The translations under genes were made by a program, and so were the position numbers. Of a stretch of DNA of 64,000 nucleotides, positions 1 to 64,000 are shown in pieces (the first letter of the stretch is position 1; every line of letters begins with the position of its first letter). The notes under the pieces are model-generated. The model worked only from the letters and a program-made list of their open reading frames with translations, was not told the origin of the DNA and ran no database searches. The DNA comes from Gammaproteobacteria bacterium. Lineage in GTDB: Bacteria; Pseudomonadota; Gammaproteobacteria; Xanthomonadales; Wenzhouxiangellaceae. The stretch is from positions 23,895 through 87,894 of the forward strand of contig JBJHCC010000010.1 in assembly GCA_050485825.1 (NCBI GenBank). The letters run 5' to 3'.

Positions 1-2
1 CC

Positions 3-905
3 AAACCAGACCGAGATCAGAAAGGCCGCCACCACTACCAGTACCGCGGGCAGCAGCGCGACACCTTGAATGCGACCACGCAGCCGGGCCAGCAGGACAA
101 CCGCTGCCAGTGCCGCCACCAGGCCCGCTGCCGAGCCCAGGCGCGAGGCCGAGCTGAAAATGGCCGCCGCGATCAGTGCCCCGGCAATCACGCTGCCGGT
201 CAGCTTGAGCTCGGTCGGCAGCCTGCCCAGCAGCGGCATGTCGCGAATCCACCAGACGCAAACCGCCAGCACCCAGGTCAGCGCCAGGTAGGCGGAGAAC
301 AGATTGCGGTTGCTGAAGCTGCCCTGGACCCAGGTGGTCGAGTGGCGCGGCCAGATGCCCAGCACCGTTTGCGCGCCGGTGAACTGGCTGAACAGGCCGT
401 AGACCGCCTGAAAGCAGGCCATCGCCGCAACCGCCAGCAGCAGCCAGTTGCGCTCCATGCGACTCAAGCGGCTGCTGATCCAGGCGATCACGAACAGCGC
501 CATGAACACCGCCCAGGCGCGCCGGCTCGCCGCGGGATCGGGCGACCAGCGCTCCGGGGTGAACGACGGATGCTGCCACAGTGCCTCCGGATACGGCCCG
601 AACAGCGCGGCCAGGCCGGTGGACGGCCACAGTTGCAGGGCTGTCGGCAGCGACACCAGGGCCAGTACCAGCCACCAGCCCAGGCCCGGCGGGGTGGCAA
701 AGCGCGCGCGATCAGGGCTCAGCAGAGTCAAACCCAGGGCCAGGATTGCTCCGGCCACCATCACCAGGCTGCTCAGGCTCAGCGTTTCGGGGCTGCGGTT
801 GCCCATCATCAGCGGCAGAATCAGAACCAGCCCGATCAGCGCCAGCGGCGCGATCAGGGTGCTGGGCGACAGCGCCGGCGATGAACGATGACGGCTTGGC
901 GACAT
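3..905 (-). CDS. O-antigen ligase/Wzy_C family polytopic membrane protein (partial, runs off left edge)
   Basis: Not in the ORF track. Manual minus-strand translation from ATG at 905 (MSPSRHRSSPALSPSTLIAPLALIGLVLILPLMMG...) is open to the window edge, with many hydrophobic helices and the motifs GSFSNRNLFSAYL and SASRLG typical of this family. Confidence 0.7.
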   Translation of the reverse strand, partial: MSPSRHRSSPALSPSTLIAPLALIGLVLILPLMMGNRSPETLSLSSLVMVAGAILALGLTLLSPDRARFATPPGLGWWLVLALVSLPTALQLWPSTGLAALFGPYPEALWQHPSFTPERWSPDPAASRRAWAVFMALFVIAWISSRLSRMERNWLLLAVAAMACFQAVYGLFSQFTGAQTVLGIWPRHSTTWVQGSFSNRNLFSAYLALTWVLAVCVWWIRDMPLLGRLPTELKLTGSVIAGALIAAAIFSSASRLGSAAGLVAALAAVVLLARLRGRIQGVALLPAVLVVVAAFLISVWF

Positions 906-1020
906 GAGGCCGGGAGATCAGTTCAGGTAGGAGTCAATGGTAAGCCGGCAGGGCCGCGCCGTCAGTGCCGATGACGCGCTGTCGGCTGGCCAGCGGCTTG
1001 ATCGCCAGGCTGCGGGTGGT

Positions 1021-2445
1021 TCAATAGTCCACCGCGGCAATTCGAAAGACCAGCGGATCGGGCACGATCAACCAGGTGACCCGCCGGCTCAGCACTTCCA
1101 GCTCGCGGGTCTGACGATGAATCGCGCGCAGCTGGTAGTCCGCTTCCAGCACCCAGCCATCCGGATGGCGACGCGCGTCGGTCACCCGAATCGAGACCTG
1201 GCGCCGGTCAGTCAGCTCGAACAGGCGCGCATAGGACTCTTCGACCCAGCGTTGCCCCTGCTGCCAGTTGGCGCGCGGCCCCTGCACATGGCTGCGCAGC
1301 AGGCCTTCGAGGCTGCCGCTCTCGACGCTCTGACGATAGCGTTCCAGCGTTTCCCGGATCGGCTGATGGCTGAGCGGGCCCATGTCCACAGTGCCGAAAT
1401 CGGGTCGGCTGGCCGCGCTTTGCGGCTCCGCGCCCGGGCCGGCCGGGAACCAATCCGCCAGGCGCTGCGAGACTGGCGCCGTCTCCGGCGTATGGGCTGC
1501 AGCCGGTACGGCCGGGGCCTGTGCGTCGCGGGCAGGGGATGTCACCGCCGCTGCCGGTGCTGAAATCGCGCTGGCCGGAATTTCTGTGGGCCTGGCCGGG
1601 GCCGGTTCTGCAGCCCGAGCCGCTCGCTCCTGAGCGATCACGGCCGGAATCTCGTTCAGGCGCTGTCGCGCCTGAGCCAGCTGCTCGAGTTCAGCCTGCA
1701 GCCCCGTGCCCTGGGGGATGAGCCCGTCCGGCTCAGGCCGCAGCGGTTGCCCCACGGCGGGCAGGAAGGAAGCGGCGTTGGCCGGGTCGTTCGCGGTCTG
1801 CTGGCTGCGGCTTTCCAGATAAACACTCAGTAGCGGCAGCCCGACAATGGCAATCGGGACCAGCGCCAGCAGCAGAGTCCTCGGCTGGCCCAGCCGGGCC
1901 AGCAGCCGGCGTCGGGGCGGCGCGTCGCCGAACGGGGCGATGCCCCGGTAGGCGGCTCGCGCCTGCGCCTGGCGCTCGCTGGCCTCGGCCAGCGGCAGCA
2001 GTTCTGGCGGCGGGTCGATCCGGCCGGTCTTGCGGTAACGGCTGTAAGCCTCGTTGATGGCCTGCGAGCGCAGCGTCAGCCAGGCTGCATGCCAGGGGTA
2101 GCGGTCCGGATGAAAGGCCGCCTGCAGCAAGCGAAAGCGGCGCCGCACATGGACCTCGTCGCGAGGATCGCGAATACCGGCGGCCGCGCCATCAAGGCGA
2201 CCATCGAAAAACAGCAGGTCATCCAGGGCGTCAAAAATCAGGGTCAGCAGATCGCGCTCATCACCGGCCTGCCCGAGCAGACGCTGCAGCGCCCGCAGAT
2301 CGGTGCTGCCCTCGGCCGCGCCCAGCCAGCCCAGCACGATGCTCAGTTCTTCGTCGTCGCCGGCCCGGATGCGGCCATCCCGCAGCCGCCGCGCCAGATG
2401 CTCGGCGTTGCGATGCTCGAAGGCCCGGTCGGGCTGGCCGTTCAT
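1021..2445 (-). CDS. J-domain (DnaJ-like) membrane protein with Ala/Pro linker and C-terminal periplasmic domain
   Basis: FRLLQAAFHPDRY...SQAINEAY J-domain signature, one TM segment (LLLALVPIAIVGLPLLSVYL), Ala/Pro-rich linker. Start moved to MNGQPD, which overlaps the upstream stop. Confidence 0.7.
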   Translation of the reverse strand: MNGQPDRAFEHRNAEHLARRLRDGRIRAGDDEELSIVLGWLGAAEGSTDLRALQRLLGQAGDERDLLTLIFDALDDLLFFDGRLDGAAAGIRDPRDEVHVRRRFRLLQAAFHPDRYPWHAAWLTLRSQAINEAYSRYRKTGRIDPPPELLPLAEASERQAQARAAYRGIAPFGDAPPRRRLLARLGQPRTLLLALVPIAIVGLPLLSVYLESRSQQTANDPANAASFLPAVGQPLRPEPDGLIPQGTGLQAELEQLAQARQRLNEIPAVIAQERAARAAEPAPARPTEIPASAISAPAAAVTSPARDAQAPAVPAAAHTPETAPVSQRLADWFPAGPGAEPQSAASRPDFGTVDMGPLSHQPIRETLERYRQSVESGSLEGLLRSHVQGPRANWQQGQRWVEESYARLFELTDRRQVSIRVTDARRHPDGWVLEADYQLRAIHRQTRELEVLSRRVTWLIVPDPLVFRIAAVDY

Positions 2446-3692
2446 GGCCCCGCCTCCGGCGCCAGCGGCTCGATCACCACATCGTCCAGCCAAAGGATGC
2501 CGCCGAGGTTGCGATCGAATGCCGTCGTGCTGTCCCGGCGCAGGCTGATTCGTAGCCCATGCGCTTCGGCCGGCAGCTCAAACTCCCAGGCCCAGGGCGT
2601 CCAGTCAAAGCTGGCCCGCGGGGTTTCAATCTGTTCGCGAAGCCTCGCACCTTCGGCCTCGATCCTCAGATAGGGTCGGGCGCGTGTACTCAACGCCTCC
2701 GCGCGCCAGTAGCCGCTCAGCCGATAGCGTTGCCCGCCTTGCAGCGCAAAGCGCACCGACGGCGCGCGCAAATCGATGTTGTCGGTGCCGGCGAACCGTA
2801 CGGCCAGCGACGCGGGCGGGCTGCGATACCGGTCGACATCGCGATAGACGGTCACGCTTGCCGGAACCGGCCCATCGCGCCAATTGAGGCCGCGCCCGAC
2901 GTCCAGGGGCCTCTGGAAGCGCCCGTTCGGCACATCGCCGAAGGCATAGCTGGGGTCGAACTCGGCCCACAGCTCAGCGGCCTCGCGCCAGCGGCCTTGC
3001 CGCATCAGCAGTTCGACATAGCTCGACAGCATCGGGTCATCGAGCTCGGCCTCTGGCGCGGCCCGCCGCCATACCGCAGCGGCCAACACCACATCGCGCT
3101 GGCGGTCGGCATGGCGCATGGCAGCCTGCAGATACTCCCGCTGCGGCGGCAGCAGCTGGTCGAGGAGGGTATCCAGATCCGGATTCCAGCGCTGCGCGCT
3201 GGCCAGCGCCGTGGCGACAGCGCCAGGCTGGCCCTGCAGCCAGTGCTTCAGGCTGCTCGTGGCCTGCTCGAATTCGCCCATCTGCAGGGCGATCTGGGCG
3301 GCTTGCCAATGGCTGGCGCGCTGCGCCGGGGCCAGTGAGACGGCGGTGGCGCTGGTGGCCAGCATGGTGTCGGCGTCGGCTTGCAGGGAAGTGGCCTGCC
3401 GCCGCGCCAGTGCCCACCACAGGCCATGATCCAGCGGCAGCGTGCGGAGCAGTTCGAAAGCCGAGCCGTTCCAGTCCGGCAGTTCGGCGCTGGACCAGGC
3501 CGACGCCGTCACCCGGGCCAGATCGGCGCGGGCATGGCCACCGCGGATGTCGGCTGCTGCCGGCAGTGTGCGGGTCGCCGCTTGCCCCTGCGCCAGCGTC
3601 CGCAGGTCGCGAAACTCGATCACCGTCACCGCCAGGGCCAGAATCAGCCCGGCCAGCAGCAGCGAACGGCTCACCGTCGCGGCGGCCGTCAC
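2442..3692 (-). CDS. Membrane-anchored helical-repeat (TPR-like) protein with C-terminal carbohydrate-binding-like beta domain
   Basis: N-terminal hydrophobic anchor, helical repeats, and a C-terminal GNFE-like/LWLDDVVIEP beta-sandwich pattern; sits in the wzc operon. Confidence 0.5.
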   Translation of the reverse strand: MTAAATVSRSLLLAGLILALAVTVIEFRDLRTLAQGQAATRTLPAAADIRGGHARADLARVTASAWSSAELPDWNGSAFELLRTLPLDHGLWWALARRQATSLQADADTMLATSATAVSLAPAQRASHWQAAQIALQMGEFEQATSSLKHWLQGQPGAVATALASAQRWNPDLDTLLDQLLPPQREYLQAAMRHADRQRDVVLAAAVWRRAAPEAELDDPMLSSYVELLMRQGRWREAAELWAEFDPSYAFGDVPNGRFQRPLDVGRGLNWRDGPVPASVTVYRDVDRYRSPPASLAVRFAGTDNIDLRAPSVRFALQGGQRYRLSGYWRAEALSTRARPYLRIEAEGARLREQIETPRASFDWTPWAWEFELPAEAHGLRISLRRDSTTAFDRNLGGILWLDDVVIEPLAPEAGP

Positions 3693-3704
3693 GGCCTTAT
3701 TCCG

Positions 3705-6068
3705 TCAGCCTGAGCTGGCAGCCTTGGCCGGCCGAGCATCAGCTTCTTCCGAATCCCCTTCGTTGTAGTAGTTGTAGTAGTACGACGAGTAGTACGCGTA
3801 GTCCGGGTTGTCCAGGTCCACCTGGTTCAGCACCACCCCCAACAATGGTGCCTGCACCTGGGACAAGCGCCGAACGCTGGTCTTGATATTGTCCTTGCGC
3901 GTCCTGCCGGAGCTGGTCACCATGATCACCCCATCAACCAGGCGCGACAGCACCAGCGCGTCGGCCAGGCCCAGGATCGGCGCTGAATCGATGATCACAT
4001 GATCAAAGGCGCGTGCGGCCATGTCGATGATCTTGCGCATCCGCTCGGAGCCGAGCAGCTCGGCAGGGTTCGGCGCATGGCTGCCGCTGGGCATCAGGAA
4101 CAGGCCGTCGACGGTGGTGGCCACGATCGCCGAGCTGCTGCCGGCAACGTCCGCGCCGGCGATACGGTTCGACAGCCCGGGCGCTGCCGGAATGCCGAAA
4201 TCTCGATGCAGTCGCGGCTTGCGCAGGTCGGCGTCAATCAGCAGCACCCTGGCGCCGTTCTGGGCCATCACCGTCGCCAGGTTGATGGCGTTGGTGGTCT
4301 TGCCATCCCCCGGTCCGGGGCTGGTGACCAGAATCGTCCTGGGCATACCACTGGGTGTTGAGAACATCAGGCTGGTGCGCAGCGAACGGAAGGCCTCGGA
4401 CACGGCGGACTTCGGGTGCAGTTCGCTGTAGTGACTGACCGCGCGATCAGCCAGCCCTCGACTCAACGCGCTCATGCTGGCCCGATCACGTTGCTTGACC
4501 ATCGGCACCAGGCCAATGACGGGGCGGCGGACCAGCTTTTCGAGGTCTTCGACCCGGCGAATCGTCGTGTCGAGGAACTCCAGCATGACCGCCAGCCCAA
4601 CTGCCAGCGCAATCCCGATCGCCAGAGCCATGACGATATTCCGCTGAGTATTCGGCAGATAGGGCCGCCCGACCGGCAGGGCGCCGTCGATCAAGGCGAC
4701 ATTGTTTTCCTGGATCCCGGCCGCGATGCCGATTTCCTTCAGTCGCTGCAGCATGCCGTCATAGAGTTCCCGGCTGGTCTCGAACTCGCGCCGCAGAATG
4801 TTGTACTGCACACCTTGCTGGTTCAGAGTCAGCAGTTCGCCTTCGCGTTCCTCGATCGCCCGACCCAGCGTGCGAATCTCGGACTCGAGATTCCGGTAAT
4901 CCGTGATGACCCGGTCAATGATCTGGCGGCGCCGGTCTGCAATCTGTTGATCGATCTCCGCAATCCGCCCGCGGAGCTCCACCAGCGCTGGGAAGTCGTC
5001 CTGATAACGTTGCGAAAGGCTCACCTGTTCCAGGGCCAGGCTGGAACGTTGGGTGTTCAGGGCGCGAATGCGCTCGTCGTCAGCCACCAGGCGGATCTGG
5101 TTGCCCTGGCCGCTATCGATCAATTCGCGAAACGCCCGCAGCTGGATCAAGTCCCCCTGCGCGCGGGTCAGCTGAGCGTTGAGGTTGCGCAACGACTCGG
5201 TGCGCATCTGGATGCGCTCGCTGAGGTCGGCCACCCGCTGCTGCTGGGCAAAGTCCAGTAGCGACTGATCGGCCCGCTCCAGCGCGATGCGCATATCGTC
5301 GAGTTGCTCCTCCAGGAACGCTCGCGCCTCCTGGCCCGCATCATATCGACGCTGCATGCTCGAGCGCATGTATTCCTCAGCCACAGCGTTGGCTAGTTGA
5401 GCAGCGAACTGGGGATCGAAGGCCGAAACAGAAATATTCACCAGCCGCGAGTTGGGACGTCCGGCGACCTGAATCCGTCCCCGAAGAATCGATCCCGCCC
5501 GCCGAATCGCCCATTCCCTGGCTCGTTCTGGGTCAACCCCTGCCATCGGATCGCTACTGGCGTCGCGATTGAGTGCTTGCCGGATCCGCCACGGCAGCAT
5601 CCGCAGTTCCCCGCTGAGGCTGCGCTGATAGATCTCGCCGGACAGCTCAGGATGGTTTTCAATCCCCAGGCGACGGACCACATCTTCGGAAAGCTGACGC
5701 CCACGGAGGATCTCGAACTGCGTCTGGCGGAACTCTTCTACGCCTTGCCAGCTTCTCGGGGTGGCTTCGAAGTCCTCGATGCGCAGGATGCGGGCAGAGT
5801 CGTGGTTGATCTGGATAACGGCCGTGGAGCGGTAGGCGGGAACGGTCAGCATGGTTTGCAGAATGCCGATGCACAAGGCAACGGTGATCACGCTGGCTAC
5901 GATCCATCTGCGCTTGCGGACAGCGTTCCACAAGACCAGCAGATCAATGACTTCTTCGTTTGAGCTCTCTTCGCTCGCCCATTGGTACGGGTCGTACTTG
6001 GCGAGCGCGGTAGCGTTTTTTTCGACCGGCTTCAGGTGCCGCCCCGTCGATTCAGTATTGTCGGACAT
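3705..6068 (-). CDS. wzc: Polysaccharide co-polymerase / BY tyrosine kinase (Wzc/GumC/ExoP family)
   Basis: Two TM segments flanking a coiled coil, Walker A SPGPGDGKTT, LIDADLRKP, IIDSAP, and C-terminal Tyr cluster YAYYSSYYYNYY. Confidence 0.93.
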   Translation of the reverse strand: MSDNTESTGRHLKPVEKNATALAKYDPYQWASEESSNEEVIDLLVLWNAVRKRRWIVASVITVALCIGILQTMLTVPAYRSTAVIQINHDSARILRIEDFEATPRSWQGVEEFRQTQFEILRGRQLSEDVVRRLGIENHPELSGEIYQRSLSGELRMLPWRIRQALNRDASSDPMAGVDPERAREWAIRRAGSILRGRIQVAGRPNSRLVNISVSAFDPQFAAQLANAVAEEYMRSSMQRRYDAGQEARAFLEEQLDDMRIALERADQSLLDFAQQQRVADLSERIQMRTESLRNLNAQLTRAQGDLIQLRAFRELIDSGQGNQIRLVADDERIRALNTQRSSLALEQVSLSQRYQDDFPALVELRGRIAEIDQQIADRRRQIIDRVITDYRNLESEIRTLGRAIEEREGELLTLNQQGVQYNILRREFETSRELYDGMLQRLKEIGIAAGIQENNVALIDGALPVGRPYLPNTQRNIVMALAIGIALAVGLAVMLEFLDTTIRRVEDLEKLVRRPVIGLVPMVKQRDRASMSALSRGLADRAVSHYSELHPKSAVSEAFRSLRTSLMFSTPSGMPRTILVTSPGPGDGKTTNAINLATVMAQNGARVLLIDADLRKPRLHRDFGIPAAPGLSNRIAGADVAGSSSAIVATTVDGLFLMPSGSHAPNPAELLGSERMRKIIDMAARAFDHVIIDSAPILGLADALVLSRLVDGVIMVTSSGRTRKDNIKTSVRRLSQVQAPLLGVVLNQVDLDNPDYAYYSSYYYNYYNEGDSEEADARPAKAASSG

Positions 6069-6280
6069 TGCTGCTCTTGGGGCTCAGTGCGGCGGGCTGG
6101 GGTTTAAGCTTGGCCGTTGGCCTCCTGATTGAGGCTGGAACTGGCCCGGAACGAGCGCGTCAGGGAGCGGGCTCGCTCCAAGTACGCGCTGGACAAGACC
6201 TGGCTGTGGAAGACCCGAAACCGGAGCGCATGACGCTGCGCACTGAAGCTGCAAGAGTCCCCCTCAACCCGCCAGAGCGT

Positions 6281-6775
6281 TCAGGGGCTGATCGACTCCG
6301 GTCGGTTGTTTCCAGGCCGTTCCGGCACTAGGGCGCTGGCGGAAGCATCCGCGATTTCGACGGAAGCGTCGAGCAGACCATCCGCCACACGAACCTCTTG
6401 GCCGCTTTCGAGTGCTTTTCGGCTGCCAGTCACGTCTACAAACTCAGCGCGCCCGATGACTCGAAAGCCCGAGATTCCGCGTTCGGTGCCGTCTATCACC
6501 AGCAATTCTGAGTTTTCGGCCAGCCTAATAATGCCGCCGCCATTCAAACTGAGCGTGGCCGACCCGGCGCGAGTCGCAATCCGATCGTTGGCAAAGACCA
6601 CCTGCGGCTCACGTCCCGCCGCGACAACGCGTTCAGACCCGGCAGGTAACAGCTCGACGACGCCCGATCCTTCCAGATAGCCCGCTGGTCCAGCCCAGGC
6701 CGTAGCGGCGCCCAACAACAGGGCTAACGCCGAACCCAACCGAATTCCCTTCTCCGCGTCCGCGTTGATCTTCAT
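6281..6775 (-). CDS. Secreted FecR-like domain protein
   Basis: Signal peptide (LALLLGAATAWA) and TRAGSATLSLNGGGIIRLAENSEL, resembling the FecR periplasmic motif. Confidence 0.5.
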   Translation of the reverse strand: MKINADAEKGIRLGSALALLLGAATAWAGPAGYLEGSGVVELLPAGSERVVAAGREPQVVFANDRIATRAGSATLSLNGGGIIRLAENSELLVIDGTERGISGFRVIGRAEFVDVTGSRKALESGQEVRVADGLLDASVEIADASASALVPERPGNNRPESISP

Positions 6776-6850
6776 GACTAGCCCCTAGTGCTGAAAGTCT
6801 CAAAATACGCCAGACTCTGTCGACAGACCCGGCAAGTAGCAAGCATCTGT

Positions 6851-6879
6851 ATGCTACATGGGCGCCGGGGCAAGGTCAA
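6851..6879 (-). promoter_or_regulatory. sigma70-like promoter for the leftward export arm
   Basis: Minus strand TTGACC-17 bp-TAGCAT. Confidence 0.6.
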
Positions 6880-6902
6880 ACGACCGTCGGGGCAGCCGGC
6901 CG

Positions 6903-6931
6903 TTTACTTTGCAGGTGCCCCGCGGTACCAT
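6903..6931 (+). promoter_or_regulatory. sigma70-like promoter for the rightward glycan operon
   Basis: TTTACT-17 bp-TACCAT, about 70 bp upstream of the ops site. Confidence 0.6.
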
Positions 6932-6979
6932 TTTGCGGCGTTCATCCATTGAACAGATGCGCAAAAAGCCTTTAAATCC

Positions 6980-7014
6980 AAGCATTTGGGTGCTTTCCCA
7001 AGGGCGGTAGCGTG
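6980..7014 (+). promoter_or_regulatory. JUMPstart-like element with ops site (RfaH loading)
   Basis: GGCGGTAGCGTG at 7003-7014, preceded by a small AAGCA-TTTGGG-TGCTT hairpin, at the head of a polysaccharide operon. Confidence 0.85.
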
Positions 7015-7094
7015 CCTAGTGCTTGCTTAGGCAAAGTATCACAAGCCGGGCTTGACCGGCCTCACAGAGCCAATATTCAAGGCCAAAAGTCCAC

Positions 7095-7454
7095 TTGGAC
7101 CTCGAAACTCGACTGCAGCTGCTGCGCCTGCTCGACCGCAACCCGGACCTCAGCCAGCGCGACCTTGCCCGCGAACTGGGCATCAGTCTGGGCAAGACGC
7201 ACTATGCCCTGCGTGCATTGATCGAACGCGGTTGGGTCAAAGCCGGCAACTTTGGGCGCAGCCGAAGCAAGCACCGCTACCTCTACCAGCTCACCCCCAG
7301 CGGCCTCGCCGCCAAGGCCCGCATCACCCAGCGCTTCCTGAAGCGCAAGCTGGAAGAACACAAAGCCCTGACAAGGCAAATCGAAGAAATCCGCCGAGAA
7401 ATCCAGGAAAACGGCCTCCCAACCCTGGAAAAAGCCACCAATTCAGGCGGCTGA
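7095..7454 (+). CDS. EPS-associated MarR-family winged-helix regulator
   Basis: LSQRDLARELGISLGKTHYALRALIERGWVK...YLYQLTPSG; first gene of the operon. Confidence 0.88.
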   Translation: MDLETRLQLLRLLDRNPDLSQRDLARELGISLGKTHYALRALIERGWVKAGNFGRSRSKHRYLYQLTPSGLAAKARITQRFLKRKLEEHKALTRQIEEIRREIQENGLPTLEKATNSGG

Positions 7455-7458
7455 AAGA

Positions 7459-7513
7459 CCGGAAGCCTGAAACCGAAAACCGTTAGTTCCTGAACCCTGA
7501 GCCCTGAAACCCA
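7459..7513 (+). repeat. Degenerate heptamer tandem array (CCnnAAn)
   Basis: ccggaag cctgaaa ccgaaaa ... ccctgag ccctgaaa between the marR stop and the gmd start. Confidence 0.75.
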
Positions 7514-7521
7514 ATATCCCC

Positions 7522-8634
7522 GTGCCCAAATCCGCCCTAATCACCGGCATCACCGGCCAGGACGGCGCCTATCTCGCAGAATTCCTGCTGGAGAAGGGCT
7601 ATGTCGTCCACGGCATCAAACGCCGCGCGTCCTCCTTCAATACCGACCGCATCGACCACCTCTACCAGGACCCGCACGAGACCGACCGCCGCCTGATCCT
7701 GCACTATGGCGACCTGACCGACGCGACCAACCTGATTCGCATCCTTCAGCAGGTCCAGCCCGACGAGATCTACAACCTCGGTGCCCAGAGCCACGTCCAG
7801 GTCTCGTTCGAAACGCCGGAATACACCGCCAACAGCGACGCCGTCGGCACCCTGCGGCTGCTTGAAGCTATCCGCATTCTGGGCCTGGAGGGAAAGTCCC
7901 GCTTCTACCAGGCCAGTACCTCGGAGCTCTACGGCAAGGTGCAGGAAACCCCGCAGCGCGAAACGACGCCGTTCTACCCGCGCTCGCCCTATGGCGTGGC
8001 CAAGCTCTACGCCTACTGGATCACCGTCAACTACCGCGAGGCCTACGGCCTGCATGCCTGCAACGGCATCCTGTTCAATCACGAATCCCCGCTGCGCGGC
8101 GAAACCTTCGTCACCCGCAAGATCACCCGCGCCCTGGCAAGGATTCATCTGGGTCTGCAGAACTGCCTCTACCTCGGCAACCTTGACGCCCGCCGCGACT
8201 GGGGCCACGCCCGCGACTATGTTGAAGCCCAGTGGCTAATGCTGCAGCAGGAAAGCCCCGAAGATTTCGTCATCGCCACGGGTGTCCAGCACGCCGTGCG
8301 AGACTTCGTCAACCACGCCGCTGCCGAACTGAACGTGGACATCGACTGGAAGGGTGAGGGCAGGGAAGAAGTCGGCATCGTCGCCCGCGCCCCGCAAGGC
8401 TCGGCCATGAAGCCGGGCCAGACCGTCGTCGCCGTCGACCCCAAATACTTCCGCCCGGCCGAAGTAGAAACCCTCCTCGGCGACCCGACCAAAGCGCGCG
8501 AAAAACTCGGCTGGACCCCAAAAACCAGCTTCGAAAGCCTGGTCCGCGAAATGATGTCCGCCGACCTCGACCACGCCAAACGCGACGCCCTGGTCACCAA
8601 GGCCGGCTACCGCGCCCCGAATCATCATGAATAA
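7522..8634 (+). CDS. gmd: GDP-mannose 4,6-dehydratase
   Basis: [52 protein letters not shown]. Confidence 0.98.
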
Positions 8635-8729
8635 ACAAAGAGTTCCGGGTTCAGGTTTCGGGTTTCGGGTTTCGGGTGCAGAATTTGGCTTTAGAAACAG
8701 TAGAGTGCGTGTTTCTGGGGGCTGCTTAG
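8627..8729 (+). pseudogene. Possible vestigial 5' remnant of an earlier fcl allele, interrupted by heptamers
   Basis: ATG overlapping the gmd stop gives MNKQRV (E. coli Fcl starts MSKQRV). After the heptamer array, 8676-8729 reads VQNLALETVECVFLGAA*, compared with [18 protein letters not shown] in the intact fcl. Short match. Confidence 0.45.
8645..8677 (-). repeat. Heptamer tandem array, reverse orientation (GGTTTCG)n
   Basis: ccgggtt caggttt cgggttt cgggttt cgggt. Confidence 0.85.
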
Positions 8730-8757
8730 ATTGCACCAGAGCTTGAGAAGCGCACAT

Positions 8758-8777
8758 TGACACCGCATGTAGTGTCA
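8758..8777. promoter_or_regulatory. Inverted repeat, likely HicB operator
   Basis: TGACAC-N8-GTGTCA just upstream of the hicA start, overlapping a TTGACA at 8757. Confidence 0.55.
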
Positions 8778-8785
8778 CAGCTATA

Positions 8786-9082
8786 ATGACTGTCTCGGAA
8801 ATTATCGAGAAGCTGCAAAGCGCAGGCGCATCTATGCGCTGCGATGAAGTGAAGAGTCTGCTGGAGGAAATCGGGTTCGAAGTTCGCGATGGCAAAAAAG
8901 CTGGCCACAAATTGGTCCGGCACTCAGAGCTGTCTGCGGCGTCCGACTTTACGTCCACTTCATATACCTGTGGCCACGGAAAAAATCCTGAAGTCAAACG
9001 GGTCTACCTGGCGAAGTTGAGAAAGATCGTCGGCAAATACGAAGTTGAGCTACGAAAGATCAACGGAGAAGAGAATGACTGA
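8786..9082 (+). CDS. hicA: HicA-family toxin (mRNA interferase)
   Basis: LLEEIGFEVRDGKKAGHK (G-x-H-like catalytic motif), 98 aa, directly upstream of HicB. Confidence 0.8.
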   Translation: MTVSEIIEKLQSAGASMRCDEVKSLLEEIGFEVRDGKKAGHKLVRHSELSAASDFTSTSYTCGHGKNPEVKRVYLAKLRKIVGKYEVELRKINGEEND

Positions 9083-9560
9083 AGCGCAGGACTACAACAT
9101 CACACTGCGGCAAGTAACGGTCGATGGCGAGCGGCTGTTCGAAGCACGAGTTCACGAATTTCCGGATGCAACGGAGTATGCCGAAACCCCCGAGGAAGCC
9201 TATGAGCTCGCGCTCGAGACAGTTGCAGACAGCTTGGAAGTGCTCGCGGGGCTGGGCCGGCCAGCCCCTCAAGTGCATGTGCCGGCCGAAGAATTCAGCG
9301 GTCGAGTGACCCTTCGTCTTCCGAAAAACCTGCATGCCCGGCTTTCATCCACTGCCGACAATGAAGGGGTCAGCCTCAATCATTATCTCGTCACGCTGTT
9401 GGCTCACACTTGCGGAACCCGCTTCGACCCGGCCCGGCCCCAGGCTGAGCAGTGGAAGCGCCCTTCGGACCCGCCTCGAGAGGTCCGTTATGGGCAAACC
9501 CATTTGAAGGTCATTTCTTGCAACCAAGGCACTGACAACGGCTACCGCCGCGCCGGATGA
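9075..9560 (+). CDS. hicB: HicB-family antitoxin with C-terminal extension
   Basis: HEFPDATEYAETPEEAYELA, then RHH domain FSGRVTLRLPKNLHARL...GVSLNHY, then about 50 extra residues. Start at ATG 9075 overlapping the hicA end. Confidence 0.88.
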   Translation: MTEAQDYNITLRQVTVDGERLFEARVHEFPDATEYAETPEEAYELALETVADSLEVLAGLGRPAPQVHVPAEEFSGRVTLRLPKNLHARLSSTADNEGVSLNHYLVTLLAHTCGTRFDPARPQAEQWKRPSDPPREVRYGQTHLKVISCNQGTDNGYRRAG

Positions 9561-10084
9561 ATCAGACTCCACTGCAGCGCGCAATCGCCTGTCTCCGGAT
9601 CGCCGATATCTGGCAACACAGCGTAACGGCGTCGATCAGCGAGGAGCTCGAGGCACAAGAACGTTTCCCGGAAAACCCGGATACGCTCTACAAGCACATC
9701 GTGGTTCGTTCGTTGTGGGGCGGTACCGAAGGTGATTCCGGGCCATTTGTTTTCCGCGTCTACATTGCAGTCGGCGTTCGCTTTGTGGACAAGTCTGGAG
9801 ATTCAGTCGGCGAAGATTCGGCGGCTGATCACGACAAGCCTGGCGCGGACGGAAGTGTACTGGCCCAGATCGAGGCGACATACGTTGCCCAGTACCATTC
9901 TGACACCGATCCCGGCCAGGATGCCTTGGAGGCGTTCGCCCTCCAGAATGCCAGCTATCACGTCTGGCCCTACTGGCGAGAATTCCTGGCATCCCAATGC
10001 GCCCGCATGAACCTGCCAAGACTCAGCCTTCCACTGCAAAGCCTGGCAGGCAACCACGGCGCATCAAGAACAGAAGCTTCCTGA
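9557..10084 (+). CDS. SecB-like chaperone (third gene of a TAC module)
   Basis: C-terminal NASYHVWPYWREFLASQCARMNLPRLSLP matches the SecB pattern (PYxRE...R...P.L.L); ATGA-coupled to hicB. Confidence 0.75.
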   Translation: MNQTPLQRAIACLRIADIWQHSVTASISEELEAQERFPENPDTLYKHIVVRSLWGGTEGDSGPFVFRVYIAVGVRFVDKSGDSVGEDSAADHDKPGADGSVLAQIEATYVAQYHSDTDPGQDALEAFALQNASYHVWPYWREFLASQCARMNLPRLSLPLQSLAGNHGASRTEAS

Positions 10085-10101
10085 CCCGAAATCGATTGGG
10101 G

Positions 10102-10626
<525 letters not shown>

Positions 10627-11568
10627 GTGGAACTCGCCAAAGCCAAGATCTATGTTGCTGGCCACACCGGCCTTGTCGGAGCCGCCATAACCCGCCGTCT
10701 GCAAACCGAAGGCGCGGAAAAACTAATCCAGCGGACCAGCAAGGACCTGGACCTCCGCAACCAAGCCCAGGTCGAGACCTTCTTCGCGGCCGAAAAGCCC
10801 GAAATCGTCTTCCTCGCCGCCGCCAAAGTCGGCGGCATCCACGCCAACAACACCTATCCCGCCGAGTTTATCCACGACAATCTGGCCATCCAGACCAACG
10901 TCATCCACTCGGCCTGGAAAAACGGCGTGAAAAAACTCTGTTTCCTCGGCTCCTCCTGCATCTACCCCAAACATGCACCCCAGCCGATGAAAGAAGAACA
11001 CCTGCTCACCGGCTCGCTGGAACCCACCAACGAGTGGTACGCCATCGCCAAAATCGCCGGCATCAAAATGTGCCAGGCCTACCGCCGCCAGTACGGATTC
11101 GACGCCATCAGCCTGATGCCGACCAACCTGTACGGCCCCGGCGACAGCTTCCACCCGGAAAACAGCCACGTGCTGCCCGCCCTGATTCGCCGTTTCCACG
11201 AGGCAAAAGAGCAGGGCGCCGACAAGGTCACCATCTGGGGTACTGGTACGCCGAGGCGTGAATTCCTCCATGTCAACGACCTGGCTGAAGCCGCAGTGCA
11301 CATGGTCCAGCACTACAGCGACGAAGCAATCGTCAACATCGGCGCCAGTGAAGACATCACCATCCTCGAACTCGCCCACCTCATCGCCGAAATCATCGGC
11401 TATCAGGGCAAAATCGAAACCGACCCAAGCAAACCCGACGGCACCCCAAGAAAACTCCTGGACGTCACTCGGGCAAAAGAGTTGGGCTGGCAAGCCAAAG
11501 TCGACCTGCGAACCGGAATCGAACAAACCCACAACTGGTACAAAACCAGCCAATGGATCAGGATCTGA
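10627..11568 (+). CDS. fcl: GDP-L-fucose synthase
   Basis: [55 protein letters not shown]. Confidence 0.97.
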
Positions 11569-11570
11569 TC

Positions 11571-11703
11571 CCGTAAACCTGAACCCTGAACCCTGAACCC
11601 TGAACCCTGAACCCTGAACCCTGAACCCTGAACCCTGAACCCTGAAACCTGAAACCTGAAACCTGAAACCTGAAACCTGAAACCTGAAACCTGAAACCTG
11701 AAA
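11571..11703 (+). repeat. 19-unit heptamer array: CCGTAAA + (CCTGAAC)9 + (CCTGAAA)9
   Basis: Counted directly; ends 1 bp before the next ATG. Confidence 0.97.
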
Positions 11704-11704
11704 A

Positions 11705-12003
11705 ATGCGCCTAACCCCCACCCAAATCGACCTCATCAAGCAATCCGCCGAACAAACCTTCGGCCCTGAGGCTTCGGTCTGGCTGTTCGGCTCGCGGGTC
11801 GACGACACCCGGCGCGGCGGGGATATCGACCTCTACCTCGAACTCCCGCCCATGGATCCCGAGGCGCAGCGCAAACTGGAGACACGATTCTGGGTTCGCT
11901 TGCAACGCGTGCTGGGGGAGCGAAAAATCGACATCGTCAGCCACAGGCATGGCGCACCCCTTCGTCCCATAGACGAACAAGCGCGTAGCAGCGGCATCAG
12001 GCT

Positions 12004-12007
<4 letters not shown>
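11705..12007 (+). CDS. Minimal nucleotidyltransferase (MNT) antitoxin
   Basis: WLFGSRVDDTRRGGDIDL (GS...DxD) motif, 100 aa. Confidence 0.9.
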
Positions 12008-12595
<588 letters not shown>

Positions 12596-12599
12596 TCCC

Positions 12600-14372
12600 G
12601 TGTCCCCTCCCCCCCAATCCCTAAGCTCCCTCCTCCGCGCCTTCCTCCCCCATGTCCCCCAGCGGAGAAAAACACAGTTCGGCCTGCTGATGGTGCTGAT
12701 GCTGGTCGGGGCCGTGGCGGAGCTGGTGACGATCGGGGCGGTCATCCCATTCATTGCGCTGCTGGCTGATCCGGGCCGCGCGATGGAGTTTCAGCAGCTT
12801 CAACAGCTGTTCCAGGTCCTTGGCTGGACCGAGCCTGAGGACATGATGCTTCCAATGACGATCCTTTTCATTGCGATTGTCATCGTATCCTCCGCTATCC
12901 GCTTGTTGCTGACCTGGTCCAAGAATCGATTCACGTTTGGCTTGGGGTTCGATATCGGCGTTCAGCTCTACGAGAAGGTCCTGCTCCAGCCCTACCATTG
13001 GCATATCGCCCGCAATAGCAGCAAGACCATTGCAGCAGTCAACAAGGTCCAGTTTGTAGTCAACGGAGTGCTGACGCCGATCATGCAGGCCATCATCAGT
13101 TTGGTGACCGGATCGGCGATCGTTGCGCTGCTACTGTTCATTGAGCCTCGGGCTGCGTTGACGGCTGCGCTTGTATTTGGCATGTTCTACCTGACGGTGG
13201 TTCGCCTGATGCGCGTGCGCCTGCGACGCAATAGCAAGATTATTGCCGCGGCGCAAACGGCCCGGATAAAGGCGGTGCAAGAGGGCTTGGGCGGAATCCG
13301 GGATGTGCTGCTGGACTCGAGCCAGCCATTTTATAAGCAGCACTATGAGCGAGTTGACCAACGTTTGCGTCACGCCCAATCGATTAACGCCTTTATCGCG
13401 GCAGCGCCTCGCTTCATCATCGAACCGATCGGAATTACCTTGATCGTAGGGCTCGCGTTCTACCTTTCCCGAACGCCTGGCGGTCTGATTGCTGCGCTAC
13501 CGACTCTGGGCGCCCTTGCTCTGGGCGCCCAACGGCTTCTGCCCCTGCTCCAGGAGCTCTACAACGGCTGGTCCAAGGTCATGGGGAACCGCCAGAACTT
13601 TGCCGATGTTCTCGAATACCTTGACTTGCCTGTCCCTTCGGGCAGCGAAACTGAGCAAAGCAATGAACTTCCCTTCCAAAAGGGCATTCAGCTCGAGGGT
13701 GTTCGCTACCGCTACCGCGACGGCGCTCCCTGGGTCCTGGGCGGAATTGACCTGAGCATCCCGCGAGGATCCCGAATCGGAATCGCCGGCATTACCGGTA
13801 GCGGAAAAACAACCCTGATGGACGTATTGATGGGGCTGCTGGAGCCTGTTGAGGGCCGGATGCTCGTCGACGATGAACCACTGACCGCGAATAACCGAAA
13901 GGCCTGGCAACGGCGCGTGGCGCATGTGCCACAGGTGATTTTTCTGGCGGATGCCACAATCGCGGAGAACATCGCATTCGGAGTTCCTAAACGCAATATC
14001 GACATGGAGCGCGTGCGTCTTGCGGCGCAGCGCGCGCAAATCGCGGACTTCATCGAGGCCCGAGAAGGTGGTTACGAGGCACGAGTCGGGGAGCGCGGTA
14101 TCCAACTTTCTGGCGGGCAGCGCCAGCGCGTCGGTATTGCCCGAGCCCTTTACAAGAACGCAGATGTGCTGGTTTTCGACGAGGCGACCAGTGCGCTGGA
14201 CGACAAAACCGAAAACGCCGTCATGGACGCCATCAACAGTCTGGACACGGATCTGACCATCATGTTGATCGCACACCGCGTCAGTACCTTGAAGAGTTGC
14301 AGCCAGATTGTTGTGCTGCGAGAAGGTTACATCCTTGATTCGGGCTCGTATGAGCAGGTCTTTCCTCAATAG
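12600..14372 (+). CDS. ABC transporter, fused TMD+NBD (PglK/HetA-like glycan flippase)
   Basis: Six-TM domain, GITGSGKTT, LSGGQRQR, VFDEATSALD. Confidence 0.9.
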   Translation: MSPPPQSLSSLLRAFLPHVPQRRKTQFGLLMVLMLVGAVAELVTIGAVIPFIALLADPGRAMEFQQLQQLFQVLGWTEPEDMMLPMTILFIAIVIVSSAIRLLLTWSKNRFTFGLGFDIGVQLYEKVLLQPYHWHIARNSSKTIAAVNKVQFVVNGVLTPIMQAIISLVTGSAIVALLLFIEPRAALTAALVFGMFYLTVVRLMRVRLRRNSKIIAAAQTARIKAVQEGLGGIRDVLLDSSQPFYKQHYERVDQRLRHAQSINAFIAAAPRFIIEPIGITLIVGLAFYLSRTPGGLIAALPTLGALALGAQRLLPLLQELYNGWSKVMGNRQNFADVLEYLDLPVPSGSETEQSNELPFQKGIQLEGVRYRYRDGAPWVLGGIDLSIPRGSRIGIAGITGSGKTTLMDVLMGLLEPVEGRMLVDDEPLTANNRKAWQRRVAHVPQVIFLADATIAENIAFGVPKRNIDMERVRLAAQRAQIADFIEAREGGYEARVGERGIQLSGGQRQRVGIARALYKNADVLVFDEATSALDDKTENAVMDAINSLDTDLTIMLIAHRVSTLKSCSQIVVLREGYILDSGSYEQVFPQ

Positions 14373-14469
14373 CTGCGCCAGGGCTTTCACGAAGTGCCTA
14401 AGACGAAGCCGCGCCGGCGCGACAAAACCCCAAGCCAATAGTCTCCGCTAGAAATCGAAAGGAAGAACC

Positions 14470-15006
14470 ATGCTTTATCTTGGCAAGTCATTCCAAGGCC
14501 ATTGGGAGGATCGAATTGATGGCCTCTTTGACATGGGTGTTGAGTTTCAAGCCGCGTCCGTTCTTGATATCGGATGCAACATGGGTATTGTCGGTTACGA
14601 AGTTTGCAAGCATGGACCGGTAGCGTATTGCGGGGTCGAAGGCAGCCGAGTCCACGCCTTTGTTGCGGAAATGATATTCAAGGGCGTCAGTACCCCGAGC
14701 CGAATAGTATGGGGGAACATAACCAAGCCCTCCGTCCGCAAAAAGCTGTTTGAACAGCGTTACGATGTTGTTCTCTACCTGGCCGTTCATCAACACATCA
14801 GAAAGCAGGTGGGTCAGGCTGTCGCAGCAGATGTTCTGTCGGACTTGTTCGAGCACTGCACAAAAACACTTGTCTTCCGTGGACCAGACCTTGAAGAGGT
14901 TTCGGAGATGGCCAAGCGTCACGGATTCGTTCTCGGAGAAACTGGCGAGAAAAGCCGTGTCCATCGCCTGAGTCTTTTCCACCGCGAACAGACTACAGGA
15001 ACATAG
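14470..15006 (+). CDS. Class I SAM-dependent methyltransferase
   Basis: VLDIGCNMG motif I; YDVVLYLAV. Confidence 0.75.
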   Translation: MLYLGKSFQGHWEDRIDGLFDMGVEFQAASVLDIGCNMGIVGYEVCKHGPVAYCGVEGSRVHAFVAEMIFKGVSTPSRIVWGNITKPSVRKKLFEQRYDVVLYLAVHQHIRKQVGQAVAADVLSDLFEHCTKTLVFRGPDLEEVSEMAKRHGFVLGETGEKSRVHRLSLFHREQTTGT

Positions 15007-15110
15007 AGCGCAAGCTCGTCTCGAAGGTGTCGCGCCTGCTGACATGAATTCACATGGCGACAAGAAATCGGCCCCTTTTGTCTTTCATTAGCAATTGAAG
15101 AGTTCATTGA

Positions 15111-15941
15111 ATGTTCGTCAGCGAGAAGCTGGTCTTCCTGCAGATGCAGAAGTGTGCGGGTACCCACATCGCTGCTCTGTTGGAGCGCCATATCGGAGGA
15201 GAGCGGCGCGGCAAACACTCGCCCTTGGCCGTCCCCGCCCCCGAAAAGCTTGTAGTGGGTTCGATACGCAACCCTTGGGACTGGTATGTGTCCCTGTGGG
15301 CGTATGGCTGTAGCGACCGCGGGGGAGTCCAAGGCCGGCTCAAGAAAAGCCGCGCCGCCGCGGTTGAGCGCATTATGCGTACTTCCTACTCCCAGCCGGA
15401 ACGCTGGCGGCCCGCCTGGTTCGAGATCAAACAGCACCTGAGTCGTGATGTCGAGTTCTGGCGCGATTGCTATGCGGATGCCAACGATGCGGCTGCATTC
15501 CGTCGTTGGTTGATCGCCATTCTTTCTCCGGAGGGTCAGCGATTTATGGGGGCAGACTATGCGGAACGGCCGCTGGCGGAGTTCATGGGCTTCTTCACCT
15601 ACCGCTTTGCCACTGTGTTTACCCCGAAAGCGCTTTGGCAAAAGCACGCTGCAAGCATTCGAGCGCCTGCCGACGTCGCCGCCTTTCTCGAAGCTCACTG
15701 TGCGGTTCAGCGATTCATCCGGACCGAACGTCTCGAGGACGATCTTGCGGCTGTCCTGGCTGAAATCGGGCGGCCCGACATCACCGCCGAAACGCTGCGC
15801 GGAGATCGGATCAACGCTTCGCGCCGAAAAGGGATGGACGCCTACTATGACTCACAGACCCTAGACTTGGTGGCCCGGGCCGAGTCCGCTCTGATCGCGA
15901 AGTTCGACTATGCCCCTCCAGGCGAGATTTGCGAGGCTTGA
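15111..15941 (+). CDS. Sulfotransferase-like protein
   Basis: VFLQMQKCAGT (5'-PSB-like) and IRNPWDWYVS (3'-PB-like). Confidence 0.7.
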   Translation: MFVSEKLVFLQMQKCAGTHIAALLERHIGGERRGKHSPLAVPAPEKLVVGSIRNPWDWYVSLWAYGCSDRGGVQGRLKKSRAAAVERIMRTSYSQPERWRPAWFEIKQHLSRDVEFWRDCYADANDAAAFRRWLIAILSPEGQRFMGADYAERPLAEFMGFFTYRFATVFTPKALWQKHAASIRAPADVAAFLEAHCAVQRFIRTERLEDDLAAVLAEIGRPDITAETLRGDRINASRRKGMDAYYDSQTLDLVARAESALIAKFDYAPPGEICEA

Positions 15942-16014
15942 GCCATAAAGCTTCGCCAATTGAATGAGTGCCGGACCGCCGTGATGCTCAGAACGCCCAA
16001 AGTCGCCAGGCCTG

Positions 16015-16995
16015 ATGGGATTCTCAGGCTACATCGGCTGGCGTCGGCGCAGTCCTTCAAACGTAGTTGTTGAGACCAAGGCCGTGCTGTTTCATATTGG
16101 ATACCACAAAACCGGTACCACCTTCCTGCAGAAGAGCTTCTTCGAGCGCTTTGAATGCTTTCTTCGGGTGCCGCAGCGGAAGATTTTCCATGAGTTGATC
16201 TATCCTCACGATTTCACCTTCGATACGGCCAGAGCGACGGACTTCGTCCAGACCGCACAAAATTCCGCGGCCTCACGAAACGCAGTCGCTGTGTTCTCAA
16301 ACGAACGGCTTTCCGGCGGTCCGCACTCGGGAGGTTACGACTCGCTCCAGATTCTGCATCGAATCAAGGCCTGCGCGCCTGAGGCCAGAATTCTGGTTTT
16401 CGTACGTGAGCAGAAAGCGATGCTTCTCTCGATGTACGCGCAGTATGTCAGGGGCGTGGGATGCTTGTCGCTCCAGGAATACTGTGGATCGAGCAGAATC
16501 AACCATCGGAAGGAACTCTTTCAGCCGATCTATCTTGATTTCGAGCTGCTGGTCAGAGCCTACAAGAACGAATTCGAGCGCGTCATGGTTCTGCCCTTCG
16601 AGCAGCTGGTGGCGGACTACAAGTCGGTACTGCGGTCAGTGCTTGCCGTATCGGGTCTGCCTGAGGAGCACTGGCCCGATGTGGATGCAGTCAGCAGTGC
16701 GTCCAAGAACAAGTCTCGCGCCCCGTCGCAGCAGCGCCTGGATCGTTACCTGCACCCGCTGCGCTCCCCAATCATTCCGCATGTGGGCACGACCTACTAT
16801 TCCCGTTTTTCACGAATTGTCGCCGGCGGAATATCGAGGACCGCCGCCCTGCTTCCGTTGGGATGGTTGGACAATCGCTTGAAGCGAAAAGACAAGGCTT
16901 TCATCAACAGTTTTGTCGAGGACAGGTTCGAAGAGAGCAACAAGCGCCTCGCCGATCTGATCGGTGTAGACCTTTCTCAGTATGGCTACTATTGA
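16015..16995 (+). CDS. Sulfotransferase family protein
   Basis: FHIGYHKTGTTFLQ; VFVREQKAMLLSMY. Confidence 0.78.
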   Translation: MGFSGYIGWRRRSPSNVVVETKAVLFHIGYHKTGTTFLQKSFFERFECFLRVPQRKIFHELIYPHDFTFDTARATDFVQTAQNSAASRNAVAVFSNERLSGGPHSGGYDSLQILHRIKACAPEARILVFVREQKAMLLSMYAQYVRGVGCLSLQEYCGSSRINHRKELFQPIYLDFELLVRAYKNEFERVMVLPFEQLVADYKSVLRSVLAVSGLPEEHWPDVDAVSSASKNKSRAPSQQRLDRYLHPLRSPIIPHVGTTYYSRFSRIVAGGISRTAALLPLGWLDNRLKRKDKAFINSFVEDRFEESNKRLADLIGVDLSQYGYY

Positions 16996-17050
16996 GGCGC
17001 TCAAGGAGTCAGCCGGCTGTTGGCCGGTGACTGCGCCGTGTGCGGCCTGA

Positions 17051-17887
17051 ATGGGAAGTATCTTTTCCTATTGGCACCAGGGGTCCGCAGCGGCTCCCGA
17101 AGTCGTCAAGCTGTGTTTCAATTCGCTGGAACGATCGAGCGGAGACTGGAGTCTGCAGCTGCTGTCCGAGGACTCCGTCGCCCAGTATATCGACGACCTG
17201 GGTTTGCCGCCGGCAGTCCTGGAAAGGCTCTCGCTTGCACACCGATCCGACCTGCTCCGAACGCAGCTCCTCATCAGGTACGGCGGAATATGGGCCGATG
17301 CGACCGTCTTTTCCAATCAGGACTTTTCTTCCTGGGTCCCGCCGCTGCTCGAGCCGGCCGGCCTGTTCATGTTTCACCGTCCCGGCCCTGATCGTGAGAT
17401 TTCCAACTGGTTTATCGCTGCAGAAGCGCAGCACCCCATCTTGCTCAAGCTGAATGAACGCCTGCTGGATTTCTGGTCCGCCACCACTTTTCGAACCTAC
17501 GGACGCGATTACACCCAGCTCGACCGGCTCCTGTTTCGTGCTATCAATCGCAATCGCTGGGCGCCCCGATTCTGGACCTGGGCGCCGGTCCGCCGGGCGC
17601 TGCGGGTGTTTCCCTACATGATCTATCACTACCTGTTCTACGATCTGGTCTCAAGCGACCGCAGAATGAAGGCGCTATGGGCAAAGGTGCCGAAGCTCAG
17701 TGCCGACGGTCCGCACGCGCTGCTTCGGGCGGGATTGCTGTCTCCGGCCGGCCCTGCCGCTCGTCAGTTGATTGATGCCCCAGTTTCTCCGGTTTACAAG
17801 CTGAAGTGGCGTCTGGGCTCTGAGGCCATTCCGGAGGACTCGGTTCTGGGGCTGCTTCGCTCCAGTGCCAAGGCCGGGGTAGTTTGA
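17051..17887 (+). CDS. Capsular polysaccharide synthesis protein (DxD glycosyltransferase, GT32-like)
   Basis: YWHQG, RSDLLRTQLLIRYGGIWADAT, NWFIAA. Confidence 0.8.
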   Translation: MGSIFSYWHQGSAAAPEVVKLCFNSLERSSGDWSLQLLSEDSVAQYIDDLGLPPAVLERLSLAHRSDLLRTQLLIRYGGIWADATVFSNQDFSSWVPPLLEPAGLFMFHRPGPDREISNWFIAAEAQHPILLKLNERLLDFWSATTFRTYGRDYTQLDRLLFRAINRNRWAPRFWTWAPVRRALRVFPYMIYHYLFYDLVSSDRRMKALWAKVPKLSADGPHALLRAGLLSPAGPAARQLIDAPVSPVYKLKWRLGSEAIPEDSVLGLLRSSAKAGVV

Positions 17888-18627
17888 GTATGGCGCGCAA
17901 ACAAGCTCTCAAGCCCAGAGTCTTCTGTGTCGGCTGGCACAAAACCGGCACGACGACTTTGGGGCTGGCCCTGCTGCAGCTCGGCTATTCCGTTGTCGGG
18001 TGTCGGATGGATATGGTCCACCCGCTGGTGCGCGGGGATCTGGAGACGGTGATTCGGACCGCCGGCGAATTCGACGCGCTGCAGGATATTCCCTGGGCGG
18101 CCCTGTTCAGGGAGCTGGACGCCGCCTATCCGGGCAGCAAGTTCATACTGTTGGAGAGAGACGAGGAGTCCTGGCTGGCCAGCGCCACCCGGCATTTCAA
18201 GGACGCGGAGATACCGCTCCACAAGTGGCTGTACGGCGAAGGGCGGCTTGCTGGCAACGAAGCGCTCTACCTGGAGCGCTTCCGCCGCCATAACCGGGAA
18301 GTGAAGGCCTATTTTGCCGACCGCCCTAGAGACCTGTTGGTGATGAAGCTGGCCGACGGCGATTCCTGGCCGCTGCTCTGTGAGTTTCTCGATTGCCCCG
18401 TGCCCACTGCGCGGTTCCCCCACGAGAACAAGGGGCCGCAAAGCTGGACGGGTCAGGATCGAATGGTGCACGCGGCAAGGCGCTTTATCCCGGAGGTTAT
18501 CCGTAAACAAGTGTTCGCCATTCGGCTCGCCTTTCGGCGATGGACTGGGCGGCCCGACCCCCGCGATCGCTTCAACAACTATAACGAGAACCGCCGTGAG
18601 CGGGCGCGCCACAAGGTGGAGATCTAG
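17884..18627 (+). CDS. Sulfotransferase family protein
   Basis: VFCVGWHKTGTTTL, DIPW, FILLERDEESWLAS, WPLLCEFL, FPHEN. Start may be ATG 17890. Confidence 0.82.
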   Translation: MSMARKQALKPRVFCVGWHKTGTTTLGLALLQLGYSVVGCRMDMVHPLVRGDLETVIRTAGEFDALQDIPWAALFRELDAAYPGSKFILLERDEESWLASATRHFKDAEIPLHKWLYGEGRLAGNEALYLERFRRHNREVKAYFADRPRDLLVMKLADGDSWPLLCEFLDCPVPTARFPHENKGPQSWTGQDRMVHAARRFIPEVIRKQVFAIRLAFRRWTGRPDPRDRFNNYNENRRERARHKVEI

Positions 18628-18629
18628 CG

Positions 18630-19997
18630 ATGTTGCGACCACGGAGTCAACCGGGCGCTGCCAAAAGCATTCGCAACGAGCCGGCTGTAGAGAATGTTCT
18701 TCCGCACGGCAAGCAGTGGTACGCACAGGCCGTTTTGAAGGCGATGCTGATTCCGGCTTTGCTTCTTGTGGATCTATTTAAGCGCAAGACCGAAGGAGAG
18801 CAGCGCTTCCTGATTTGGCTGTTCTTTTTGGTCTTCGGTATAACCTTTGTCATGGGTGGGGATGCCATCCGTCATCAGGCTAGGGTCGAGTTTCACTTTT
18901 CCATAATGACCTTCGGGCAGTTTCTCGAAGACATTTGGCGAATGTTGACATTTCGCACGGCGCAGTATGGCGCACGTGATGTTTACAACCATGTCATCAG
19001 CTATTTGTTCGGCCGAATCCTGGGGGTTCCGGAGCTTTATATGCCATTCGTTTCGGCGTTCTATGGATACTTCTTCGCCGGATCGGTTGTGTTGGTGCTG
19101 CGTCACCTCAAGCTAAGCCGCTTGAATTATGTGTTGGTGGCCCTCATCCTGCTCTTCCTTTTCATCCAGGGTCTTCAGGGCGTTCAAACGGTCAGAACCT
19201 GGACCGGGATGTGGGTGTTGGTATACGCCTGCCTGAAATACTATGAAACGAGGCGCCTGGGATATCTGCTCCTGATGTTTACGCCGCCCTTGTTTCACTT
19301 TGGCTACTGGCTGATGGCGATCCCCGCCTGGATTGTCCTGGTGTATGGAAGCCGACCCCTGCTCTACACAAGTCTTTTGGCGGTTTCTTCCTTTACCGCA
19401 TTCATTCCGGCGCAGCCAGTAACTAGCCTGGTCGAACGAACTGAAAGAGGCGCTGATTCGCTGACCTGGTATCAGAGAGAGGAACAGATTGACCGCCTGG
19501 CAGCCTTCGAAACCCGGCTTGGCGAGACCAACTGGTATAACGCCTACCGGCGCGCTGGTTTGCAACGATGGGCGCCTACGATTCTGGTGCTGACCGTATT
19601 TCTTTCAGGTCTGTACAACAGGGGCATGAGTCCCTACCAGCGACGAATATTTTCAGTCGGGGTACTCACGCTCGCCTTTTCCAATCTGACCTGGTTCATT
19701 TGGGCCGTACATAATCGGACCTTGATCATCGCATCAATTTTTATTCTGGCCGGATTTCTGATGGCCAGGCTGGACCCGAGCACATCGGCCAACTTCCGTC
19801 GATTACCGCCCTACTACCAATGGGGTTTGCACCTGTCCTTGCTATTCTGGTTCCCGCTATTTCTGTTTGTCGTGTCTGTGACCTTCGATAGACTGAGCTT
19901 GTTCGCCTTCTTTGCGCCTTTTCTTGTTGTGATCGAACCCGGCCTCAATATGTCGATGAAAGAAGCTCTGAACCTGTTGCTCCGAAGAGGCGGTTAG
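18630..19997 (+). CDS. Polytopic membrane protein, EpsG/Wzy-like polymerase
   Basis: About 10 hydrophobic segments; FHFGYW pattern; mid-operon position. Confidence 0.6.
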   Translation: MLRPRSQPGAAKSIRNEPAVENVLPHGKQWYAQAVLKAMLIPALLLVDLFKRKTEGEQRFLIWLFFLVFGITFVMGGDAIRHQARVEFHFSIMTFGQFLEDIWRMLTFRTAQYGARDVYNHVISYLFGRILGVPELYMPFVSAFYGYFFAGSVVLVLRHLKLSRLNYVLVALILLFLFIQGLQGVQTVRTWTGMWVLVYACLKYYETRRLGYLLLMFTPPLFHFGYWLMAIPAWIVLVYGSRPLLYTSLLAVSSFTAFIPAQPVTSLVERTERGADSLTWYQREEQIDRLAAFETRLGETNWYNAYRRAGLQRWAPTILVLTVFLSGLYNRGMSPYQRRIFSVGVLTLAFSNLTWFIWAVHNRTLIIASIFILAGFLMARLDPSTSANFRRLPPYYQWGLHLSLLFWFPLFLFVVSVTFDRLSLFAFFAPFLVVIEPGLNMSMKEALNLLLRRGG

Positions 19998-20009
19998 GAG
20001 CTGGGGGTC

Positions 20010-21218
20010 GTGCAGTCCTTGCGGATACTTCAGGTTCTCACGCCGGTCCTCCATCCCAATGGTGGCGGCGTACAGATGTCTACCTGCAAGTTGGCCCGGT
20101 ACTTCATGGAGCAGGGCTTTGCGGCTGCGGCGTTTTCCTTTGGTCTGAGAGGGCACTCGCCCCCGGAAGGTCTCTCGCTGTTTTGCGCGACTGAAGCGGG
20201 TAGTAGCAGGAACCAAGCCAATATCAGAAGCCTGGTGGCAGCGGTGGAACGATTTCAGCCGGATATCGTGATCAATCATATGCCCTACGATCCGGCGATT
20301 ACCGATGCTTTGGGCGTTTCGGGGCGATCCTATGTGCTGGTTGCCTGCCTCCGGAATACCTTATTCTCGGTGAAGGGCGATCTGGAGTCCTTCATCAGAA
20401 AGACTACGCCCCGTTTGGCCTGGCCTGCCTTGCTCACGCGCCCGGGGCGGGCGCTCATGCTGCAGCGGCATCGGCTACGACATGCGGCGCAGCTTCGGAG
20501 CATTCTTGCAAGCTATGACCGTTTCATCATGTTCGGTCCGCCAAATTTGGATGAGCTGCGCTATTTTGTGCCGGACTTTGATCCTGCCCGGGTCGCCCTG
20601 ATTCCCAACTCGATCCCTGTGGTGGCTGATTCATTGGCGAACAAGCAAACGAAAATGCTTTGGCTCGGCCGGATTGCGCGCGCCCAGAAGCGGGTTGAAT
20701 TGATCCCGGAGATCTGGCGCCAGGTAAGTGCGCGGCTGCCGGACTGGGAGCTTGATGTGGTGGGCGAGGGGCCAGACCTTGACTGGCTCAAATCCCAGGC
20801 GCAGGCGATGAAGCTGGATCGAATCAGCTTCCATGGCAGGCAGGTTCCGGACGAGTATTTTTCTCGCGCTTCGATTTTTCTCATGACCTCTTCTTTCGAG
20901 GGCTTTCCCAATACCTTGGTAGAGGCCCAGAGCCGCGGGGCAGTGCCCGTCATCTTCGACTCCTATCCGGTGGCGCACTGGATCGTAGAAAACGGTCAAA
21001 ACGGCTGGCTGATTGAACCGTTTGACACGCACGCCATGAGTCATAAGCTGGTTGAACTCGCGCAGTCCCCCGTTCTTCCGCGCATGGGAGCGGCGGCAAT
21101 CCGCAGCGCTGAGCGCTTCCTCATTGCCAATGTCGGGACCCTCTGGAAGGCGCTGTTTGCGGAAGAGTTGGCCAGGAAGACATCATCAGGAGCCAGAGCT
21201 GAGCAGGCCTGTGCCTAG
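20010..21218 (+). CDS. Glycosyltransferase family 4
   Basis: MTSSFEGFPNTLVEAQ (Ex7E). Confidence 0.9.
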   Translation: MQSLRILQVLTPVLHPNGGGVQMSTCKLARYFMEQGFAAAAFSFGLRGHSPPEGLSLFCATEAGSSRNQANIRSLVAAVERFQPDIVINHMPYDPAITDALGVSGRSYVLVACLRNTLFSVKGDLESFIRKTTPRLAWPALLTRPGRALMLQRHRLRHAAQLRSILASYDRFIMFGPPNLDELRYFVPDFDPARVALIPNSIPVVADSLANKQTKMLWLGRIARAQKRVELIPEIWRQVSARLPDWELDVVGEGPDLDWLKSQAQAMKLDRISFHGRQVPDEYFSRASIFLMTSSFEGFPNTLVEAQSRGAVPVIFDSYPVAHWIVENGQNGWLIEPFDTHAMSHKLVELAQSPVLPRMGAAAIRSAERFLIANVGTLWKALFAEELARKTSSGARAEQACA

Positions 21219-22344
21219 ACTTTCAGCGCTCAAGTCCTCACTGAACCGCATCTGGACGAACTGGCGGGGTTGGAAAAGCAATCGAAAGCTTGTCGTTATC
21301 GAGTCTGACGACTGGGGCGCCACTCGCATGCCCGATCGGAAGGCTTTTGATGCATTGCTGGCCCAGGGATTGCGGGTTGACCAGTCGCGCTATGATTCGC
21401 TGGATTGCCTGGAGGACCGTGCGGATCTGGAGTTGCTGTTTGAAGTCGTCTCGCGCCATCGGGATGGCCATGGTCGGCCCGCGATCATTACCTTCAATAC
21501 GGTCATGGGCAATCCGGACTTTTCCGCAATCGCAGCCGATCGCTTCGAGCGCTTTCACTTGCAGCACTTTTTCGATTCCTACCGGCACTACCATTCAGAC
21601 TGTCTGGAGTCGATCTGGCGTCAGGCGATATCGGAGCGGCTGATCCGTCCCCAGTTTCATGCGCGAGAGCATCTGAACAGCCCGCTGTGGATGCGCGATC
21701 TCCGGGCTGGCCACGAGCAAGCCCGTATCGCATTCGAGCACCAGTTCTATGGGCTGAAGACCGACACCAGCGCGCCGGGAAGGCGCAGCTACCTCGCGAC
21801 CTACTGGCCAGGGCGGGAAGACGACATTCCTGAGATTCTGGCGATTCTCGACGACGGCCTGCGCCTGTTCCAGGATACTTTTGGATTTCGCTCTCGTTCC
21901 TTTATCGGCTGCAATTATGTCTGGCCGGAGCAGGTCGAGGAACGTCTCGCCGCCAACGACGTGGACTATCTGCAGGGGCAGCGCGCGCAGCTGATACCCG
22001 ATCCCGCGCGGCAGTGGCGGCGTCGCCCGGTTGCGCACTATGCGGGAAAGCGCAACCGCTACCGTCAGCGCTACGGTATCCGCAATGTGGTCTTTGAGCC
22101 CTACCAACGCCCGGACAGCGACTGGAGTCGCAAGGCGCTGCGCGAAGTGGGACAAGCCTTTCTGCTGCGTTGTCCGGCGGTGATCTGTTCGCACCGGATC
22201 AATTTTGTCGGCGGGATGGACCGCAGCCACCGGGACAGTACACTGCGCCAGTTTGACCATCTGCTCGGGGAGATCAGACGGCGCTGGCCGGACGTGGAGT
22301 TTGTTGCCAGCGACGACCTGGCCGCTGCGATGCAGGACGAATAA
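21211..22344 (+). CDS. Polysaccharide deacetylase-like protein (paralog A)
   Basis: IESDDWG, PQFHAREH, RNVVFEP, SHRINF. Start GTG 21211 chosen from overlap with the upstream gene. Confidence 0.6.
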   Translation: MPRLSALKSSLNRIWTNWRGWKSNRKLVVIESDDWGATRMPDRKAFDALLAQGLRVDQSRYDSLDCLEDRADLELLFEVVSRHRDGHGRPAIITFNTVMGNPDFSAIAADRFERFHLQHFFDSYRHYHSDCLESIWRQAISERLIRPQFHAREHLNSPLWMRDLRAGHEQARIAFEHQFYGLKTDTSAPGRRSYLATYWPGREDDIPEILAILDDGLRLFQDTFGFRSRSFIGCNYVWPEQVEERLAANDVDYLQGQRAQLIPDPARQWRRRPVAHYAGKRNRYRQRYGIRNVVFEPYQRPDSDWSRKALREVGQAFLLRCPAVICSHRINFVGGMDRSHRDSTLRQFDHLLGEIRRRWPDVEFVASDDLAAAMQDE

Positions 22345-23432
22345 TGATTGCGATCCACGACAGCGTGCACGGCTTCCACCCGGCTTGGGCAGCCTACTGC
22401 CAGGAGCAGGGTATCCCGTTCCGGCGCGTCAACTGCCACGCCAGCGATATCGTCGCGCAGCTTGAAGATTGCACGGCACTGATGTGGCACCACAGCCATT
22501 CACACCCGGCAGACATTCTGGCGGCCAAGCCCTTGTTGTTTGCGCTCGAGCATGCCGGAAAAGTGGTGTTCCCCGATTTTCGGACGGGCTGGCATTTTGA
22601 CGACAAGCTGGCCCAGAAGTACTTGTTTGAAGCGCTGGGGATCGATGCTGCACCGGCCTATGTCTTTACCGATCGCGCGGCGGCGTTGGCTTGGGCTGCC
22701 AAAACCAGCTACCCGAAGGTTTTCAAACTGCGCCGTGGGGCGGCCTCAGCCGGCGTTCGGCTGGTGCGGAACGAGACTCAGGCGAGGCAGCTGATTCGGC
22801 AGGCCTTTGTCCGGGGTTTTTCAGTCTATGATCCCCTGGGAAATTTACGCGAACGGCTCAGCAAATACCGTCGAGGGAAAGCTGGCCTCGCGGATGTGCT
22901 CAAGGGCGTCGCGAGACTGGCTCAGCCGCCGCGCTTCTCAAAAGTGCTGGGCCGCGAGCGGGGCTACGCGTACTTCCAGGAATTCATTCCCGGGAACGAT
23001 TCGGACCAGCGAGTTGTGGTTATCGGAGACCGGGCCTTCGGGATGCGCCGGTACGTCAGACCCGGGGATTTTCGGGCCTCCGGCAGCGGTCTCTCGCAGT
23101 ATGGTGAGGCCGCGGTGGATCGCCGATGTATCGCACATGCGTTCGAGGTGGCAAAGCGAACGGGGGCCTATTGTCTTGCCATGGATTTCGTCATTGACGG
23201 CAGACGGGGTCCGCTGCTGATTGAGTTCAGCTATGGATTTCGATCGCGACACCACGGCTACGCAGAGTTTGAAGGCTACTGGGATTCGAGCCTAAACTGG
23301 CATTCGGGGCCGATTAACCCGCCCGCTTGGATGGTAGACCAGGTTCTTGCCAAGGCTGCGGAATCCTGCCCTACGGGATTTGTTGATCCTGTGAACGTTT
23401 TGCTTCAAGTCTCGTCACTTCATTCTGGCTAA
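22344..23432 (+). CDS. RimK-like ATP-grasp ligase
   Basis: FDDKLAQKY, YPKVFKLRRGAASAGV, YFQEFIP, MDFV...LIEFS. Confidence 0.8.
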   Translation: MIAIHDSVHGFHPAWAAYCQEQGIPFRRVNCHASDIVAQLEDCTALMWHHSHSHPADILAAKPLLFALEHAGKVVFPDFRTGWHFDDKLAQKYLFEALGIDAAPAYVFTDRAAALAWAAKTSYPKVFKLRRGAASAGVRLVRNETQARQLIRQAFVRGFSVYDPLGNLRERLSKYRRGKAGLADVLKGVARLAQPPRFSKVLGRERGYAYFQEFIPGNDSDQRVVVIGDRAFGMRRYVRPGDFRASGSGLSQYGEAAVDRRCIAHAFEVAKRTGAYCLAMDFVIDGRRGPLLIEFSYGFRSRHHGYAEFEGYWDSSLNWHSGPINPPAWMVDQVLAKAAESCPTGFVDPVNVLLQVSSLHSG

Positions 23433-23437
23433 GCAGA

Positions 23438-24049
23438 ATGAATCCGTCTATCTGGACTCCGCGCTACTTGTTTCACCGCGTCCGACTCGCTGCGTTTGAG
23501 TATCGGAATCCAGATCTGCCTTGGCTGACAGCTGATGCCATCTCGTTTCTTGCAGCTTGGCTGAATGTGAAAGACTATGTGCTCGAATTTGGGTCCGGTC
23601 GTAGTACAGTTTGGCTGGCCAGCCGCTGCCAATTCGTCCTGAGTGTGGAGCACGATCCTGTTTGGTTCGGAATGATGTCCAAAAAGCTGGCCGATTGCGG
23701 GAATGTGCGCTATCGGCTTGCTGAACTGAGGTCTTCGATCGGGTCAGAGTCACCTTACTTGACAGTGCTCAACGAGGTTTCAGACGAGTCCTGCGATGTT
23801 CTCCTTAATGATGGCCGATTGCGCTGCCAGGTTGCACGCGAAGGGATTTCCAAACTCCGCCCAGGTGGGCTCCACGTTCTGGACAATGCGGAACGGTACC
23901 TTCCTAATGATCTCACGATCCCGTCATCGAGAGGCCGGGCCGAGCCGACCGCCGATTGGGCTCAGTTCATCGCGGCGACGGCGGACTGGAGACGGGTCTG
24001 GACGTCCAACGGTGTCACGGCCACCCTGTTGATGTTCAAGCCGTGTTGA
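23438..24049 (+). CDS. SAM-dependent methyltransferase
   Basis: VLEFGSGRST, SVEHDPVW, LLNDG...LDNA. Confidence 0.78.
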   Translation: MNPSIWTPRYLFHRVRLAAFEYRNPDLPWLTADAISFLAAWLNVKDYVLEFGSGRSTVWLASRCQFVLSVEHDPVWFGMMSKKLADCGNVRYRLAELRSSIGSESPYLTVLNEVSDESCDVLLNDGRLRCQVAREGISKLRPGGLHVLDNAERYLPNDLTIPSSRGRAEPTADWAQFIAATADWRRVWTSNGVTATLLMFKPC

Positions 24050-25065
24050 TTGCATTTCCGCATGCGCCTGGCATGGGCGGTCCGGGTAGCTTTCAGTCTC
24101 GGTTCGAGGCCGCGGTCCAGCAGCGGGGTTGGCGGACTCGTCACGGAACGGCAGCTGGAGGAGCACTGCCCGACATCGCGATGGTCGTCGGTGGGACTCG
24201 CCAGATTGGGTGGCTCTACAAGCTGAAGCGGCGGGGTGTTCCAATTGTGTATCGTCTGGATGGCCGGCTATGGCTGCATCGGCTTGTGTCCTTCAGGCGA
24301 GCGCCTGCTGATTGGATACATGCTGAGCTGCGCAATGCGCTGGCTCAGTGGTCGCATGGTCGCATGGCCGACTGCGTCGTCTACCAGAGTCGATTCGTTG
24401 AAAAGTGGTGGACCGAACAGGGTTGGTGGACTCCAGCTGAATCGGTTGTAATTTCAAACGGTCTCGATCTGGAGGAGTTCCGTCCAGGTGATGCCGGTTC
24501 GCCCGAGGCATCCATGCCGCCGGATGTGGTTTGCGTGGAGGGGCATATCGACTACTCCCCTTACGCGATGGAGCTGCTTGGTTTTGTGGCTGATGGTCTT
24601 GCCAAGCAGGGCGCTCGGCTGATTCTCTATGGCGGCTTTGGAGGGCGCGCTGGCAAGGAGCAGTTGGACAACAGAATCGACTACAGGGGAGCGGTTTCGC
24701 GAGAAGCCATCGCCCCGGTATATCGCAATCGAGTCTACTTGTCATTGGATATCAACCCTGCCTGCCCCAATACGGTTGCGGAGGCTCTCGCCTCAGGTGC
24801 TCCGGTCATTGGGTTTGATACCGGTGCGGTGAAGGAACTCGTCGGTCATCAGGCCGGATGCATTGTCTCCTATGGGGGGAACCCATGGAAAGGGGAGCGC
24901 CCCGACTTTCAGGGTCTGCTGTCGGCCTACCGCGAAGTATCAGGCAATTTTGCGGAATATAGTCGTGCTGCACGCCAACGTGCAGAAGACCATTACGGTA
25001 TTGACACGATGGTTGACGCTTATGCCGAGGTGCTGGAGCGCCTGGCTGCTCGACGGAAGCGCTGA
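24043..25065 (+). CDS. Glycosyltransferase family 4
   Basis: ACPNTVAEALASGAPVIGFDTGAVKE. Start adjusted to the overlapping GTG. Confidence 0.85.
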   Translation: MLIAFPHAPGMGGPGSFQSRFEAAVQQRGWRTRHGTAAGGALPDIAMVVGGTRQIGWLYKLKRRGVPIVYRLDGRLWLHRLVSFRRAPADWIHAELRNALAQWSHGRMADCVVYQSRFVEKWWTEQGWWTPAESVVISNGLDLEEFRPGDAGSPEASMPPDVVCVEGHIDYSPYAMELLGFVADGLAKQGARLILYGGFGGRAGKEQLDNRIDYRGAVSREAIAPVYRNRVYLSLDINPACPNTVAEALASGAPVIGFDTGAVKELVGHQAGCIVSYGGNPWKGERPDFQGLLSAYREVSGNFAEYSRAARQRAEDHYGIDTMVDAYAEVLERLAARRKR

Positions 25066-25312
25066 CCGCTGCCGGGCAGCCAGCTCTCGTTGAGCTGAAC
25101 GCAAGTGCTATGGAGAGCGCCTTGGCCCGTTCGCACTTAAGCGAGCTTGCTAGAGATGGCCGCCCAGCAAAGCAATTCGGTCTTGAGCTTGCAGTAAATT
25201 GCAGGTCGACCGGCTCTAAAGCAAGATCAGGTATGGCTTGCTGATGACCTGGCCATGTAGCCCCCCGATGCGGCTACTCTCACCGTAGACTCGCAAAGAT
25301 AAATAGACGCCA

Positions 25313-25990
25313 TTGAGAAAGCGAACACGCCAATACCTGTCCATTAAGCTCCGCCAGATCGAAGTGTCAGCGGTGCGGTTAAGGCGGGCAATCAATCCTT
25401 CGATGAGCGAACGTGGTCTGCTGGTTACCGGTTGCGGGAGAAGTGGCACAACCTATACAGCGAAGCTGCTGCAGACGCTTGGCCTGAAATTCGGGCACGA
25501 AAGGTTAGGGATGCATGGAATAGCGTCCTGGTATTTGGGGTCGAAGCAAAAAAAGGTGCCTTTTGGTCCTTCAATGCAGCAATTGGCTTGGCTAGACCTC
25601 CCGGTTGTGCATCAAGTGAGAGAGCCCCTCAGCGCTATCTCCTCTTGCCTGGCGATTGGCAAGAGTAGCCGACGCTTTCTGGAGGAGGAATCTGCTGTCT
25701 TTCGGGCGACCTCTCGCATCGGCTTTGCGATGCGGTATTGGCTCTACTGGAACCAGACTTGCGAACAACTCGGATCCTTTACCTATCAGATTGAGCGGCT
25801 GGATGAGACGCTCCCAAAAGTTCTGGCGATCGGCAAGCTTGATTTGCCGGAATCGCACAGATCTTCAGAAGTTAGCAAAAAAACTAACGCCAGAACGCAC
25901 ACAAGTCTCACATGGGATCAACTCTTCGATGAAGATCCGGTTCTCGCCACGGAAATTCGCGAGCTGGGAGGGCACTATGGATATCATTAA
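25313..25990 (+). CDS. Sulfotransferase-like protein
   Basis: LVTGCGRSGTT, HQVREPL. True start may be ATG 25403. Confidence 0.65.
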   Translation: MRKRTRQYLSIKLRQIEVSAVRLRRAINPSMSERGLLVTGCGRSGTTYTAKLLQTLGLKFGHERLGMHGIASWYLGSKQKKVPFGPSMQQLAWLDLPVVHQVREPLSAISSCLAIGKSSRRFLEEESAVFRATSRIGFAMRYWLYWNQTCEQLGSFTYQIERLDETLPKVLAIGKLDLPESHRSSEVSKKTNARTHTSLTWDQLFDEDPVLATEIRELGGHYGYH

Positions 25991-26050
25991 GGGTTGCCAA
26001 ACCAGTATCGCAAAATCCAGCTGCTTATCTGTGGTCTTCAATTCGAGTTC

Positions 26051-27202
26051 ATGCAGCGCTTGAGGGTTGATTTTTTCAGCAACCAGGCACCGCACTATCG
26101 AGCTGCCTTGTGGGAACGCTTGCTCAATGACGATATGTTGGATGTTCGTTTCCATTTCGGGGAAGGTGCAACCAACACCATTCGCTCAATCGACCTTGCA
26201 GAGACGCGCTGGTACGGTAAGGAGACGCGCTTTCATCTGATTCGAAACGTTTACGTCCGGCAGCTGCTGGTTTGGCAGCGCGGCGTATTGGGGCAGATTC
26301 GTAAAACCGATGCCCGCGTGCTGGTCCTGCTCGGGCAGATGTATATTCTTTCGATGTGGCTTGCCGTCTGGATTGCCCGTCGTCGGGGGATGGCAGTTCT
26401 GTTCTGGGGCCATGGAGCCTATGGCCGCGAAGGACCCTTGAAGCGCTGGTTTCGGAACCGCTTTTTGCGCTTGGCCGACGGTGTACTGGTCTACGGCGAG
26501 CATGCCCGTCGCTTGCTGATTGCCGACGGCTTCCCGCCAGAGCGGGTCCGAGTGGTTTACAACTCTCTGGACCACGCCCGGCAGCTTGCCATTCGAGATG
26601 CAGTGGTTCAGCCCGATTTCATCGCCGGGCAGGGCTGGTTCGTGACGGCAGACGTGCCGACCCTGCTTTTTATCGGTCGCCTGACGGCACAGAAGCGCCT
26701 CGACCAGTTGATCGACGCTGTTGCCCGGTTGCGGGACCAGGGTCGGATCTTCAACCTGTTGATAGTCGGCAGCGGCCCCGAATCAAAGCCTCTGCGCGCA
26801 CTCGCAGGCGCGCTTGCTGGGCAGGTCCACTTTTACGGCGCCTGCTACAACGAAGAGGAGCTTGGCCGATTAATCGCGAATGCAGATCTCTGTGTATCTC
26901 CGGGGGAGGTGGGCCTGACCGCCATGCATGCACTGGGCTACGGAACGCCGGTTTGCACACACAATGACCTGACCCGTCAGATGCCCGAGGCTGAAGCTAT
27001 AGTCGAGGGCCGAACAGGCGTGCTCTTCGACCACCGGACCATGGATATCGCTGGCGCCATACGCCGCTGGTTTGAAAGCGGTCAGGATCGAGCCGTCATC
27101 AGAGCCTTCTGCTACCAGGAGATCGACTTGAACTGGAATACGGAAAATCAGGCGCGCCGCATCCGCGACGCCATTGAGGAACTGGGTGCTCAGTCCGGAT
27201 GA
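26051..27202 (+). CDS. Glycosyltransferase family 4
   Basis: LFIGRLTAQKRLD, PGEVGLTAMHA, MPEAE. Confidence 0.87.
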   Translation: MQRLRVDFFSNQAPHYRAALWERLLNDDMLDVRFHFGEGATNTIRSIDLAETRWYGKETRFHLIRNVYVRQLLVWQRGVLGQIRKTDARVLVLLGQMYILSMWLAVWIARRRGMAVLFWGHGAYGREGPLKRWFRNRFLRLADGVLVYGEHARRLLIADGFPPERVRVVYNSLDHARQLAIRDAVVQPDFIAGQGWFVTADVPTLLFIGRLTAQKRLDQLIDAVARLRDQGRIFNLLIVGSGPESKPLRALAGALAGQVHFYGACYNEEELGRLIANADLCVSPGEVGLTAMHALGYGTPVCTHNDLTRQMPEAEAIVEGRTGVLFDHRTMDIAGAIRRWFESGQDRAVIRAFCYQEIDLNWNTENQARRIRDAIEELGAQSG

Positions 27203-28098
27203 ATTACCTGGTCATCGGCTCGGAAGGCTTCATTGGTGGTGCGCTGGTCAACTATCTGTCTCGGCTCGGTCGGGTGGTGGCGCGGGCTGATATTCAGCCG
27301 TGGTCTCATCCCGGCTACACCCGGCTTAATCCGCGCGCGCCCGATTTCGATGCGCTTCTTGCCGCCTACGACGGGGATGTGATCATCAATTGCGCCGGTG
27401 CGGCCAGCGTGCCGGACTCGCTGGCCGATCCGCTGCGGGACTTCGCCCTCAATGCGCATTGCGTGCTCCAGATGCTGGAGGCGATGCGCAGGTACGCGCC
27501 GCAGTCACGATTCATCAACCTGTCCAGTGCCGCCGTCTATGGCAATCCGGGCACGTTGCCGATCGCGGCATCGGCGCCAACAGCGCCGGTGTCGCCCTAT
27601 GGCTTTCACAAGCGCATGAGCGAGCTGGCCTGCGAGGAATACCACACGGTATTTGCTTTGCAGACGGTATCGCTGAGGATCTTCTCGGCCTACGGCGAGG
27701 GCCTGCGCAAGCAGCTGTTCTGGGACCTGCACCAGAAGGTGCAGGGCCCGCAACGGCCGATCGCGCTGTTTGGCACCGGCCAGGAGTCGCGGGACTTCAT
27801 CTACATTCAGGATCTGGTCCGCGCCATCGTGCTGGTTGCCGAGCACTACCCCATGAACGGCCGAGCCATCAACGTTGCTTCGGGCCGGGAGACTCGGATT
27901 GCTGACGCGGTCGAGCATTTCCTGGGGCTCTACGAGCCGCACCCCGAGTACCATTTCTCGGCCCAGGCGCGCGCGGGTGACCCGTTGAACTGGTGCGCGG
28001 ACATTTCAGAGCTGGATGCGCTGGGCTTCAAGCCTGAGTGGTCGATGGCCGAGGGCCTGGCCGCCTACCATCGCTGGTTGCATGAGACCGGGGTCTGA
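27199..28098 (+). CDS. NAD-dependent epimerase/dehydratase (extended SDR)
   Basis: VIGSEGFIG, SSAAVYG, PYGFHK (YxxxK). Confidence 0.9.
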   Translation: MNYLVIGSEGFIGGALVNYLSRLGRVVARADIQPWSHPGYTRLNPRAPDFDALLAAYDGDVIINCAGAASVPDSLADPLRDFALNAHCVLQMLEAMRRYAPQSRFINLSSAAVYGNPGTLPIAASAPTAPVSPYGFHKRMSELACEEYHTVFALQTVSLRIFSAYGEGLRKQLFWDLHQKVQGPQRPIALFGTGQESRDFIYIQDLVRAIVLVAEHYPMNGRAINVASGRETRIADAVEHFLGLYEPHPEYHFSAQARAGDPLNWCADISELDALGFKPEWSMAEGLAAYHRWLHETGV

Positions 28099-28112
28099 GC
28101 AGCCTCTGAAGC

Positions 28113-29258
28113 ATGCGGATCGGAATCCTGTTTACATTCAATCCCATTTGGATGGGTGGGCTGATCTATCTGCAGAACCTGCTGCGGACGCTGGATTTCC
28201 TCGATGAGTCCCAAAAGCCCCAGATCACAGCCTACTTCAAGCCCGAGCTGGCCGACATTGTGCAAAAGCTCGACTACCCCGATCTTCGCCGGGTGCCGAT
28301 CAATTATCCGGACGTCAAGCTGGGGACCTTGGGCTCCTGGCTGACGCGCAAGAATCGTTTTGTCGATCCACTTTGGGCTCGGGATGAAGTGGACGTGATC
28401 TTTCCGGTTCAGGACATGCCGGTCCGCTCGGACGCCCGGGCAGTGTCCTGGTATGCCGATCTGCAGCACCGCTACTATCCTGAGTTCTTTACTCGCAGCA
28501 ACCGTCTGGAGCGGGAGCTGCGAATTCAGCTGATACTCAGGCACAGCAGGCAGATGGTGGTGTCCAGCCAGGCCGTAGCTGACGACTTTCATCGCTTTTA
28601 CCGGGTCCCCGACTCGCTAAGAATGGACATTTATCGGTTCGTGAGCCCGCTCGAGTCCGTGAGCTCGCAATCGATAGAGTCGGCAAAGGCGCGATACGAA
28701 ATCCGGCAACCGTATTTCATCATCAGCAATCAATTTCACAAGCACAAGAACCATCGGACGGCCATCAAGGCTTTTGGAGCTGCCGCTGCTGAAATGAACG
28801 AGGTAGAGCTGGTCCTGACCGGCCGCCCGCCGCGATTGGCGGATTCGCCCTATCTGCGGGAGCTTCAAGACATCATCGAAGAGCACGGAGTGCAGAGCCG
28901 CGTCCGCTTCCTTGGCGCCATCCCGCGTAGTGACCAGGTTGCATTGATGCAGGGCGCTGTGGCGGTTGTCCAGCCCAGCCTGTTCGAGGGCTGGAGCACC
29001 GTCATAGAAGACGCCAAGAGCCTGCAGGTGCCGGTCATCGCCTCTGACTTGCCGGTTCATCGGGAACAGCTGGCGCAGCGCGCCAGCTACTTCCCTGCGC
29101 AGGACACGGATGCCCTGGCCGATTGTCTGGTAACCGCTTTCGCAGAGTCCAGCGGTGGTCAGACGCCACGCTATGAAAGTCTCGAGATTCGTGCCATTTC
29201 GGCTGCGAATTCCCTGCTGGAGACCTTGCGCTGGCAGGCCGGGGTCATCGGTGGCTAG
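28113..29258 (+). CDS. Glycosyltransferase family 4
   Basis: HKHKNH, PSLFEGWSTVIEDA. Confidence 0.88.
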   Translation: MRIGILFTFNPIWMGGLIYLQNLLRTLDFLDESQKPQITAYFKPELADIVQKLDYPDLRRVPINYPDVKLGTLGSWLTRKNRFVDPLWARDEVDVIFPVQDMPVRSDARAVSWYADLQHRYYPEFFTRSNRLERELRIQLILRHSRQMVVSSQAVADDFHRFYRVPDSLRMDIYRFVSPLESVSSQSIESAKARYEIRQPYFIISNQFHKHKNHRTAIKAFGAAAAEMNEVELVLTGRPPRLADSPYLRELQDIIEEHGVQSRVRFLGAIPRSDQVALMQGAVAVVQPSLFEGWSTVIEDAKSLQVPVIASDLPVHREQLAQRASYFPAQDTDALADCLVTAFAESSGGQTPRYESLEIRAISAANSLLETLRWQAGVIGG

Positions 29259-30405
29259 GCATCTGGTTATCATCAATCAGGCGGCCAACTACCTGACGGT
29301 CGGATTGTGCAACGCCTTCAATCGCAAGTTCGACACAGTCACCTTGATAGCGGGTAGCGTCCATGTTCAGGGAGAAGAGTTCGATCCTGATATCGCAGTC
29401 TGCTGGATCAATCGCTGGCATGAGCGGCCAGCCTGGAAAAAAGCGGGTTCCTATCTGCTGGCACTCGCGCGGATGTGGTGGCTGCTGCTGACACGCTACC
29501 GCAGCCACGAAGTCCTGTTTGTTTCCGTGCCGCCCATGGGATATCTGTTGAACCTCATTCTGCCGCACCGCTTCAGCATGGTGATCTGGGATATCTATCC
29601 CGACGCCTTCAAGGTAACCGGAATGCGGGAGTCCCATCCGATCTATCGGATCTGGTCCTGGCTGAACCGCCTTTCTTTCCGAAAGGCCTATCGTCTCTTC
29701 ACGATCAGCGACACCATGGCAGAGTCGCTGTCCCGTTACGTGGGGCGGGAGCGCATGATTGTCCAGCCCATCTGGTCGATTTTTACCCCGGAGGATCGGG
29801 TGCCCCGCGATCAGAATCGCTTTCTGGCAGCTCACGAATTGAAGGGTCGCTTCATTGTGCAGTACTCGGGCAATATTGGCCTGACCCACAACGTGGAACT
29901 GCTGATCGAGATTGCCGAACGCCTTAAGGCTAACCACCGCATTTTGTTCCAGATCATCGGCCGTGGCCCGCGCGAGCCGGCGATTCGACGCCGAGTCGAG
30001 GAATCCGGTTTGTCGAATGTGCAGATGCTCCCCTTTCAGTCCGACGAAATGTTTCCGCATTCTCTGTCGGCAGCTGACCTGGGCGTGGTGATTCTGGACG
30101 AGCGAGTCAGCACCGGCTCAGTTCCCAGCAAGGCCTATAACCTGATGAGTATCGGCATTCCAGCGCTATATGTGGCGGGTGAGCACAGTCAATTGGCGCG
30201 TGACGCGAAGCAGTTTGGCCATGCCGTCTGTTTTCAACACCATCAACTCGATGAGATTGCAAGTTTTGTCTCCCGTCTGGCGACTGACCCCAATTTGCGC
30301 GAATCGATGGCAGCGTCGGCCGTTGCGGCTGCAATGAACTTCGGCCGCCCCAACGCCGATCGTTTTGCCGAGCTGTACCTCACGTCTCGAGGCGCTGCGG
30401 CGTGA
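29251..30405 (+). CDS. Glycosyltransferase family 4 (WcaI/WbuB-like)
   Basis: DIYPD, YSGNIGLTHN, VPSKAYNLM. Confidence 0.87.
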   Translation: MARHLVIINQAANYLTVGLCNAFNRKFDTVTLIAGSVHVQGEEFDPDIAVCWINRWHERPAWKKAGSYLLALARMWWLLLTRYRSHEVLFVSVPPMGYLLNLILPHRFSMVIWDIYPDAFKVTGMRESHPIYRIWSWLNRLSFRKAYRLFTISDTMAESLSRYVGRERMIVQPIWSIFTPEDRVPRDQNRFLAAHELKGRFIVQYSGNIGLTHNVELLIEIAERLKANHRILFQIIGRGPREPAIRRRVEESGLSNVQMLPFQSDEMFPHSLSAADLGVVILDERVSTGSVPSKAYNLMSIGIPALYVAGEHSQLARDAKQFGHAVCFQHHQLDEIASFVSRLATDPNLRESMAASAVAAAMNFGRPNADRFAELYLTSRGAAA

Positions 30406-30487
30406 ATCCCCGGCCGAGAGATCATATTAATGGCCTGCCAGACTGGCCTTCCATTCCGCTTGGTTCTGCGATATTCCGACAGTTTCG

Positions 30488-31258
30488 ATGAACGCCACGA
30501 ATAATACAGTCAATCTGCTTTGGACCGGTGGCTGGGATTCGACGTTTCAGTTAATGAAGCTCGTTTTTGATGGTATACAAAGTATTCATCCGCATTACCT
30601 GATTGATGAAGATCGTAAGTCCACCAGGCTTGAACTGATGACGATGAGAAATATTCGCGCCGCTATATCGCGTATCGATCCTTCGTCAAGTCATCGCATA
30701 CTGCCCGCCAAACTTGCCGCGGTTAATGATGTCCCAGCCTGCGCTTCAATTTCTGATGCGTTTGGCCGAATCAAAGAGAAGAGCTTCATTGGAAGCAAAT
30801 ATGATTGGTTAGCGAGGTTTTGCAGCGGCTTTGACGTGCGCGACCTTCAGCTCTGCGTTCATCGTGATGATAGGGCCGCAAAGGTTATTGAGAACTTCAT
30901 TGTTCGCCGTGATTCCGGTGTGCGATGCGTGCCGCGTCCAACCGGGGGTGCTGGTGTTGATGAGTATCTCGTTTTCGGCTGGTTCGAGTTCCCCGTCTTT
31001 TACATCACAAAGCGCGAGATGCTTGAGATATCATTCAAGAGAGGCTGGATGCCAGTCATGCAATTGACCTGGTTCTGTCACGCGCCGCGAACGGGAAAGC
31101 CCTGTGGCCGCTGTAACCCCTGCGTCTACACTGCCCAAGAGGGGCTTTCTTGGAGAATACCCATGAGTCGGCGAATACTCGGGCGAGTCTACAACGGGAG
31201 CATCAAGCCGGTGAAGGAGTTCTTTCGATCTAAGGCTCGGCTGGTTCTTCGTCGGTAA
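30488..31258 (+). CDS. QueC-like PP-loop ATPase with C-terminal Cys cluster
   Basis: LLWTGGWDST PP-loop variant; TWFCH...PCGRCNPC. Confidence 0.6.
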   Translation: MNATNNTVNLLWTGGWDSTFQLMKLVFDGIQSIHPHYLIDEDRKSTRLELMTMRNIRAAISRIDPSSSHRILPAKLAAVNDVPACASISDAFGRIKEKSFIGSKYDWLARFCSGFDVRDLQLCVHRDDRAAKVIENFIVRRDSGVRCVPRPTGGAGVDEYLVFGWFEFPVFYITKREMLEISFKRGWMPVMQLTWFCHAPRTGKPCGRCNPCVYTAQEGLSWRIPMSRRILGRVYNGSIKPVKEFFRSKARLVLRR

Positions 31259-31325
31259 TAGTGAGAGTTCCGTTGCCATTGCGTGCCGCGCCTGCCTGCC
31301 ACTTCGGCATTGTGACATTGAACCG

Positions 31326-32462
31326 ATGAGTACTCGTTGGTTGCTGTCTGACTTCGCCAAGAATGTGCGTGGATGGCGTTCGCCGTGCCCGAGAGTCGCC
31401 TTTGCGGTCGATGACTATGCGGCCGTTCGCGTCGCCTCACGCAGCGCCTGGAGCGCACTGCATGACTCGGAGCTGGATGTTTCGCGGCCGATGGATCGGC
31501 TGGATGCCGTCGAGACCCGGGAGGACCTGGAGGCCCTGTATGAGGTGCTCGGATCGGTCGCTGACAGCCGCGGACGTCCTGCCGTATTCACGGCCTATGC
31601 ACTGTCCGCCAACCCGGATTTCGACGCCATCCTTTTGCACGGCGAGCGCTATCAGCATGAATCGGTTGATCAAACCTTTGCCCGTCTTGCCGCAGAGCAA
31701 CCGCAGGCCTACGAAGGGGCCTGGGCGGCCTGGCGGCACGGGATGGATGCAGGCCTGATCAGGCCGCAGTTCCATGGTCGCGAGCACTTCAACGTCGAGT
31801 TGATCGAATGCAAGCTTAAGCGCCGCTCCCCAGATTTGCTGGCCAATCTGGAAAACCGGTCGATGGCGGGTCTGGGCAAGGAGCCGATAATGCCAGGAGT
31901 CGGATTCACGGATGCGTTCGGGCTGAACGATCCGTCGTCGCTGCCGCGACATCGCGCCATTCTTGCGGAGGGACTGGATTTATTCGAGCAGGTTTGGGGC
32001 TTTCGTTCGGCAACCTTTACTCCGCCGGCGATGAAATTGCATCCTTCTCTGTTCGAAGTCGCCGAGCGTGGCGGGGTCAGGTCCATCGACAAGCCGCTGC
32101 GATTCCGTCGCGAATTGGGCAACGGCCGGTATCGAAAGGAGCTGAATCGTAGCGGGCAGCAGCGCGGCCAGAGTCATGTCACTGTGGTGCGTAACGTCGT
32201 GTTCGAACCTTGCCGCGATATGGGGTTTGAGCCGGTCAGTCGTGCCCTGCAGCAAATCTCCGCGGCCTTTTTCTGGGGCCGACCTGCGATCATCAGTTCC
32301 CATCGCGTCAATTTCGGCGGGCATTTGGACCAAAAGAACCGCAAGCGTGGCCTGGGCGCACTGAAGCGTTTGCTGGCAAGCATTGTGAAGCGATGGCCTG
32401 AGGTAGAATTCATCAGCGTTGATCGCCTGGTGCGGGAGATGAGCGTAAGGGCGACTGCGTGA
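31326..32462 (+). CDS. Polysaccharide deacetylase-like protein (paralog B)
   Basis: AVDDY, PQFHGREH, RNVVFEP, SHRVNF shared with 21211-22344. Confidence 0.6.
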   Translation: MSTRWLLSDFAKNVRGWRSPCPRVAFAVDDYAAVRVASRSAWSALHDSELDVSRPMDRLDAVETREDLEALYEVLGSVADSRGRPAVFTAYALSANPDFDAILLHGERYQHESVDQTFARLAAEQPQAYEGAWAAWRHGMDAGLIRPQFHGREHFNVELIECKLKRRSPDLLANLENRSMAGLGKEPIMPGVGFTDAFGLNDPSSLPRHRAILAEGLDLFEQVWGFRSATFTPPAMKLHPSLFEVAERGGVRSIDKPLRFRRELGNGRYRKELNRSGQQRGQSHVTVVRNVVFEPCRDMGFEPVSRALQQISAAFFWGRPAIISSHRVNFGGHLDQKNRKRGLGALKRLLASIVKRWPEVEFISVDRLVREMSVRATA

Positions 32463-33448
32463 AGCGTATTCTTTACCTGGCGTACTACTTTCGTCAAATG
32501 AACTGGCCGCTGCTGCGGCGCTTCATGCGCCACACGCGTGCCCAGACGGGTATGGGAGGGTCGCGCCAGGTGCTTGCTTTCCTCAGCGACTCTCTTCGCT
32601 ACAACATATCGCCGCTGGAATGGTACCAGTTTGGCTTTCCGGGCCTGGATGCCGCCGGGAAGGCCGCTTGGGCCGGTACCGGCACGATGTACGAGTTTCA
32701 GCGTCGGGTCAATCCTCTTTCCGGGCGCGAGATCCTTGCCGACAAGCGCCAGTTCTACAAGGCCTATCGTCAGTTCTGCCGGCACGGACTGTGGTCGCTG
32801 GATGAATTGCAGCGGGACCCGGCGCTGGTCGAGCGCATTCTGTCCGGGCATGAGCGGCTGGTGTTCAAGGACGCTGCCGGCAACTGCGGCGCCAGCGTGC
32901 GCATCGTCGAGACCGGGGTGCTGACTGCATCCGGCCTCACCGGGTGGATGGTTGAGAATGGCTACGACATGGTCGAGAGCCATATCCAACAGCATCCCGC
33001 GCTGCAGGCGCTGTCACCATCAGGTGTAAATACGGTTCGGATCTTCACCCTGCTAGATGATCGGAGCCAGTACCGGGTACTCGGCTGCCGGCTGCGGATT
33101 TCGGTCGACTCTCCGGTCGATAACCTGGCAGCGGGCAATTTGGCCGCCGCCATTGACGAACGAAGCGGTTTGGTCAACGGCCCTGGGGTTTACTCCGACA
33201 TCACCCGAGACCCGGAAACCGTCCATCCGGTCACCGGCGTTGCTATCGAGGGCTTCCAGATTCCGTATTGGAAAGAGACCCTGGAGATGATCGAGCAAGC
33301 GAGTCGCTTGCATCCCCAGAACCGATCGGTGGGATGGGACATTGCCATCACCGCAGACGGCCCGGACCTGATCGAGGGCAACCACGACTGGTGCAAGCTG
33401 GTTTGGCAGCTGCCTATTGGGCAGGGTCTCCGGCACTTGCTTTGTTAA
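32459..33448 (+). CDS. Sugar-transfer-associated ATP-grasp protein
   Basis: DKRQFY, VNTVRIFT, DNLAAG, VGWDIAIT...LIEGN. Confidence 0.85.
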   Translation: MKRILYLAYYFRQMNWPLLRRFMRHTRAQTGMGGSRQVLAFLSDSLRYNISPLEWYQFGFPGLDAAGKAAWAGTGTMYEFQRRVNPLSGREILADKRQFYKAYRQFCRHGLWSLDELQRDPALVERILSGHERLVFKDAAGNCGASVRIVETGVLTASGLTGWMVENGYDMVESHIQQHPALQALSPSGVNTVRIFTLLDDRSQYRVLGCRLRISVDSPVDNLAAGNLAAAIDERSGLVNGPGVYSDITRDPETVHPVTGVAIEGFQIPYWKETLEMIEQASRLHPQNRSVGWDIAITADGPDLIEGNHDWCKLVWQLPIGQGLRHLLC

Positions 33449-33503
33449 GATGAGCTTTCGGCACTTTGGTGCCGATGGAAAGTAACATTGAAGAGATATA
33501 GCG

Positions 33504-34277
33504 ATGACGCATGCTGAGTTCATAAGGAAGATGGTAAGCGAGTTCCTTCGAGATCAAAGTGCTTCGGTGCTCGTCGGCGCGAGCGCCAGAGCAGAAAGGG
33601 AACTCTTCAGCGATTTGGGGTTCGAGAATGTTCACTTCACCGGCATGGACCTCAGAGACGAGGTAAGCAAGAATGCTCCCTCTAGCTTCGAGAATCTTGA
33701 AAGCTTATCTTTTGCGGATGATTCGTTCGACTACGCATTCGTAAAGGATGCAGTTCATCACACGGCCCTGCCTCATAAGGTTCTGACCGAGCTTTTCCGA
33801 GTGAGTAGAAAAGGCTTTTTGGTTTTCGAGGGCAGAGATTCAGCACTGACGAGGCTTGCGTCGACCGCAGGCCTTACTGAAAACTACGAAGTGGCTGGCA
33901 ACCATAAGGGGCATGGTGTAAATGGTTCAGATATTCCGAACTTCATCTTTAGATGGACTGAAAGAGAGGTGTACAAAACCCTAAGGGCGTTTGCTCCTCA
34001 TCTCAATCATCGCGTTTCCTTCCGTTATCACACCAATTATCCAAATGGTCATGGTTTCGGTCGCTTAGGACGAGTTGTTATCCGAGCTCTCTATCCATGC
34101 TTTCGTCTTTTTACCGCACTATTTCCGAAGCAGCAGAATTTGATGGCGTTCTTCGTTGCTAAGCCAAAGATTCCCGAGGATTTGAAGCCGTGGCTGATCG
34201 TCGATCAAGGGAGCGGCGAGCTCATAGTAAACAAGCCTTGGATTAAAAGCCACTACTCTAAGCGCTTATCCAAATAG
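33504..34277 (+). CDS. SAM-dependent methyltransferase (low GC)
   Basis: ENLESLSFADDSFDYAF..DAVHH. Confidence 0.8.
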   Translation: MTHAEFIRKMVSEFLRDQSASVLVGASARAERELFSDLGFENVHFTGMDLRDEVSKNAPSSFENLESLSFADDSFDYAFVKDAVHHTALPHKVLTELFRVSRKGFLVFEGRDSALTRLASTAGLTENYEVAGNHKGHGVNGSDIPNFIFRWTEREVYKTLRAFAPHLNHRVSFRYHTNYPNGHGFGRLGRVVIRALYPCFRLFTALFPKQQNLMAFFVAKPKIPEDLKPWLIVDQGSGELIVNKPWIKSHYSKRLSK

Positions 34278-34381
34278 GGGAGCACGAAAATATGCATCGC
34301 ATGATGGCTGGCCTACTATTGGTTCCGAACAGACCAAAGCGATTTCAGAAAGTCGATTTGTAGACAGTTTAATCTGAGACA

Positions 34382-35011
34382 ATGATCGTCCGTCTTTTGC
34401 TACTGGTTAAACATCGGGTTCCACTGCTTTGGTGTCTCGTGGACTGGTTCAATGGTCGGTTTTTTTGCTTGCTTCATCGCAGGCGGATGGCGAGTGAAGT
34501 TGCCCAAGCCTTTGATGGTGCTTGTTTTGAAGAATTTAGGTTCGCCCCGCTGGCAGTCGAAGATCTCGATGCACTTGAAGCCCTGTTGCAGCGTCAGGGC
34601 GAAGGACGGCTGCGCTACTTCCAGCCGCACGGTTTTGATCGCTCGAGCCTGGGTCGAATGTTCCGCAATCCCGCGTTTCTGATGTTCGGGGCGTTCCGGG
34701 ACGGGGAACTGATTGGCTATTTCTTCCTGCGCTGCTTTTGGAATCGCAAGTGCTTCGTAGGCCGCTTGATTGACGAGCCGCATGAAGGGCAGGGCGTAGG
34801 CCGGGTGATGAACCAGATCATGTACCACATCGCCTGGCGCTCGAGATTTCGCTGCTTGACCACGATTTCCCGTAGCAACGCCGCCATCATGCGTTCGCAC
34901 CGCAATAACCCGCATGCTCGGGTGGTGGGAGATCTGGCCAATGGCTTTCTGCTCGTTGAGTTTGTCGAGCAGCCGGACAGTCGGGATCCAGCCGGTTTGC
35001 TCGGGCAATGA
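34382..35011 (+). CDS. GNAT-family acetyltransferase-like protein
   Basis: GRLIDEPHEGQGVGR acetyl-CoA-binding motif. Confidence 0.65.
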   Translation: MIVRLLLLVKHRVPLLWCLVDWFNGRFFCLLHRRRMASEVAQAFDGACFEEFRFAPLAVEDLDALEALLQRQGEGRLRYFQPHGFDRSSLGRMFRNPAFLMFGAFRDGELIGYFFLRCFWNRKCFVGRLIDEPHEGQGVGRVMNQIMYHIAWRSRFRCLTTISRSNAAIMRSHRNNPHARVVGDLANGFLLVEFVEQPDSRDPAGLLGQ

Positions 35012-36102
35012 AATGGTTTGTTCATATAGGTACTGAAAAGACGGGAAGCTCGCATTTGCAGAGCATCCTGAGCCTGGGCCGGGAGTCGCTTGCTGCCCAA
35101 GGCTTCGCCTTTCCCGCGGGCACGCCCCATGACGAGAGGTGCATGCAGAGCGGCCAGATTTCGGCGGGGAATGGCCGGCGCTTGGCGGCGTCGCTTGGGA
35201 GCCATGACCTGGCGTCCGCACGGGCCGAGATCAGCAATATGCTTGGCCTGGCAAAGCGAGCCCGGCAGGATCGCGTGATTGTCGCAACCGAGTGGTTGTT
35301 GCCAGTACTTGCGGTGCAGGGCGGGCTGAGCCGATTTCTGGGGCTGCTTCGTGAGCAGGGGTCTGATGCGGTGTCCTTGCTGCTGGTCCTGCGTGACCCG
35401 GTCGATCAGTGCCTGTCGCTGTACAAGCATCGGGCGAAGAGCGGCAAGCTGTCTGATATCGGGGAATGGTTGGACAAGGGCTATCGTCTGCCGTCAGAGT
35501 TGACTGGCTTGCGGGAGCAACTGGGCGGCTGCGAGGTGGATCTCCGCGTGCGCCGCTATTCGCGCGAGCCTGGAGCCTTGGAGAAACTTTTTTTCCAAGA
35601 GTGGCTGGGCGTTCAAGTTCCATTGGTGGACTTGCCAGCTACGGTCAATGCCTCGCTCAGCCTGTCCGAACTGGCTCTGATTCATCAGCTTGCGCTCAGC
35701 CGACCGGAGTTGGTTCAGCCGATGTTTGATTCCCTGGCGAGGATGCCTGCTGCTGACAAGGCGCGCCACGCTGGGCTGGAAGAGTATGCTCGGGCAATGG
35801 CAGCTGCAGCGGTCAGCGCCTACGCCGAGGAGTGGGCGGCATGGAACGATCGGCTCCCGGTGAACGAGCGCTTGTCTATTCCGGAGAGGCCAGTGACGCT
35901 GCCTCCGCGACCCAGGGAAGTGGCTTTCAGTGAGGCTCAGCTTGCAAGGATTGCTGCCGTCACCGCCGAGGCGGCTACGCTGAGCGCTCTGAGTCGCTCG
36001 TTCTGGCATTGGCGGCTGCGCCCGGCACTCGGGCGGATTGCTCGGCCATTCAGATCGAGTCGCAATCGGCAGGCCGTCAAGAGTTATGAAAATTCTCGGT
36101 GA
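35008..36102 (+). CDS. Sulfotransferase-like protein
   Basis: VHIGTEKTGSSHLQ; LVLRDPVD. Confidence 0.65.
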   Translation: MKWFVHIGTEKTGSSHLQSILSLGRESLAAQGFAFPAGTPHDERCMQSGQISAGNGRRLAASLGSHDLASARAEISNMLGLAKRARQDRVIVATEWLLPVLAVQGGLSRFLGLLREQGSDAVSLLLVLRDPVDQCLSLYKHRAKSGKLSDIGEWLDKGYRLPSELTGLREQLGGCEVDLRVRRYSREPGALEKLFFQEWLGVQVPLVDLPATVNASLSLSELALIHQLALSRPELVQPMFDSLARMPAADKARHAGLEEYARAMAAAAVSAYAEEWAAWNDRLPVNERLSIPERPVTLPPRPREVAFSEAQLARIAAVTAEAATLSALSRSFWHWRLRPALGRIARPFRSSRNRQAVKSYENSR

Positions 36103-37027
36103 TCAGTACGGTGCTGGCGCAGGCAGCCCGCAGCTGACTGTCCGCTACAAAGGGGACGAGCACGTTATCCGCTGGCCGCAAGCGCCGCTCGTCGCGCAGG
36201 TCCTGCAGGGCGCCTGCGACAATGCTCAGAATCCTCGGCTGCTCGCCGGACGCCAGCGACAGGGTCTGCCCGGCTTCGAGATTGACCTGGCGGATCCGGA
36301 ACTCCGGGCACTCGGCGATGATGCGCTCGCCGACGTCGGAAAAGCGGGGTTGTGGTTCTGGTTCGAAGTCGCTGAAGTCAATCGATTGCAGGCTTTGCTG
36401 GAGATGCAGCTGGCGCGGCCGGCCGTCGAGCCCTGTTCGGCCCCAGTCGTAGACGCGGTAGGTGGTGTCTGAGTTCTGCTGGATCTCGAGAATCAGGTTG
36501 CCCGCGTCGATGGCGTGCAGTCGGCCAGACTGCAGCAGCATGGCCTGACCCGGCTGGACAGGGAAGCGGTGGAGCAGGGGCTCCAGGGTTTCGCTTTCAA
36601 TAGCGCGCTCGAATTGCTGCCGGGTCACGCCGCGACGCAGGCCAACGATCAGCGCCGCATCGTCGACGGTGTCGGCCACGTACCAGCACTCGGTCTTGGG
36701 TTCGCCGCCCAGCTTTTCGGCGACGGCGGCTGGCGGATGCACCTGCAGGCTGAGTCGTTGACTGCAGTCCAGCCATTTGACGAGAACTGGGAAGGGCCTT
36801 TCGGGAACGTATCCGGGGCCCATGATTCTTTCTGGATCGGCCATCAGCAGCTGGCGCAGAGTCTTGCCGCTGCTCCGGTCCACGGACTGGGCTTCCGGAC
36901 GGTCGACGATTTCCCAAGACTCGCCGACCGGGCCGTCAAGCGGAAGTTTTCGGCCCAGGCGCTGGCTTAGGGCTCTGCCGCCCCAGACGCGGGCTTGGTA
37001 GATGGGGTGGAAGCGGAGTAGGGGCAT
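36077..37027 (-). CDS. manA: Type I phosphomannose isomerase (cupin)
   Basis: RVWGG, GESWE, LSLQVHP, KTECWY, HAI, EIQQNSDTTYRVYDW. Confidence 0.9.
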   Translation of the reverse strand: MPLLRFHPIYQARVWGGRALSQRLGRKLPLDGPVGESWEIVDRPEAQSVDRSSGKTLRQLLMADPERIMGPGYVPERPFPVLVKWLDCSQRLSLQVHPPAAVAEKLGGEPKTECWYVADTVDDAALIVGLRRGVTRQQFERAIESETLEPLLHRFPVQPGQAMLLQSGRLHAIDAGNLILEIQQNSDTTYRVYDWGRTGLDGRPRQLHLQQSLQSIDFSDFEPEPQPRFSDVGERIIAECPEFRIRQVNLEAGQTLSLASGEQPRILSIVAGALQDLRDERRLRPADNVLVPFVADSQLRAACASTVLITENFHNS

Positions 37028-37229
37028 GTTGGGAAAGGTTTCAGGTATCAGGGGCCGACTGGTGCCGACGATTGTATGACGAGATCAATGTCAGTCTTGC
37101 ACGGTTATTGGGTGGCCCTGATGTAGAAAACCCTGCGCCTTGAAAGGCAAGGTTTTGGCGGTGGACTTCGCCAGGCTAGGGCTGAAACAATCGCTGAAGT
37201 TCAGTTGGGTCGGGTGGCAGGTCCGTCGC

Positions 37230-37264
37230 TTGACAAGGACAGTTTCCTTGCTAGAGTAAGGAAA
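37230..37264 (+). promoter_or_regulatory. TA promoter with overlapping operator
   Basis: TTGACA (37230), 16 bp, extended -10 TGcTAGAGT; inverted repeat TTTCCTT-N8-AAGGAAA at 37243-37264. Confidence 0.65.
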
Positions 37265-37554
37265 TGGCCAAGATCACCAGCAAACTCCAGGTCACGCTGC
37301 CCAAGCGACTGGCCGAAAAGCACGGGATCGCACCCGGCGACGAGGTGCGCTTTGAGTCGGTCGCCGGGGTGATTCGCATGTTGCCGGGGAGCGCGCCGGC
37401 TGATCTGCTCGCCATGAACGAGCGGCTGCGGCTTTTTGATGAGGCCACCCGAAGAATCGATCAGCGGTCACGCGCACTTTCGGCGATGGCGGCACCGTCG
37501 TCGGATAGGGGCTGGACCCGCGATGAGCTGTATGAACGCGGCGCGCCTGATTGA
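37264..37554 (+). CDS. AbrB/MazE-family antitoxin (VapB-like)
   Basis: KITSKLQVTLPKRLAEKHGIAPGDEVRF. Confidence 0.9.
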   Translation: MAKITSKLQVTLPKRLAEKHGIAPGDEVRFESVAGVIRMLPGSAPADLLAMNERLRLFDEATRRIDQRSRALSAMAAPSSDRGWTRDELYERGAPD

Positions 37555-38014
37555 TACCAACGTGCTGGTGTATCGGTTTGACCCGCGCGATCCGGTCAAG
37601 CAGACAATTGCCACCGAGGTTTTGCGATCCGCTCTGATGGATTGCAGTGCGGTGCTGCCTCATCAGGCCCTGGTGGAGTTCGTGGCGGCAGTGTCGCGGC
37701 CCTGTCGTGATCTATCGGGTCAACCATTGCTGGCGCGGGCAGATGCATTGCTCGAGGCGGAATCCATGACCAGGCAGTTTCCGGTCGTGTACCCCGATTC
37801 CACTGTCCTCGCCACCGCCCTGCGGGGCTGTGCAATCTATCAGCTGTCCTGGTTTGATGCCCATCTCTGGGCTTACGCCGAATGCTTCGGGCTGCCGGAG
37901 ATTCTGTCCGAAGACTTCGAGCATGGTCGGCACTATGGCAGGGTTCGAGTGGTCAATCCTTTTCAGTCGAGTGGCGGTGCTGTTCAGGAATTGCCGGGGT
38001 TGTATTCAGATTAA
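37532..38014 (+). CDS. PIN-domain toxin (VapC-like)
   Basis: LIDTNVLVY, SWFDAHL, ILSEDF. Confidence 0.9.
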   Translation: MNAARLIDTNVLVYRFDPRDPVKQTIATEVLRSALMDCSAVLPHQALVEFVAAVSRPCRDLSGQPLLARADALLEAESMTRQFPVVYPDSTVLATALRGCAIYQLSWFDAHLWAYAECFGLPEILSEDFEHGRHYGRVRVVNPFQSSGGAVQELPGLYSD

Positions 38015-38029
38015 GGCGGGGTGATGGGA

Positions 38030-38090
38030 GGTTTCCGGGTTCGGGGTTCAGGGTTCAGGAAAAGACGGTTTCCGGGTTCCGGTTTCCGGG
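38030..38090 (-). repeat. Heptamer array, reverse orientation
   Basis: ggtttcc gggttcg gggttca gggttca ... ggtttcc gggttcc ggtttcc. Confidence 0.85.
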
Positions 38091-38135
38091 GTGCTGGGGG
38101 TTTGGTTTAGCTGGTTTTTGGGGGAGGGAGTCGGT

Positions 38136-38351
38136 TTGATTCGGGAATTGGTTGGTCTGGTACGAGAGATTTACCAGACGGGTGAGTTTGTGCCCCTGCA
38201 TCGCCCGGTCTTTGCCGGCACCGAGCGCGAGGACCTGATCGCCTGCATAGACTCCAACTTCGTGTCCTCCGTCGGTGAGAAAGTCACCGAGATGGAGCGG
38301 CGGGTGGCCGACTTTGCCGGGGCGCGTTTTGGGGTGGCGGTGGTCGCGTGA
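38136..38351 (+). pseudogene. Truncated 5' copy of the LegC-like aminotransferase
   Basis: TTG start after a GGAG SD; encodes FVPLHRPVFAGTEREDLIACIDSNFVSSVGEKVTEMERRVADFAGARFGVAVV then stops. 38286-38345 is identical to 39779-39838. Confidence 0.92.
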
Positions 38352-38374
38352 TCTGTTACCCGTGTTGCTCATTC

Positions 38375-38403
38375 TAGGCATTACGCCTATTTTTGCATAT
38401 AAT
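38375..38403 (+). promoter_or_regulatory. sigma70-like promoter of the XRE-AbiEii cassette
   Basis: TAGGCA-17 bp-TATAAT. Confidence 0.6.
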
Positions 38404-38434
38404 GAGAAACACTTTTTGAGAACGCTATTACAGC

Positions 38435-38920
38435 ATGCCCGCCAAAATCGAGCGTCTGAACAGTCAGGAGCTTGCCGATCGAGTCGCAGAGATCGCTGCG
38501 AGAATCAAGGCTCGCCGGAAGGCGATGGGAGTCAGTGCCACGGCCGCTGCTGAGGCGGCGGGGATGTCGCGGGTGACGTGGCATCGAATCGAAAGCGGCC
38601 AGACTTCGGTCACCATCGGCGCGTGGTTCAACGCGCTGGCGGTTCTTGGTCTGCGGTTTGATCTTGGAGACCGGTCCTCGCCGGAGGCAAAAGGTGACCC
38701 GTCCGAGTCCGGGGCGTTCCTGCCCGTCAGGATCAGCTTGGGCGATTATCCGCAGCTTGAAGCGCTCGCTTGGCAGATTGCTCCCGGAGAGACACTGAGT
38801 CCGCAAGAAGCCTTGGGCATTTATCGCAGAAATCGGCGCCATTTGGATGAAGCCGACGTTTCTCCCCGCGAACGTGCCCTGATCGATGCGTTGCAAAGTG
38901 TATTTGGGTCGGATGGCTGA
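38435..38920 (+). CDS. XRE-HTH antitoxin
   Basis: RIKARRKAMGVSATAAAEAAGMSRVTWHRIESG HTH; C-terminal DYPQL..LAW domain. Confidence 0.82.
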   Translation: MPAKIERLNSQELADRVAEIAARIKARRKAMGVSATAAAEAAGMSRVTWHRIESGQTSVTIGAWFNALAVLGLRFDLGDRSSPEAKGDPSESGAFLPVRISLGDYPQLEALAWQIAPGETLSPQEALGIYRRNRRHLDEADVSPRERALIDALQSVFGSDG

Positions 38921-39621
38921 TGTTCGAGCGGCCGCACCACCAAAGAATCCAACGCGTACTGGAAAGCCTCGACAGCCGATTGCTGACCGACCATTGCTGC
39001 TACTTTGGCGGAGGAACTGCAATCGTGCTTACCCGCGGCGAGTATCGGGAGTCGCTTGATCTGGATTTCCTGATCTCGAACCTCGACGCCTATCGCGAAT
39101 TGCGTCGGCTGCTGGGGCAGCGCGATGGTTTGGCCGCCCTGTTTCGATCCGGTTCTGAACTGTTTGCACAGTCCCGAGAGGTGCGGTCCGATCAATATGG
39201 AATCCGCACTTGGCTGCTTGTCGATGATGTCCAAGTCAAGTTTGAAATTGTGTTTGAGGCGCGCATCAATCTTGAAGCGCCAGCGGCGAGCGACGCGATC
39301 TGCGACGTCGCAACGCTGACTGGGCTGGATATGGCTGCAAGCAAGCTCTTGGCGAATTCCGATCGCTGGGCCGATGATGGGGTTTTTGGTCGCGACGTGA
39401 TCGATCTGGCCATGCTGGAGCCGACTTTGGGGGAACTGCGGTCGGCTTTACTCAAAGCAGAGACAGCATATGGGGACGCAATTCGTCGCGATCTCGCCAA
39501 GGCTGTTGAGCGGATGCGGTCCCGTCATGGCTGGATGGAGCGCTGCATGAGCAAACTGAAGATTGAGTTGCCCAAGGCTTATTTGTGGGAGCGTATGCGG
39601 CGACTTCGGGTGGATGATTGA
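38920..39621 (+). CDS. AbiEii-family nucleotidyltransferase toxin (type IV TA)
   Basis: YFGGGTAIVL...YRESLDLDF, KLLANSDR..D...RDVID. Confidence 0.87.
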   Translation: MFERPHHQRIQRVLESLDSRLLTDHCCYFGGGTAIVLTRGEYRESLDLDFLISNLDAYRELRRLLGQRDGLAALFRSGSELFAQSREVRSDQYGIRTWLLVDDVQVKFEIVFEARINLEAPAASDAICDVATLTGLDMAASKLLANSDRWADDGVFGRDVIDLAMLEPTLGELRSALLKAETAYGDAIRRDLAKAVERMRSRHGWMERCMSKLKIELPKAYLWERMRRLRVDD

Positions 39622-39622
39622 A

Positions 39623-40765
39623 ATGAGCACGACGGCCGGGTTGATTGCTCTGATCAGAGCGATTTACGGCACAAGCGGATTCGTCCCTTTGCACCGCCCG
39701 GTTTTTGCCGGCAGCGAGCGCGAGGACCTGATCGCCTGCATCGACTCCAACTTCGTCTCTTCGGTCGGCGAGAAGGTGACCGAGATGGAGCGGCGGGTGG
39801 CCGACTTTGCCGGGGCGCGTTTTGGGGTGGCGGTGGTCAACGGCACCAATGGCCTGCAGGTTGCCCTGCGGCTGGTCGGGGTGGGGCGCGACTGCGAGGT
39901 GATCACTCAGGCGCTGAGCTTTGTGGCGACTTGCAATGCCATCGCCTACCTGGGCGCCCATCCGGTGTTTGTTGATGTGGATCGGGCGACGCTGGGGATG
40001 AGTCCGGATGCCTTGCGGGCGTTTCTGGATGAGTTCGGCGATCGGCGCGAAGGTGGCTGCTACAACCGGTCCAGCGGCCGTCGGATCGGGGCTGTCCAGC
40101 CCATGCACAGCTTTGGCCACCCGGTGCGGATCGACGAGATTGCGGCGATCTGCGCCGAGTGGGGCATTCCGCTGGTCGAGGATGCGGCGGAGTCGCTGGG
40201 CAGCTACTTCCAGGGGCGCCACACTGGTACCTTCGGCCGGCTGGGCGTATTCAGCTTCAACGGCAACAAGATCATCACCACCGGCGGCGGCGGGATGATC
40301 GTGACAGATGATGAGGACCTGGCCCGGCAGGCCAAGCACCTGACCACCACGGCCAAGCTGCCGCACGCGTATGAATATGTCCACGACGAGCTGGGCTACA
40401 ACTTCCGCATGCCGAACCTGAACGCGGCGCTGGGATGTGCGCAGATGGAACAGCTGCCGGGCTTTCTGGCCGTCAAGCGCGAGATCGCAGGGCGCTATGC
40501 GGAGTTCTGCGCCGCGCATGGGATCGAGTTCGTGTCCGAGCCCGAGCATGCGCGCTCGAATTACTGGCTGAACGCCATCATCCTCGGCGATCGCGCCGAG
40601 CGCGACGCCTTTTTGAAGACCACCAACGACCAGGGCATCATGACCCGCCCGATCTGGCGACTCCTGAGCGAACTGCCGATGTATGCGGCCTGCCAGCACG
40701 ATGGCCTGGCGATGTCGCGGTGGTTGGAGGATCGGGTGGTGAATTTACCGTCTTCGGTGCCGTGA
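39623..40765 (+). CDS. PLP-dependent sugar aminotransferase (DegT/DnrJ/EryC1/StrS; LegC-like)
   Basis: VEDAAESLG, SFNGNKIITTGGGG, YNFRMPNLNAALG, VNLPSS. Confidence 0.93.
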   Translation: MSTTAGLIALIRAIYGTSGFVPLHRPVFAGSEREDLIACIDSNFVSSVGEKVTEMERRVADFAGARFGVAVVNGTNGLQVALRLVGVGRDCEVITQALSFVATCNAIAYLGAHPVFVDVDRATLGMSPDALRAFLDEFGDRREGGCYNRSSGRRIGAVQPMHSFGHPVRIDEIAAICAEWGIPLVEDAAESLGSYFQGRHTGTFGRLGVFSFNGNKIITTGGGGMIVTDDEDLARQAKHLTTTAKLPHAYEYVHDELGYNFRMPNLNAALGCAQMEQLPGFLAVKREIAGRYAEFCAAHGIEFVSEPEHARSNYWLNAIILGDRAERDAFLKTTNDQGIMTRPIWRLLSELPMYAACQHDGLAMSRWLEDRVVNLPSSVP

Positions 40766-40796
40766 ATCAGGATCAAGCTTCAAGGACTCGGTTTGC

Positions 40797-40998
40797 GTAG
40801 GTCGGCCCCACGCGGCCGACGGACCATGTGTGCCGAGGCCCCAACATCGTCCGTCGGGGACGTGGCCCCGACCTACGGGTGCCAGTCGATGCCCCGCAGA
40901 AAGGGTTGGCCCGGATGCCGTAGGTCGGCCCCACGCGGCCGACGGACCATGTTTGCCGAAGCCCCGCATCCCCCGTCGGGGACGTGGCCCCGACCTAC
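40797..40998. repeat. REP array 1: two inverted REP pairs
   Basis: GTAG-headed palindromes at 40797 and 40920, each followed by an inverted partner ending CTAC. Confidence 0.9.
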
Positions 40999-41066
40999 GG
41001 GTGCCGGGAAGCCACGGATTCAAGGTTCAGGGCTTCGGATTGCGCGGGGGTGGGTCGCGCTCTTTA

Positions 41067-41097
41067 TGCAAATTGTGAATAGGATTTACAATTTACA
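41067..41097. promoter_or_regulatory. AT-rich palindrome upstream of the AAA gene (putative operator)
   Basis: TGCAAATTGTGAAT-agg-ATTTACAATTTACA (12/14 complementary), containing TACAAT. Confidence 0.55.
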
Positions 41098-41119
41098 TTG
41101 ATTGCGATACGGTAGGCGG

Positions 41120-42271
41120 ATGATTCCGCGCGCAGCCGACGCTTTGGTGCACCAGCTTTTGGCGGGCTTTCCCATTGTGACCATTACCGGTCCGCGGCAG
41201 TCAGGCAAGACGACGCTGGCGCGGAAAGTCTTTGCCGATCGTCCCTACCGGTCGTTGGAGGACCCGGATCTAAGGGCTCTGGCCCTTGATGATCCGCGCG
41301 GATTCCTGGCACAGCTCCCGGATGGGGGCGTGTTGGACGAAGTCCAGCGGGCGCCGGACTTGTTGTCCTATCTGCAGTCAAACGTGGACGACGACGGCCG
41401 CATGGGCCGCTTCCTGCTCACCGGATCACAGCAGTTTGGTCTGATGTCCGGCATTTCGCAATCGCTGGCGGGGCGCAGTGCCTTTGTAGAACTGTTGCCG
41501 CTGAGCCATGCGGAGTTGGTCCGGGCTGGCAAGGCGTCGGCATCTCTCGACGCCAATCTGTTTACCGGAGGCTATCCAGCTTTGTATGACCGTCAGCTCG
41601 AGCCTCGGCGGTGGTTCCCGGCCTACGTTGCGGCGTATGTGGAGCGGGATGTGCGCCAGATGTTGAAGGTGCAGGACCTGGATGCGTTTCAACGCTTTGT
41701 GCGCCTTTGCGCTGGACGCAGCGGACAGATTCTCAATCTGTCGTCGCTGGCGGCCGACTGCGGGATTACCCACAACACGGCACGAGCCTGGATTTCGGTG
41801 CTGGAAGCCAGTTACGTTCTGTTCCTGTTGCAGCCGCACCATGCCAATTTCAACAAGCGCTTGATCAAGGCGCCCAAGTTGTATTTTCTGGACACCGGCC
41901 TGCTGTGCTGGTTGCTGGGGATCCAGGAGCAGGAGCAGCTGGCGGCTCACCCGCTGCGCGGCGCGATTTTCGAGTCCTGGGTGGTCAGCGAGTTGCGCAA
42001 GGCCTGGCTGAATCGCGGGGAGCGCCCGCTGTTCTATTTCTGGCGCGACAGCAACGGCAATGAGGTCGATCTATTGATTGAATCGGGTTCTGGCCTGATG
42101 CCAATCGAGATCAAGTCCGGGCAGACCTTGAACAGGGACTTTTTTACCGGCCTGGAGCGCTGGCTTGCGCTCGCCGGCTCGATGGCACAAAGCCCGACCC
42201 TGGTTTACGGGGGAGAGGGGGGCCATGAGCGACGGGGGGTGCGGGTGTTGGGCTGGCGGGAGATTCACTGA
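41120..42271 (+). CDS. AAA_14 ATPase with DUF4143 / C-terminal nuclease-like domain
   Basis: ITGPRQSGKTT, LDEVQ, LLTGSQ, PKLYFLDTGL, EVDLLIE...PIEIKSG. Confidence 0.9.
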   Translation: MIPRAADALVHQLLAGFPIVTITGPRQSGKTTLARKVFADRPYRSLEDPDLRALALDDPRGFLAQLPDGGVLDEVQRAPDLLSYLQSNVDDDGRMGRFLLTGSQQFGLMSGISQSLAGRSAFVELLPLSHAELVRAGKASASLDANLFTGGYPALYDRQLEPRRWFPAYVAAYVERDVRQMLKVQDLDAFQRFVRLCAGRSGQILNLSSLAADCGITHNTARAWISVLEASYVLFLLQPHHANFNKRLIKAPKLYFLDTGLLCWLLGIQEQEQLAAHPLRGAIFESWVVSELRKAWLNRGERPLFYFWRDSNGNEVDLLIESGSGLMPIEIKSGQTLNRDFFTGLERWLALAGSMAQSPTLVYGGEGGHERRGVRVLGWREIH

Positions 42272-42357
42272 GCGACTCTTGGCATGGCTTTCCGGATTCA
42301 TAGGTTCCGGTGCTCGGCTCCGCAATCGTCGCCGGCCAGCCGACGGGCTCGGTTTGG

Positions 42358-42876
42358 GTAGGTCGGCCCCACGCGGCCGACGGACCATGTTTGCCGAAGC
42401 CCCAGCATCGTTCGTCGGGGACGTGGCCCCGACCTGCGGGTGCCGGTCGATGCCTCGGAGAAAGGGTTGGGCGCGGATGCCGTCGGTCGGCCCCACGCGG
42501 CCGACGGACCATGTTTGCCGAAGCCCCAGCATCGCCCGTCGGGGACGTGGCCCCGACCTACGGGTGCCGGTCGATGTCTCGGAGAAAGGGTGGGGCGCGG
42601 ATGCCGTAGGTCGGCCCCACGCGGCCGACGGACCATGTTTGCCGAAGCCCCTACATCGTCCGTCGGGGACGTGGCCCCGACCTACGGGTGCCGGTCGATG
42701 CTTCGGAGCAATGATTGGCCTCGGATGCCGTAGGTCGGCCCCACGCGGCCGACGGACCATGTTTGCCGAAGCCCCGCATCCCCCGTCGGGGACGTGGCCC
42801 CGACCTACGGGTGCCGGTCGATGCCCCGGAGAAAGGGTTGGCCCGGATGCCGTAGGTCGGCCCCGCGCGGCCGACG
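42358..42876. repeat. REP array 2: four pairs plus one single, about 124-bp period
   Basis: Units start at 42358, 42482, 42606, 42730 and 42852. Confidence 0.93.
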
Positions 42877-42957
42877 GACCATGCTCGCCGAATCCCCACA
42901 TCCCTAATCTCGCCGCCTCGCCAACCCGAATCTGCCAAAAAACGACCCTCTAAAGTT

Positions 42958-43006
42958 CCGTAACCCGTAACCCGTAACCCGTAACCCGTAAGCCGTAAGC
43001 CAAAAA
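42958..43006 (+). repeat. Heptamer array (CCGTAAC)4 (CCGTAAG)2 CCAAAAA
   Basis: Counted directly; ends 8 bp before the ATG at 43015. Confidence 0.95.
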
Positions 43007-43014
43007 CCAGATCG

Positions 43015-44202
43015 ATGGAATTGCTAAACCTGATCGGCCGCACGGCGCCCCTCTTCACCCCCGACATCGCTCGGCACGAAGCCGAGTTGTCGGAGAAAGT
43101 GGCGTCCGGCAGTTTCCTCGTCATCGGCGGCGCCGGTTCGATCGGGCAGGCGGTTGCGCGGGAGATTTTCAAGCGCAATCCGCGCGTGCTGCACGTCGTC
43201 GACATTTCCGAGAACAACATGGTCGAGCTGGTGCGGGACTTGCGCTCGACGCTGGGCTACATCGACGGGGACTTTCGCACCTTCGCGATCGACTGCGGCG
43301 GCCGGGAGTTCGCGGCGCTGATGGCGGCGGAGTCGGGCTATGACTATGTACTGAACCTGTCGGCCTTGAAGCACGTCCGCTCCGAGAAAGATCCGTTCAC
43401 CCTGATGCGGATGATCGAAGTCAATGTTCTGAACACGATTTCGACCATCGCCCAGGCTCGCGACCAGGGCGCGGCCAAGTATTTCTGCGTATCGACCGAC
43501 AAGGCCGCCAACCCGGTCAACATGATGGGGGCGAGCAAGCGGATCATGGAAATGTTCCTGATGCGCGAGAGCGAAACCCTGCCGATCTCGACGGCGCGCT
43601 TCGCAAACGTCGCCTTTTCCGACGGCTCCCTGCTGCACGGCTTCAACCAGCGTTTTGCGAAGCGCCAGCCTATTTCGGCACCGAACGATGTGCGCCGCTA
43701 TTTCGTCACCCCGCAGGAGTCCGGCGAGCTGTGCCTGTCGTCCTGCCTGCTCGGCGACAACCGCGACATTTTCTTCCCCAAGCTGTCGGAGGCGCTACAC
43801 TTGACCCGCTTTTCCGACATTGCGGTTCGCTACCTGGAGAACCTGGGTTTCGAGCCGCACGAGTGCGCCAGCGAGGACGAGGCCCGCAGCCGCTCGGCCG
43901 AGCTGATCGCGCGGAAGAAGTGGCCGGTGTATTTCTTCGCCAGCGACACCACTGGCGAGAAGGATTTCGAGGAGTTTTTCATCGAAGGCCAGGACCTGGA
44001 CCTGGCGCGCTTCGAAACCATCGGCGTGATTCGCAATCCGGCTGACTACGACGCCGACTTGCTGGCCCATTTCCTGGCCGAGATCGAGCGCATTCGATCG
44101 CAGCCGACCTGGGACAAGCCTGAGCTGGTGGCTTTGTTCAATCACGTGATTCCGGAGTTCCAGCACAAGGACACCGGCAAGTATCTCGACGCGAGGATGT
44201 AG
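43015..44202 (+). CDS. NDP-GlcNAc 4,6-dehydratase (LegB/CapD-like short form)
   Basis: VIGGAGSIG, SALKHVRSE, STDKAANP.NMMGASK, ARFANVAFSDGSL. Confidence 0.92.
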   Translation: MELLNLIGRTAPLFTPDIARHEAELSEKVASGSFLVIGGAGSIGQAVAREIFKRNPRVLHVVDISENNMVELVRDLRSTLGYIDGDFRTFAIDCGGREFAALMAAESGYDYVLNLSALKHVRSEKDPFTLMRMIEVNVLNTISTIAQARDQGAAKYFCVSTDKAANPVNMMGASKRIMEMFLMRESETLPISTARFANVAFSDGSLLHGFNQRFAKRQPISAPNDVRRYFVTPQESGELCLSSCLLGDNRDIFFPKLSEALHLTRFSDIAVRYLENLGFEPHECASEDEARSRSAELIARKKWPVYFFASDTTGEKDFEEFFIEGQDLDLARFETIGVIRNPADYDADLLAHFLAEIERIRSQPTWDKPELVALFNHVIPEFQHKDTGKYLDARM

Positions 44203-44209
44203 GCCAAAG

Positions 44210-45439
44210 ATGGGGGGTCAATACGTGCTTGAAGAGTGGCGAACGGCCACACCAGAGCTGACGCCGGCGATTCGTCTGCTGCTTTTGTTTTCGCGTATTC
44301 GGCTCTCGGAAGACCAGGCAGCCCGTGCGCAGGCGCTGATGAAGGCTATTGAAGACTGGACCGATTTCGCGAATCGGGCCGCAGATCATTTTCTGGCCCC
44401 CTTGTGCCTCCATCATGTAGCCGCTTTCGCTGCGTCGCCGGAGGTGCTTGCGTGCAGGCGTGCGCTGGTGCCCCACGTGCGGCAAATGACGCTCCATGTT
44501 CTGAGGCTCGCTGCGATGCAGCGTAGATTCGTGCAGAAGCATGTTGCGCCGCTGCAGTGCCGCTATGTCGTCGTGAAGGGGAGAGCGCTTGCGGCTCGGT
44601 ACTATCCGGATTCCAATCTCCGTTATGCCCGCGATGTCGATATTCTTCTACCACGGCAGCGCATCGAAGCGCTCGTCATGTCAGCGCAGCAGGCGGGGTA
44701 TATGGTTTATCCACAACTTCGTCCGCTATCGGCAATAGAAGCGAAGATTGTGGCGGGCAATAGTGCGGTTGTCAGCTTGCTGGGGCCGGACAACATCTTT
44801 ATCGAAGTTCATGCCCAGCTCGACAAGGCCGGATTTCTGCTAGATCACCGGCGGGTGCTGGAGAACAGAAGTCTCCATCCTGTTGATGGCGTCGAGATCG
44901 GCATGCCCTCTACCCTTGACCACTTTGTCTACATCTGTCTGCATCACACCAAGCATTTTTGGTCCAGGCTGAACTGGTTGGCGGATCTGGACGCAATCGT
45001 TCAATCCCCGGATTTCGATGACGCGGCAACCCTCGACTTTGCCCGCTCCAGAGGGCTTGAGGCTACCGTTCGCGCCTGTTTGGCCTTCTACCGCGCCTGC
45101 GCGGAGGAAGATCCAGTCGAAGCGCTATCGGACAACACCGACGCCAGTGACCTTCTGCGGGCTTGCCTCGTCGTTCTGGGCGGTGGCACCGAAAGCGAGT
45201 TTCAGATGCGCCCTGACAGATTGAGCCCTGACTTCAATTTCGCCTGGCAGATTCCTGAAGGTTTCAGGAGCCGGCAGGCGATGTTTCGAGCGCTGTCCCT
45301 GCTGAAGCCCTCCCTACACGACTATGGAGCTTTGAAGTTGCCGCGTTCGATGTACTGGGCCTACTTTCCGATAAAGCCGGTGCTGGTTGGCTGGCGTCGT
45401 CTGATGCATCGTCGGCGATCGGGCGAGCGGTCGGCTTAG
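44210..45439 (+). CDS. Nucleotidyltransferase family protein (NTP_transf_5-like)
   Basis: VVVKGRALAARYYPDSNLRYARDVDILL, IEVH, HHTKH..SRLNWLADL. Confidence 0.85.
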   Translation: MGGQYVLEEWRTATPELTPAIRLLLLFSRIRLSEDQAARAQALMKAIEDWTDFANRAADHFLAPLCLHHVAAFAASPEVLACRRALVPHVRQMTLHVLRLAAMQRRFVQKHVAPLQCRYVVVKGRALAARYYPDSNLRYARDVDILLPRQRIEALVMSAQQAGYMVYPQLRPLSAIEAKIVAGNSAVVSLLGPDNIFIEVHAQLDKAGFLLDHRRVLENRSLHPVDGVEIGMPSTLDHFVYICLHHTKHFWSRLNWLADLDAIVQSPDFDDAATLDFARSRGLEATVRACLAFYRACAEEDPVEALSDNTDASDLLRACLVVLGGGTESEFQMRPDRLSPDFNFAWQIPEGFRSRQAMFRALSLLKPSLHDYGALKLPRSMYWAYFPIKPVLVGWRRLMHRRRSGERSA

Positions 45440-45454
45440 CGGGAGGCCGTTCGG

Positions 45455-46693
45455 ATGCGTTGGCTTGGGTTGAAGGACGGACTACGTTCTTCTCCGCATC
45501 TTCTGTGGTGGTTTTTACTTACCCCCGGGCGCAGCGGTGTCCTGCGCCGGCATGTGCTGCGCCTCAAAGTCGGATCCGCCGGGACGATTTGGAAATGGTT
45601 ATGGGCTGAGCTTCGACGAGCAGCGGTTTGGCCCCTGGTGGTATGGCATGAGCAGCGAGTGTGTCGCAGCGAGCTTGCATTTCGATTGTCAAAACCTCCC
45701 GTGAACTGGCCTGAACTGGTGCTGGTTTGCCTCTTCGCGGGCATCCTGCCCAGGGAGTACCTGATGCTGGAGCTGTATCGAAAGCGCTCCTCTCGCAACT
45801 TGCATCGATTCGTGTTTCCGCAGGAGTTCAAAACGATCTCACTGGCTTATCGGGACGAAAAAGAGGCGGCTTTGCTGGCCGACAAGGCCGCCTTTCATGC
45901 GCTATTGAGCGAAGCGAGTATTCCGACGGTCCCCATTCTCGCCCGCTTTGTCGACGGTACTTGGACGAGAAGGGCGGCGTTGGAAAATTATGGAAGCCTG
46001 TTTGCAAAGCCGACCCGTGGCCACGGTGGTCAGGGCTCCATTCGTATCGAAAGACGATCATCTGACGGTTACCAAGTGGTTGGATGTGGGAGCGCCGAGC
46101 TTGCCCACCCGGCGCTGTATCTTGGCTCCCGTCGGGAAATTGACTATGCGGCACTGCTGAACTATCTGGAGCGTGCGACCGGGTCGGCCGATGTGATCAT
46201 CCAGCCGAACCTTTTCAATGTTGAGTCCCTTCAGTCCATTGCGCCTTCTGGGCTGAGCATTGTAAGAATCGTGACCGTCCGGGCGACCGAAGAGCCCTTG
46301 GTGATCTGTGCCAGTTTCTGTATGCCTTGCAACCGTCAAATCATCAGCCAGCGGGGCTGCTTTGCCCAGATCGACCTTGGCAGTGGCAGGCTGTCGAGTG
46401 CCGCTGACTTCAGCGTCTCGGGTGAGAGACGAACGCATCATCCCGATTCCGGGCAGCTGATCGAGGGTGTTGGAATTCCCCGCTGGAGCGAGGTTGTCGA
46501 TCTGGCGCTAAGGGCGCATGGGCTCTTCCCCAAGACGGCCTTTATCGGCTGGGATATTGCTCCGACACCGCAGGGTCCCCTCGTGCTGGAAGGCAATCTC
46601 AACTTTTGCGTGCAGATGCTCCAGAAATGGCCGGCCAGGCCGCTTCTGGATACCCGCATGTTTCCCTTGCTGAGACAGCTCGCGACCACCTGA
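45455..46693 (+). CDS. Sugar-transfer-associated ATP-grasp protein
   Basis: LADKAAF, FAKPTRGHGGQG, IIQP, IGWDIAPT..GPLVLEGN. Confidence 0.8.
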   Translation: MRWLGLKDGLRSSPHLLWWFLLTPGRSGVLRRHVLRLKVGSAGTIWKWLWAELRRAAVWPLVVWHEQRVCRSELAFRLSKPPVNWPELVLVCLFAGILPREYLMLELYRKRSSRNLHRFVFPQEFKTISLAYRDEKEAALLADKAAFHALLSEASIPTVPILARFVDGTWTRRAALENYGSLFAKPTRGHGGQGSIRIERRSSDGYQVVGCGSAELAHPALYLGSRREIDYAALLNYLERATGSADVIIQPNLFNVESLQSIAPSGLSIVRIVTVRATEEPLVICASFCMPCNRQIISQRGCFAQIDLGSGRLSSAADFSVSGERRTHHPDSGQLIEGVGIPRWSEVVDLALRAHGLFPKTAFIGWDIAPTPQGPLVLEGNLNFCVQMLQKWPARPLLDTRMFPLLRQLATT

Positions 46694-46737
46694 GGCTTGC
46701 AGGGCGTGCACATCGTTTCTGTACGGAAGCCCACATA

Positions 46738-48564
46738 GTGAAGATACTTGAACCAGTTATCACGGTTCGGCGCGTCCTGCCGATTTTGTGGGAAAGTGCG
46801 CGCACGCTGGCGATCCTGACTGGCGTGCTGCTGTTGCTCGAGATCTCTCTTGGCCTGGCAGTGCTGTTCCTGATCAAGCAGTTGGTAGATGTTCTGACTA
46901 CGAATCTTGCGGTGGGGGGGCTGGGCACCGGGCTTGAATCGGTGCTGCGCGCAGTTGTTCTCGCGGGTTCAGCGACCCTCGCCTTGCTGATCGTTCGGGC
47001 AGCTAGTGGCTTGGCCCGGGAAGCACAGGGAATGCGGGTGGCAGACCATGTGGACAGGATGATCCACAATCGGGCGATAGCCGCGGATCTGGCCTTCTAT
47101 GAAAGTCCGCTGTATTTCGATACGCTGCAGCGAGCGCGGCAGTCAGGCAATCAGCGACCCGCCCAGGTTGTGTCCAACCTGCTGATGATGAGCAAGAACC
47201 TGATCATGCTGGTCGGGGTGATTGTCCTGCTGTCCAGCATCAGCTGGACGCTGTTACCGGTGCTACTTATCGCCATAGTACCGGCCTTGCTGGTACGCCT
47301 GTATTTCACCCGGATTCTCTATGAATGGCGAAAGCGGCGAACCCAGCTCGAGCGCCGCGCAGGCTATTTTGACTGGCTGCTTACCTCAGATCTACATGCC
47401 AAGGAGCTGCGCCTGAACCAGCTGGGTGCTGTCTTTCGGGATCTCTATTCGGATATCCGCCAGACGATCCGAAGTGAGCAATTCGGAATCAATCGTCGCC
47501 GCGCGCTCGTTGAGGGTTTGGTGGGTAGCGTGGCGACCCTCGTCTTCTTCGCCGCGCTCGCTTATCTGGCGTTCCAGACGGCTGAAGGTCGAAACACTGT
47601 TGGTGACCTCGTGCTTTTTTTGCTGATTCTGCAACGCGCCCAGGCCATGGGCCAGGAGCTGGTGGGTCAGGTTTCGAGGCTTTTTGAAGACCACCTATAC
47701 ATCAGCCAGCTGTTCGATTTTCTGGAGGTCCGGCCGCGGATTACCAGTCCCAAAAGCCCCGCTGCTCTACCCGAGGAAAAGGGCATCGAGGTCCGCCTCG
47801 AGGCCGTAGACTTCACTTATCCCGGCTGTCGAGATCAGGTCTTGAAGCAGGTCGATCTGCGCATCGCGCCGGGGCAGATCGTGGCGCTGGTCGGCTCCAA
47901 TGGTTCGGGAAAGACATCGCTGATCAAGCTTCTGTGTCGGCTCTACGATCCGAGCGCTGGCCGAGTGCTGGTCGACGGTCGGGATGCCGCGGATTACGAT
48001 CTGGAGGAGTACCGTTCGCTGTTCAGTGTGGTGTTTCAGGATTTTGCCCGCTACGCGTCTACAGTGCGGGAAAACATTCGCTTCGGCGATCTTGATTGCC
48101 CCGTCGATAGCCCGGCCATTCTCGAAGCGGCGAAACTGTCTGGGGCAGCCGACTTCATCGAGCTTTTGCCGAAAAAATATGATACTTTTCTCAATCGTTC
48201 GTTCGACGGTGGCGTGGAGCTCAGCGTCGGACAGTGGCAGAAAATCGCGCTTGCCAGGTCATTCCTGCGACCTTCACGGATCGCCATTCTGGACGAACCG
48301 ACCAGCGCGATCGATCCGAACGCGGAATTCGAACTGTTTGAGAATTTTCGGGAGCGTCTAGGGGGGCGATCGGCGCTGATCATCAGTCACCGGCTGTCGA
48401 CGATTCGCCTGGCGGACTACATTTATGTCCTTGAATCTGGGCGAATTGTTGAGGCCGGTGATCACGACGACCTGATGAGCCGCCAAGGCGTCTACTTCCA
48501 GGCCTTCAGCCGCCAGGGCAAATACTATCGGGATAAGGAAGCGCCGGCTGGAGCCGTGAGCTGA
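46738..48564 (+). CDS. ABC transporter, fused TMD+NBD (RiPP exporter type)
   Basis: GSNGSGKTS, LSVGQWQKIALAR, ILDEPTSAID. The LSxGQWQ form is typical of peptide-exporter ABCs. Start set to GTG 46738. Confidence 0.88.
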   Translation: MKILEPVITVRRVLPILWESARTLAILTGVLLLLEISLGLAVLFLIKQLVDVLTTNLAVGGLGTGLESVLRAVVLAGSATLALLIVRAASGLAREAQGMRVADHVDRMIHNRAIAADLAFYESPLYFDTLQRARQSGNQRPAQVVSNLLMMSKNLIMLVGVIVLLSSISWTLLPVLLIAIVPALLVRLYFTRILYEWRKRRTQLERRAGYFDWLLTSDLHAKELRLNQLGAVFRDLYSDIRQTIRSEQFGINRRRALVEGLVGSVATLVFFAALAYLAFQTAEGRNTVGDLVLFLLILQRAQAMGQELVGQVSRLFEDHLYISQLFDFLEVRPRITSPKSPAALPEEKGIEVRLEAVDFTYPGCRDQVLKQVDLRIAPGQIVALVGSNGSGKTSLIKLLCRLYDPSAGRVLVDGRDAADYDLEEYRSLFSVVFQDFARYASTVRENIRFGDLDCPVDSPAILEAAKLSGAADFIELLPKKYDTFLNRSFDGGVELSVGQWQKIALARSFLRPSRIAILDEPTSAIDPNAEFELFENFRERLGGRSALIISHRLSTIRLADYIYVLESGRIVEAGDHDDLMSRQGVYFQAFSRQGKYYRDKEAPAGAVS

Positions 48565-48611
48565 GCAAGCGGCGTCGCGCAGCCCGGGCCAAATGCTGAA
48601 ATAGCCAACAT

Positions 48612-49496
48612 TTGATGGATTATTGTATGAAGGTGTTTGTGGGTGGTTTGGTGTCCCTCTCTCTGGCATTCGGGCTGGTGGCTGAGAACTTTGCAGGCTC
48701 ACCCGAAGCTTTTGATTTTTCGGATCGAACAGAGCTGAAGACCGGTGGTCATGTGTTGCCTCCCGCTCCGGCCGTCAGGCGCGGTCAGCCGGTGGGTGGA
48801 TTCATCGTCTGGGATAACGGAGGGTTTATCACCCATCCAGGGGCGGGTGTCGATGGTGCGGATGTCAGCATGGCCTCTGAAGATCAAAATTCCGCCGGCG
48901 ACAATGTTCGAAAGCTGGAAAATAATGCCTATTTCCGAATCGCCGACCGGTTCGAGCTTTCGCAAAAGACCGGCCTGCTCACTCTGTCCACGTTCGGCTA
49001 CGAGCCCTTTGTGGCGCCACCAACGTGGACGTCCCGCAACCTCAGGATCTGGGCCGGGGTGCCTGGTGAACCAGGCAGCGAGGTTTTGTTTGAGCGGGAG
49101 TACAGCATTCTTGACGTTCAGTTCACTGGCGTCTATCGAGTGCTTCATCTCGAAAATCTTGATGATGTTCGGAGGCCGATCTATGAAATCTCCTGGGACT
49201 TGGCTGTGGCTGACAGCGCAGCTCCGCTGTGGCTAGAGGAAGGAGAGTACTGGATTGACTGGCAGGTCGTCGGCGGCGTAACCGGTTGGGCGATTTATGT
49301 CATGCAAGCCAATCCAGAGGATCCCGACTATCCGGTTACGCCTTTGGGAGATGCGCTGCAGTTGCGGCCGATCGGCTGGACTGCGAATGAGGTGTCGACA
49401 CCCTTTTTGCTGTTCGGCCTATCCGAGACGCTTTTCCAGGATCGATTCGAGGGGCTTGAACCGCCGGAGGCCAATGAGGAGTTTGTGGCCCCTTGA
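48612..49496 (+). CDS. Secreted beta-rich protein with C-terminal LFQDRFE motif
   Basis: Signal-like N-terminus (LVSLSLAFGLVA); near-terminal ETLFQDRFE. Confidence 0.55.
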   Translation: MMDYCMKVFVGGLVSLSLAFGLVAENFAGSPEAFDFSDRTELKTGGHVLPPAPAVRRGQPVGGFIVWDNGGFITHPGAGVDGADVSMASEDQNSAGDNVRKLENNAYFRIADRFELSQKTGLLTLSTFGYEPFVAPPTWTSRNLRIWAGVPGEPGSEVLFEREYSILDVQFTGVYRVLHLENLDDVRRPIYEISWDLAVADSAAPLWLEEGEYWIDWQVVGGVTGWAIYVMQANPEDPDYPVTPLGDALQLRPIGWTANEVSTPFLLFGLSETLFQDRFEGLEPPEANEEFVAP

Positions 49497-50410
49497 AGCA
49501 TTGGTTTAGTTGCTTCGGCCTCCTTGTGGCCAGCGACCTTGATCTGCGCGGTCAACCGGTTTCGCCAGGCCAGCCTGATTTGGCGCTCCGAGTCCAGCGA
49601 ATCCGGGATAAGCCCGCGCCAAGTCCGACTCAGCAGTGGGGGCGCGATCAGGCAAGGCAATCGAGTTGGGCGCTTTGCCCGGGGATTGCTCGTGTCGAGG
49701 CACATGACAGCGGTGATGTGCTGATCGAGGTGGATGAGGATCTTGATTCGGATAGTCTGCGCTTCGTAGCTGTCACAATTGCATTGCCCCTGGCGCTTCA
49801 GCAGCGCCCGGGATTGATGCTGGAGGCCAGTGCGGTTCGTTGGCACGGGCAGGTGCTGATCATCTGCGGTCGGGGGTACTGCGGCAAGTCGACTCTCGCC
49901 GCCTTGATGGCTGATTTGGGCGCTGAATTGCTGGCGGATTCGCACTGCTTGCTGACCCAAGGTGAATCGGGTGAACTGCTGCTGGGACCAGCTCTTCCAC
50001 ATGTCCGCCTTTGGCCTGCTCAATCGCAGCTGCTTGGGACTGAGTGGCCAGCGCCAGTCACACTCCGCCCCGGGCTTGGCAAGCGCCTGTTTGTCGTTCC
50101 GGAGCGCTTCGCCGCAGATCCCTCGCCCGTTAGCGGACTGATCGTTCTGCGCCGAGGTGTAGACGCCCAATTCAGGCACCATCGCCTCCCTGTTACCGAA
50201 TGCCTCCAGGCTCTGGCCGCGGCCGGCAGTCGTCTAGTCTGCTCTGTAACCCCGGCTCAGACTGCGCTTCGCTTCAGAATCATGACAAAGCTGGCGGCGC
50301 TTCCAATCTGTCACCTCCTGCAATGGCCGCGATGGGGTCAGAATGAACTCGAAACGCGTTCGAGGCTGCTGGAACTGCTGGCTGAGCAGGATTGGGGCGT
50401 TACGGCGTGA
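49493..50410 (+). CDS. HPr-kinase-related protein, degenerate active site
   Basis: LEASAV (usually LHASAV), GRGYCGKSTL Walker A, LLADS (usually DD). Confidence 0.75.
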   Translation: MKHWFSCFGLLVASDLDLRGQPVSPGQPDLALRVQRIRDKPAPSPTQQWGRDQARQSSWALCPGIARVEAHDSGDVLIEVDEDLDSDSLRFVAVTIALPLALQQRPGLMLEASAVRWHGQVLIICGRGYCGKSTLAALMADLGAELLADSHCLLTQGESGELLLGPALPHVRLWPAQSQLLGTEWPAPVTLRPGLGKRLFVVPERFAADPSPVSGLIVLRRGVDAQFRHHRLPVTECLQALAAAGSRLVCSVTPAQTALRFRIMTKLAALPICHLLQWPRWGQNELETRSRLLELLAEQDWGVTA

Positions 50411-51267
50411 TGGTCTTCGGCGCATTGATCTGGCTGGCCTCTTACCCGAAGTCGGGCAATACCTGGATGCGGGTCGTCCTCGGCGCGCTCCTGTTCGGTC
50501 GGGCGCGAGCTGGCGCGACCGACATCAACGAGTTGGAAATCATTGATCATGCCGGGAATCGGGGGCTGATTGAAGCCATTTCTGCCTGTCCGTCCTCGGA
50601 GTTGCACGCCGACGAGATCAATCATTTGCGTCCCGCTGGCTTCAGGCTCCTCGCCGAAAATCGGTCGGGGCTCAGCGTTGTCAAGGTTCATGATGCCTAT
50701 CGGACTCGGAGCGGCTTGGCGTCACCGTTCCCGACGGATGTGTCCGCCCAGGTCATCTACATTGTCCGGAATCCACTTGATGTCTCGGTCTCGTTGGCCG
50801 CTCATCTGGGCGTTAGCCTTGATGAGGCCATCGCAATCATGGATGACGACTTTATCCTCGGCCCCGAGGAGTCTGCCTTGGGTCCTCAGCTTCCTCAGCA
50901 TCTTGGAAGTTGGTCGGATCATGTCCGTAGCTGGACGGCCCAGGACGATTTCCCGATACAGGTCGTTCGCTACGAAGATATGATTCGCGATATCAAGGCG
51001 GAGCTGGTGCGCATCGTGAAGATGCTAGGGCTGCCGGCCACTTCGGATGATGTTTTGGCCGCAGCTGCGGCCGGTGACTTCGATCGACTTCAGCTGGCCG
51101 AGAGTCAGGCCGGTTTTCGTGAAAAACCCGCCAGCCTCAAGGGACGTTTCTTTCGCTCAGGTCGGGCAGGGGGCTGGAGAGAGATCTTGTCCAGTGGGCA
51201 AGTCGACCGCTTGACGGAGCGCCATTCTGACATGATGGATCAATTTGGCTATCTTGGTGCTTCTTGA
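50407..51267 (+). CDS. PAPS-dependent sulfotransferase
   Basis: IWLASYPKSGNTW, VKVH, YIVRNPLDVSVS, GSWSDH, RYED, FFRSG..GGW. Confidence 0.92.
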   Translation: MMVFGALIWLASYPKSGNTWMRVVLGALLFGRARAGATDINELEIIDHAGNRGLIEAISACPSSELHADEINHLRPAGFRLLAENRSGLSVVKVHDAYRTRSGLASPFPTDVSAQVIYIVRNPLDVSVSLAAHLGVSLDEAIAIMDDDFILGPEESALGPQLPQHLGSWSDHVRSWTAQDDFPIQVVRYEDMIRDIKAELVRIVKMLGLPATSDDVLAAAAAGDFDRLQLAESQAGFREKPASLKGRFFRSGRAGGWREILSSGQVDRLTERHSDMMDQFGYLGAS

Positions 51268-51314
51268 TTGGCAGAGCAGTCAGACATCCTGACTTTTGAT
51301 TGGGGAATATCGTA

Positions 51315-51596
51315 ATGAGGACGAAAAGAGTGTTGCGGACCGGAAATGTTCTATCCCACTCGATCGACGGGGAAACCGTCATCCTGAATCTAGATAACGA
51401 GAAATATTTCACCCTGGACACGGTCGGCACAAGATTCTGGGAGGTCATACTTGAGCATGGCGATGGCAAGGAGGCTGTCGATATCCTGCTAGAGGAGTAT
51501 GACGTCGACCGGACAACGCTGGTCGCGGACATGCAACGCTGGGTCGAGGAAGTCATCGAGCTTGGACTGCTAGTACCGACCGCTGAGGACGGCTGA
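51315..51596 (+). CDS. Lasso B1 / PqqD-like RiPP recognition element
   Basis: DGETVILNLDNEKYFTLDTVGTRFWE...EEYDVD...LGLL. Confidence 0.92.
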   Translation: MRTKRVLRTGNVLSHSIDGETVILNLDNEKYFTLDTVGTRFWEVILEHGDGKEAVDILLEEYDVDRTTLVADMQRWVEEVIELGLLVPTAEDG

Positions 51597-51693
51597 AGTC
51601 TGGCTTGTCCCGAATCTGTGCTCAGATTCCACCAGGGCGCCGCCCGATCATGCGCTTCTTGCCCGGATCATCTAGCAACCGATTGGTTTTGTC

Positions 51694-52131
51694 GTGAGAC
51701 GCCTGCGCTGGGCGCTGTATCTGAGCTTGGCATGGGTCGGCCTGCGACTGATTCGCTCGATGCTGAGGATTTTGGGCTATCGAAGGACCGTTCGGCTGCT
51801 GGCATGGCTCTCGCCAACTCCGAAACGATCGGGTTACACGAGGAGCATGCGGGTTGCTGCAAGTGCGATCGAGCGCGTGGATGGCTGGTGGCCAAGGCAG
51901 CCCCGCGGATGTCTGCGACGCTCCCTACTGTTCTGGTGGCTGTTTCGATGGTTGGGATACAGCAGCGAGATTCGAACGGGGGTGCGACGGGATGGCGCTG
52001 AAATCGAGCTCCACGCCTGGGTTGAGAGTCGCGGCTTGATCCTGAATGACCGGGCTGGAAAGGTCAGCCAGTACACAGTCCTTTGGGAGGATATTTCTTC
52101 GGCAGTCGTGGAGTCTGGGGGTAGACGGTGA
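51694..52131 (+). CDS. Lasso B2 leader peptidase (transglutaminase-like)
   Basis: GCLRRSL (catalytic Cys), GVRR, LHAWVE (catalytic His). Confidence 0.92.
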   Translation: MRRLRWALYLSLAWVGLRLIRSMLRILGYRRTVRLLAWLSPTPKRSGYTRSMRVAASAIERVDGWWPRQPRGCLRRSLLFWWLFRWLGYSSEIRTGVRRDGAEIELHAWVESRGLILNDRAGKVSQYTVLWEDISSAVVESGGRR

Positions 52132-53981
52132 GCGCCTTTGTGGCGGTTGTTCATTTTGATGACGCACCTGTTGACTCCAAGCTTGTTCAGGGGCTGGCAA
52201 ATATAGTAGCGTACCGAGGACCCGACGCCAGCGCGGTCTATTGCTCTGGTGCATTGGGTTTGGCGCATCACCTGATGCGCGTGACGCGATCCTGTGCGGA
52301 GGATGCACAACCGCTGGTATCCACTGCTGGTCAGTTTGCGCTTGTCTGCGATGCGCGGTTTGATCAGCGGCGCCTTTTGATCAATGCGCTGCGGGGTCAC
52401 GGGGTTGTTGTTTCGGAAAGATCTCCCAACTCGAGACTGCTGCTTGAAGCCTTGCAGCTTTGGGGGGAAGCGGCTCTTGACAGGATCAAGGGTGACTATT
52501 CCTTTGTGTTTTTTGATCAAGCTCGGCGGCGTGTCATTGCCGCCGTCGATCCTTTTGGACTGCGCACACTTTTCTACGGAACTTTTGAGAATGGACTGGT
52601 GATCAGTAATGATCCATTGCCAGTCCTGGCTCATCCAGCGCTTGATGTTGCTTTGGATCGAACAGCTTTGGCAGACTTTCTGATGACCGGTCGAGTGGGG
52701 GGAATTGACCCTGCGGCTACGCCCTTTCGATTGGTCCGGCAGCTGGTAGGGGGGCATCGAATCAGGCTCGACGTGGACTCAGGCAAGACCGACATTCGTC
52801 GGCACTGGCAGTTTCCGATACAAAGCAAGGCGCTCTATTACAGTTCCCTTGAGGACTACGGCGAGCACTTCCGCTGTGTTTTGAAGGAGGCTGTCAGCGA
52901 CCGCATTGACGCGCCGTCGGTAGTGGCCCCGATGAGCGGTGGGATGGACTCGACCACCGTGGTCGTCACGGCAGCCGAGCTCATAGCCGGTGGTTCTGGG
53001 CCGGATCTCTTCACCGCGGTAACGGCGGTGCAGCATGATCAAGACCCTGAGGGCCTGCTGGCCGCTGAGGTTTGTAGAGCGGCAGGTGTTCCCCATCATA
53101 AAATTGTCGCCAGCCCTGGTAGACCCTTGGCTGCTTGGCGGTGCATGCCGTTTCCGGCGACTGATTTTTTTGACCTATACGAGAACAACCAAAGAGTTTC
53201 GTCCCAGTTTGGTCGCCTGAGCATTAATGCCAGCAGCGCAGATTATGCGCTGTGCCCAGAGCCTTTCAGCATCTTGGGTCAGCTGCGCGCCTCAGGTCTG
53301 AGGGATACCTGGCGTGCTCTAAGGATCATGAAGTCCCAGTACCGGTTTCGTCCTCGGTTTGGGTCCGGGCTTTATTCCTGGTTAAGGCGAACACCGATCG
53401 TCAACCCATACACTCGGCCGCCGTATCCTTACCCGGACTGGTTGTCATCGGATCTTGAGCGGGATTTGGAGCTTCGGGAGCGCTGGGCTGCGCACTGGTC
53501 ACGCTGGCCTTCACCCCAGCACCCATTGCGGCCCACTGCCCATCGAATGATTACTGCAAAGGGGCGCCTCAGCATGCATTCGGTCGGTTGGCCCCTGGAT
53601 TTTGCCTTGCCGGCTCCAGCTGACCCGTTTCTGGACCAGCGCATGATCGAGTTTCTTTGGTCGCTCCCCCCTCTTCCCTGGTTCTATGACAAGCACTTGA
53701 CCCGGACTGCGATGCGAGGCTGGCTACCTGATTCGGTCGTTGATCGTCCGAAGACTCCAGCCCGTCGGTGGCTGCCATCCGCAACCCGTGACGGCGTAGA
53801 TTTTTCCTGGGACCCCGGTGGCTTGATCCTTGAGCTAGTCGACCGATCTCGGCTCAGGGAGCTTAACGACGACGGTGCCTCGGCGGCAGACTTCCACCCC
53901 ATGTTTCTGAATCGGTGGCTGACCTCCTTTGAGGCAGTTTTTGAGCAAATGACGGGGAAAAAGTGCCAACTCACTGTTTAA
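52128..53981 (+). CDS. Lasso cyclase C (asparagine synthase-like)
   Basis: MSGGMDST PP-loop, PFLDQRMIEF, K..RTAM..WLP..V..RPK; no N-terminal catalytic Cys; coupled to B2. Confidence 0.9.
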   Translation: MSAFVAVVHFDDAPVDSKLVQGLANIVAYRGPDASAVYCSGALGLAHHLMRVTRSCAEDAQPLVSTAGQFALVCDARFDQRRLLINALRGHGVVVSERSPNSRLLLEALQLWGEAALDRIKGDYSFVFFDQARRRVIAAVDPFGLRTLFYGTFENGLVISNDPLPVLAHPALDVALDRTALADFLMTGRVGGIDPAATPFRLVRQLVGGHRIRLDVDSGKTDIRRHWQFPIQSKALYYSSLEDYGEHFRCVLKEAVSDRIDAPSVVAPMSGGMDSTTVVVTAAELIAGGSGPDLFTAVTAVQHDQDPEGLLAAEVCRAAGVPHHKIVASPGRPLAAWRCMPFPATDFFDLYENNQRVSSQFGRLSINASSADYALCPEPFSILGQLRASGLRDTWRALRIMKSQYRFRPRFGSGLYSWLRRTPIVNPYTRPPYPYPDWLSSDLERDLELRERWAAHWSRWPSPQHPLRPTAHRMITAKGRLSMHSVGWPLDFALPAPADPFLDQRMIEFLWSLPPLPWFYDKHLTRTAMRGWLPDSVVDRPKTPARRWLPSATRDGVDFSWDPGGLILELVDRSRLRELNDDGASAADFHPMFLNRWLTSFEAVFEQMTGKKCQLTV

Positions 53982-54043
53982 GAAGAAAAAGTTCTTTTGC
54001 GAGTGGCCCTTGGCCTTTCAGTTGGAAGGATGGCTTGAAAAGC

Positions 54044-54072
54044 TTGACATCGGTCACGGATCTGAATAATCT
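54044..54072 (+). promoter_or_regulatory. sigma70 promoter of the precursor gene
   Basis: TTGACA-17 bp-TAATCT; SD AAGGGA at 54095-54100. Confidence 0.65.
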
Positions 54073-54108
54073 ACCTACGCTTGGCCGACTTTCAAAGGGA
54101 CCGATATC

Positions 54109-54270
54109 ATGAAAAAAGAGTACTCTACTCCGAAAATTGCCGCGCTGGGTCAGCACGCTGACTTGGTGGCGGCTGGTGGTGCGTCGTCTGATGTCGACGG
54201 CGTATTTTACCGAGATGGTGAGAAGTTTGCCTCGTTTGGCACCGATCCGAAGACGCCGCCGGTCAGCTGA
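54109..54270 (+). CDS. Lasso precursor peptide, 53 aa (below ORF-track cutoff)
   Basis: MKKEYSTPKIAALGQHADLVA-AGGASSDVDGVFYRDGEKFASFGTDPKTPPVS; leader YxxPxI-x3-G motif, Asp at core positions 7 and 9, C-terminal Ser. Confidence 0.88.
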   Translation: MKKEYSTPKIAALGQHADLVAAGGASSDVDGVFYRDGEKFASFGTDPKTPPVS

Positions 54271-54289
54271 TCGAGCCTTACGGTGGAAG

Positions 54290-54317
54290 AAAGCCGTCGT
54301 ATCGACGGCTTTTTTTT
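54290..54317 (+). terminator. Intrinsic terminator, possibly bidirectional
   Basis: AAAGCCGTCG-TAT-CGACGGCTTT followed by a T run, between convergent genes. Confidence 0.88.
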
Positions 54318-54364
54318 GCCCGGGCTTTGGGAAAACAATCGATATGAATTAGCTCTAAGTCTTA

Positions 54365-55324
54365 TCAAGCGATAGGGGATAGGCGCTTTCGGAATGATGA
54401 TTGATCAAATTGGCAAATCACCGACCCGTGCTTATCGCTCACTTCGCCTTTCCATTGCCATAGATAGGTCTGGTTAGTCCAGTGCGCATGAATTTGCGCC
54501 TCAATTTGGAAGCCTGGTCGAACCTCAATTGCGTGGGGCAGTGGCATAAATGCCTGTCCGTAGATCAGTTCCGGTTCAGCCGGATGGTTTGAAAACCCGA
54601 CCCCTGGAGCAAGCTCCGCATCAAACCATGTGGCAAGCCCATGAAGCAGGCCCGAACGCTTGATCTCCCAAGACATCAGGCCATGGGCGCTGGGTTCTGT
54701 GACGTTGTGGTAGTCGATAGTTAGCCAGTGCTGCGCTTCGCTTAGCATTTGCTCCGGCCGCAGTCTAACCTTGCTCCATCGATTGATCTCGAAATCGGCG
54801 CCCGCGGCTAAGTCCAGTCCGAACGGGTTGATTCGCCAGGGCTCTGTAACTCTGCGATACTCCTCAGGGTGCTCGACTGGAGCCGAGTATAGGTTGTCGC
54901 GGCGGCCAATCAGAATGCCGTCGGGTGCAAGCAGCCGTTCTCTGGCGTCGATGATGCTGGGAATATGTTGCGAGTAGAGTGGAAGAACGCTACGCAAATC
55001 AGAGATGATGACGTTGGCCGAGGTGTCAAGTTCAAGATTACTGGAGACGCCTTCGATGCAGCTCACTCGATCCTGCATGTCGTTTTGCTGAACAAGTCTT
55101 TTCGCCAGTCTGATCGACGGGTTGCATTCAACCGCTATGACCTGTCGGGCCCCCATACGTGCTGCCAGCATGGCAAAAACGCCCGGGCCGGCACCAATTT
55201 CCAGCACTAGATCGCCTGGCTTTATCAGCTTCTGCATGGCAGCCAGGTAGGCCTCCACGCGGGGCTGGTTCAGCACCATGTGACCGAAATGAGTCAGCGT
55301 GTAGCCCGGATCGTGCATATCCAT
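54365..55324 (-). CDS. PRMT-like SAM methyltransferase
   Basis: HMVLNQPRVEAY, VLEIGAGPG, AVECN, then a beta-barrel half (HGLATWFDAEL). Start ATG 55324 after a TAAGG SD. Confidence 0.78.
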   Translation of the reverse strand: MDMHDPGYTLTHFGHMVLNQPRVEAYLAAMQKLIKPGDLVLEIGAGPGVFAMLAARMGARQVIAVECNPSIRLAKRLVQQNDMQDRVSCIEGVSSNLELDTSANVIISDLRSVLPLYSQHIPSIIDARERLLAPDGILIGRRDNLYSAPVEHPEEYRRVTEPWRINPFGLDLAAGADFEINRWSKVRLRPEQMLSEAQHWLTIDYHNVTEPSAHGLMSWEIKRSGLLHGLATWFDAELAPGVGFSNHPAEPELIYGQAFMPLPHAIEVRPGFQIEAQIHAHWTNQTYLWQWKGEVSDKHGSVICQFDQSSFRKRLSPIA

Positions 55325-55326
55325 CC

Positions 55327-56355
55327 TTAAACGTTGGGCTGGAGCGAAAGCGCCTGGCAGAGTTCGCGCGCGCTGGAATCCAGCGTAGATAGCTCCCATG
55401 GCCTGCGGTATTCATAGACCTCTATTTGGCGGGCGATCCGGCCACCAAAGTCGTGAAGTCGAGTTTGGTCGAAATACAACTGGCACAAGGCAGGTCGGTA
55501 GATCGAGTGCATGAATGCCCGGTAGGCGCCTATGCCCCGAATGCGTCGGATTGTTGCCGGCTGATCAGGCTCGCCTCGTGTCAGGATGACGAGCTTCGTC
55601 AATGGCGCAGGTTGATTATGAGAGCCAGACTTCTGCCGTATGTGGAACTTGTCTTCACGGGCCAGATCGCGGCTGAGTCCAGATTTGCTCAGCCCTAGGG
55701 CGTCGAGCGCGCTGGTCCATAGCTTAAGTCGGGGCGGTCCAGGATGCAGCAAGGGATCCGGATCCTCAGGCCTCAGTACGGCAAGATCGTCGCTGACCAG
55801 TGAAAATCCCAGCCGATAATGAAGATAGGCTATAAGCGTTGATTTCCCGGCGCCGGATGGGCCCGTGAACGCCACAGCGCCGTCACCGGTCCTGATGGCA
55901 CTGACGTGTATCGGCAACTGTTGCCGTTGGTGAAGAAGCGCCCCGAGCACCGTGCCGAGCAAATAGGTTCTGACGTCACCTTCCGCCGCTCGTGTCTCCG
56001 CAGTGGTCTGGTCGCGCCGATCCACCGTAATTGTTCTGCCGTCTTCTACAAGGTACCGGGCCACATTGGGGCTTCCAACAATGCATTGTCGAGCGTTAAA
56101 CAGAAGCCACGGCGCGCCCGCGCGACCATTTGGCAGCGTGGTAGGCACCTCGCCAAGGATAATCTCTACGACGTCCTCTTCTTCCGGCTCCGGATGTGAC
56201 GGGCTCAGTTCAGGGATTTCGAGCTGCGATCGTATCGTAAGTCCGCATGTCCGATACACGTGCCACACGGGCTGTCGACTGCGCTTGCCGCGCCTCTCAA
56301 TGGGGCGCGACTCGCGTCCTTCGCTATTGGTCCCGGACGCGGCTATGCTGTTCAT
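55327..56355 (-). CDS. HPr-kinase-related (PadeK-like) kinase, intact motifs
   Basis: IHVSAI, FTGPSGAGKSTL, LVSDD, PRLKLW. Confidence 0.87.
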   Translation of the reverse strand: MNSIAASGTNSEGRESRPIERRGKRSRQPVWHVYRTCGLTIRSQLEIPELSPSHPEPEEEDVVEIILGEVPTTLPNGRAGAPWLLFNARQCIVGSPNVARYLVEDGRTITVDRRDQTTAETRAAEGDVRTYLLGTVLGALLHQRQQLPIHVSAIRTGDGAVAFTGPSGAGKSTLIAYLHYRLGFSLVSDDLAVLRPEDPDPLLHPGPPRLKLWTSALDALGLSKSGLSRDLAREDKFHIRQKSGSHNQPAPLTKLVILTRGEPDQPATIRRIRGIGAYRAFMHSIYRPALCQLYFDQTRLHDFGGRIARQIEVYEYRRPWELSTLDSSARELCQALSLQPNV

Positions 56356-56545
56356 GGTGGGCTCACTCGGGACCGCTCGCTCTCTGGAGATTCTCCGGAT
56401 TCAATAATTTTAAACTCATATCTTCGAAGATAGTGAATCACAGGAGTTTGTACTCGAAAACTCGCTGCTGCGGCTGGGGGACGGCTATTCGGCCTCGGTT
56501 GGACAGGGGTAATTGGTCAGCCCTGTGTTACGCTGATGCCAACTG

Positions 56546-57811
56546 GTGGCTAGGCGAATTCTTTCCGTAATGTCCGGCTTACAATCCTCGACCACCCTCG
56601 GCGTCTCTGCCGATTCGATATTGCAGCGTGCATTCGAGTTGACGCTGTCCATACAGGGCGAGAAAGTGGTCCTCCTGGCCGGCGGCCGGTTTGCCAGCGT
56701 GAGCGCGCATACGCTGGCCATTCTTGATGCATTCGCGACTCCCAAAACCCTGGCGGCCGGCCTCCAGCAGCTTTCTTGCCGATCAAGAGGCTTGCGGGAC
56801 TGGATTCGGCTTAACAACCAGGTTTTAGCGCTAGTTCAGGCCGGGATCCTCGTTGAACCGGATAGCCGCGATGTGCTTTTCCCGTCTCATTCCGGCAGTT
56901 TTTCGAGCCCGGATATTCACATCCGGATGCTCAATGATCAGGTCCGCACCTTGGCATATCAGCAGGCGCTTCGGGAAGTTGTGCGGCCCGGTGACGTGGT
57001 AGTGGATGTCGGGACTGGCACCGGGGTGCTTGCGGCATCCGCTGCGCTTGCGGGGGCTCGGCAGGTCTACGCAGTGGAGCGGACCGGGAATATGCCCAAG
57101 CTCGCTCGGGAGTTTTTCCGGGCGAACGGTCTGGATGGCAGAATTACGTTGATAGAAGGTGACTCTACCGGTGTTCAGTTGCCGGAGCCGGCCGATGTGA
57201 TGGTCAGCGAGATTATCGGAAACGACCCGCTGGCCGAGGGGATAGTTTCAACTACTGCAGATGCGCGCCGAAGGTTGCTGGCAAGCAAGGCCCGGATCAT
57301 CCCCTCTGTGTTGCGGCTTTATGCGCTGCCGTTGACTGCCCCGGACGCGCTCTACCAACAGGCGGTCTTTACGGTCGACCAGGCCGAGAATTGGCGGAAC
57401 CGCTATGGGCTTGATTTTTCAGGATTCGTCGCTGATTGCTCCGCCAGGACCTTCACGACGACAGTCAACACTGCGCGGGTCAAGGCGTGGCCGCGGCTGG
57501 CAGCGCCCATTCTCTTGGAGTCGATTGATTTGGCCGAAGCAACGGTTGAGGCGATCGAAGTGACGCGCGAGTTTGCCGTCGAAGCTTCAGGTCAAATCAA
57601 CTGTATTGTCTTGTACTTCGAGGCTCAGCTCTCGCCTGCGGTTTGTTTGTCCGTTCATCCGGATCACGCCGATGCGGCGAACAGCTGGGCCAGTTGGGCT
57701 TGGTTGCCCGGCCAACCCTTGGCGGTCCGAGCCGGGCAGCGCATGCGGTTGAACTATCGCTTCGACGTGCGCAATAAGTCCTCCATGCTCCTCAGCGAGT
57801 TCCTGCCCTGA
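56546..57811 (+). CDS. PRMT-like methyltransferase with N-terminal RRE/wHTH-like domain
   Basis: HIRMLNDQVRTLAY, VVDVGTGTG, double-E loop VSEIIGNDPLAEG; N-terminal three-strand/three-helix pattern ending LVQAGILVE. Confidence 0.8.
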   Translation: MARRILSVMSGLQSSTTLGVSADSILQRAFELTLSIQGEKVVLLAGGRFASVSAHTLAILDAFATPKTLAAGLQQLSCRSRGLRDWIRLNNQVLALVQAGILVEPDSRDVLFPSHSGSFSSPDIHIRMLNDQVRTLAYQQALREVVRPGDVVVDVGTGTGVLAASAALAGARQVYAVERTGNMPKLAREFFRANGLDGRITLIEGDSTGVQLPEPADVMVSEIIGNDPLAEGIVSTTADARRRLLASKARIIPSVLRLYALPLTAPDALYQQAVFTVDQAENWRNRYGLDFSGFVADCSARTFTTTVNTARVKAWPRLAAPILLESIDLAEATVEAIEVTREFAVEASGQINCIVLYFEAQLSPAVCLSVHPDHADAANSWASWAWLPGQPLAVRAGQRMRLNYRFDVRNKSSMLLSEFLP

Positions 57812-57891
57812 TTGCTGAGCCTTGAATAGCCGTGCTTATTTGGGTGCAGCGGAGTGGGGCGCATGGCATGGGCCATGACCTTTACATCCTT

Positions 57892-58157
57892 TACTAGTAC
57901 CTGCACAAGTATTGCCACATTCAGCTTGTCTCTCGGCGTTGGTGGCAAGGCGTCGGCGCGCCGATGTAGCCACCCTACATCAAGCGCCGAGAACGAAGTC
58001 CACGGACGCCGAGAGGCAAGCCCGAAGGGGGCTCCTGACGAATCCGCCCGCGGCGTTAAAGTGGCTCGACGTAGACTGACTATGCCTTCACCACTTTGCC
58101 TTGCAGGCGAATCCGTCAGGAGCCCTGAATGAGGCAATGCTTATGCAGGTACTAGTA
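57892..58157. mobile_element. 266-bp MITE-like element with 33-bp terminal inverted repeats
   Basis: 57892-57924 versus 58125-58157 are complementary at 30/33 positions; CTAG near both ends; nested internal hairpins; no credible ORF. Confidence 0.75.
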
Positions 58158-58533
58158 TGTCCTGACCAGGAGACGTGCATCTCATCGAGCCAGTCTTGCC
58201 CGTGGCTGAAGTGACAGCGTCGGGCGGGAACCTTGAAGATGGGTGGCAGTCGGCTCGGTGATTGCGAGAGAACCGGGCTTGGCAAGAACGTTCATGGAGT
58301 AGATGTTTCGGCAAGCTGCATTGAGATCACGCCGGGTGGGGAGTACCATCCATCTCAAGGAAGGCCGGTTGTGGGCTGAGTTATCAGTTTCTCGCTGGTG
58401 CGGACTGGTTTTTATTTACAGTCACTGTTAAGATGTGGCTAGAAAGTGCTGACTTGTAAGGTTTTTGTCGTGATCTTGCAGTTGGGGATGGGTGGTTTAT
58501 CAATTTGAATGACCCGAGATGTAGGAGAGGGGT

Positions 58534-59784
58534 ATGTTGAATTTTGAGTGTGGTTTGGTCCTGCGTAGGCGTCGCCGCTCTTCCTTGGCGCTGGTGGTTT
58601 TTCTCATTTTTTCAGTTGGTTGGACGAGTAACGCTGCGGCCAATCCGGCCTTCGATCAGTTCCTGGCCAGCGCCGGTGAGTGGCTGGAGGCTCGACAGCT
58701 GCCAAGCGGCGCTTTCCCCTACTCGGAAGCGGATCCGACAGTTTTTCCCAGTGTCCAGTCGGTTTCTGGCCTGGCGATGCTGGCTGCCTATGAGGCCACT
58801 TGCCGCCTTGGCAACTGCAATACCGACTTTCTGGACTCGGCGGTTTTGGCCGGCGATTACATGATCGGGGGCGGCTTTGGTAATTTTTCACCTAACACAG
58901 GCCTTCCACGTATTCGGACGTTTGACCCGCTGCTTTTGGTGCGCCTGTCAGAGGCAACTGGGGATCCCCAGTACGCCGACTTTATCCAGGTGAACTTCTG
59001 GCAGCGTCTGGAAGACGGCATCTACGGGCCGCAGAACAATTGGGATATCGACGACTATGTAGCCTCCGAACTCGCTCGTCGCGCGGGTGCCCCGAGCACC
59101 GGGCCGATCGTGGCCGCCTGGGACTTGGCTCTGATAGCAGCTGCCGCCCGGGAAGCAGGTATCAACCAGTTCAATGCCTCGCTGGCCGTCGGCGCCAGCA
59201 CGGCCCTGGAGTCTGCTACCGACGCCGGGACCTCGATCGGCGCGAGCGGCTTTGATGTTCTGGGCTTGACCGGTGCAGTGTGGATGGGCGCATTGACTGG
59301 CCTCTCGACCGTGCCGGGCTCTGGTCCCTGGTCGGGCGTTGCCGGGAATTCGGGGCTTGCCAGCCTGCTGATGCAGTACCAAGGCCCGCAGGGTGGGTTC
59401 CTGCAGAGTTCGGCGGCCGGCTCTTCTCCTGTTCAGGATGTGGATACAGTTAGCCAGAATACTGCTTTTGCAATTGTGGGGCTCCATCAGTTGAATCGCG
59501 TCGCCTATGGCCACTCGATTCTGCGGGGTCAGGAGGCGCTGGTTGAGGTCTTCCAGGAGCCCAGTGGGCGAGTCAACTACTATCATCCGGACGTTGATCT
59601 GAGCTCGGTGGCTGATCCCAAGCCTTACTTGCATGTCCACGCCTATGCGTTGTTCGCCTTGGCCGACACCCGCGACCTGCCGGATCCGGCCCCGGTTCCG
59701 GTCAATGATTGGCGCCTGCTTTCGCTGCTGGCGCTGCTGATGCTGGTGCTCGGCTGGACGGGCTTGGTGGTTCGCCGGCAGTAG
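58534..59784 (+). CDS. Exported alpha/alpha-barrel-like protein with IPTL-CTERM-like C-terminal anchor
   Basis: Signal peptide; Q..SGAF / Q.PQGGF QW-like repeats; tail PVPVNDWRLLSLLALLMLVLGWTGLVVRRQ. Confidence 0.6.
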   Translation: MLNFECGLVLRRRRRSSLALVVFLIFSVGWTSNAAANPAFDQFLASAGEWLEARQLPSGAFPYSEADPTVFPSVQSVSGLAMLAAYEATCRLGNCNTDFLDSAVLAGDYMIGGGFGNFSPNTGLPRIRTFDPLLLVRLSEATGDPQYADFIQVNFWQRLEDGIYGPQNNWDIDDYVASELARRAGAPSTGPIVAAWDLALIAAAAREAGINQFNASLAVGASTALESATDAGTSIGASGFDVLGLTGAVWMGALTGLSTVPGSGPWSGVAGNSGLASLLMQYQGPQGGFLQSSAAGSSPVQDVDTVSQNTAFAIVGLHQLNRVAYGHSILRGQEALVEVFQEPSGRVNYYHPDVDLSSVADPKPYLHVHAYALFALADTRDLPDPAPVPVNDWRLLSLLALLMLVLGWTGLVVRRQ

Positions 59785-59813
59785 TCGCCGCGAATCGGCA
59801 ATGATCGATACAG

Positions 59814-59846
59814 AACGCCCGGATGCTTCGGTATCCGGGCGTTTTG
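59814..59846 (+). terminator. Intrinsic terminator with C(UUCG)G loop
   Basis: AACGCCCGGATGC-TTCG-GTATCCGGGCGTT-TT. Confidence 0.8.
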
Positions 59847-59955
59847 CTTGTCTGGCCCCAGCCTGAGCCGCGGCCGCCTGGCGTTAGCTGGGGAAGACCC
59901 CGGCAGTTTTTTCGCTATCCTTCTTGCCCAATACTTTCGCCGCAGGGTGTGGGTC

Positions 59956-60615
59956 ATGCAGCGTTTTTTTGACATCGTGTTCTCGGCGCTGGCGCTGTTG
60001 GTTCTGGCGCCCCTGCTGGTTCCTATTGTTGTTCTGCTGCGCCTGACCGGGGAGGGCGAGGTTTTTTTCGGTCAGCTGCGGATAGGGCAGGGCGGTCGGC
60101 CGTTTCGCCTGCTGAAGTTCGCGACCATGCTCAAGGACAGCCCCAATCTCGGGACGGGCACCCTGACCGTCAAGAACGACCCGCGGGTGCTGCCGATGGG
60201 GCGATTCCTGCGCAAGACCAAGCTCAATGAACTGCCGCAGCTGATCAATATCCTCGCCGGCGACATGAGCGTGATTGGGCCCCGGCCGCAGACTCAGCGC
60301 TGCTTTGACGCGTTTCCGGCACGTTCTCAGATGGAGATCATCAAGGTCCGGCCGGGCTTGTCCGGGATCGGGTCGATCGTGTTTCGCGACGAAGAGGAGC
60401 TGATGGCCCATGCCCGCGACCCCGACGCCTACTATGACCAGGTGGTCATGCCCTACAAAGGGCGGCTGGAAGAGTGGTTCGTCGCCCGTCGCTCTCTTTA
60501 TGTGTATTTCGCCCTGATTGCCTTGACGGTCTGGGTGATTCTGTTTCCCAACAGCGAAGCGGTGTTCCGGGTTTTCCCGGACTTGCCCCCGCGCCCCCCC
60601 GAGATGGACGGGTGA
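59956..60615 (+). CDS. Priming phosphoglycosyltransferase (Bac_transf, PglC/WcaJ-like)
   Basis: RFFD, FRLLKFATM, FLRKTKLNELPQL.N...GDMSVIGPRP, RPGLSG. Confidence 0.92.
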   Translation: MQRFFDIVFSALALLVLAPLLVPIVVLLRLTGEGEVFFGQLRIGQGGRPFRLLKFATMLKDSPNLGTGTLTVKNDPRVLPMGRFLRKTKLNELPQLINILAGDMSVIGPRPQTQRCFDAFPARSQMEIIKVRPGLSGIGSIVFRDEEELMAHARDPDAYYDQVVMPYKGRLEEWFVARRSLYVYFALIALTVWVILFPNSEAVFRVFPDLPPRPPEMDG

Positions 60616-60668
60616 GGCAAATCCCTCGCCGGTGGCGCGATCCTCGTTCGACGGAAACCGTCGGTCGA

Positions 60669-60995
60669 GTATGTCGGCCCTACGCGGCTGACGGACCATG
60701 TGTGCCGCAACCCGATATCGTCCGTCGGGGACGTGGCCCCGACCTACTCGGTGCCAGTCGATGCCGCAGAGAATTCATTGGGCGCGGTTTACGTAGGTCG
60801 GCCCCACGTGGCCGACGGACCGTGTATGCCGAAGCCCGATATCGTCCGTCGGGGACGTGGCCCCGACCAACTCGGTGCCGGTCGATACCTCGGAGCATTC
60901 ATTGGGCGCGGTTTGCGTAGGTCGGCCCCACGCGGCCGACGGACCAGGATTGCCGAAGCCCCACATCTTCCGTCGGGGACGTGGCCCCGACCGAC
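60669..60995. repeat. REP array 3: three pairs, 124-bp period
   Basis: Units at 60669 (degenerate), 60793 and 60917. Confidence 0.9.
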
Positions 60996-61085
60996 TCGGT
61001 GTCGGTCGATGAATCGGAGATCTGGTTGGGCCGGGTTTGGGTGGGATCCCGGCCTGCCACGTCGCCCGTATTCGGGTGATCTGAT

Positions 61086-61856
61086 TTGAACGCCGCCCTT
61101 CGCGCCCTGCGCCGTCTGGTCTATCCGCTGGGTTTCAGCAGCCTGTTAATTGGCTCGGGTGCTTTGCTGTGGCTGCTTCGATGGCGGCGTGTCGGGCCGA
61201 TGCTGGTGTTTGCTGGTCTAACCGCCCTGTGGTTGTTTTCGACGCCTATGTTCGCCAACCAGCTCGGTCTGGCGCTCGAAAGCCGCTACCCGGAGCGTCC
61301 CATACACACGCTGCCCACGGCCGAGGTCATCGTCGTGCTGGGCGGTGCGTTCAGTCATCGGGCGGGGCGGGCTCATCCTGATATGAGCGGATCGGCCGAT
61401 CGTTATTGGCATGCGGCGCGGCTGTACCACGCCGGTCGCGCCGAGCGCATCATTCTGTCCGGCGGCCGTTACCCCTGGCGTGGGCCGGGCTTGACTGGGG
61501 CGGCCGCCGGCGTCGTCTTTCTGCGTGACCTTGGCGTATCCGAGCAGGCGCTGTGGCTGGACGATCAGGCACTATCGACGCGCGAGAACGCGGTCAATGT
61601 TGCTGCCATGCTCGCAGACGAGGGTTTGGACACCATCTTGCTGGTGACCTCCGCATCGCACATGCCGCGCTCGATGGGCGCCTTCCGCGCGCTCGGGCTG
61701 GAGCCGATTCCGGTGCCCACGGATTTTCGCCACGAGCGCCTGTGCCCGCGCGCGTCCGTGAACTGGCTGCCCAGCGCGGATGCGCTGGCGTTGAGCACGC
61801 GCGCAGTCCATGAATATGTCGGGTGGTGGCTGTATGCCCGCCGCGGTTGGATCTGA
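61086..61856 (+). CDS. YdcF/DUF218 (ElyC/SanA-like) envelope protein
   Basis: IVVLGG, IILSGG, STRENA, LVTSASHMPRS, P.PTDF, EYVG. Confidence 0.9.
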   Translation: MNAALRALRRLVYPLGFSSLLIGSGALLWLLRWRRVGPMLVFAGLTALWLFSTPMFANQLGLALESRYPERPIHTLPTAEVIVVLGGAFSHRAGRAHPDMSGSADRYWHAARLYHAGRAERIILSGGRYPWRGPGLTGAAAGVVFLRDLGVSEQALWLDDQALSTRENAVNVAAMLADEGLDTILLVTSASHMPRSMGAFRALGLEPIPVPTDFRHERLCPRASVNWLPSADALALSTRAVHEYVGWWLYARRGWI

Positions 61857-62919
61857 GGGCCGCGCCGAGTTGAACCGGCCGCTGGATGACAGTCTGGCCG
61901 AGCTGCGCGGCGCTTCCGAGCGGCTGCACTGGTTGAGCGAGCATCGCCTGCTTGGCGTCGCTGGCATGCTGTCCGAGCGCGGTCAGATGTCCCGAGATCT
62001 GGCCGTTCTCGCGGAACGACTGGTCAGCGCCAGACCGATGGTGCCTGATATTCAGCTTGCCAATGAGGTTTCAGTACTCTGTGCGCTTCGGGACAACGCC
62101 GTCCCGGCGCTGGCACTAAAGGGCTGCTTGCTGGCGCACGCGGTCTACCCGGCTCCGAACCGCCGCTGGCGCGCCGACCTCGACGTGCTGGTCGCGCCCG
62201 AGGCCGTGGCCTCCGCGCGGGTTACCCTCACTGAACTCGGGTTTCGACCGTTATGGACGGTGCCCGGAGGGACGCCGATGGACCAGGAGTCCTGGCTGCT
62301 GGGGCAGGGTGCCTCTCGCCAGGTGGTCGATTTGCATTGGGATCTACGCAATCATCCCGTACTGCGGCGGCGCTTGTCATTTGCAGAGCAGTGGGCCGCG
62401 GCGATTGAGCTGCCCTCGCTGGGCGTTGGCATCAAGGGCCAGGGGCCGGTGCACGCGCTGTTGAGCGCCGCGATGCACTGGTTTGATGATCTCTACAATC
62501 AGCCGCGTCCGCTGGGCTGGCTGCTGGATATCGATCTGCTTTGGCGTCGCCTCGATTCTCAGTCGCAGGCTGAAATGATCGATCTGGCGGGCGAGCGGGA
62601 GTTGGCCGGGCTGGTCGCCGAATGCCTCCGTATGGCACGCGCGGTGTTCGCAACCCCGATCAGTACGGATGCGATCGAGTCCCTGGCTGCCGTGGGGGGG
62701 CGCCAAAAACCAACTAGACTGATCCAGGCTGGTCGCGGTCCATACCGGGCCTGGTGGTTTGCGCTCAACAGCGAGCCTGGCCTGGCCGGAAAGCTGCATC
62801 GGCTACGCGCCAGCCTGCTGCCGCCGGTCGCCCATTTGCGCGAGCGCTATCCGAAGGGTTCGCGTCTCGGTTTGCCCGGACTGTATCTGAGGCGCCTGAT
62901 TAAGCGCATGCGTCGTTGA
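61810..62919 (+). CDS. Nucleotidyltransferase family protein (NTP_transf_5-like); start uncertain
   Basis: LALKGCLLAHAVYP.PNRRWRADLDVLV, VDLHW, LGWLLDI. Confidence 0.83.
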   Translation: MNMSGGGCMPAAVGSEGRAELNRPLDDSLAELRGASERLHWLSEHRLLGVAGMLSERGQMSRDLAVLAERLVSARPMVPDIQLANEVSVLCALRDNAVPALALKGCLLAHAVYPAPNRRWRADLDVLVAPEAVASARVTLTELGFRPLWTVPGGTPMDQESWLLGQGASRQVVDLHWDLRNHPVLRRRLSFAEQWAAAIELPSLGVGIKGQGPVHALLSAAMHWFDDLYNQPRPLGWLLDIDLLWRRLDSQSQAEMIDLAGERELAGLVAECLRMARAVFATPISTDAIESLAAVGGRQKPTRLIQAGRGPYRAWWFALNSEPGLAGKLHRLRASLLPPVAHLRERYPKGSRLGLPGLYLRRLIKRMRR

Positions 62920-62954
62920 CCAGGGAAGGCTTCGGCCGAGCCCGGCCCATTCGG

Positions 62955-63227
62955 GTAGGTCGGCCCCACGCGGCCGACGGACCATGTGTGCCGCAACCCG
63001 ATATCGTCCGTCGGGGACGTGGCCCCGACCTACTCGGTGCCGGTCGATACCTCGGAGAATTCATTGGGTGCGGTTTGCGTAGGTCGGTCCCACGCGGCCG
63101 ACGGACCATGCCTGCCGAAGCCCCGCATCGTCCGTCGGGGACGTGGCCCCGACCTACTCGGTGCCGGTCGATGCCGCAGAGAATTCATTGGGCTCGATTG
63201 GCGTAGGTCGGCCCCACGCGGCCGACG
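62955..63227. repeat. REP array 4: two pairs plus one single
   Basis: Units at 62955, 63079 and 63203, between convergent genes. Confidence 0.9.
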
Positions 63228-63306
63228 GACCATGCCTGCCGAAGTCCCCAAGGTCAAAGGTCTGCGCCCGGACAGGCTACCGGTCTCGGTCTGCCGGGGG
63301 CAGATC

Positions 63307-63999
63307 TCACAGCGGTTTCAGCAATTGCTTGAGCGTCCGGCCAGGCTGCTCAACAAGGTCAATGCCGGTTTCGATGACCTGGGCGGGTGATGTTGCCAGC
63401 AAGCCCTGGAGCATGGCCATCAAAGCCTGCCGTTCATGGGGGAAATGTTTTGAGAACAGGATTGGCATTCCGGCCTTGATCAGCTCGGCCAGGGCCAGAT
63501 GCGGCGGCAAGTGTTCCATGGTGCTGGCCGGCGGGCGCCCGGCCCGGGGCCGGCGCAGCAGCCAGATGCGGTGGATGGGGCTGCTGATGGGAAAGCGCGG
63601 ATTGTCCTCCGGTATCCGCAGTACGCACTTTGTAGACTTGGCGCCCTTCGCCAGTGGCCAATCAGCCGCCAGGCGATCCGTTGCCCAGCCTGACCGAAAC
63701 ATCAGAAATCCGCGCAGGCGCTCGGCCGCAAAGCCGGCCTCGGTCGCGCCGGCCAGCACCCAGTCATCGCTGACCACCTTTGCCCCGCCGGTCAGGGCGG
63801 CTGCCGTCAGTACAGATTTGCCACTGCCGCGTCCTCCCAATGCCAGCACCCCCAGGCCGTCAACGCGGATCACCGCGGCATGCAGCGTCATCAGGCCAAG
63901 GCGCGCCCATTGCTGGGCTAGGAGCAAGTTGAGGGACTGCGGGATCAGCAGATGGCTGGGTCGGCGATGATGGGCTTCCAGCTGCAGCGCGCCGGCAGC
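63307..63999 (-). CDS. HPr-kinase-related protein (partial, runs off right edge)
   Basis: LHAAVI, GGRGSGKS, VVSDD; frame stays open to the window edge. Confidence 0.75.
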   Translation of the reverse strand, partial: AAGALQLEAHHRRPSHLLIPQSLNLLLAQQWARLGLMTLHAAVIRVDGLGVLALGGRGSGKSVLTAAALTGGAKVVSDDWVLAGATEAGFAAERLRGFLMFRSGWATDRLAADWPLAKGAKSTKCVLRIPEDNPRFPISSPIHRIWLLRRPRAGRPPASTMEHLPPHLALAELIKAGMPILFSKHFPHERQALMAMLQGLLATSPAQVIETGIDLVEQPGRTLKQLLKPL

Positions 64000-64000
64000 G

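Follow-up and report, generated by a model that had tools for sequence, protein, structure and literature searches.

The window, a stretch of 64,000 nucleotides from a gammaproteobacterium, carries at positions 44210-57811 a compact, intact and tightly packed lasso-peptide cluster, as delineated by an open reading frame (ORF) map and profile searches. The cluster belongs to a widespread, unstudied subfamily in which a peptide kinase is paired with an arginine-methyltransferase-like enzyme, and to this pair the window's lineage adds an ATP-grasp ligase, another PRMT-like enzyme and a sulfotransferase accompanied by a dead kinase. Taken jointly, these genes very probably represent a functional-looking class II lasso cluster with the tailoring scheme set out below, in which the protein U294 would be a non-tailoring accessory; we infer all of the modification sites from sequence, by way of small comparisons among phylogenetically non-independent loci.

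Gene map, precursor and core pathway

On the + strand the order is NT, ATP-grasp, ABC exporter, secreted protein U294, K2, sulfotransferase, B1, B2, C and precursor. The K1-MT1 pair is convergent with precursor A, and MT2 is divergent from K1:

44210-45439, + strand: NT, PF14907 nucleotidyltransferase (Pfam NTP_transf_5, E 1.5e-28)
45455-46693, + strand: AG, ATP-grasp ligase PF14397, weakly RimK-related (Pfam ATPgrasp_ST, E 7e-31)
46606-48564, + strand: ABC exporter, D (ABC_tran and ABC_membrane)
48612-49496, + strand: U294, putative 294-aa protein, secreted or periplasmic, that has an extracellular-type domain (signal-like N-terminal helix)
49493-50410, + strand: K2, degenerate HprK-like paralogue (26% identity to K1)
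50392-51267, + strand: ST, PAPS-type sulfotransferase (Sulfotransfer_1, E 3.8e-21)
51300-51596, + strand: B1, PqqD-type RiPP recognition element (PqqD, E 1.4e-13)
51694-52131, + strand: B2, transglutaminase-like leader peptidase (Transglut_core3, E 2.3e-18)
52128-53981, + strand: C, asparagine-synthetase-like lasso cyclase (Asn_synthase, GATase_7, GATase_6)
54109-54270, + strand: A, 53-aa precursor (ORF; weak NF033528 lasso_cyano match)
54283-54320, no strand: hairpin and T8 terminator between convergent A and MT1 (sequence; terminator scan match at 54296-54309)
54365-55324, - strand: MT1, PRMT-fold methyltransferase whose active site is remodelled (Pfam PRMT_C and PrmA)
55327-56355, - strand: K1, HprK-like peptide kinase (weak TIGR04352 match; H...GPSGAGKST...DD motif)
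56356-56545, no strand: divergent intergenic region of 190 bp between K1-MT1 and MT2 (gene map)
56546-57811, + strand: MT2, canonical PRMT with a fused RRE-like domain (PDB TbPRMT7, E 6e-26)

All 13 reading frames are intact, their catalytic motifs are conserved and their starts are coupled. The initial annotation had described a lasso cluster with B1, B2, cyclase, precursor and ABC exporter, and every gene it described proved to be intact; its count of seven tailoring genes had to be revised to eight non-core genes, of which 48612-49496 encodes a signal-peptide protein and 49493-50410 a degenerate kinase. In a synteny comparison the gene order of the cluster recurred in six related loci from metagenomes or MAGs (L004, L006, L009, L098, L099 and L101; L009 without ST and K2). 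Probable starts are GTG 46738 for the exporter, giving 608 aa as in the L004 homologue, ATG 48627 for U294 and ATG 50410 for ST, while MT2 was called from ATG 56570 (413 aa). A promoter scan of the 190-bp intergenic region gave no significant call, and a promoter role for this region is one that we only infer.

The 53-aa precursor consists of the leader MKKEYSTPKIAALGQHADLVA and a predicted 32-aa core, AGGASSDVDGVFYRDGEKFASFGTDPKTPPVS, and its leader spacing of Y(-17), P(-14), I(-12) and G(-8) matches that reported previously (PMC10368454). A 71-aa ORF at 54137-54352, present in the mechanical ORF list, was rejected as the precursor. Homologous precursors occupy the same position in the six related loci, and none of the seven lineage precursors departs from D9, K18-F19 or the C-terminal Ser; when Y(-17), P(-14) and G(-8) are aligned, Asp9 shares a column with the acceptor of the Acidobacteriota relatives. 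Modelled on characterised lasso systems, B1 would bind the YxxPxI leader, B2 would cleave after Val(-2)-Ala(-1), C would link Ala1 to Asp9 (Asp7 being less likely) and the ABC protein would export the lasso product.

The kinase K1 and the two methyltransferases

K1 retains the residues H, GxxGxGKS and DD, whose importance in BsfK was established by mutagenesis (PMC10368454), and PadeK, ThcoK, SyanK and PsmK are known to phosphorylate a C-terminal Ser (PMC8498205, PMC6993621). K1 probably phosphorylates the invariant C-terminal Ser32, acting on the linear precursor. NT is annotated like PsmN and BsfN and, by analogy with PsmN, may perhaps decorate the Ser32 phosphate afterwards.

The pairing of kinase and PRMT-like enzyme is not confined to the window: it is a recurrent module, and 257 species genomes, most of them from Acidobacteriota, contain relatives of MT1. 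K1 adjoins MT1 in about 72 of the 80 loci inspected and a cyclase is present in about 68 of them. MT1 starts 3-9 nt past the K1 stop, and the two genes are translationally coupled here. Both methyltransferases are truly PRMT-related, as had been proposed: searched with the MT1 family profile, PRMT8 and PRMT1 score about E 1e-42, and MT2 matches TbPRMT7 and is supported by Foldseek. They do not form the single methylation layer initially suggested, given that MT1 is without the arginine-binding double-E and THW residues which MT2, fused to an RRE-like domain, keeps. In MT1 the first Glu is replaced by an invariant D at the post-beta4 position, the second is lost and THW has become IYG, while R, H and Y are also invariant; read in this way, MT1 has lost the residues with which PRMTs bind arginine and would act on something other than Arg.

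Our first choice, a tentative one, is that MT1 methylates the epsilon-amine of the invariant Lys18. Among the 81 distinct cores of loci with MT1 only, 72 contain Lys and 74 have a basic residue within the last six positions. Lys as a universal target is nevertheless disfavoured, because two of the 81 have neither Lys nor Arg. L009, in which MT1 is present and the C-terminal PK motif is absent, also counts against the tailoring scheme. A somewhat unlikely second choice is that the two enzymes act in turn: once K1 has phosphorylated the Ser or Thr at the C-terminus, MT1 would O-methylate either this phosphate or the C-terminal carboxylate next to it, the outcome being a capped phosphodiester or a methyl ester rather than N-methyl-lysine. 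This sequence of events is consistent with the adjacency and coupling of the two genes, with the occurrence of Ser or Thr within the last four residues in 74 of the 81 cores, with the existence of cores devoid of both Lys and Arg, and with an MT1 pocket in which the invariant Arg, His and Tyr, gained as the second Glu was lost, seem suited to an anion; moreover, lasso peptides are known to carry a C-terminal methyl ester, which in lassomycin/StspM is installed by an unrelated enzyme (PMC8498205). However, the invariant Asp lies where PRMTs bind the methyl-accepting nitrogen and would be awkward beside a phosphate or carboxylate, NT would, where present, compete for the same phosphate, and our literature search found no precedent for a PRMT-fold O-methyltransferase.

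MT2 presents a different picture. Both Glu of its double-E loop are invariant in 116 of 116 homologues, its SAM motif is VVDVGTGTG and the Trp of the THW loop is kept, as NSW. Its N-terminal domain aligns with B1 (hhalign probability 92.5%, E 5e-7), and the AF2 model (pLDDT 89.9) places strands followed by three helices at residues 17-90, with Foldseek matches to PRMT7, CARM1 and PRMT6 at TM 0.7-0.79. By sequence and predicted structure, MT2 is an enzyme distinct from MT1, a canonical PRMT with an RRE-like domain. Arg14 is found in the three lineage members with MT2 (the window, L004 and L009), whereas position 14 is Q, E, Q and E in L006, L098, L099 and L101, which have no MT2 next to K1, a small and phylogenetically non-independent comparison that may reflect only about two independent events. 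Arg occurs in the core of all ten lasso precursors found beside MT2-type genes (the window, L004, L009, L086, L097, L100, L104, L106, L112 and L183) and in 21 of the 81 MT1-only cores, although MT2-type cores are longer than Acidobacteriota cores and length alone raises the chance of an Arg. MT2-family genes were found outside lasso clusters too. There is about an even chance that MT2 uses its RRE-like domain to engage the leader and that it N-methylates the loop residue Arg14.

Accessory genes and genomic setting

ST carries both PAPS motifs, SYPKSGNTW (5'-PSB) and YIVRNPLDVSVS (3'-PB), and is conserved between K2 and B1 in L004, L006, L098, L099 and L101. In K2 the P-loop is kept, and in six of six lineage members the catalytic His is replaced by E or Q and DD by DS or DE; by these substitutions K2 is a catalytically degenerate kinase paralogue. 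ST and K2 co-occur in six lineage loci and both are absent from L009, the core of which has Phe13 in place of Tyr13. In the divergent cluster L100 a Sulfotransfer_1 gene is again coupled to a degenerate kinase (H->N, K->R, DD->DS). Tentatively, ST may O-sulfate Tyr13 on a substrate presented by K2; against this, L098 has ST together with Ile13. AG matches TIGR02291 at E 4e-10, under that model's cut-off, and has homologues beside the same cluster in L004 and L098; it may join a carboxylate to an amine or an amino acid. U294 had no match in Pfam or PDB. Its domain is shared by 1151 representative proteins, among which are large ones bearing PPC, fn3, Big_2 or subtilase domains, and on this reading U294 is a secreted accessory protein and no obvious tailoring enzyme.

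The cluster sits inside a polysaccharide locus (Wzz/BY-kinase, glycosyltransferases, DegT, Polysacc_synt_2, Bac_transf, DUF218 and a second PF14907 gene), and such loci, too, typically contain ATP-grasp PF14397 and PF14907. Its GC content is 0.56-0.59, compared with 0.65-0.69 in the flanks, and it was very probably acquired together with a surface-polysaccharide island of low GC by a gamma- or betaproteobacterium. The host's ribosomal protein L2 scores best against ribosome entries from Pseudomonas, E. coli and Acinetobacter, in line with a proteobacterium. It is improbable, in our view, that only the core genes with K1, MT1 and perhaps NT serve the peptide, and that ST, K2, the ATP-grasp enzyme, NT and U294 belong to a sulfated exopolysaccharide pathway, as the surrounding locus, the name 'sugar-transfer associated' given to PF14397 and the extracellular-type domain of U294 might suggest. 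The disputed genes lie within the operon, between exporter and B1, in frames that overlap or nearly abut; the ABC-(U294)-K2-ST-B1-B2-C-A block is kept in six other loci with differing outer flanks; K2 is a paralogue of the peptide kinase and not of a sugar enzyme; and an NT homologue accompanies MT1-selected lasso clusters in 57 loci which show no polysaccharide genes. Equally improbable is that the cluster, as a horizontally acquired island, is silent or in decay and yields no mature product in this host. The GC contrast, the absence of an MT1 homologue from 58 other species of the genus, a nearby toxin-antitoxin cassette and MITE-like element (from the initial annotation) and the frequent laboratory silence of lasso clusters such as bsf (PMC10368454) all fit such an island, but not the intact and coupled frames with their catalytic motifs, the conserved precursor or the clean terminator 3' of it.

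Comparison with characterised systems

The assignment to the kinase-bearing, paeninodin-like kind is supported by the gene families. The paeninodin type (PadeK, ThcoK and, in Sphingobium yanoikuyae, SyanK) shares with the window a B1/B2 split into two genes, the cyclase and ABC exporter, an HprK-like kinase bearing the H/GKS/DD motif and a precursor ending in Ser, and some such clusters were reported with sulfotransferase and nucleotidyltransferase genes (PMC8498205, PMC9266682). The window differs in having Val instead of Thr at -2, a long core of 32 aa and a PRMT-fold methyltransferase, a dead-kinase paralogue and an ATP-grasp enzyme, none of which is mentioned in descriptions of that type. 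Its standing as a Gram-negative relative is no novelty, SyanK and BsfK being characterised proteobacterial lasso kinases (PMC8498205, PMC9266682, PMC10368454). The bsf cluster of Bradymonas sediminis (BsfA/B1/B2/C/D/K/N) is likewise a proteobacterial kinase and nucleotidyltransferase lasso cluster, its leader has the YxxPxL motif and the residue at -2 is not Thr, Ile or Val(-2) having also been noted in Sphingomonadales and Acidobacteriaceae; however, BsfK phosphorylates Ser3, not the C-terminal Ser, and bsf has no methyltransferase, sulfotransferase or ATP-grasp gene (PMC10368454). Pseudomycoidin of Bacillus pseudomycoides, in which PsmK acts with an 'uncharacterised NTP transferase', PsmN, adding hexose to phospho-Ser (PMC6993621), would be the model for K1 and NT, although it comes from a Firmicute cluster without methyl, sulfo or ATP-grasp genes.

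Compared with eukaryotic type I-III PRMTs (PRMT1, PRMT6, CARM1, TbPRMT7), MT2 has the same Rossmann and beta-barrel fold and both double-E Glu, and differs by its added N-terminal RRE-like domain and by NSW for THW, whereas MT1 has only the fold in common, with D/R/H/Y replacing E/E/H; both are bacterial and located in RiPP clusters. A literature search found no report of a PRMT-fold enzyme that tailors lasso peptides, in agreement with the initial statement that no characterised lasso cluster is known to have one. The uncharacterised kinase and PRMT-like clusters of Acidobacteriota, Chromatiaceae, cyanobacteria and Chloroflexi share the K1-MT1 module (MT1 42-47% identical), leader register, NT and ABC with the window. 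They differ in their Gly-rich cores of 17-24 aa ending in a K-T motif, often have no detectable B2, and are without ST, K2, U294, AG and, save for rare exceptions such as L086, MT2. The cluster is a good lead for genome mining.

Cluster anatomy and genomic setting

Profile searches confirmed the anatomy proposed in the initial annotation, with the recognition element (B1), leader peptidase (B2), cyclase (C), precursor (A), ABC exporter and flanking genes all intact. The 13 genes are tightly packed within 44210-57811:

44210-45439, +, NT: PF14907 nucleotidyltransferase
45455-46693, +, AG: PF14397 ATP-grasp protein
46738 (probable GTG start) to 48564, +, ABC: exporter, 608 aa from the GTG, as in the L004 homologue
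48612-49496, +, U294: secreted accessory protein of 294 aa
49493-50410, +, K2: paralogue of the kinase K1
50392-51267, +, ST: Sulfotransfer_1 protein with both PAPS motifs
51300-51596, +, B1: PqqD
51694-52131, +, B2: Transglut_core3
52128-53981, +, C: Asn_synthase
54109-54270, +, A: 53-aa precursor, followed by a hairpin-T8 terminator
54365-55324, -, MT1: PRMT-like methyltransferase converging on A, its start 3-9 nt past the K1 stop
55327-56355, -, K1: HprK-like kinase, converging on A
56546-57811, +, MT2: PRMT-like methyltransferase, diverging from K1 over 190 bp

Matches to PqqD, Transglut_core3 and Asn_synthase adjoin a short precursor ORF directly after C, which is the gene content of class II lasso peptides. 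Judged by its sequence, the region is a genuine class II lasso-peptide cluster, and a threaded macrolactam is its predicted product. The flanking non-core genes are real, but they number eight rather than the seven candidate tailoring genes first counted, and two of them, U294 and K2, are not ordinary tailoring enzymes. The gene order is common to six metagenome or metagenome-assembled loci (L004, L006, L009, L098, L099 and L101), which together with the window are referred to here as the lineage.

The ribosomal protein L2 encoded by the host genome scored 437-451 bits against PDB ribosome entries of Pseudomonas, E. coli and Acinetobacter, compared with ~345 bits against those of Bacillus or Staphylococcus, which places the host among the gamma- or beta-proteobacteria. 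The cluster lies inside a stretch of ~55 kb with a GC content of 0.56-0.63, flanked by DNA of 0.65-0.69. The rest of this stretch is a surface-polysaccharide locus, encoding Wzz/BY-kinase, an ABC transporter, a GT4 glycosyltransferase, DegT, Polysacc_synt_2, Bac_transf, DUF218 and a second PF14907 protein. None of the 58 other species of the host genus carries an MT1 homologue, and elsewhere in the host family MT1 relatives were found in three genomes, at only 28-31% identity, a distribution consistent with horizontal acquisition. A promoter scan yielded no match that both exceeded the shuffled background and agreed with the gene starts. Between MT2 and Bac_transf lies a 416-aa ORF without a Pfam match (58534-59784); an unannotated ORF of comparable length, 414 aa, sits a few genes off in L004 (4201-5445).

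A small Bac_transf phosphoglycosyl transferase, usually accompanied by DUF218, adjoins the lasso cluster in the window (59848-61856), L004 (5705-7147), L006 (7396-8837) and L101 (1066-1740), while the corresponding neighbourhood of a Bacteroidota locus with an MT2-type gene (L097:3015-3740) holds DUF218 and GT2 only, Bac_transf not being seen. This recurrence hints at a functional link between the cluster type and glycan synthesis. Just downstream, from 61810 to 64000 and on past the window end in the same contig (L094:4705-15429), lies another set of lasso-type genes:

61810-62919: PF14907 nucleotidyltransferase
63307 to ~64242, -: third HprK-like kinase, with H/GKS/DD intact
within L094:4705-15429, after the third kinase: 1461-aa Peptidase_C25/GEVED protein
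within L094:4705-15429, -, after the Peptidase_C25/GEVED protein: B2, B1 and C
L094:12359-12634, -: candidate precursor (...YVPPAFERHPLQLITLGGSPGLADSGD...), with a long acidic tail

At the contig end, upstream of this second cyclase (L094:15420-15864), are several near-identical short repeats that translate to ...GRSGPRPRRTM... in several frames.

The precursor and the kinase-methyltransferase module

Residues Y5, P8 and I10 of the precursor set Ala22 as core residue 1 and place Asp at core positions 7 and 9, giving a predicted 32-aa core, AGGASSDVDGVFYRDGEKFASFGTDPKTPPVS. The Y(-17) leader register is common to >80 related precursors, and corresponds to the YxxPxL motif defined at positions -17/-14/-12 and established for BsfA, from Bradymonas sediminis (PMC10368454). 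Lineage leaders align without gaps as Y(-17)xxP(-14)x[IV](-12)...G(-8)...V(-2)A(-1), and the seven precursors agree without exception in Asp9, Lys18-Phe19 and the C-terminal Ser. In the same register, Asp9 shares a column with the acceptor Asp of Acidobacteriota cores. All seven have Val rather than Thr at position -2; since Ile/Val(-2) is a documented variant among phosphorylated lasso peptides (PMC10368454), this does not exclude them from the class. A 71-aa ORF at 54137-54352 was rejected as the precursor, as it overlaps the conserved 53-aa ORF out of frame.

K1 keeps all the catalytic residues of the lasso HprK-like kinase motif (PMC10368454; PMC9266682), namely the conserved His, the GxxGxGKS P-loop and the Asp-Asp pair (IHVSA...GPSGAGKST...SDD). 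The invariant C-terminal Ser fits the precedent of phosphorylation by PadeK, SyanK and PsmK and is the predicted site for K1, while BsfK shows that phospho-acceptor sites other than a C-terminal Ser are possible (PMC10368454). The initial annotation described the cluster as a Gram-negative relative of such systems, a point that is not new: SyanK, from Sphingobium yanoikuyae, and BsfK are proteobacterial cases already characterized (PMC8498205; PMC9266682; PMC10368454).

The pairing of this kinase with MT1 extends well beyond the lineage. MT1 has 568 relatives in a large protein collection, and its two signature peptides are present in 257 species-representative genomes, most of them from Pyrinomonadaceae and other Acidobacteriota and the remainder including Chromatiaceae, cyanobacteria, Chloroflexota and delta- and alpha-proteobacteria. 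A K1 homologue lies directly beside MT1 in ~72 of 80 loci and a cyclase was found in ~68 of the 80, many of which are cut by contig ends; NT was found in 57 of 85 scanned loci, a set of 85 that includes five from the lineage. The usual order is B1-(B2)-C-A-K1-MT1-ABC-NT. The kinase and its PRMT-like partner are thus a common, uncharacterised module. Most of the Acidobacteriota loci of this kind (L008, L010-L088) yielded no B2 within 10 kb, and the window's B2, used as a phmmer query, matched in 21 of the 85 scanned loci. As pseudomycoidin is reportedly made without B1 and B2 (PMC6993621), the absence of B2 may be real rather than a limit of sensitivity.

Two PRMT-fold methyltransferases and their candidate targets

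The initial annotation described both methyltransferases as PRMT-like. Both have the PRMT fold, but MT1 departs from the PRMT active site and only MT2 is canonical. For MT1, a family profile matched PRMT8 and PRMT1 at E values of 8e-43 to 4e-42 over 267 columns. Within the family, an invariant Asp stands in for the first Glu of the double-E loop and a variable residue for the second; the THW motif reads I-Y-G without variation, and the loop has acquired Arg at an invariant position and His at a nearly invariant one. With neither the double-E nor the THW signature in place, MT1 is best regarded as a PRMT-fold protein and should not be classed with the arginine methyltransferases. Around 40 MT1 homologues, the window's not among them, carry a C-terminal extension of 70-80 aa, for which identity as an RRE was rejected (hhalign probability 2.7%, not significant).

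Among candidate targets of MT1 we tentatively rank N-methylation of Lys18 first, at less than even odds. Lys is present in 72 of 81 distinct cores from loci with MT1 only, and in 74 of the 81 a basic residue falls among the last six, typically 7-10 residues past the acceptor, the position held by the invariant Lys18 of the window core. The Asp retained at the nitrogen-binding position of MT1 would also favour N-methylation. Two of the 81 cores have neither Lys nor Arg, which weakens the case for Lys as a universal target. Ranked second, and only slightly less probable, is action on a phosphate or carboxylate: the Arg, His and Tyr acquired by the MT1 active site would suit an anionic group, either the phosphate made by K1 or the C-terminal carboxylate.

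MT2 is 31% identical to MT1, and among PDB sequences it matches TbPRMT7 (E 6e-26). An AlphaFold2 model (pLDDT 89.9) shows a class I SAM fold followed by a C-terminal beta-barrel; Foldseek placed TbPRMT7, CARM1 and PRMT6 (E ~1e-24) and PRMT3 among its best structural matches. The MT2 sequence SEIIGNDPLAE aligns with SEIFGTMMLGE of TbPRMT7, and both Glu residues of the double-E loop are invariant in 116 of 116 homologues. The THW loop reads NSW in MT2; its Trp is likewise invariant in all 116, with Ser (82 homologues) or His (32) predominating at the middle position. An hhalign comparison of 101 MT2 N-termini with 60 B1 sequences gave a probability of 92.5% (E 5e-7) over the first ~110 residues, where the model has strands at 17-45 followed by helices at 47-54, 61-69 and 75-90; Pfam PqqD did not reach E 0.01 on this domain. 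From the profile comparison and the predicted structure, we assign the N-terminal ~110 residues to an RRE-like domain.

MT2-type genes occur within lasso clusters of several lineages, at L004, L009, L086, L097, L100, L104, L106, L112, L116, L152 and L183. Others adjoin PqqD genes that stand free (L096) or lie in settings of no evident relation (L095 and P0233). The MT2-type gene at L096:10001-18747 has as neighbours a free PqqD, a Sulfotransfer_2, two fusions of a glycosyltransferase with PqqD and one further protein containing PqqD. This interval contains no lasso genes, and the locus may represent a different, glycosylated RiPP class that shares the methyltransferase.

The distribution of MT2 within the lineage points to Arg14 of the core. 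Arg14 is present only where MT2 is (the window, L004 and L009); in the other four loci it is replaced by Gln or Glu, the site adjacent to K1 is occupied by another gene and tblastn did not find MT2. Arg is present in the core of all 10 precursors identified beside MT2-type genes, the three from the lineage included, compared with 21 of the 81 distinct MT1-only cores. This comparison is limited by its small size, by phylogenetic non-independence and by the greater length of the MT2-type cores. Arg lies 4-5 residues past the acceptor in 4 of the 10 (R14 in the window, L004 and L009; R13 in L086), and the L100 core has R13 by the T(-2) rather than the Y(-17) register. Given the size, non-independence and core-length bias of the comparison, methylation of Arg14 by MT2 has, in our estimation, only an even chance of being correct.

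Sulfotransferase, degenerate kinase and accessory proteins

ST matches Sulfotransfer_1 (E 3.8e-21) and contains both the 5'-PSB motif (PKSGxTW; SYPKSGNTW in ST) and the 3'-PB motif (RNPxDxxVS; YIVRNPLDVSVS in ST). Its reading frame overlaps that of K2, and the two genes are found together in six lineage loci and are both absent from L009. K2, 26% identical to its paralogue K1, keeps the P-loop, and in all six lineage members carrying K2 the catalytic His is changed to Glu or Gln and DD to DS or DE, residues whose mutation cripples BsfK (PMC10368454). In the divergent cluster L100, a sulfotransferase 37% identical to ST is again coupled to a degenerate kinase (H to N, GKS to GRS, DD to DS). The recurrence of this pair suggests that a pseudokinase has taken on the role of substrate adaptor. 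Of the six lineage members with ST, five have Tyr13 and the sixth, L098, has Ile; L009, which has no ST, has Phe at this position. Pseudokinase-assisted O-sulfation, with Tyr13 as the most likely site, is thus a possible reading of these genes that we hold tentatively.

NT belongs to PF14907, a family annotated like PsmN and BsfN; the likeness is at the level of annotation, and PsmN itself has been termed just an uncharacterised NTP transferase (PMC6993621). AG is weakly related to RimK, with homologues in L004 and L098. Searches of PDB sequences with K1, K2 and AG were uninformative apart from a weak match of K1 to a PEPCK-like P-loop. U294 combines a signal peptide with a domain of ~200 aa that recurs in 1151 representative proteins; among these are large proteins that also carry PPC, fn3, Big_2 or subtilase domains. 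It has no match in Pfam, NCBIfam or the PDB, and an AlphaFold2 model built from four sequences was unusable (pLDDT 36). We therefore rejected a tailoring role, the domain search pointing to an extracellular accessory-type domain, and by sequence classify U294 as a secreted accessory protein.

Lasso peptide modifications described in reviews of 2021, 2022 and June 2026 and in targeted full-text searches comprise methyl ester, aspartimide, phosphorylation, glycosylation, citrullination, hydroxylation, epimerisation, acetylation, prenylation and a second isopeptide. This literature, to June 2026, contains no demonstration of lasso-peptide modification by a PRMT-fold enzyme, a sulfotransferase or an ATP-grasp ligase, and the initial claim that PRMT-fold tailoring was without a characterised example still holds. 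To the known module the window would add a canonical, RRE-fused PRMT for which an Arg target can be proposed, a sulfotransferase-pseudokinase module and an ATP-grasp protein, all directed at one 32-aa core.

In its fullest and improbable form, the product would bear four or five marks: a sulfate on Tyr13, methylation of Arg14, another methyl mark placed by MT1, and a phosphate on Ser32 that NT would extend. K2 would be the substrate-presenting subunit of ST, and the peptide would have a functional connection to the glycan pathway encoded around it, for instance by glycosylation at its phosphate or by attachment to exopolysaccharide. If true, sulfation and arginine methylation would both be new to lasso peptides, and a pseudokinase would have a new role in RiPP biosynthesis. 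With an RRE fused to a canonical PRMT, MT2-type enzymes would be leader-guided peptide arginine methyltransferases. MT1-type enzymes are spread over 257 species genomes. The lineage offers a natural test case, in which MT1 and MT2 would share one small substrate here and relatives without MT2 lack Arg14. Lasso peptides are prized as very stable scaffolds, and each added tailoring enzyme widens what these scaffolds can carry.

Follow-up and report, generated by a model that had tools for sequence, protein, structure and literature searches.

Does the short open reading frame that follows a lasso-type cyclase gene in this 64,000-nucleotide stretch (hereafter, the window) encode a lasso peptide precursor and, if so, what would the neighboring genes make of it? 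The frame begins with ATG, occupies positions 54109–54270 of the plus strand, and translates exactly as MKKEYSTPKIAALGQHADLVAAGGASSDVDGVFYRDGEKFASFGTDPKTPPVS (53 residues). Read from the sequence, it carries the residues listed in the preliminary description (Tyr5, Pro8, Ile10, Gly14, Val20, a single core Arg and a terminal Ser). The genes for B1, B2 and C (51300–53981) lie directly 5′ of it on the same strand, and sequences resembling expression signals flank it:

51300–51596, plus strand: B1, PqqD-type RRE chaperone (PF05402, 1.4e-13; NF033536 lasso_PqqD, 4.8e-14)
51694–52131, plus strand: B2, leader peptidase (NF033537, 68.2 bits against a cutoff of 33 bits; PF13471)
52128–53981, plus strand: C, lasso cyclase, Asn-synthase-like (NF033535, 2.7e-50; PF00733 and GATase_7)
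54095–54100, plus strand: Shine-Dalgarno-like AAGGGA, 8 nt 5′ of the ATG, read from the sequence
54293–54317, plus strand: intrinsic terminator 3′ of the precursor stop, GCCGTCG-TAT-CGACGGC followed by T8, with a 7-bp GC stem

Short frames can be open by chance or go unexpressed, and this one matches no Pfam or curated family above its cutoff; NCBIfam NF033528 (lasso_cyano) gives 19.6 bits against a 33-bit cutoff (E 6.5e-4) over residues 1–33, a resemblance at the level of the leader only. Against a chance origin stands a family of 27 distinct homologous peptides. The precursor homologues have saturated synonymous divergence (pS 0.72–0.91) and low nonsynonymous divergence (pN 0.14–0.32), with flanking intergenic DNA that cannot be aligned, and the resulting pN/pS of 0.20–0.38 indicates purifying selection on the precursor gene. 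The exact peptide MKKEYSTPKIAALGQHADLVAAGGASSDVDGVFYRDGEKFASFGTDPKTPPVS was also found in a protein collection, as a called gene on a 96,863-bp contig. Its position is likewise fixed: in all homologous loci with enough flanking sequence except L030, the precursor comes after PqqD/B1, B2 and the Asn-synthase-like cyclase, and this order of B1-B2-C plus precursor recurs in 9 homologous loci. On the stretch fetched for L030, the member that diverges most, genes for B1, B2 and C were not seen. Where the window has its terminator, L003 has one that is not homologous to it. With a ribosome-binding site and terminator in the window as well, the idea of a chance or silent frame is vanishingly improbable and already effectively refuted. 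The frame, its adjacency to B1, B2 and C, the homologues and the selection on them thus uphold the original proposal of a lasso precursor.

Where the leader ends determines what the core can be. The following parts of the precursor are given in the register for which we argue below:

54109–54171, plus strand: leader peptide, residues 1–21, MKKEYSTPKIAALGQHADLVA, with Tyr(−17), Pro(−14), Ile(−12), Gly(−8) and Val(−2); register from alignment to SyanA, SakeA, FusA and L028
54172–54267, plus strand: predicted core peptide of 32 residues, AGGASSDVDGVFYRDGEKFASFGTDPKTPPVS, register by alignment; computed monoisotopic mass of the predicted lasso, 3242.5156 Da
54196–54198, plus strand: codon of Asp30 (core Asp9), the predicted isopeptide acceptor and the sole acidic residue of the ring region present in 27/27 members
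54211–54213, plus strand: codon of Arg35 (core Arg14), candidate PRMT target, the single Arg of the precursor, co-occurring with MT2 (described below)
54265–54267, plus strand: codon of C-terminal Ser53 (core Ser32), predicted phosphorylation site, Ser at the end in 27/27 members as expected of kinase-type clusters

Invariant across all 27 peptides are Tyr5, Pro8, Leu13, Gly14, Gly24, Asp30 and the C-terminal Ser, and position 10 is occupied by Ile (as in the window peptide), Val or Leu. The canonical Thr of the penultimate leader position is absent, position 20 being Val in 26 members and Ile in one. As a reference set we used 31 known precursors, a subset of the list in PMC10368454, among which SyanA is the best match to the family HMM. 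Its ungapped alignment places Val20 on Thr(−2), Ala22 on Gly1, Asp30 on Asp9 and Phe33 on Phe12. In the MAFFT alignment, too, Val20 shares a column with the Thr(−2) of SyanA, SakeA, FusA and L028, and the ungapped alignments with SyanA, SakeA, achromosin, sviceucin, FusA and L028 all agree. The window's 'ADLVA|A' compares with 'ADLTA|G' of SakeA, and the spacing of YxxPxL to the core (−17 to −12) is that of SyanA, FusA and SakeA. L028, a related precursor encoded about 4.6 kb from a 51%-identical MT2 homologue on the same contig, reads 'KTA|AGG...'. Because Val20 falls on the canonical Thr(−2), these alignments support cleavage between Ala21 and Ala22, as proposed from the window sequence, and with it an Ala1–Asp9 ring.

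The preliminary description had also singled out Val(−2) as unusual. Val does replace Thr there, but precedent has been published: Ile(−2) has been validated experimentally, with YxxPxL at −17 to −12 (BsfA; PMC10368454), Val(−2) has been reported bioinformatically, and Ile/Val(−2), found in Acidobacteriaceae and Sphingomonadales, has been termed 'rare but not uncommon' in kinase-type clusters (PMC10368454). By BLASTP, no close relative of the window's B2 is present among 15 B2 sequences from the same source; the best matches are Acidobacterium capsulatum (26% over 124 aa), SakeB2 (36% identity across 85 residues) and TbiB2 (40% across 47). Characterised B2 proteins thus share at most 32–40% identity with it, over stretches of 47–85 residues.

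Could B2 instead cut between Gly23 and Gly24? Ala/Thr22 would then be −2 and Gly23 −1, leaving a 30-residue core with a seven-membered Gly1–Asp7 ring. Gly24 is present in 27/27 members, and lasso cores most often start with Gly. In 9/27 members Thr occupies position 22, which in this register would become a canonical Thr(−2)-x-Gly1; among characterised lasso peptides, we are aware of none that begins with Thr. Moreover, three peptides (P0013, P0015 and P0150) have a one-residue insertion in the ring region, so that with Ala22 as residue 1 their Asp30 becomes residue 10 and either Asp8 or another register is needed there, while starting at Gly24 would give them an allowed eight-membered ring with the universal Asp as acceptor. 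However, a Gly24 start shifts YxxPxL to −19 to −14, and none of the 31 scored precursors has such spacing (−17 or −15). It also makes the variable residue 21 the −3 position and leaves the strongly conserved [LIV]19–Val20 pair without a role, whereas the canonical acidic-Leu-Thr-x|core pattern is matched by Asp18-Leu19-Val20-Ala21|Ala22. Since the ungapped alignments, too, favor Val20 as −2, we consider a Gly24 start unlikely. A paeninodin-type spacing (Tyr at −15, Asp18 as −2 and Val20 as +1) was rejected, because residue 18 varies among members and alignment of the family to leaders of the −17 type is gap-free.

With cleavage before Ala22, the core would begin with a small residue, and both Asp7 and Asp9 would lie within the 7–9 acceptor range; the preliminary description named Asp9 (or Asp7). 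Asp28 (core Asp7) is found in the window peptide and in 19/27 members overall, and seven-membered lasso rings exist, so closure on Asp28 with Asp9 left free can be envisaged. Yet in the other 8 members, which have the same cyclase family, this position is Asn, Pro, Gly or Ser, and the sole usable acceptor of SyanA is at the position equivalent to Asp30. That Asp30 is kept in 27/27 peptides while Asp28 is dispensable marks Asp30 as the predicted acceptor. Of the two candidates, then, Asp9 stands and Asp7 drops out, an Asp7 ring being very unlikely; the family comparison supports the predicted Ala1–Asp9 isopeptide.

Phe12 and Tyr13 had been put forward as plugs, but a loop of just 2–3 residues would remain, making them poor candidates. 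Plugging by Phe12/Tyr13 is thus unlikely, and the conserved aromatic pair [FY]19-x-x-Phe22 of the core (27/27 and 26/27, respectively) suggests Phe19/Phe22 as the better fit. Tails vary by up to 8 residues in length. The window's 32-residue core is the longest of the family (range, 24–32) and in that sense long, as first described, but longer lasso cores, TbiA alpha/beta, are present in the literature set of precursors. Whatever the length of the tail, the final residue is Ser (27/27).

That terminal Ser leads to the tailoring genes, which surround B1-B2-C and the precursor on both sides:

44210–45439, plus strand: NTP_transf_5 nucleotidyltransferase (PF14907, 1.5e-28)
45455–46693, plus strand: sugar-transfer ATP-grasp (PF14397, 7.1e-31)
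46606–48564, plus strand: ABC exporter, D (PF00005 and PF00664)
49493–50410, plus strand: K1, degenerate HprK-like protein that retains Walker A but has Glu in place of His and DS in place of DD (by motif comparison)
50392–51267, plus strand: sulfotransferase (PF00685, 3.8e-21)
54365–55324, minus strand: MT1, PRMT-fold methyltransferase without an RRE (PRMT1, E 2.4e-24), its double-E Glu pair replaced by Asp and Ser
55327–56355, minus strand: K2, HprK-like kinase with intact His...GPSGAGKS...DD (TIGR04352, 1.6e-8; motif read)
56546–57811, plus strand: MT2, RRE-PRMT fusion (PRMT7, E 5.7e-26), with a predicted winged-helix RRE at about residues 17–95 of the 413-aa gene call and an intact double-E loop

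The K2 motif IHVS...GPSGAGKS...SDD constitutes an intact HprK-like catalytic His...Lys...Asp-Asp set, and K2 neighbors the peptide gene in every sufficiently long cluster other than L030. MT1 starts 2 nt past the K2 stop. Kinase-type lasso clusters phosphorylate the C-terminal Ser (PMC8498205, PMC9266682), and by analogy we infer that K2 would modify Ser53 (core Ser32). The emphasis originally placed on the C-terminal Ser is thus borne out, both by its conservation and by the intact HprK-type kinase in the cluster. The joint presence of kinase and nucleotidyltransferase-type genes suggests, again by analogy, that the phospho-Ser may be elaborated further. No correlation was seen between sulfotransferase and core Tyr: L010 has a sulfotransferase without a core Tyr, and L003 has neither. 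A Pfam scan at E values up to 10 matched nothing in the N-termini of MT2, K2 and K1.

Arg35 (core Arg14) is the sole Arg of the entire 53-residue precursor, and the MT2 gene lies 2.3 kb from the precursor gene. The MT2 core matches PRMT7, PRMT6 and PRMT1 in sequence (E ∼1e-26 to 1e-22) and by Foldseek (E ∼1e-25), and its AF2 model has a pLDDT of 92.6. Aligned to TbPRMT7, the double-E loop reads SEIIGNDPLAE versus SEIFGTMMLGE. The His, Met, Asp and Arg of HxxMLxDxxR, both double-E Glu residues and the Trp aligned with the THW loop are invariant in 56/56 MT2 homologues; relatives of MT2 number more than 380 in all. MT1, with Asp and Ser at the two Glu positions, departs from the PRMT catalytic signature that MT2 retains. 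At the N-terminus of MT2, the predicted fold matches the RREs of TbiB1, PqqD, ThcOx and MccB. The assignment of this putative domain as an RRE rests on that predicted fold; hhalign against four B1 sequences is weak (probability 7–9%).

MT2-type genes occur beside Arg35 peptides in 5 loci, 4 of them independent (the window, L003, L026, G087 and L031), and are absent next to K2 in 4 clusters with Arg-free cores (L007, L010/L012, L014 and L029). Fisher's test of MT2 versus Arg35 yields p = 0.014 with G087 and L031 counted once, a value that ignores relatedness and comes from few, related loci; an earlier tally of 4 versus 3 gave p = 0.029. One locus is discordant: L016 encodes an Arg35 peptide and shows no MT2 within the 1.5 kb after K2, where the contig ends. 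The peptides L026 and P0002 differ solely by Arg/Glu at position 35, and more distant MT2-associated precursors have [FY]-x-R-[DE]-like motifs (L022, FARD; G087, YLRD; more loosely, L028, HTRE). The suggestion that Arg14 is a methylation target therefore gains real support from the single Arg, from MT2 as an RRE-PRMT and from their co-occurrence. Judged from sequence, Arg35 and a predicted leader-binding PRMT point to Arg methylation of the lasso peptide.

It may be, though, that the PRMT-type enzymes spare Arg14, that MT2 and MT1 methylate some other group (Lys18, the phospho-Ser or a carboxylate), and that the link between Arg35 and MT2 reflects shared ancestry only. MT1, the family's universal methyltransferase, lacks the double-E Glu pair and is found beside Arg-free peptides too, and L016 is discordant. 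MT2, however, is a different paralogue, in which the catalytic motifs are retained throughout; the Arg-containing motifs of its distant precursors and the Arg/Glu pair of L026 and P0002 also speak for Arg. We regard methylation of another group as possible, with a probability well under one half.

Lasso reviews of 2021, 2022 and 2026 cover C-terminal carboxyl methylation and Asp O-methylation (aspartimide), and no Arg N-methylation. Nor was Arg N-methylation of a lasso peptide found in the literature we searched, though part of that search was too loose to be informative. A characterised PRMT fused to an RRE, or acting on a RiPP, was likewise not found there. MT2 resembles eukaryotic-type PRMT1, PRMT6 and PRMT7 in the sequence and fold of its core and in its intact double-E loop, and RRE-fused RiPP tailoring enzymes in the RRE fold predicted for its N-terminus. 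The citrulassins offer a parallel, in that their Arg-directed modification was recognised partly via co-occurrence of enzyme and residue, but there the Arg is deiminated by a peptidyl-arginine deiminase encoded outside the cluster. No Arg-directed lasso modification besides citrulassin deimination was found in the literature searched.

How does the window's cluster compare with characterised ones? SyanA (Sphingobium yanoikuyae ATCC 51230) shares the leader spacing and the distance from Leu-Gly to the acceptor Asp (nine-residue ring). It, too, has Asp-x-Thr-Phe following the ring, ends in [ST]-Phe-(x)-Ser and is accompanied by an HprK-type kinase. In this proteobacterial kinase-type cluster, SyanK polyphosphorylates the C-terminal Ser (PMC8498205, PMC9266682). 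SyanA differs in having Thr(−2) and Gly1, and its similarity to the family HMM is just 16.6 bits, mostly in the leader; SyanB2 and the window's B2 are 32% identical over 81 residues, and no PRMT-type methyltransferase is mentioned for syan in the literature searched. The Firmicute group of paeninodin (PadeA), ThcoA, BaceA and PsmA has an Ala1–Asp9 ring, a leader start of the 'MKKxYSxP' type and a C-terminal Ser phosphorylated on the linear precursor by an HprK homologue, and some of its clusters contain sulfotransferase or nucleotidyltransferase genes. In contrast, YxxPxL in that group is at −15 to −10, position −2 is Thr and the gene order is different. PadeA scores 10.9 bits against the family HMM, below SyanA, and a comparison with the window's B2 barely detects PadeB2 (E 0.023). 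The likeness to paeninodin drawn initially thus holds for the ring and the terminal Ser, but SyanA is the closest characterised precursor.

BsfA (Bradymonas sediminis; Duan et al. 2023, PMC10368454) is similar in its β-branched hydrophobic −2 residue, YxxPxL at −17 to −12 and kinase cluster. BsfA, however, has a Gly1–Asp8 ring and an Asp end, and BsfK phosphorylates the ring residue Ser3 (PMC10368454); the window core has no Ser3, its conserved site being the C-terminal Ser, and BsfB2 matches the window's B2 weakly. Pseudomycoidin (PsmK and PsmN) likewise combines an HprK-like kinase with a nucleotidyltransferase-type gene (the window has two PF14907 genes), but its precursor belongs to a different family, its genes are ordered differently and its host is of another phylum; methyltransferases have not been described for it.

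With the family HMM, the peptide was found in only 2/93 genomes of the window's own family and in 0/400 other genomes sampled from the phylum. Scans returned one locus from genome contigs, labelled an Anaerolineae MAG, and four loci from metagenomes.

Collectively, these observations make it probable that the frame is the A precursor of a class II (Cys-free), kinase-type, heavily tailored lasso peptide, with SyanA as its nearest characterised relative, and that maturation takes the following course. B1 and the RRE of MT2 would bind the 21-residue leader via Tyr(−17), Pro(−14) and Ile(−12), as motif and fold suggest. K2 would phosphorylate Ser53 on the linear precursor, as PadeK, ThcoK and SyanK lead one to expect, and MT2, to go by its fold, motifs and co-occurrence with Arg35, would N-methylate Arg35 at the same linear stage. 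B2 would then cut between Ala21 and Ala22, reading the β-branched Val(−2) in place of Thr; here the site comes from alignment and the chemistry by extension from BsfB2. Cyclase C would join the Ala1 amine to the side chain of Asp9 (Asp30) around the tail, with the [FY]19-x-x-Phe22 pair likely serving as steric lock, and the ABC transporter would export the product. Further marks may come from MT1, the sulfotransferase, the nucleotidyltransferase and the ATP-grasp protein.

Our picture of the final product is more tentative, and we put it a little short of an even chance: a mature lasso with N-methyl- or dimethyl-Arg14, a mark that MT2, a PRMT of eukaryotic type fused to an RRE, would set while the precursor still bears its leader, and with a C-terminal phospho-Ser that acts as a handle for methyl, sulfate, nucleotidyl or glycosyl marks tying the peptide to the neighboring sugar-transferase genes.

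In itself, the precursor is an ordinary, previously uncharacterised member of the kinase-type lasso peptides, and for its Ala1–Asp9 ring, its C-terminal Ser and its Val(−2) alike there is precedent in the literature. The family nevertheless provides natural material on how B2 proteases read Val versus Thr at −2. For the PRMT-type genes of lasso clusters, the precursor is also a specific candidate substrate that can be tested, having exactly one Arg and a predicted leader-binding PRMT nearby, and whether natural variants of the peptide have Arg or Glu goes along with whether MT2 is there. If the proposed methylation is correct, the product would be the first lasso peptide to carry a methylated Arg. 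MT2 would then be a PRMT that a leader directs to a small, defined substrate, the first from bacteria whose peptide substrate is known, and could serve peptide engineering as a leader-guided arginine methylase.

The ORF at 54109-54270 (+) is present in the window, and its 53-residue translation is exactly that claimed in the preliminary description. The features in its neighborhood are as follows.

51300-51596, plus strand: B1, PqqD-type chaperone, preceding the cyclase gene
51694-52131, plus strand: B2, leader peptidase (NF033537, 68 bits against a cutoff of 33), preceding the cyclase gene
52128-53981, plus strand: C, lasso cyclase, ending 127 bp upstream of the precursor
8 nt 5' of the precursor ATG, plus strand: ribosome-binding sequence AAGGGA, read from the sequence
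54293-54317, 3' of the precursor stop: terminator, a perfect 7-bp GC-rich hairpin plus a T8 run
55327-56355, minus strand: K2, intact HprK-like kinase, converging on the precursor
Starting 2 nt after K2, minus strand: MT1, PRMT-fold methyltransferase, converging on the precursor
Beyond the K2/MT1 pair, plus strand: MT2, PRMT-fold methyltransferase with an N-terminal extension
Further plus-strand genes: NTP_transf_5 nucleotidyltransferase, sugar-transfer ATP-grasp protein, ABC exporter, unknown 294-aa protein, degenerate HprK-like protein, PAPS-type sulfotransferase

Searches recovered 26 other distinct homologues of 47-58 aa, giving 27 members with the window peptide. When the window precursor was compared with three diverged loci, pS was 0.72-0.91 (saturated) versus 0.14-0.32 for pN; the intergenic DNA flanking the precursor could not be aligned between them, and each locus has its own ribosome-binding site and terminator. 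The precursor gene lies 3' of B1-B2-C in all judgeable loci but one, and all sufficiently long homologous loci with the same exception continue with a PRMT-fold methyltransferase and a kinase on the opposite strand. In L030, which is the most divergent member and the sole exception, B1, B2, C, methyltransferase and kinase were not seen on the stretch examined. Judged by these comparisons, the ORF is a real gene and a genuine lasso precursor. A TTGACA hexamer lies ∼65 nt before its ATG (54044-54072), with AATAAT/TAATCT-like hexamers 15-17 nt further, and the homologous locus L003 has TTGACT-18-TAGTAT at the equivalent relative position. A consensus promoter scan did not flag the window's TTGACA site. 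The precursor may have a promoter of its own, 3' of the cyclase gene.

Nearly every homologous locus (window 59848-61856 and 58534-59784; L003, L007, L026, L029, L031, L020) has a Bac_transf sugar transferase after the lasso block, usually beside DUF218 and an unknown protein of ∼410 aa; a Peptidase_S74 protein is added in three of them. Because of this recurrence, the association of the lasso block with glycan genes is conserved and no accident of the window genome.

Seven residues are invariant over the 27 members: Tyr5, Pro8, Leu13, Gly14, Gly24, Asp30 and the C-terminal Ser. Val20 is found in 26, with Ile in the other. Asp28 (core Asp7), previously entertained as the ring acceptor, is present in 19 of 27 and otherwise replaced by Asn, Pro, Gly or Ser. 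Since Asp30 (core Asp9) is invariant and Asp28 replaceable, conservation identifies Asp30 as the acceptor and removes the alternative. To place the cleavage site, the family HMM was compared with 31 known precursors (PMC10368454, supplement). The top score went to SyanA, in an ungapped alignment that sets Val20 on Thr(-2), Ala22 on Gly1, Asp30 on Asp9 and Phe33 on Phe12. The register was identical for SakeA, achromosin and sviceucin. In the MAFFT alignment, too, Val20 shares a column with the Thr(-2) of SyanA, SakeA, FusA and L028, a related metagenomic precursor ('KTA|AGGSLAPD...VFHTRES...GPGPS') located ∼4.6 kb from a 51%-identical MT2 homologue on the same contig. Asp18-Leu19-Val20-Ala21|Ala22 of the window also mirrors Asp-Leu-Thr-Ala|Gly of SakeA. 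Taken together, these alignments and the local pattern favor a cut between Ala21 and Ala22, with a ring from Ala1 to Asp9, which we consider likely; the structural reading first proposed for the precursor was thus largely right. A rival register, in which Gly24 is residue 1 of a Gly1-Asp7 ring, draws on the invariance of Gly24, on Thr at position 22 in nine members, and on a one-residue ring insertion in three members that would move Asp30 to position 10 if Ala22 were residue 1. Given the alignments to known precursors, we regard this register as improbable.

With Ala22 as residue 1, the features flagged as unusual find precedents. Val(-2) is a known variant: in vitro cleavage by BsfB2 established Ile(-2) for BsfA, whose YxxPxL spans -17 to -12, and the same paper notes Ile/Val(-2) in Acidobacteriaceae and Sphingomonadales (Duan et al. 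2023, PMC10368454). The invariant C-terminal Ser, retained although family tails vary by up to 8 residues, is a recognized hallmark of kinase-type clusters, in which this residue of the linear precursor is the phosphorylation site for PadeK, ThcoK, SyanK and PsmK (PMC8498205, PMC9266682). K2 carries the required His...GxxGxGKS...DD motif as His...GPSGAGKS...DD. In the second HprK-like gene (49493-50410, +), Glu replaces His and DS replaces DD, but GRGYCGKS is retained; its product may be a pseudokinase partner. This gene is present in L010/L012, L026, L029 and G087, a same-genus genome, and missing in L003. The 32-aa core is the longest in the family (24-32 aa), but the excess comes from a variable Pro-rich tail C-terminal to a strongly conserved block, [KR]18-[FY]19-x-[ST]21-Phe22 in core numbering, and the shortest members terminate 1-3 residues past Phe22. 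Core Phe19 and Phe22 would provide the steric lock, with a nine-residue loop; the previously suggested plugs Phe12/Tyr13 are unlikely because they would leave a loop of only 2-3 residues.

MT2 matches PRMT7, PRMT6 and PRMT1 with E values of 6e-26 to 1e-21, and its loop SEIIGNDPLAE aligns with the double-E loop of TbPRMT7. The residues of HxxMLxDxxR, the two Glu and the Trp aligning with the THW loop do not vary across 56 homologues. The AlphaFold model (pLDDT 92.6) places four strands and three helices (residues 17-90) before the PRMT core, and the full model matches PRMT structures with Foldseek E values of ∼1e-25. Structural matches to the N-terminal domain alone (pLDDT 82) are almost exclusively RiPP recognition elements (RREs), including TbiB1 and another lasso B1 (both in complex with leader peptides), PqqD, ThcOx, MccB, PbtF-RRE and MibB (probability 0.97-1.0, TM 0.5-0.64). 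MT2 is thus modeled as an RRE-PRMT fusion, an architecture implying that it would act on the leader-bearing precursor.

Arg35 (core Arg14) is the sole Arg among the 53 precursor residues. An MT2-type gene and an Arg35 peptide occur together in the window, L003, L026, G087 and L031, the last two being near-duplicates of each other, and MT2 is absent beside K2 where the core lacks Arg (L007, L010/L012, L014, L029). One locus is discordant: L016 encodes an Arg35 peptide, and the 1.5 kb remaining on its contig contain no MT2. The L026 precursor (7455-7616) and the homologous peptide P0002, both 53 aa, differ solely at position 35, Arg versus Glu; the Arg version lies in an MT2 cluster, and the contig with the Glu version does not extend far enough to judge. 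More than 380 MT2 relatives were found. Distant homologues (40-57% identity) reside in lasso-type clusters of other lineages: L021 (Cyclobacteriaceae bacterium YHN15), L022, L027 and L028. Several candidate precursors near them combine a C-terminal Ser with Arg motifs, namely FARD (L022, '...NFARD...'), SRVD (L027) and HTRE (L028), and that of L027 seems to have Val at -2 as well. The earlier suggestion that Arg14 is a methylation target therefore gains from its being the sole Arg and from the co-occurrence, and loses from L016; with a small sample of related loci, we put methylation by MT2 at slightly better than an even chance.

MT1, which is translationally coupled to K2, occurs throughout the precursor family, except in G087 and L031. 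At the positions of the two catalytic Glu of PRMT1 it has Asp and Ser, and it also accompanies Arg-free peptides, and for both reasons its target is probably something other than Arg. In G087 (L020, G087:C52, 5190-9932) and L031 (10195-14831), MT1's place is taken by another MT2-type enzyme, which has an RRE and keeps the double-E loop intact, and the peptides have Arg for Lys at position 39 (RFATFG). The second enzyme and this residue possibly covary; the replacement hints, speculatively, that MT1 acts on core residue 18.

The precursor family is rare and patchy: of 93 species genomes in the window's own family, 2 encode it, and a sample of 400 further genomes from the phylum yielded none. 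PWVB01000421.1 (L009), a contig labeled as an Anaerolineae MAG, carries a cluster whose peptide shares 83% identity in the best tblastn segment. This assignment, with the rarity in the family and phylum, points to horizontal transfer or to misbinning. The contig of the window carries a second lasso cluster outside it (G000:C10, ∼93.3-96.4 kb; L025 6859-9929, minus strand), with cyclase, PqqD-type B1 and B2. Its candidate precursor, '...YVPPAFERHPLQLITL|GGSPGLADSGDTGESSPFGTPKGSVNFDDDYSDDDEGNWGRGF', combines a canonical Thr(-2) with Gly1-Asp8 and a tail that is acidic and very long. Adjoining this cluster is a 1461-aa Peptidase_C25/GEVED protein.

Lasso reviews of 2021, 2022 and 2026 describe C-terminal carboxyl methylation, Asp O-methylation (aspartimide), phosphorylation, glycosylation, citrullination, acetylation, hydroxylation, epimerization, prenylation and cross-links; Arg N-methylation and confirmed sulfation are absent from the modifications they cover. 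A literature search combining lasso peptides with arginine methyltransferase turned up no pertinent work. Because the flagged features of the precursor are known variants, the precursor by itself is a further member of an established type. The pairing of a single-Arg precursor with an RRE-PRMT, by contrast, is a probable new lasso variant, and one that is directly testable by experiment.

Follow-up and report, generated by a model that had tools for sequence, protein, structure and literature searches.

Gene Organization of the Locus

What a methyltransferase resembling the eukaryotic PRMTs does in a bacterial lasso-peptide cluster, and which residue it would modify, is the question raised by the gene termed here MT1. 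It lies in the window, which denotes the whole 64,000-nucleotide stretch of DNA that was analysed. A first-pass annotation had placed an open reading frame at 56546–57811 on the + strand, which is indeed present in the ORF list, and read it as a PRMT-fold enzyme fused to its own RiPP recognition element (RRE) and acting on a neighbouring precursor with one Arg. The frame encodes 421 aa from GTG 56546 or 413 aa from ATG 56570, of which the latter is the start in the public gene call of the identical protein (P0001) and is used here for counting the residue numbers. Inspection for a ribosome-binding site (SD) identified no clear one before either start codon. The MT1 gene was absent in 23 of the 24 congeners searched, one of which shows just a weak partial match, and it therefore appears to move together with the accessory cluster listed in Table 1.

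Table 1. Positions of MT1, its domains and loops, and the neighbouring genes in the window.
Feature	Position	Strand	Basis
NTP_transf_5 nucleotidyltransferase	44210–45439	+	Pfam
Sugar-transfer ATP-grasp	45455–46693	+	Pfam
ABC exporter	46606–48564	+	Pfam
Second HprK-related protein	49493–50410	+	NCBIfam HprK_rel_A, weak
PAPS-type sulfotransferase	50392–51267	+	Pfam Sulfotransfer_1, E 4e-21
Lasso B1, discrete PqqD-family RRE	51300–51596	+	Pfam PqqD, E 1.4e-13; best NCBIfam matches are lasso PqqD chaperone models
Lasso B2 leader peptidase	51694–52131	+	Pfam Transglut_core3; NCBIfam lasso_biosyn_B2, 68 bits vs cut-off 33
Lasso cyclase C, asparagine-synthetase-like	52128–53981	+	Pfam Asn_synthase, GATase_7; best NCBIfam match is lasso isopeptide cyclase
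Lasso precursor, 53 aa	54109–54270	+	ORF; weak NCBIfam lasso_cyano match
MT2, second PRMT-fold methyltransferase	54365–55399	−	31% identity to MT1 core, E 5e-31; PRMT_C, 30.1 bits
HprK-related kinase, divergent from MT1	55327–56355	−	weak NCBIfam HprK_rel_A and P-loop matches
MT1, two-domain methyltransferase	56546–57811	+	ORF list; public gene call P0001 identical from 56570
RRE-like (PqqD-like winged-helix) N-domain of MT1, residues 17–95	56618–56854	+	models, Foldseek, hhalign
PRMT-fold catalytic core of MT1, residues 114–413	56909–57808	+	phmmer, Pfam PRMT_C, Foldseek
Double-E loop SEIIGNDPLAE (E214, E223)	57206–57238	+	translation, alignment to TbPRMT7 SEIFGTMMLGE
THW-loop equivalent NSW	57680–57688	+	translation

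As read from its genes, the MT1 cluster is a paeninodin-like (kinase-associated) lasso cluster containing B1, B2, C, a YxxPxL-type leader, a C-terminal Ser, and an HprK-related kinase, for which the description of kinase-associated clusters in PMC8498205 was followed. The precursor leader, MKKEYSTPKIAALGQHADLVA, contains a YxxPxI motif and Val at −2. A spacing of Y(−17)/P(−14)/L(−12) is described for lasso leaders (PMC10368454). The predicted core, AGGASSDVDGVFYRDGEKFASFGTDPKTPPVS, has no His, terminates with Ser, and contains just one Arg at core position 14, so that the single Arg noted in the first-pass annotation is R14. The HprK-related protein divergent from MT1, whose homologues occur in lasso loci, is a candidate kinase for the C-terminal Ser. 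MT2 lacks both the RRE domain and the double-E loop, which is replaced by SDLRSVLPLYSQ in the alignment; its true start is perhaps slightly downstream of 55399, as the homologue in locus L081 consists of 323 aa. As a paralogue of MT1 in the same cluster, MT2 shows that a rebuilt acceptor loop is compatible with the PRMT fold. L081 and L096, two loci syntenic with the window, also contain the upstream genes for the nucleotidyltransferase, the ATP-grasp protein, and the ABC exporter, and the MT1 cluster is surrounded by polysaccharide genes (Polysacc_synt_2, Bac_transf, and DUF218 in Pfam).

The PRMT-Fold Core of MT1

The catalytic core of MT1 is of the PRMT type, far beyond chance. A phmmer search against the PDB gave 107 matches, and those listed were all PRMTs, the best being T. 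brucei PRMT7 (TbPRMT7; E 5.7e-26), while the Pfam PRMT_C model scored 31.8 bits (cut-off 27). The comparison with PRMTs by AlphaFold and Foldseek, which had been proposed as a check, gave a full-length model with a pLDDT of 94 and a pTM of 0.89, which matched PRMTs at E 1e-25 with target-normalised TM values of 0.74–0.83. All of the core features named by the first-pass annotation, which are HxxMLNDxxR, VVDVGTGTG, SEIIGNDPLAE, NSW in the place of THW, and a β-barrel, were located through the translation, PRMT_C, and phmmer. The core begins with the α-Y helix HIRMLNDQVR (HxxMLxDxxR), which is followed by a Rossmann domain and a β-barrel with a helical arm. Among 72 homologues, H117, L121, D123, and R126 of the α-Y helix are invariant, as are G148, G152, and D142–V144 of motif I (VVDVGTGTG) and the post-I residue E170, which align to PRMT7. 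E214 and E223 of the double-E loop are likewise invariant in the 72 homologues and in every one of the 168 members of the MT1 clade, and the eight residues between them give the same spacing as in PRMT1 and PRMT7. In the THW-loop equivalent, W373 is invariant and the first two positions vary (NSW, NHW, SSW, and CSW among the relatives). This loop also deviates in PRMT5 (FSW).

MT1 thus shares with eukaryotic PRMTs (PRMT1, 3, 6, CARM1, and TbPRMT7) the overall fold (TM up to 0.83), the HxxMLxDxxR α-Y helix, motif I, the post-I Glu, a double-E loop of identical spacing, the β-barrel with its helical arm, and the Trp of the THW loop. It differs from them in the sequence identity of just 22–26%, in NSW instead of THW, and in its N-terminal RRE-type domain with a predicted targeting role, in contrast to the SH3, zinc-finger, or PH-like modules of the eukaryotic enzymes. 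It is, moreover, a bacterial, accessory protein encoded in a biosynthetic cluster, for which the methyltransferase function is predicted.

The N-Terminal RRE-Like Domain

The N-terminal region had been read from the letters as an RRE/PqqD pattern of three short strands and three helices. The fold and the three helices ending in LVQAGILV stood up in the models, but four short β-strands precede the helices instead of three. When this domain was folded alone by AlphaFold (pLDDT 87), it formed a winged helix with one strand more than the RRE pattern. Its Foldseek matches in the PDB were almost exclusively RRE proteins, as ranks 1–37 and 39–42 were occupied by RRE-containing RiPP enzymes. The top match was the lasso B1 protein TbiB1 with the leader bound (TM 0.56/0.65), which was accompanied among the top matches by MccB, ThcOx, PqqD, McbB, MibB, a lasso B1 (6jx3), the PbtF RRE, LynD, and CteB. 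A profile–profile alignment by hhalign with lasso B1/PqqD proteins, for which the B1 proteins of these clusters were used, gave 79.5% probability and E 1.5e-5 over 91 columns. In contrast to these lasso B1/PqqD RREs, Pfam searches (E up to 10) of 18 N-domains of the MT1 family returned no match, including PqqD (PF05402), and BLASTP of the MT1 N-domain against the B1 of its own cluster aligned a single 12-residue patch. When the N-domain profile was run with hmmsearch on the PDB sequences, no RRE was found and the only matches were weak and unrelated (a designed binder and the RcsB HTH), so that the RRE was not identified from sequence alone.

Compared with the lasso B1/PqqD RREs (TbiB1, FusE, and PqqD), the MT1 N-domain has the same winged-helix fold of a β-sheet and three helices and the same terminal LxxxGxL helix motif, to which an extra N-terminal strand is added. 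It is fused to a methyltransferase, whereas the known B1-type RREs are discrete or fused to B2. The domain is conserved in about 230 relatives, in which F55 is invariant and L18, L49, L52, W78, L88, G92, and L94 are kept in at least 90%, and a search with its profile reached 495 clusters (50% identity). From these models, we infer that the domain would bind the precursor leader. Vestigial RRE-like folds are also possible, as suspected for ThcOx.

Thioamitide Relatives and the Two Loop Classes

MT1 shows full-length homology to a protein of Streptomyces olivoviridis (33% identity over 396 aa, E 6e-56) and approximately 36% identity to a Streptosporangium protein in a thioamitide-like cluster. 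Proteins P0177 and P0170 were taken as TvaG and TsaG, respectively, which was deduced from the strain names and Pfam rather than from a paper accession. TsaG and TvaG (thiostreptamide S4 and thioviridamide) share the two-domain layout of MT1 end to end, including the N-domain, as well as the PRMT-like fold and a RiPP tailoring role, which for MT1 is suggested by its cluster context. Both domains of the fusion claimed by the first-pass annotation were found in MT1 with Foldseek and hhalign, but such an RRE–PRMT fusion already has a precedent in the TsaG/TvaG-type proteins. Deletion of TsaG abolishes histidine bis-N-methylation, a late step after macrocyclisation, and structural homology to PRMTs was predicted for it (TsaG paper). 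A PRMT-like fold alone therefore does not dictate arginine as the acceptor.

The two groups differ in RiPP class, as MT1 belongs to a lasso cluster and TsaG/TvaG to a thioamitide cluster with YcaO, HopA1, APH, and flavoprotein genes, and the precursor core next to MT1 has no His, unlike the thioamitide context, for which locus L043 served as the contrast. They also differ in the acceptor loop, which is SE...E in MT1 and T-D-x-V-G-N-x-x-L-D-M in the TsaG/TvaG clade, where both Glu are replaced, and in the THW loop, which is NSW in MT1 and SHW in the TsaG/TvaG type. All 168 members of the MT1 clade are of the E/E class, while the 67 thioamitide-type relatives are D/M or D/L. In a FastTree tree of 96 sequences (SH-like support), a single change is enough to account for both classes, and it falls on a branch supported at 99%, which by sequence puts MT1 outside the TsaG/TvaG clade.

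Candidate Methyl Acceptor

Arg is present in all 10 predicted cores adjoining E/E-type enzymes, while Lys is missing from 6 and His from 9 of these cores, whose boundaries are predictions made in this analysis. Ring closure of a lasso peptide consumes the α-amine. Arg is hence the sole N-nucleophilic side chain common to every predicted core of the E/E clade, which makes methylation of arginine the preferred reading of MT1, to which we would give about an even chance from the sequences compared. The R14–D15 pair is kept in the window and in the orthologous precursors of L081 and L096 despite an enzyme identity of just 42–71%; in more distant clusters, the Arg varies in its location, at ring position 5–7 or loop position 13–14. 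The enrichment of Arg against the MT2-only clusters (10/10 vs 2/4) was not significant (Fisher p ~0.07) with these few, non-independent loci. No report of arginine-methylated lasso peptides was found in the literature searched, so that the predicted modification would be new to the class as far as this literature goes.

An enzyme of the same architecture could act on the same precursor at another acceptor, such as Lys18/Lys28, a backbone or side-chain N, a carboxylate, or the phospho-Ser made by the kinases. That TsaG, a full-length homologue under the identity deduced above, is needed for His bis-N-methylation, that MT2 carries a rebuilt acceptor loop on the same fold, and that THW is changed to NSW in MT1 are all in line with this idea, which is nonetheless unlikely: the two guanidinium-binding Glu are kept throughout the MT1 clade and both lost in the His clade, the window core has no His, and Lys is not shared by the linked cores. 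These same points favour arginine.

Proposed Pathway and Its Timing

In the pathway proposed here, MT1 would help to tailor a heavily decorated lasso peptide of the paeninodin-like kind. Through the RRE-type domain at its N-terminus, it would dock on the YxxPxI leader while the 53-aa precursor is still linear, as B1 does, and the PRMT-fold core would use SAM to methylate a guanidino N of R14, gripped by the two Glu of the double-E loop. This step would precede removal of the leader by B2 and ring closure by C. We infer both the Arg acceptor and the action before cyclisation, and a leader-docked MT1 that methylates R14 ahead of B2 and C is a proposal, drawn from sequence comparison, that we would accept about as readily as doubt. 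R14 might be monomethylated or, symmetrically or asymmetrically, dimethylated.

As for the timing, the characterised lasso kinases, C-terminal methyltransferase, and epimerase all use the linear precursor (PMC8498205), whereas certain lasso modifications are added only after threading, e.g., by the aspartimide-forming LihM (PMC13352647). MT1 might similarly be a leader-independent methyltransferase of Arg or another residue that acts on the threaded mature lasso, its RRE-like domain being vestigial or structural. The late action of TsaG after macrocyclisation, the presence of a dedicated B1 RRE for the same leader in the cluster, and the missing Pfam PqqD match of the N-domain agree with such an enzyme, but the strong conservation of this domain with its invariant F55, the leader-bound B1 as its best structural match, and the precedent of the enzymes using linear precursors make it unlikely. 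Like the known lasso methyltransferases of the lassomycin type (StspM) and the LihM/PIMT type, MT1 is predicted to be a SAM-dependent tailoring enzyme encoded in a lasso cluster (PMC8498205, PMC13352647). StspM (a C-terminal O-methyltransferase) and the aspartimide-forming LihM/PIMT-type enzymes belong to other methyltransferase families with carboxylate targets, and by their review descriptions they have no PRMT β-barrel, double-E loop, or RRE domain.

Distribution of MT1 Homologues

A lasso context was identified for approximately 9 of about 18 loci with MT1 homologues (beside lasso genes in L081, L083/84, L002, L003, L087, L088, L094, and L096), which are distributed over several phyla, including Acidobacteriota, Cyanobacteria, and Bacteroidota, and metagenomes. 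In L083 and L096, the homologue is located immediately 3′ of the precursor gene. For roughly half of the E/E-clade loci inspected, no recognisable RiPP genes lie within 8–10 kb (L085, L095, L097, the P0105 locus, L001, and L004). These loci, together with the polysaccharide genes around the window's cluster, would suit a bacterial arginine methyltransferase for a cellular or secreted protein, whose N-domain binds protein or nucleic acid and whose position in the lasso cluster is incidental or tied to the surrounding glycan locus. This is very unlikely in view of the lasso association recurring in unrelated phyla, the gene order in L083 and L096, the structural neighbours of the N-domain, which are RRE proteins and not DNA-binding winged helices, and the gene travelling with the accessory cluster among the congeners. 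That MT1 is PrmA, the ribosomal protein L11 methyltransferase, after which NCBI names many homologues ("50S ribosomal protein L11 methyltransferase"), was rejected as almost certainly wrong, since the Pfam PrmA match (E 4.7e-10) is confined to the Rossmann part, NCBIfam prmA (TIGR00406) gave 33.3 bits where the cut-off is 183, the genome encodes a genuine PrmA on another contig (246 bits), and the β-barrel of MT1 is of the PRMT type.

For the leader-docked arginine methyltransferase, a broader reading is offered tentatively, at slightly below an even chance. The E/E clade would comprise widespread leader-guided bacterial peptidyl-arginine N-methyltransferases and, having every catalytic motif of the eukaryotic PRMTs, would form their prokaryotic sister group; N-ω-methylarginine would be new to lasso peptides and RiPPs, and the E/E to D/M swap would have accompanied the switch from Arg to His. 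If this is true, arginine methylation joins the lasso-peptide toolbox, and a compact, portable, leader-directed arginine methyltransferase becomes available for peptide engineering. With the E/E and D/M clades, nature provides a pair in which the adaptation of a PRMT active site from guanidine to imidazole can be followed. Bacterial accessory genomes commonly encode PRMT-type enzymes that have all the motifs, a point of relevance to the origin of eukaryotic PRMTs. For the MT1 homologues, the recurrent database label "L11 methyltransferase" is corrected.

Also in favour of an arginine acceptor, the MT1 homologue of L086 is located near a peptide with GGGRGRGH...GRGRGRGH repeats, which resemble the Gly-Arg-rich PRMT substrate motif.

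PRMT-Fold Core of MT1

The open reading frame of the two-domain methyltransferase MT1 has 421 open codons counted from GTG 56546, and the public gene call of an identical protein (P0001) starts at ATG 56570 and gives 413 aa, from which residues are numbered here. No convincing Shine-Dalgarno sequence was found ahead of either codon, and homologues start approximately 10–17 residues ahead of a conserved LQR motif. A phmmer search of PDB sequences with MT1 gave 107 matches, and 60 of 60 among the matches listed were protein arginine methyltransferases (PRMTs). The best was Trypanosoma brucei PRMT7 (E = 5.7e-26, residues 122–373), whose HYAMMNDEERN, VLEIGAGSG, and SEIFGTMMLGE pair with HIRMLNDQVR, VVDVGTGTG, and the double-E loop SEIIGNDPLAE of MT1, the last with identical spacing. 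The Pfam model PRMT_C, which represents the β-barrel or "oligomerisation" subdomain, exceeded its gathering score (31.8 vs 27 bits), and matches to PrmA and generic methyltransferase models were confined to the Rossmann part. The AlphaFold2 model of MT1 (72 homologues, pLDDT 94, pTM 0.89) retrieved PRMT7, PRMT6, CARM1, PRMT1, and PRMT3 from the PDB with Foldseek (E ~1e-25, target-normalised TM 0.74–0.83). H117, L121, D123, R126, G148, G152, E170, E214, E223, and W373 were invariant in the 72 homologues (35–76% identity), and the THW-loop equivalent is NSW, for which relatives show NSW, NHW, SSW, or CSW. From the alignments, Pfam, Foldseek, and the invariant residues, the PRMT motif set of MT1 is hence complete, the THW loop excepted. 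The first-pass annotation had read a PRMT-like core with these features and suggested AlphaFold with Foldseek as a check; sequence matches and model both bear it out.

NCBI labels members of this family "L11 methyltransferase", and NCBIfam holds no model for the family. The L11 methyltransferase (PrmA) label was rejected for MT1, whose score of 33 bits falls far short of the 183-bit cut-off; a true PrmA lies on another contig.

RRE-Type N-Terminal Domain

In the models, residues 17–95 form four short strands and then three helices, of which the last ends in LVQAGILV; the full MT1 model and a domain-only model (18-sequence alignment, pLDDT 87) agree on this fold. Pfam gave no match for any of 18 members of this domain at E up to 10, and its HMM gave only weak, unrelated matches among PDB sequences. 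In Foldseek against the PDB, ranks 1–37 and 39–42 were all proteins with an established RiPP recognition element (RRE), led by lasso TbiB1 with its leader (TM 0.56/0.65) and including MccB, ThcOx, PqqD, TigE, McbB, MibB, BmdC, lasso B1 6jx3, PbtF RRE, and LynD, with CteB, TglI, and MadB further down. E-values started at a modest 7e-3, which is what a domain of ~80 residues sharing 12–18% identity should yield, and the weight of this model-based evidence lies in the specificity of the list. Structure, rather than sequence methods, points to an RRE-type domain. Profile–profile comparison with seven B1/PqqD proteins from the gene clusters described below gave 79.5% probability (E = 1.5e-5), colinear across 91 columns. 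The Foldseek list and this comparison uphold the RRE/PqqD pattern described earlier, with three helices ending in LVQAGILV, though the strands number four, not three. A profile search of 1.84 billion representatives with the domain found 495 clusters at 50% identity; nearly all full-length proteins run to ~400 aa and carry the domain N-terminally.

Thioamitide Relatives and the Double-E Loop

A non-lasso cluster of Streptosporangium sp. CA-135522 (L043) encodes a related methyltransferase of D/M type, in which both loop glutamates are replaced, with YcaO, a HopA1-type lyase, two APH-type kinases, a flavoprotein decarboxylase, and a papain-like protease; this is a thioamitide-like cluster. This methyltransferase as query recovered proteins of Streptomyces olivoviridis and Streptomyces sp. 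NRRL S-4, the producers of thioviridamide and thiostreptamide S4, respectively, and from strain and family we infer that P0177 is TvaG and P0170 is TsaG. Because MT1 aligns end-to-end with the S. olivoviridis protein, N-terminal domain included (33% identity, 396 residues, E = 6e-56), the fusion of an RRE-like domain with a PRMT fold is not new to RiPP enzymes and, given the putative TsaG/TvaG identity, already exists in a genetically studied one. That relative does not methylate arginine; deleting TsaG eliminates the bis-N-methylation of histidine. Its loop differs as well, being T-D-[IL]-V-G-N-E-x-L-D-M in the thioamitide proteins and S-E-I-I-G-N-D-P-L-A-E in MT1, so that the first Glu becomes Asp and the second Met. 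The loop classes were binary among 235 family members (E/E 168, D/M 65, D/L 2), and in a FastTree of 96 sampled members, computed from 408 columns that include both loop columns, one change separated them across a branch with 99% support. In PRMTs, the double-E glutamates hold the guanidinium. Since the pair is strictly kept in the E/E clade and jointly lost in the histidine-methylating clade, its retention versus loss is the best sequence-level argument for arginine as the predicted acceptor of MT1.

The deposited gene model of P0170 (Streptomyces sp. NRRL S-4, 372 aa) begins partway through the N-terminal domain, with alignment from MLKLGQSALGLLD, and its relatives extend ~35 residues further at the N-terminus; the start codon was probably mis-called in this record.

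Lasso Cluster and Predicted Cores

The window contains a complete lasso system.

Features of the lasso region, in order, and of two homologue loci
Feature	Position	Strand	Remark
NTP_transf_5	44210-45439
Sugar-transfer ATP-grasp
ABC exporter
Gene	48612-49496		unassigned
HprK-related protein	49493-50410
Sulfotransferase
B1			PqqD-family RRE
B2			leader peptidase
C			cyclase
Precursor			53 aa
MT2	54365-55399	-	PRMT-like
HprK-related kinase	55327-56355	-
MT1	56546-57811	+
416-aa protein	58534-59784	+
Repeat array	60541-61086
DUF218 and NTP_transf_5 genes	61086-62919
NTP_transf_5	61810-62919
Repeat array	62827-63372
HprK-related	63307-63999
L043 cluster	L043:2147-11227
L043 precursor	L043:8031-8264	-	77 aa, ending ...VTPATHC
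L086 peptide	L086:15418-15768	-	116 aa

The precursor leader carries a YxxPx(L/I) motif, and the published spacing Y(-17)/P(-14)/L(-12) (PMC10368454) places the start of the predicted core at Ala22, giving AGGASSDVDGVFYRDGEKFASFGTDPKTPPVS, with Val at -2. This core has no His and, as the first-pass annotation had stated for the neighbouring precursor, a single Arg (R14); its C-terminal Ser is the phosphorylation site of HprK-related kinases in paeninodin-type pathways (PMC8498205).

Arg was present in 10 of 10 cores predicted, with inferred boundaries and from related loci, for precursors adjoining E/E-type enzymes. R14-D15 was kept in the AGG-type cores of the window, L081, and L096, with enzymes diverged to 42–71% identity; the others include R13-E14 (L094), R6 within a GGxxxRxD ring (L083 and L010), and R7-D8 (L087). 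As six of the ten lack Lys, nine lack His, and the α-amine is taken by the isopeptide bond, Arg would be the sole nitrogen nucleophile common to all.

The paralogue MT2 is a PRMT-fold enzyme without an RRE domain, in which the double-E loop is replaced by SDLRSVLPLYSQ and the glutamates are gone; its activity presumably differs from that of MT1. Close homologues (36–41% identity) occupy lasso clusters without MT1 (L032, L034, L036, and L045), which argues that MT2 represents an independent, uncharacterised lasso tailoring family. Two of four predicted cores in such MT2-only clusters were Arg-free, a contrast with the E/E-linked cores that is suggestive only (Fisher p ~0.07; loci related, core boundaries inferred).

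Around this one precursor, the phospho- and nucleotidyl-tailoring gene set is unusually redundant, with three HprK-related and two NTP_transf_5 genes. Two arrays of 124-bp tandem repeats (TRF 2.4–2.8 copies, 87–89% matches; six overlapping 298-nt copies by repeat search) flank the DUF218 and NTP_transf_5 genes, and spurious ORFs from them recur among the window ORFs. The 416-aa protein has a signal-like N-terminal segment and a hydrophobic C-terminal tail, and gave no match in Pfam or NCBIfam; unannotated genes of close to its size occupy corresponding positions in the syntenic loci L081 (414 aa) and L096 (408 aa).

Proposed Mechanism and Recurrence

The fold and motifs observed in MT1 lead us to a mechanism, putative in its leader binding, acceptor, timing, and methylation state, in which the linear precursor would dock through its leader on the RRE-type domain and have R14 methylated with SAM by the PRMT core, ahead of leader cleavage and cyclisation by B1, B2, and C. 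This order follows the precedent of lasso tailoring enzymes acting on linear precursors, namely kinases, a C-terminal methyltransferase, an epimerase, and a hydroxylase (PMC8498205). Lasso modifications in reviews to mid-2026 comprise C-terminal methyl ester, hydroxylation, epimerisation, citrullination, phosphorylation, glycosylation, acetylation, prenylation, aspartimide, and a second isopeptide, and arginine methylation is absent from them (PMC8498205, PMC13352647). Targeted literature searches found no paper tying lasso peptides or RiPPs to PRMT-type arginine methylation. A 2025 census that looked for RRE fusions by structure names, in the text consulted, fusions to carbamoyl-transferases, glycosyl-transferases, Memo-like proteins, and DUF59 proteins, and none to a PRMT-like protein. 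By homology, MT1 belongs with the TsaG/TvaG-type RiPP methyltransferases, an already known type; its lasso association, intact double-E loop, and predicted action on arginine would be new.

Among fetched loci encoding full-length MT1 relatives, from genomes and metagenomes, lasso genes (B1, B2, or C), usually with a kinase, sulfotransferase, and nucleotidyltransferase, flank the homologue in L081, L096, L083/84, L002 (Pyrinomonadaceae), L003 (Plectonema), L087, L088 (Cyclobacteriaceae), and L094. L081 and L096 are syntenic with the window cluster, L083/84 holds PqqD, C, a precursor, and the MT1 homologue, and in L010 a lasso-like precursor adjoins it, together with kinase and nucleotidyltransferase genes. 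No RiPP genes were found near the homologue in L085, L095, L097, the P0105 locus, L001, and L004. No other genome of the window's genus (24 searched) has the MT1 gene, one weak partial match aside, and it thus behaves as accessory DNA. In L086, a discrete PqqD gene comes after the homologue, with three glycosyltransferase-PqqD fusions and a sulfotransferase nearby and no lasso cyclase within 10 kb. A peptide with GRGRG repeats (GGGRGRGHCDHGRGRGRGH) and poly-Thr tracts is encoded there, and this locus may encode another kind of peptide system, one with glycosylation and Arg methylation.
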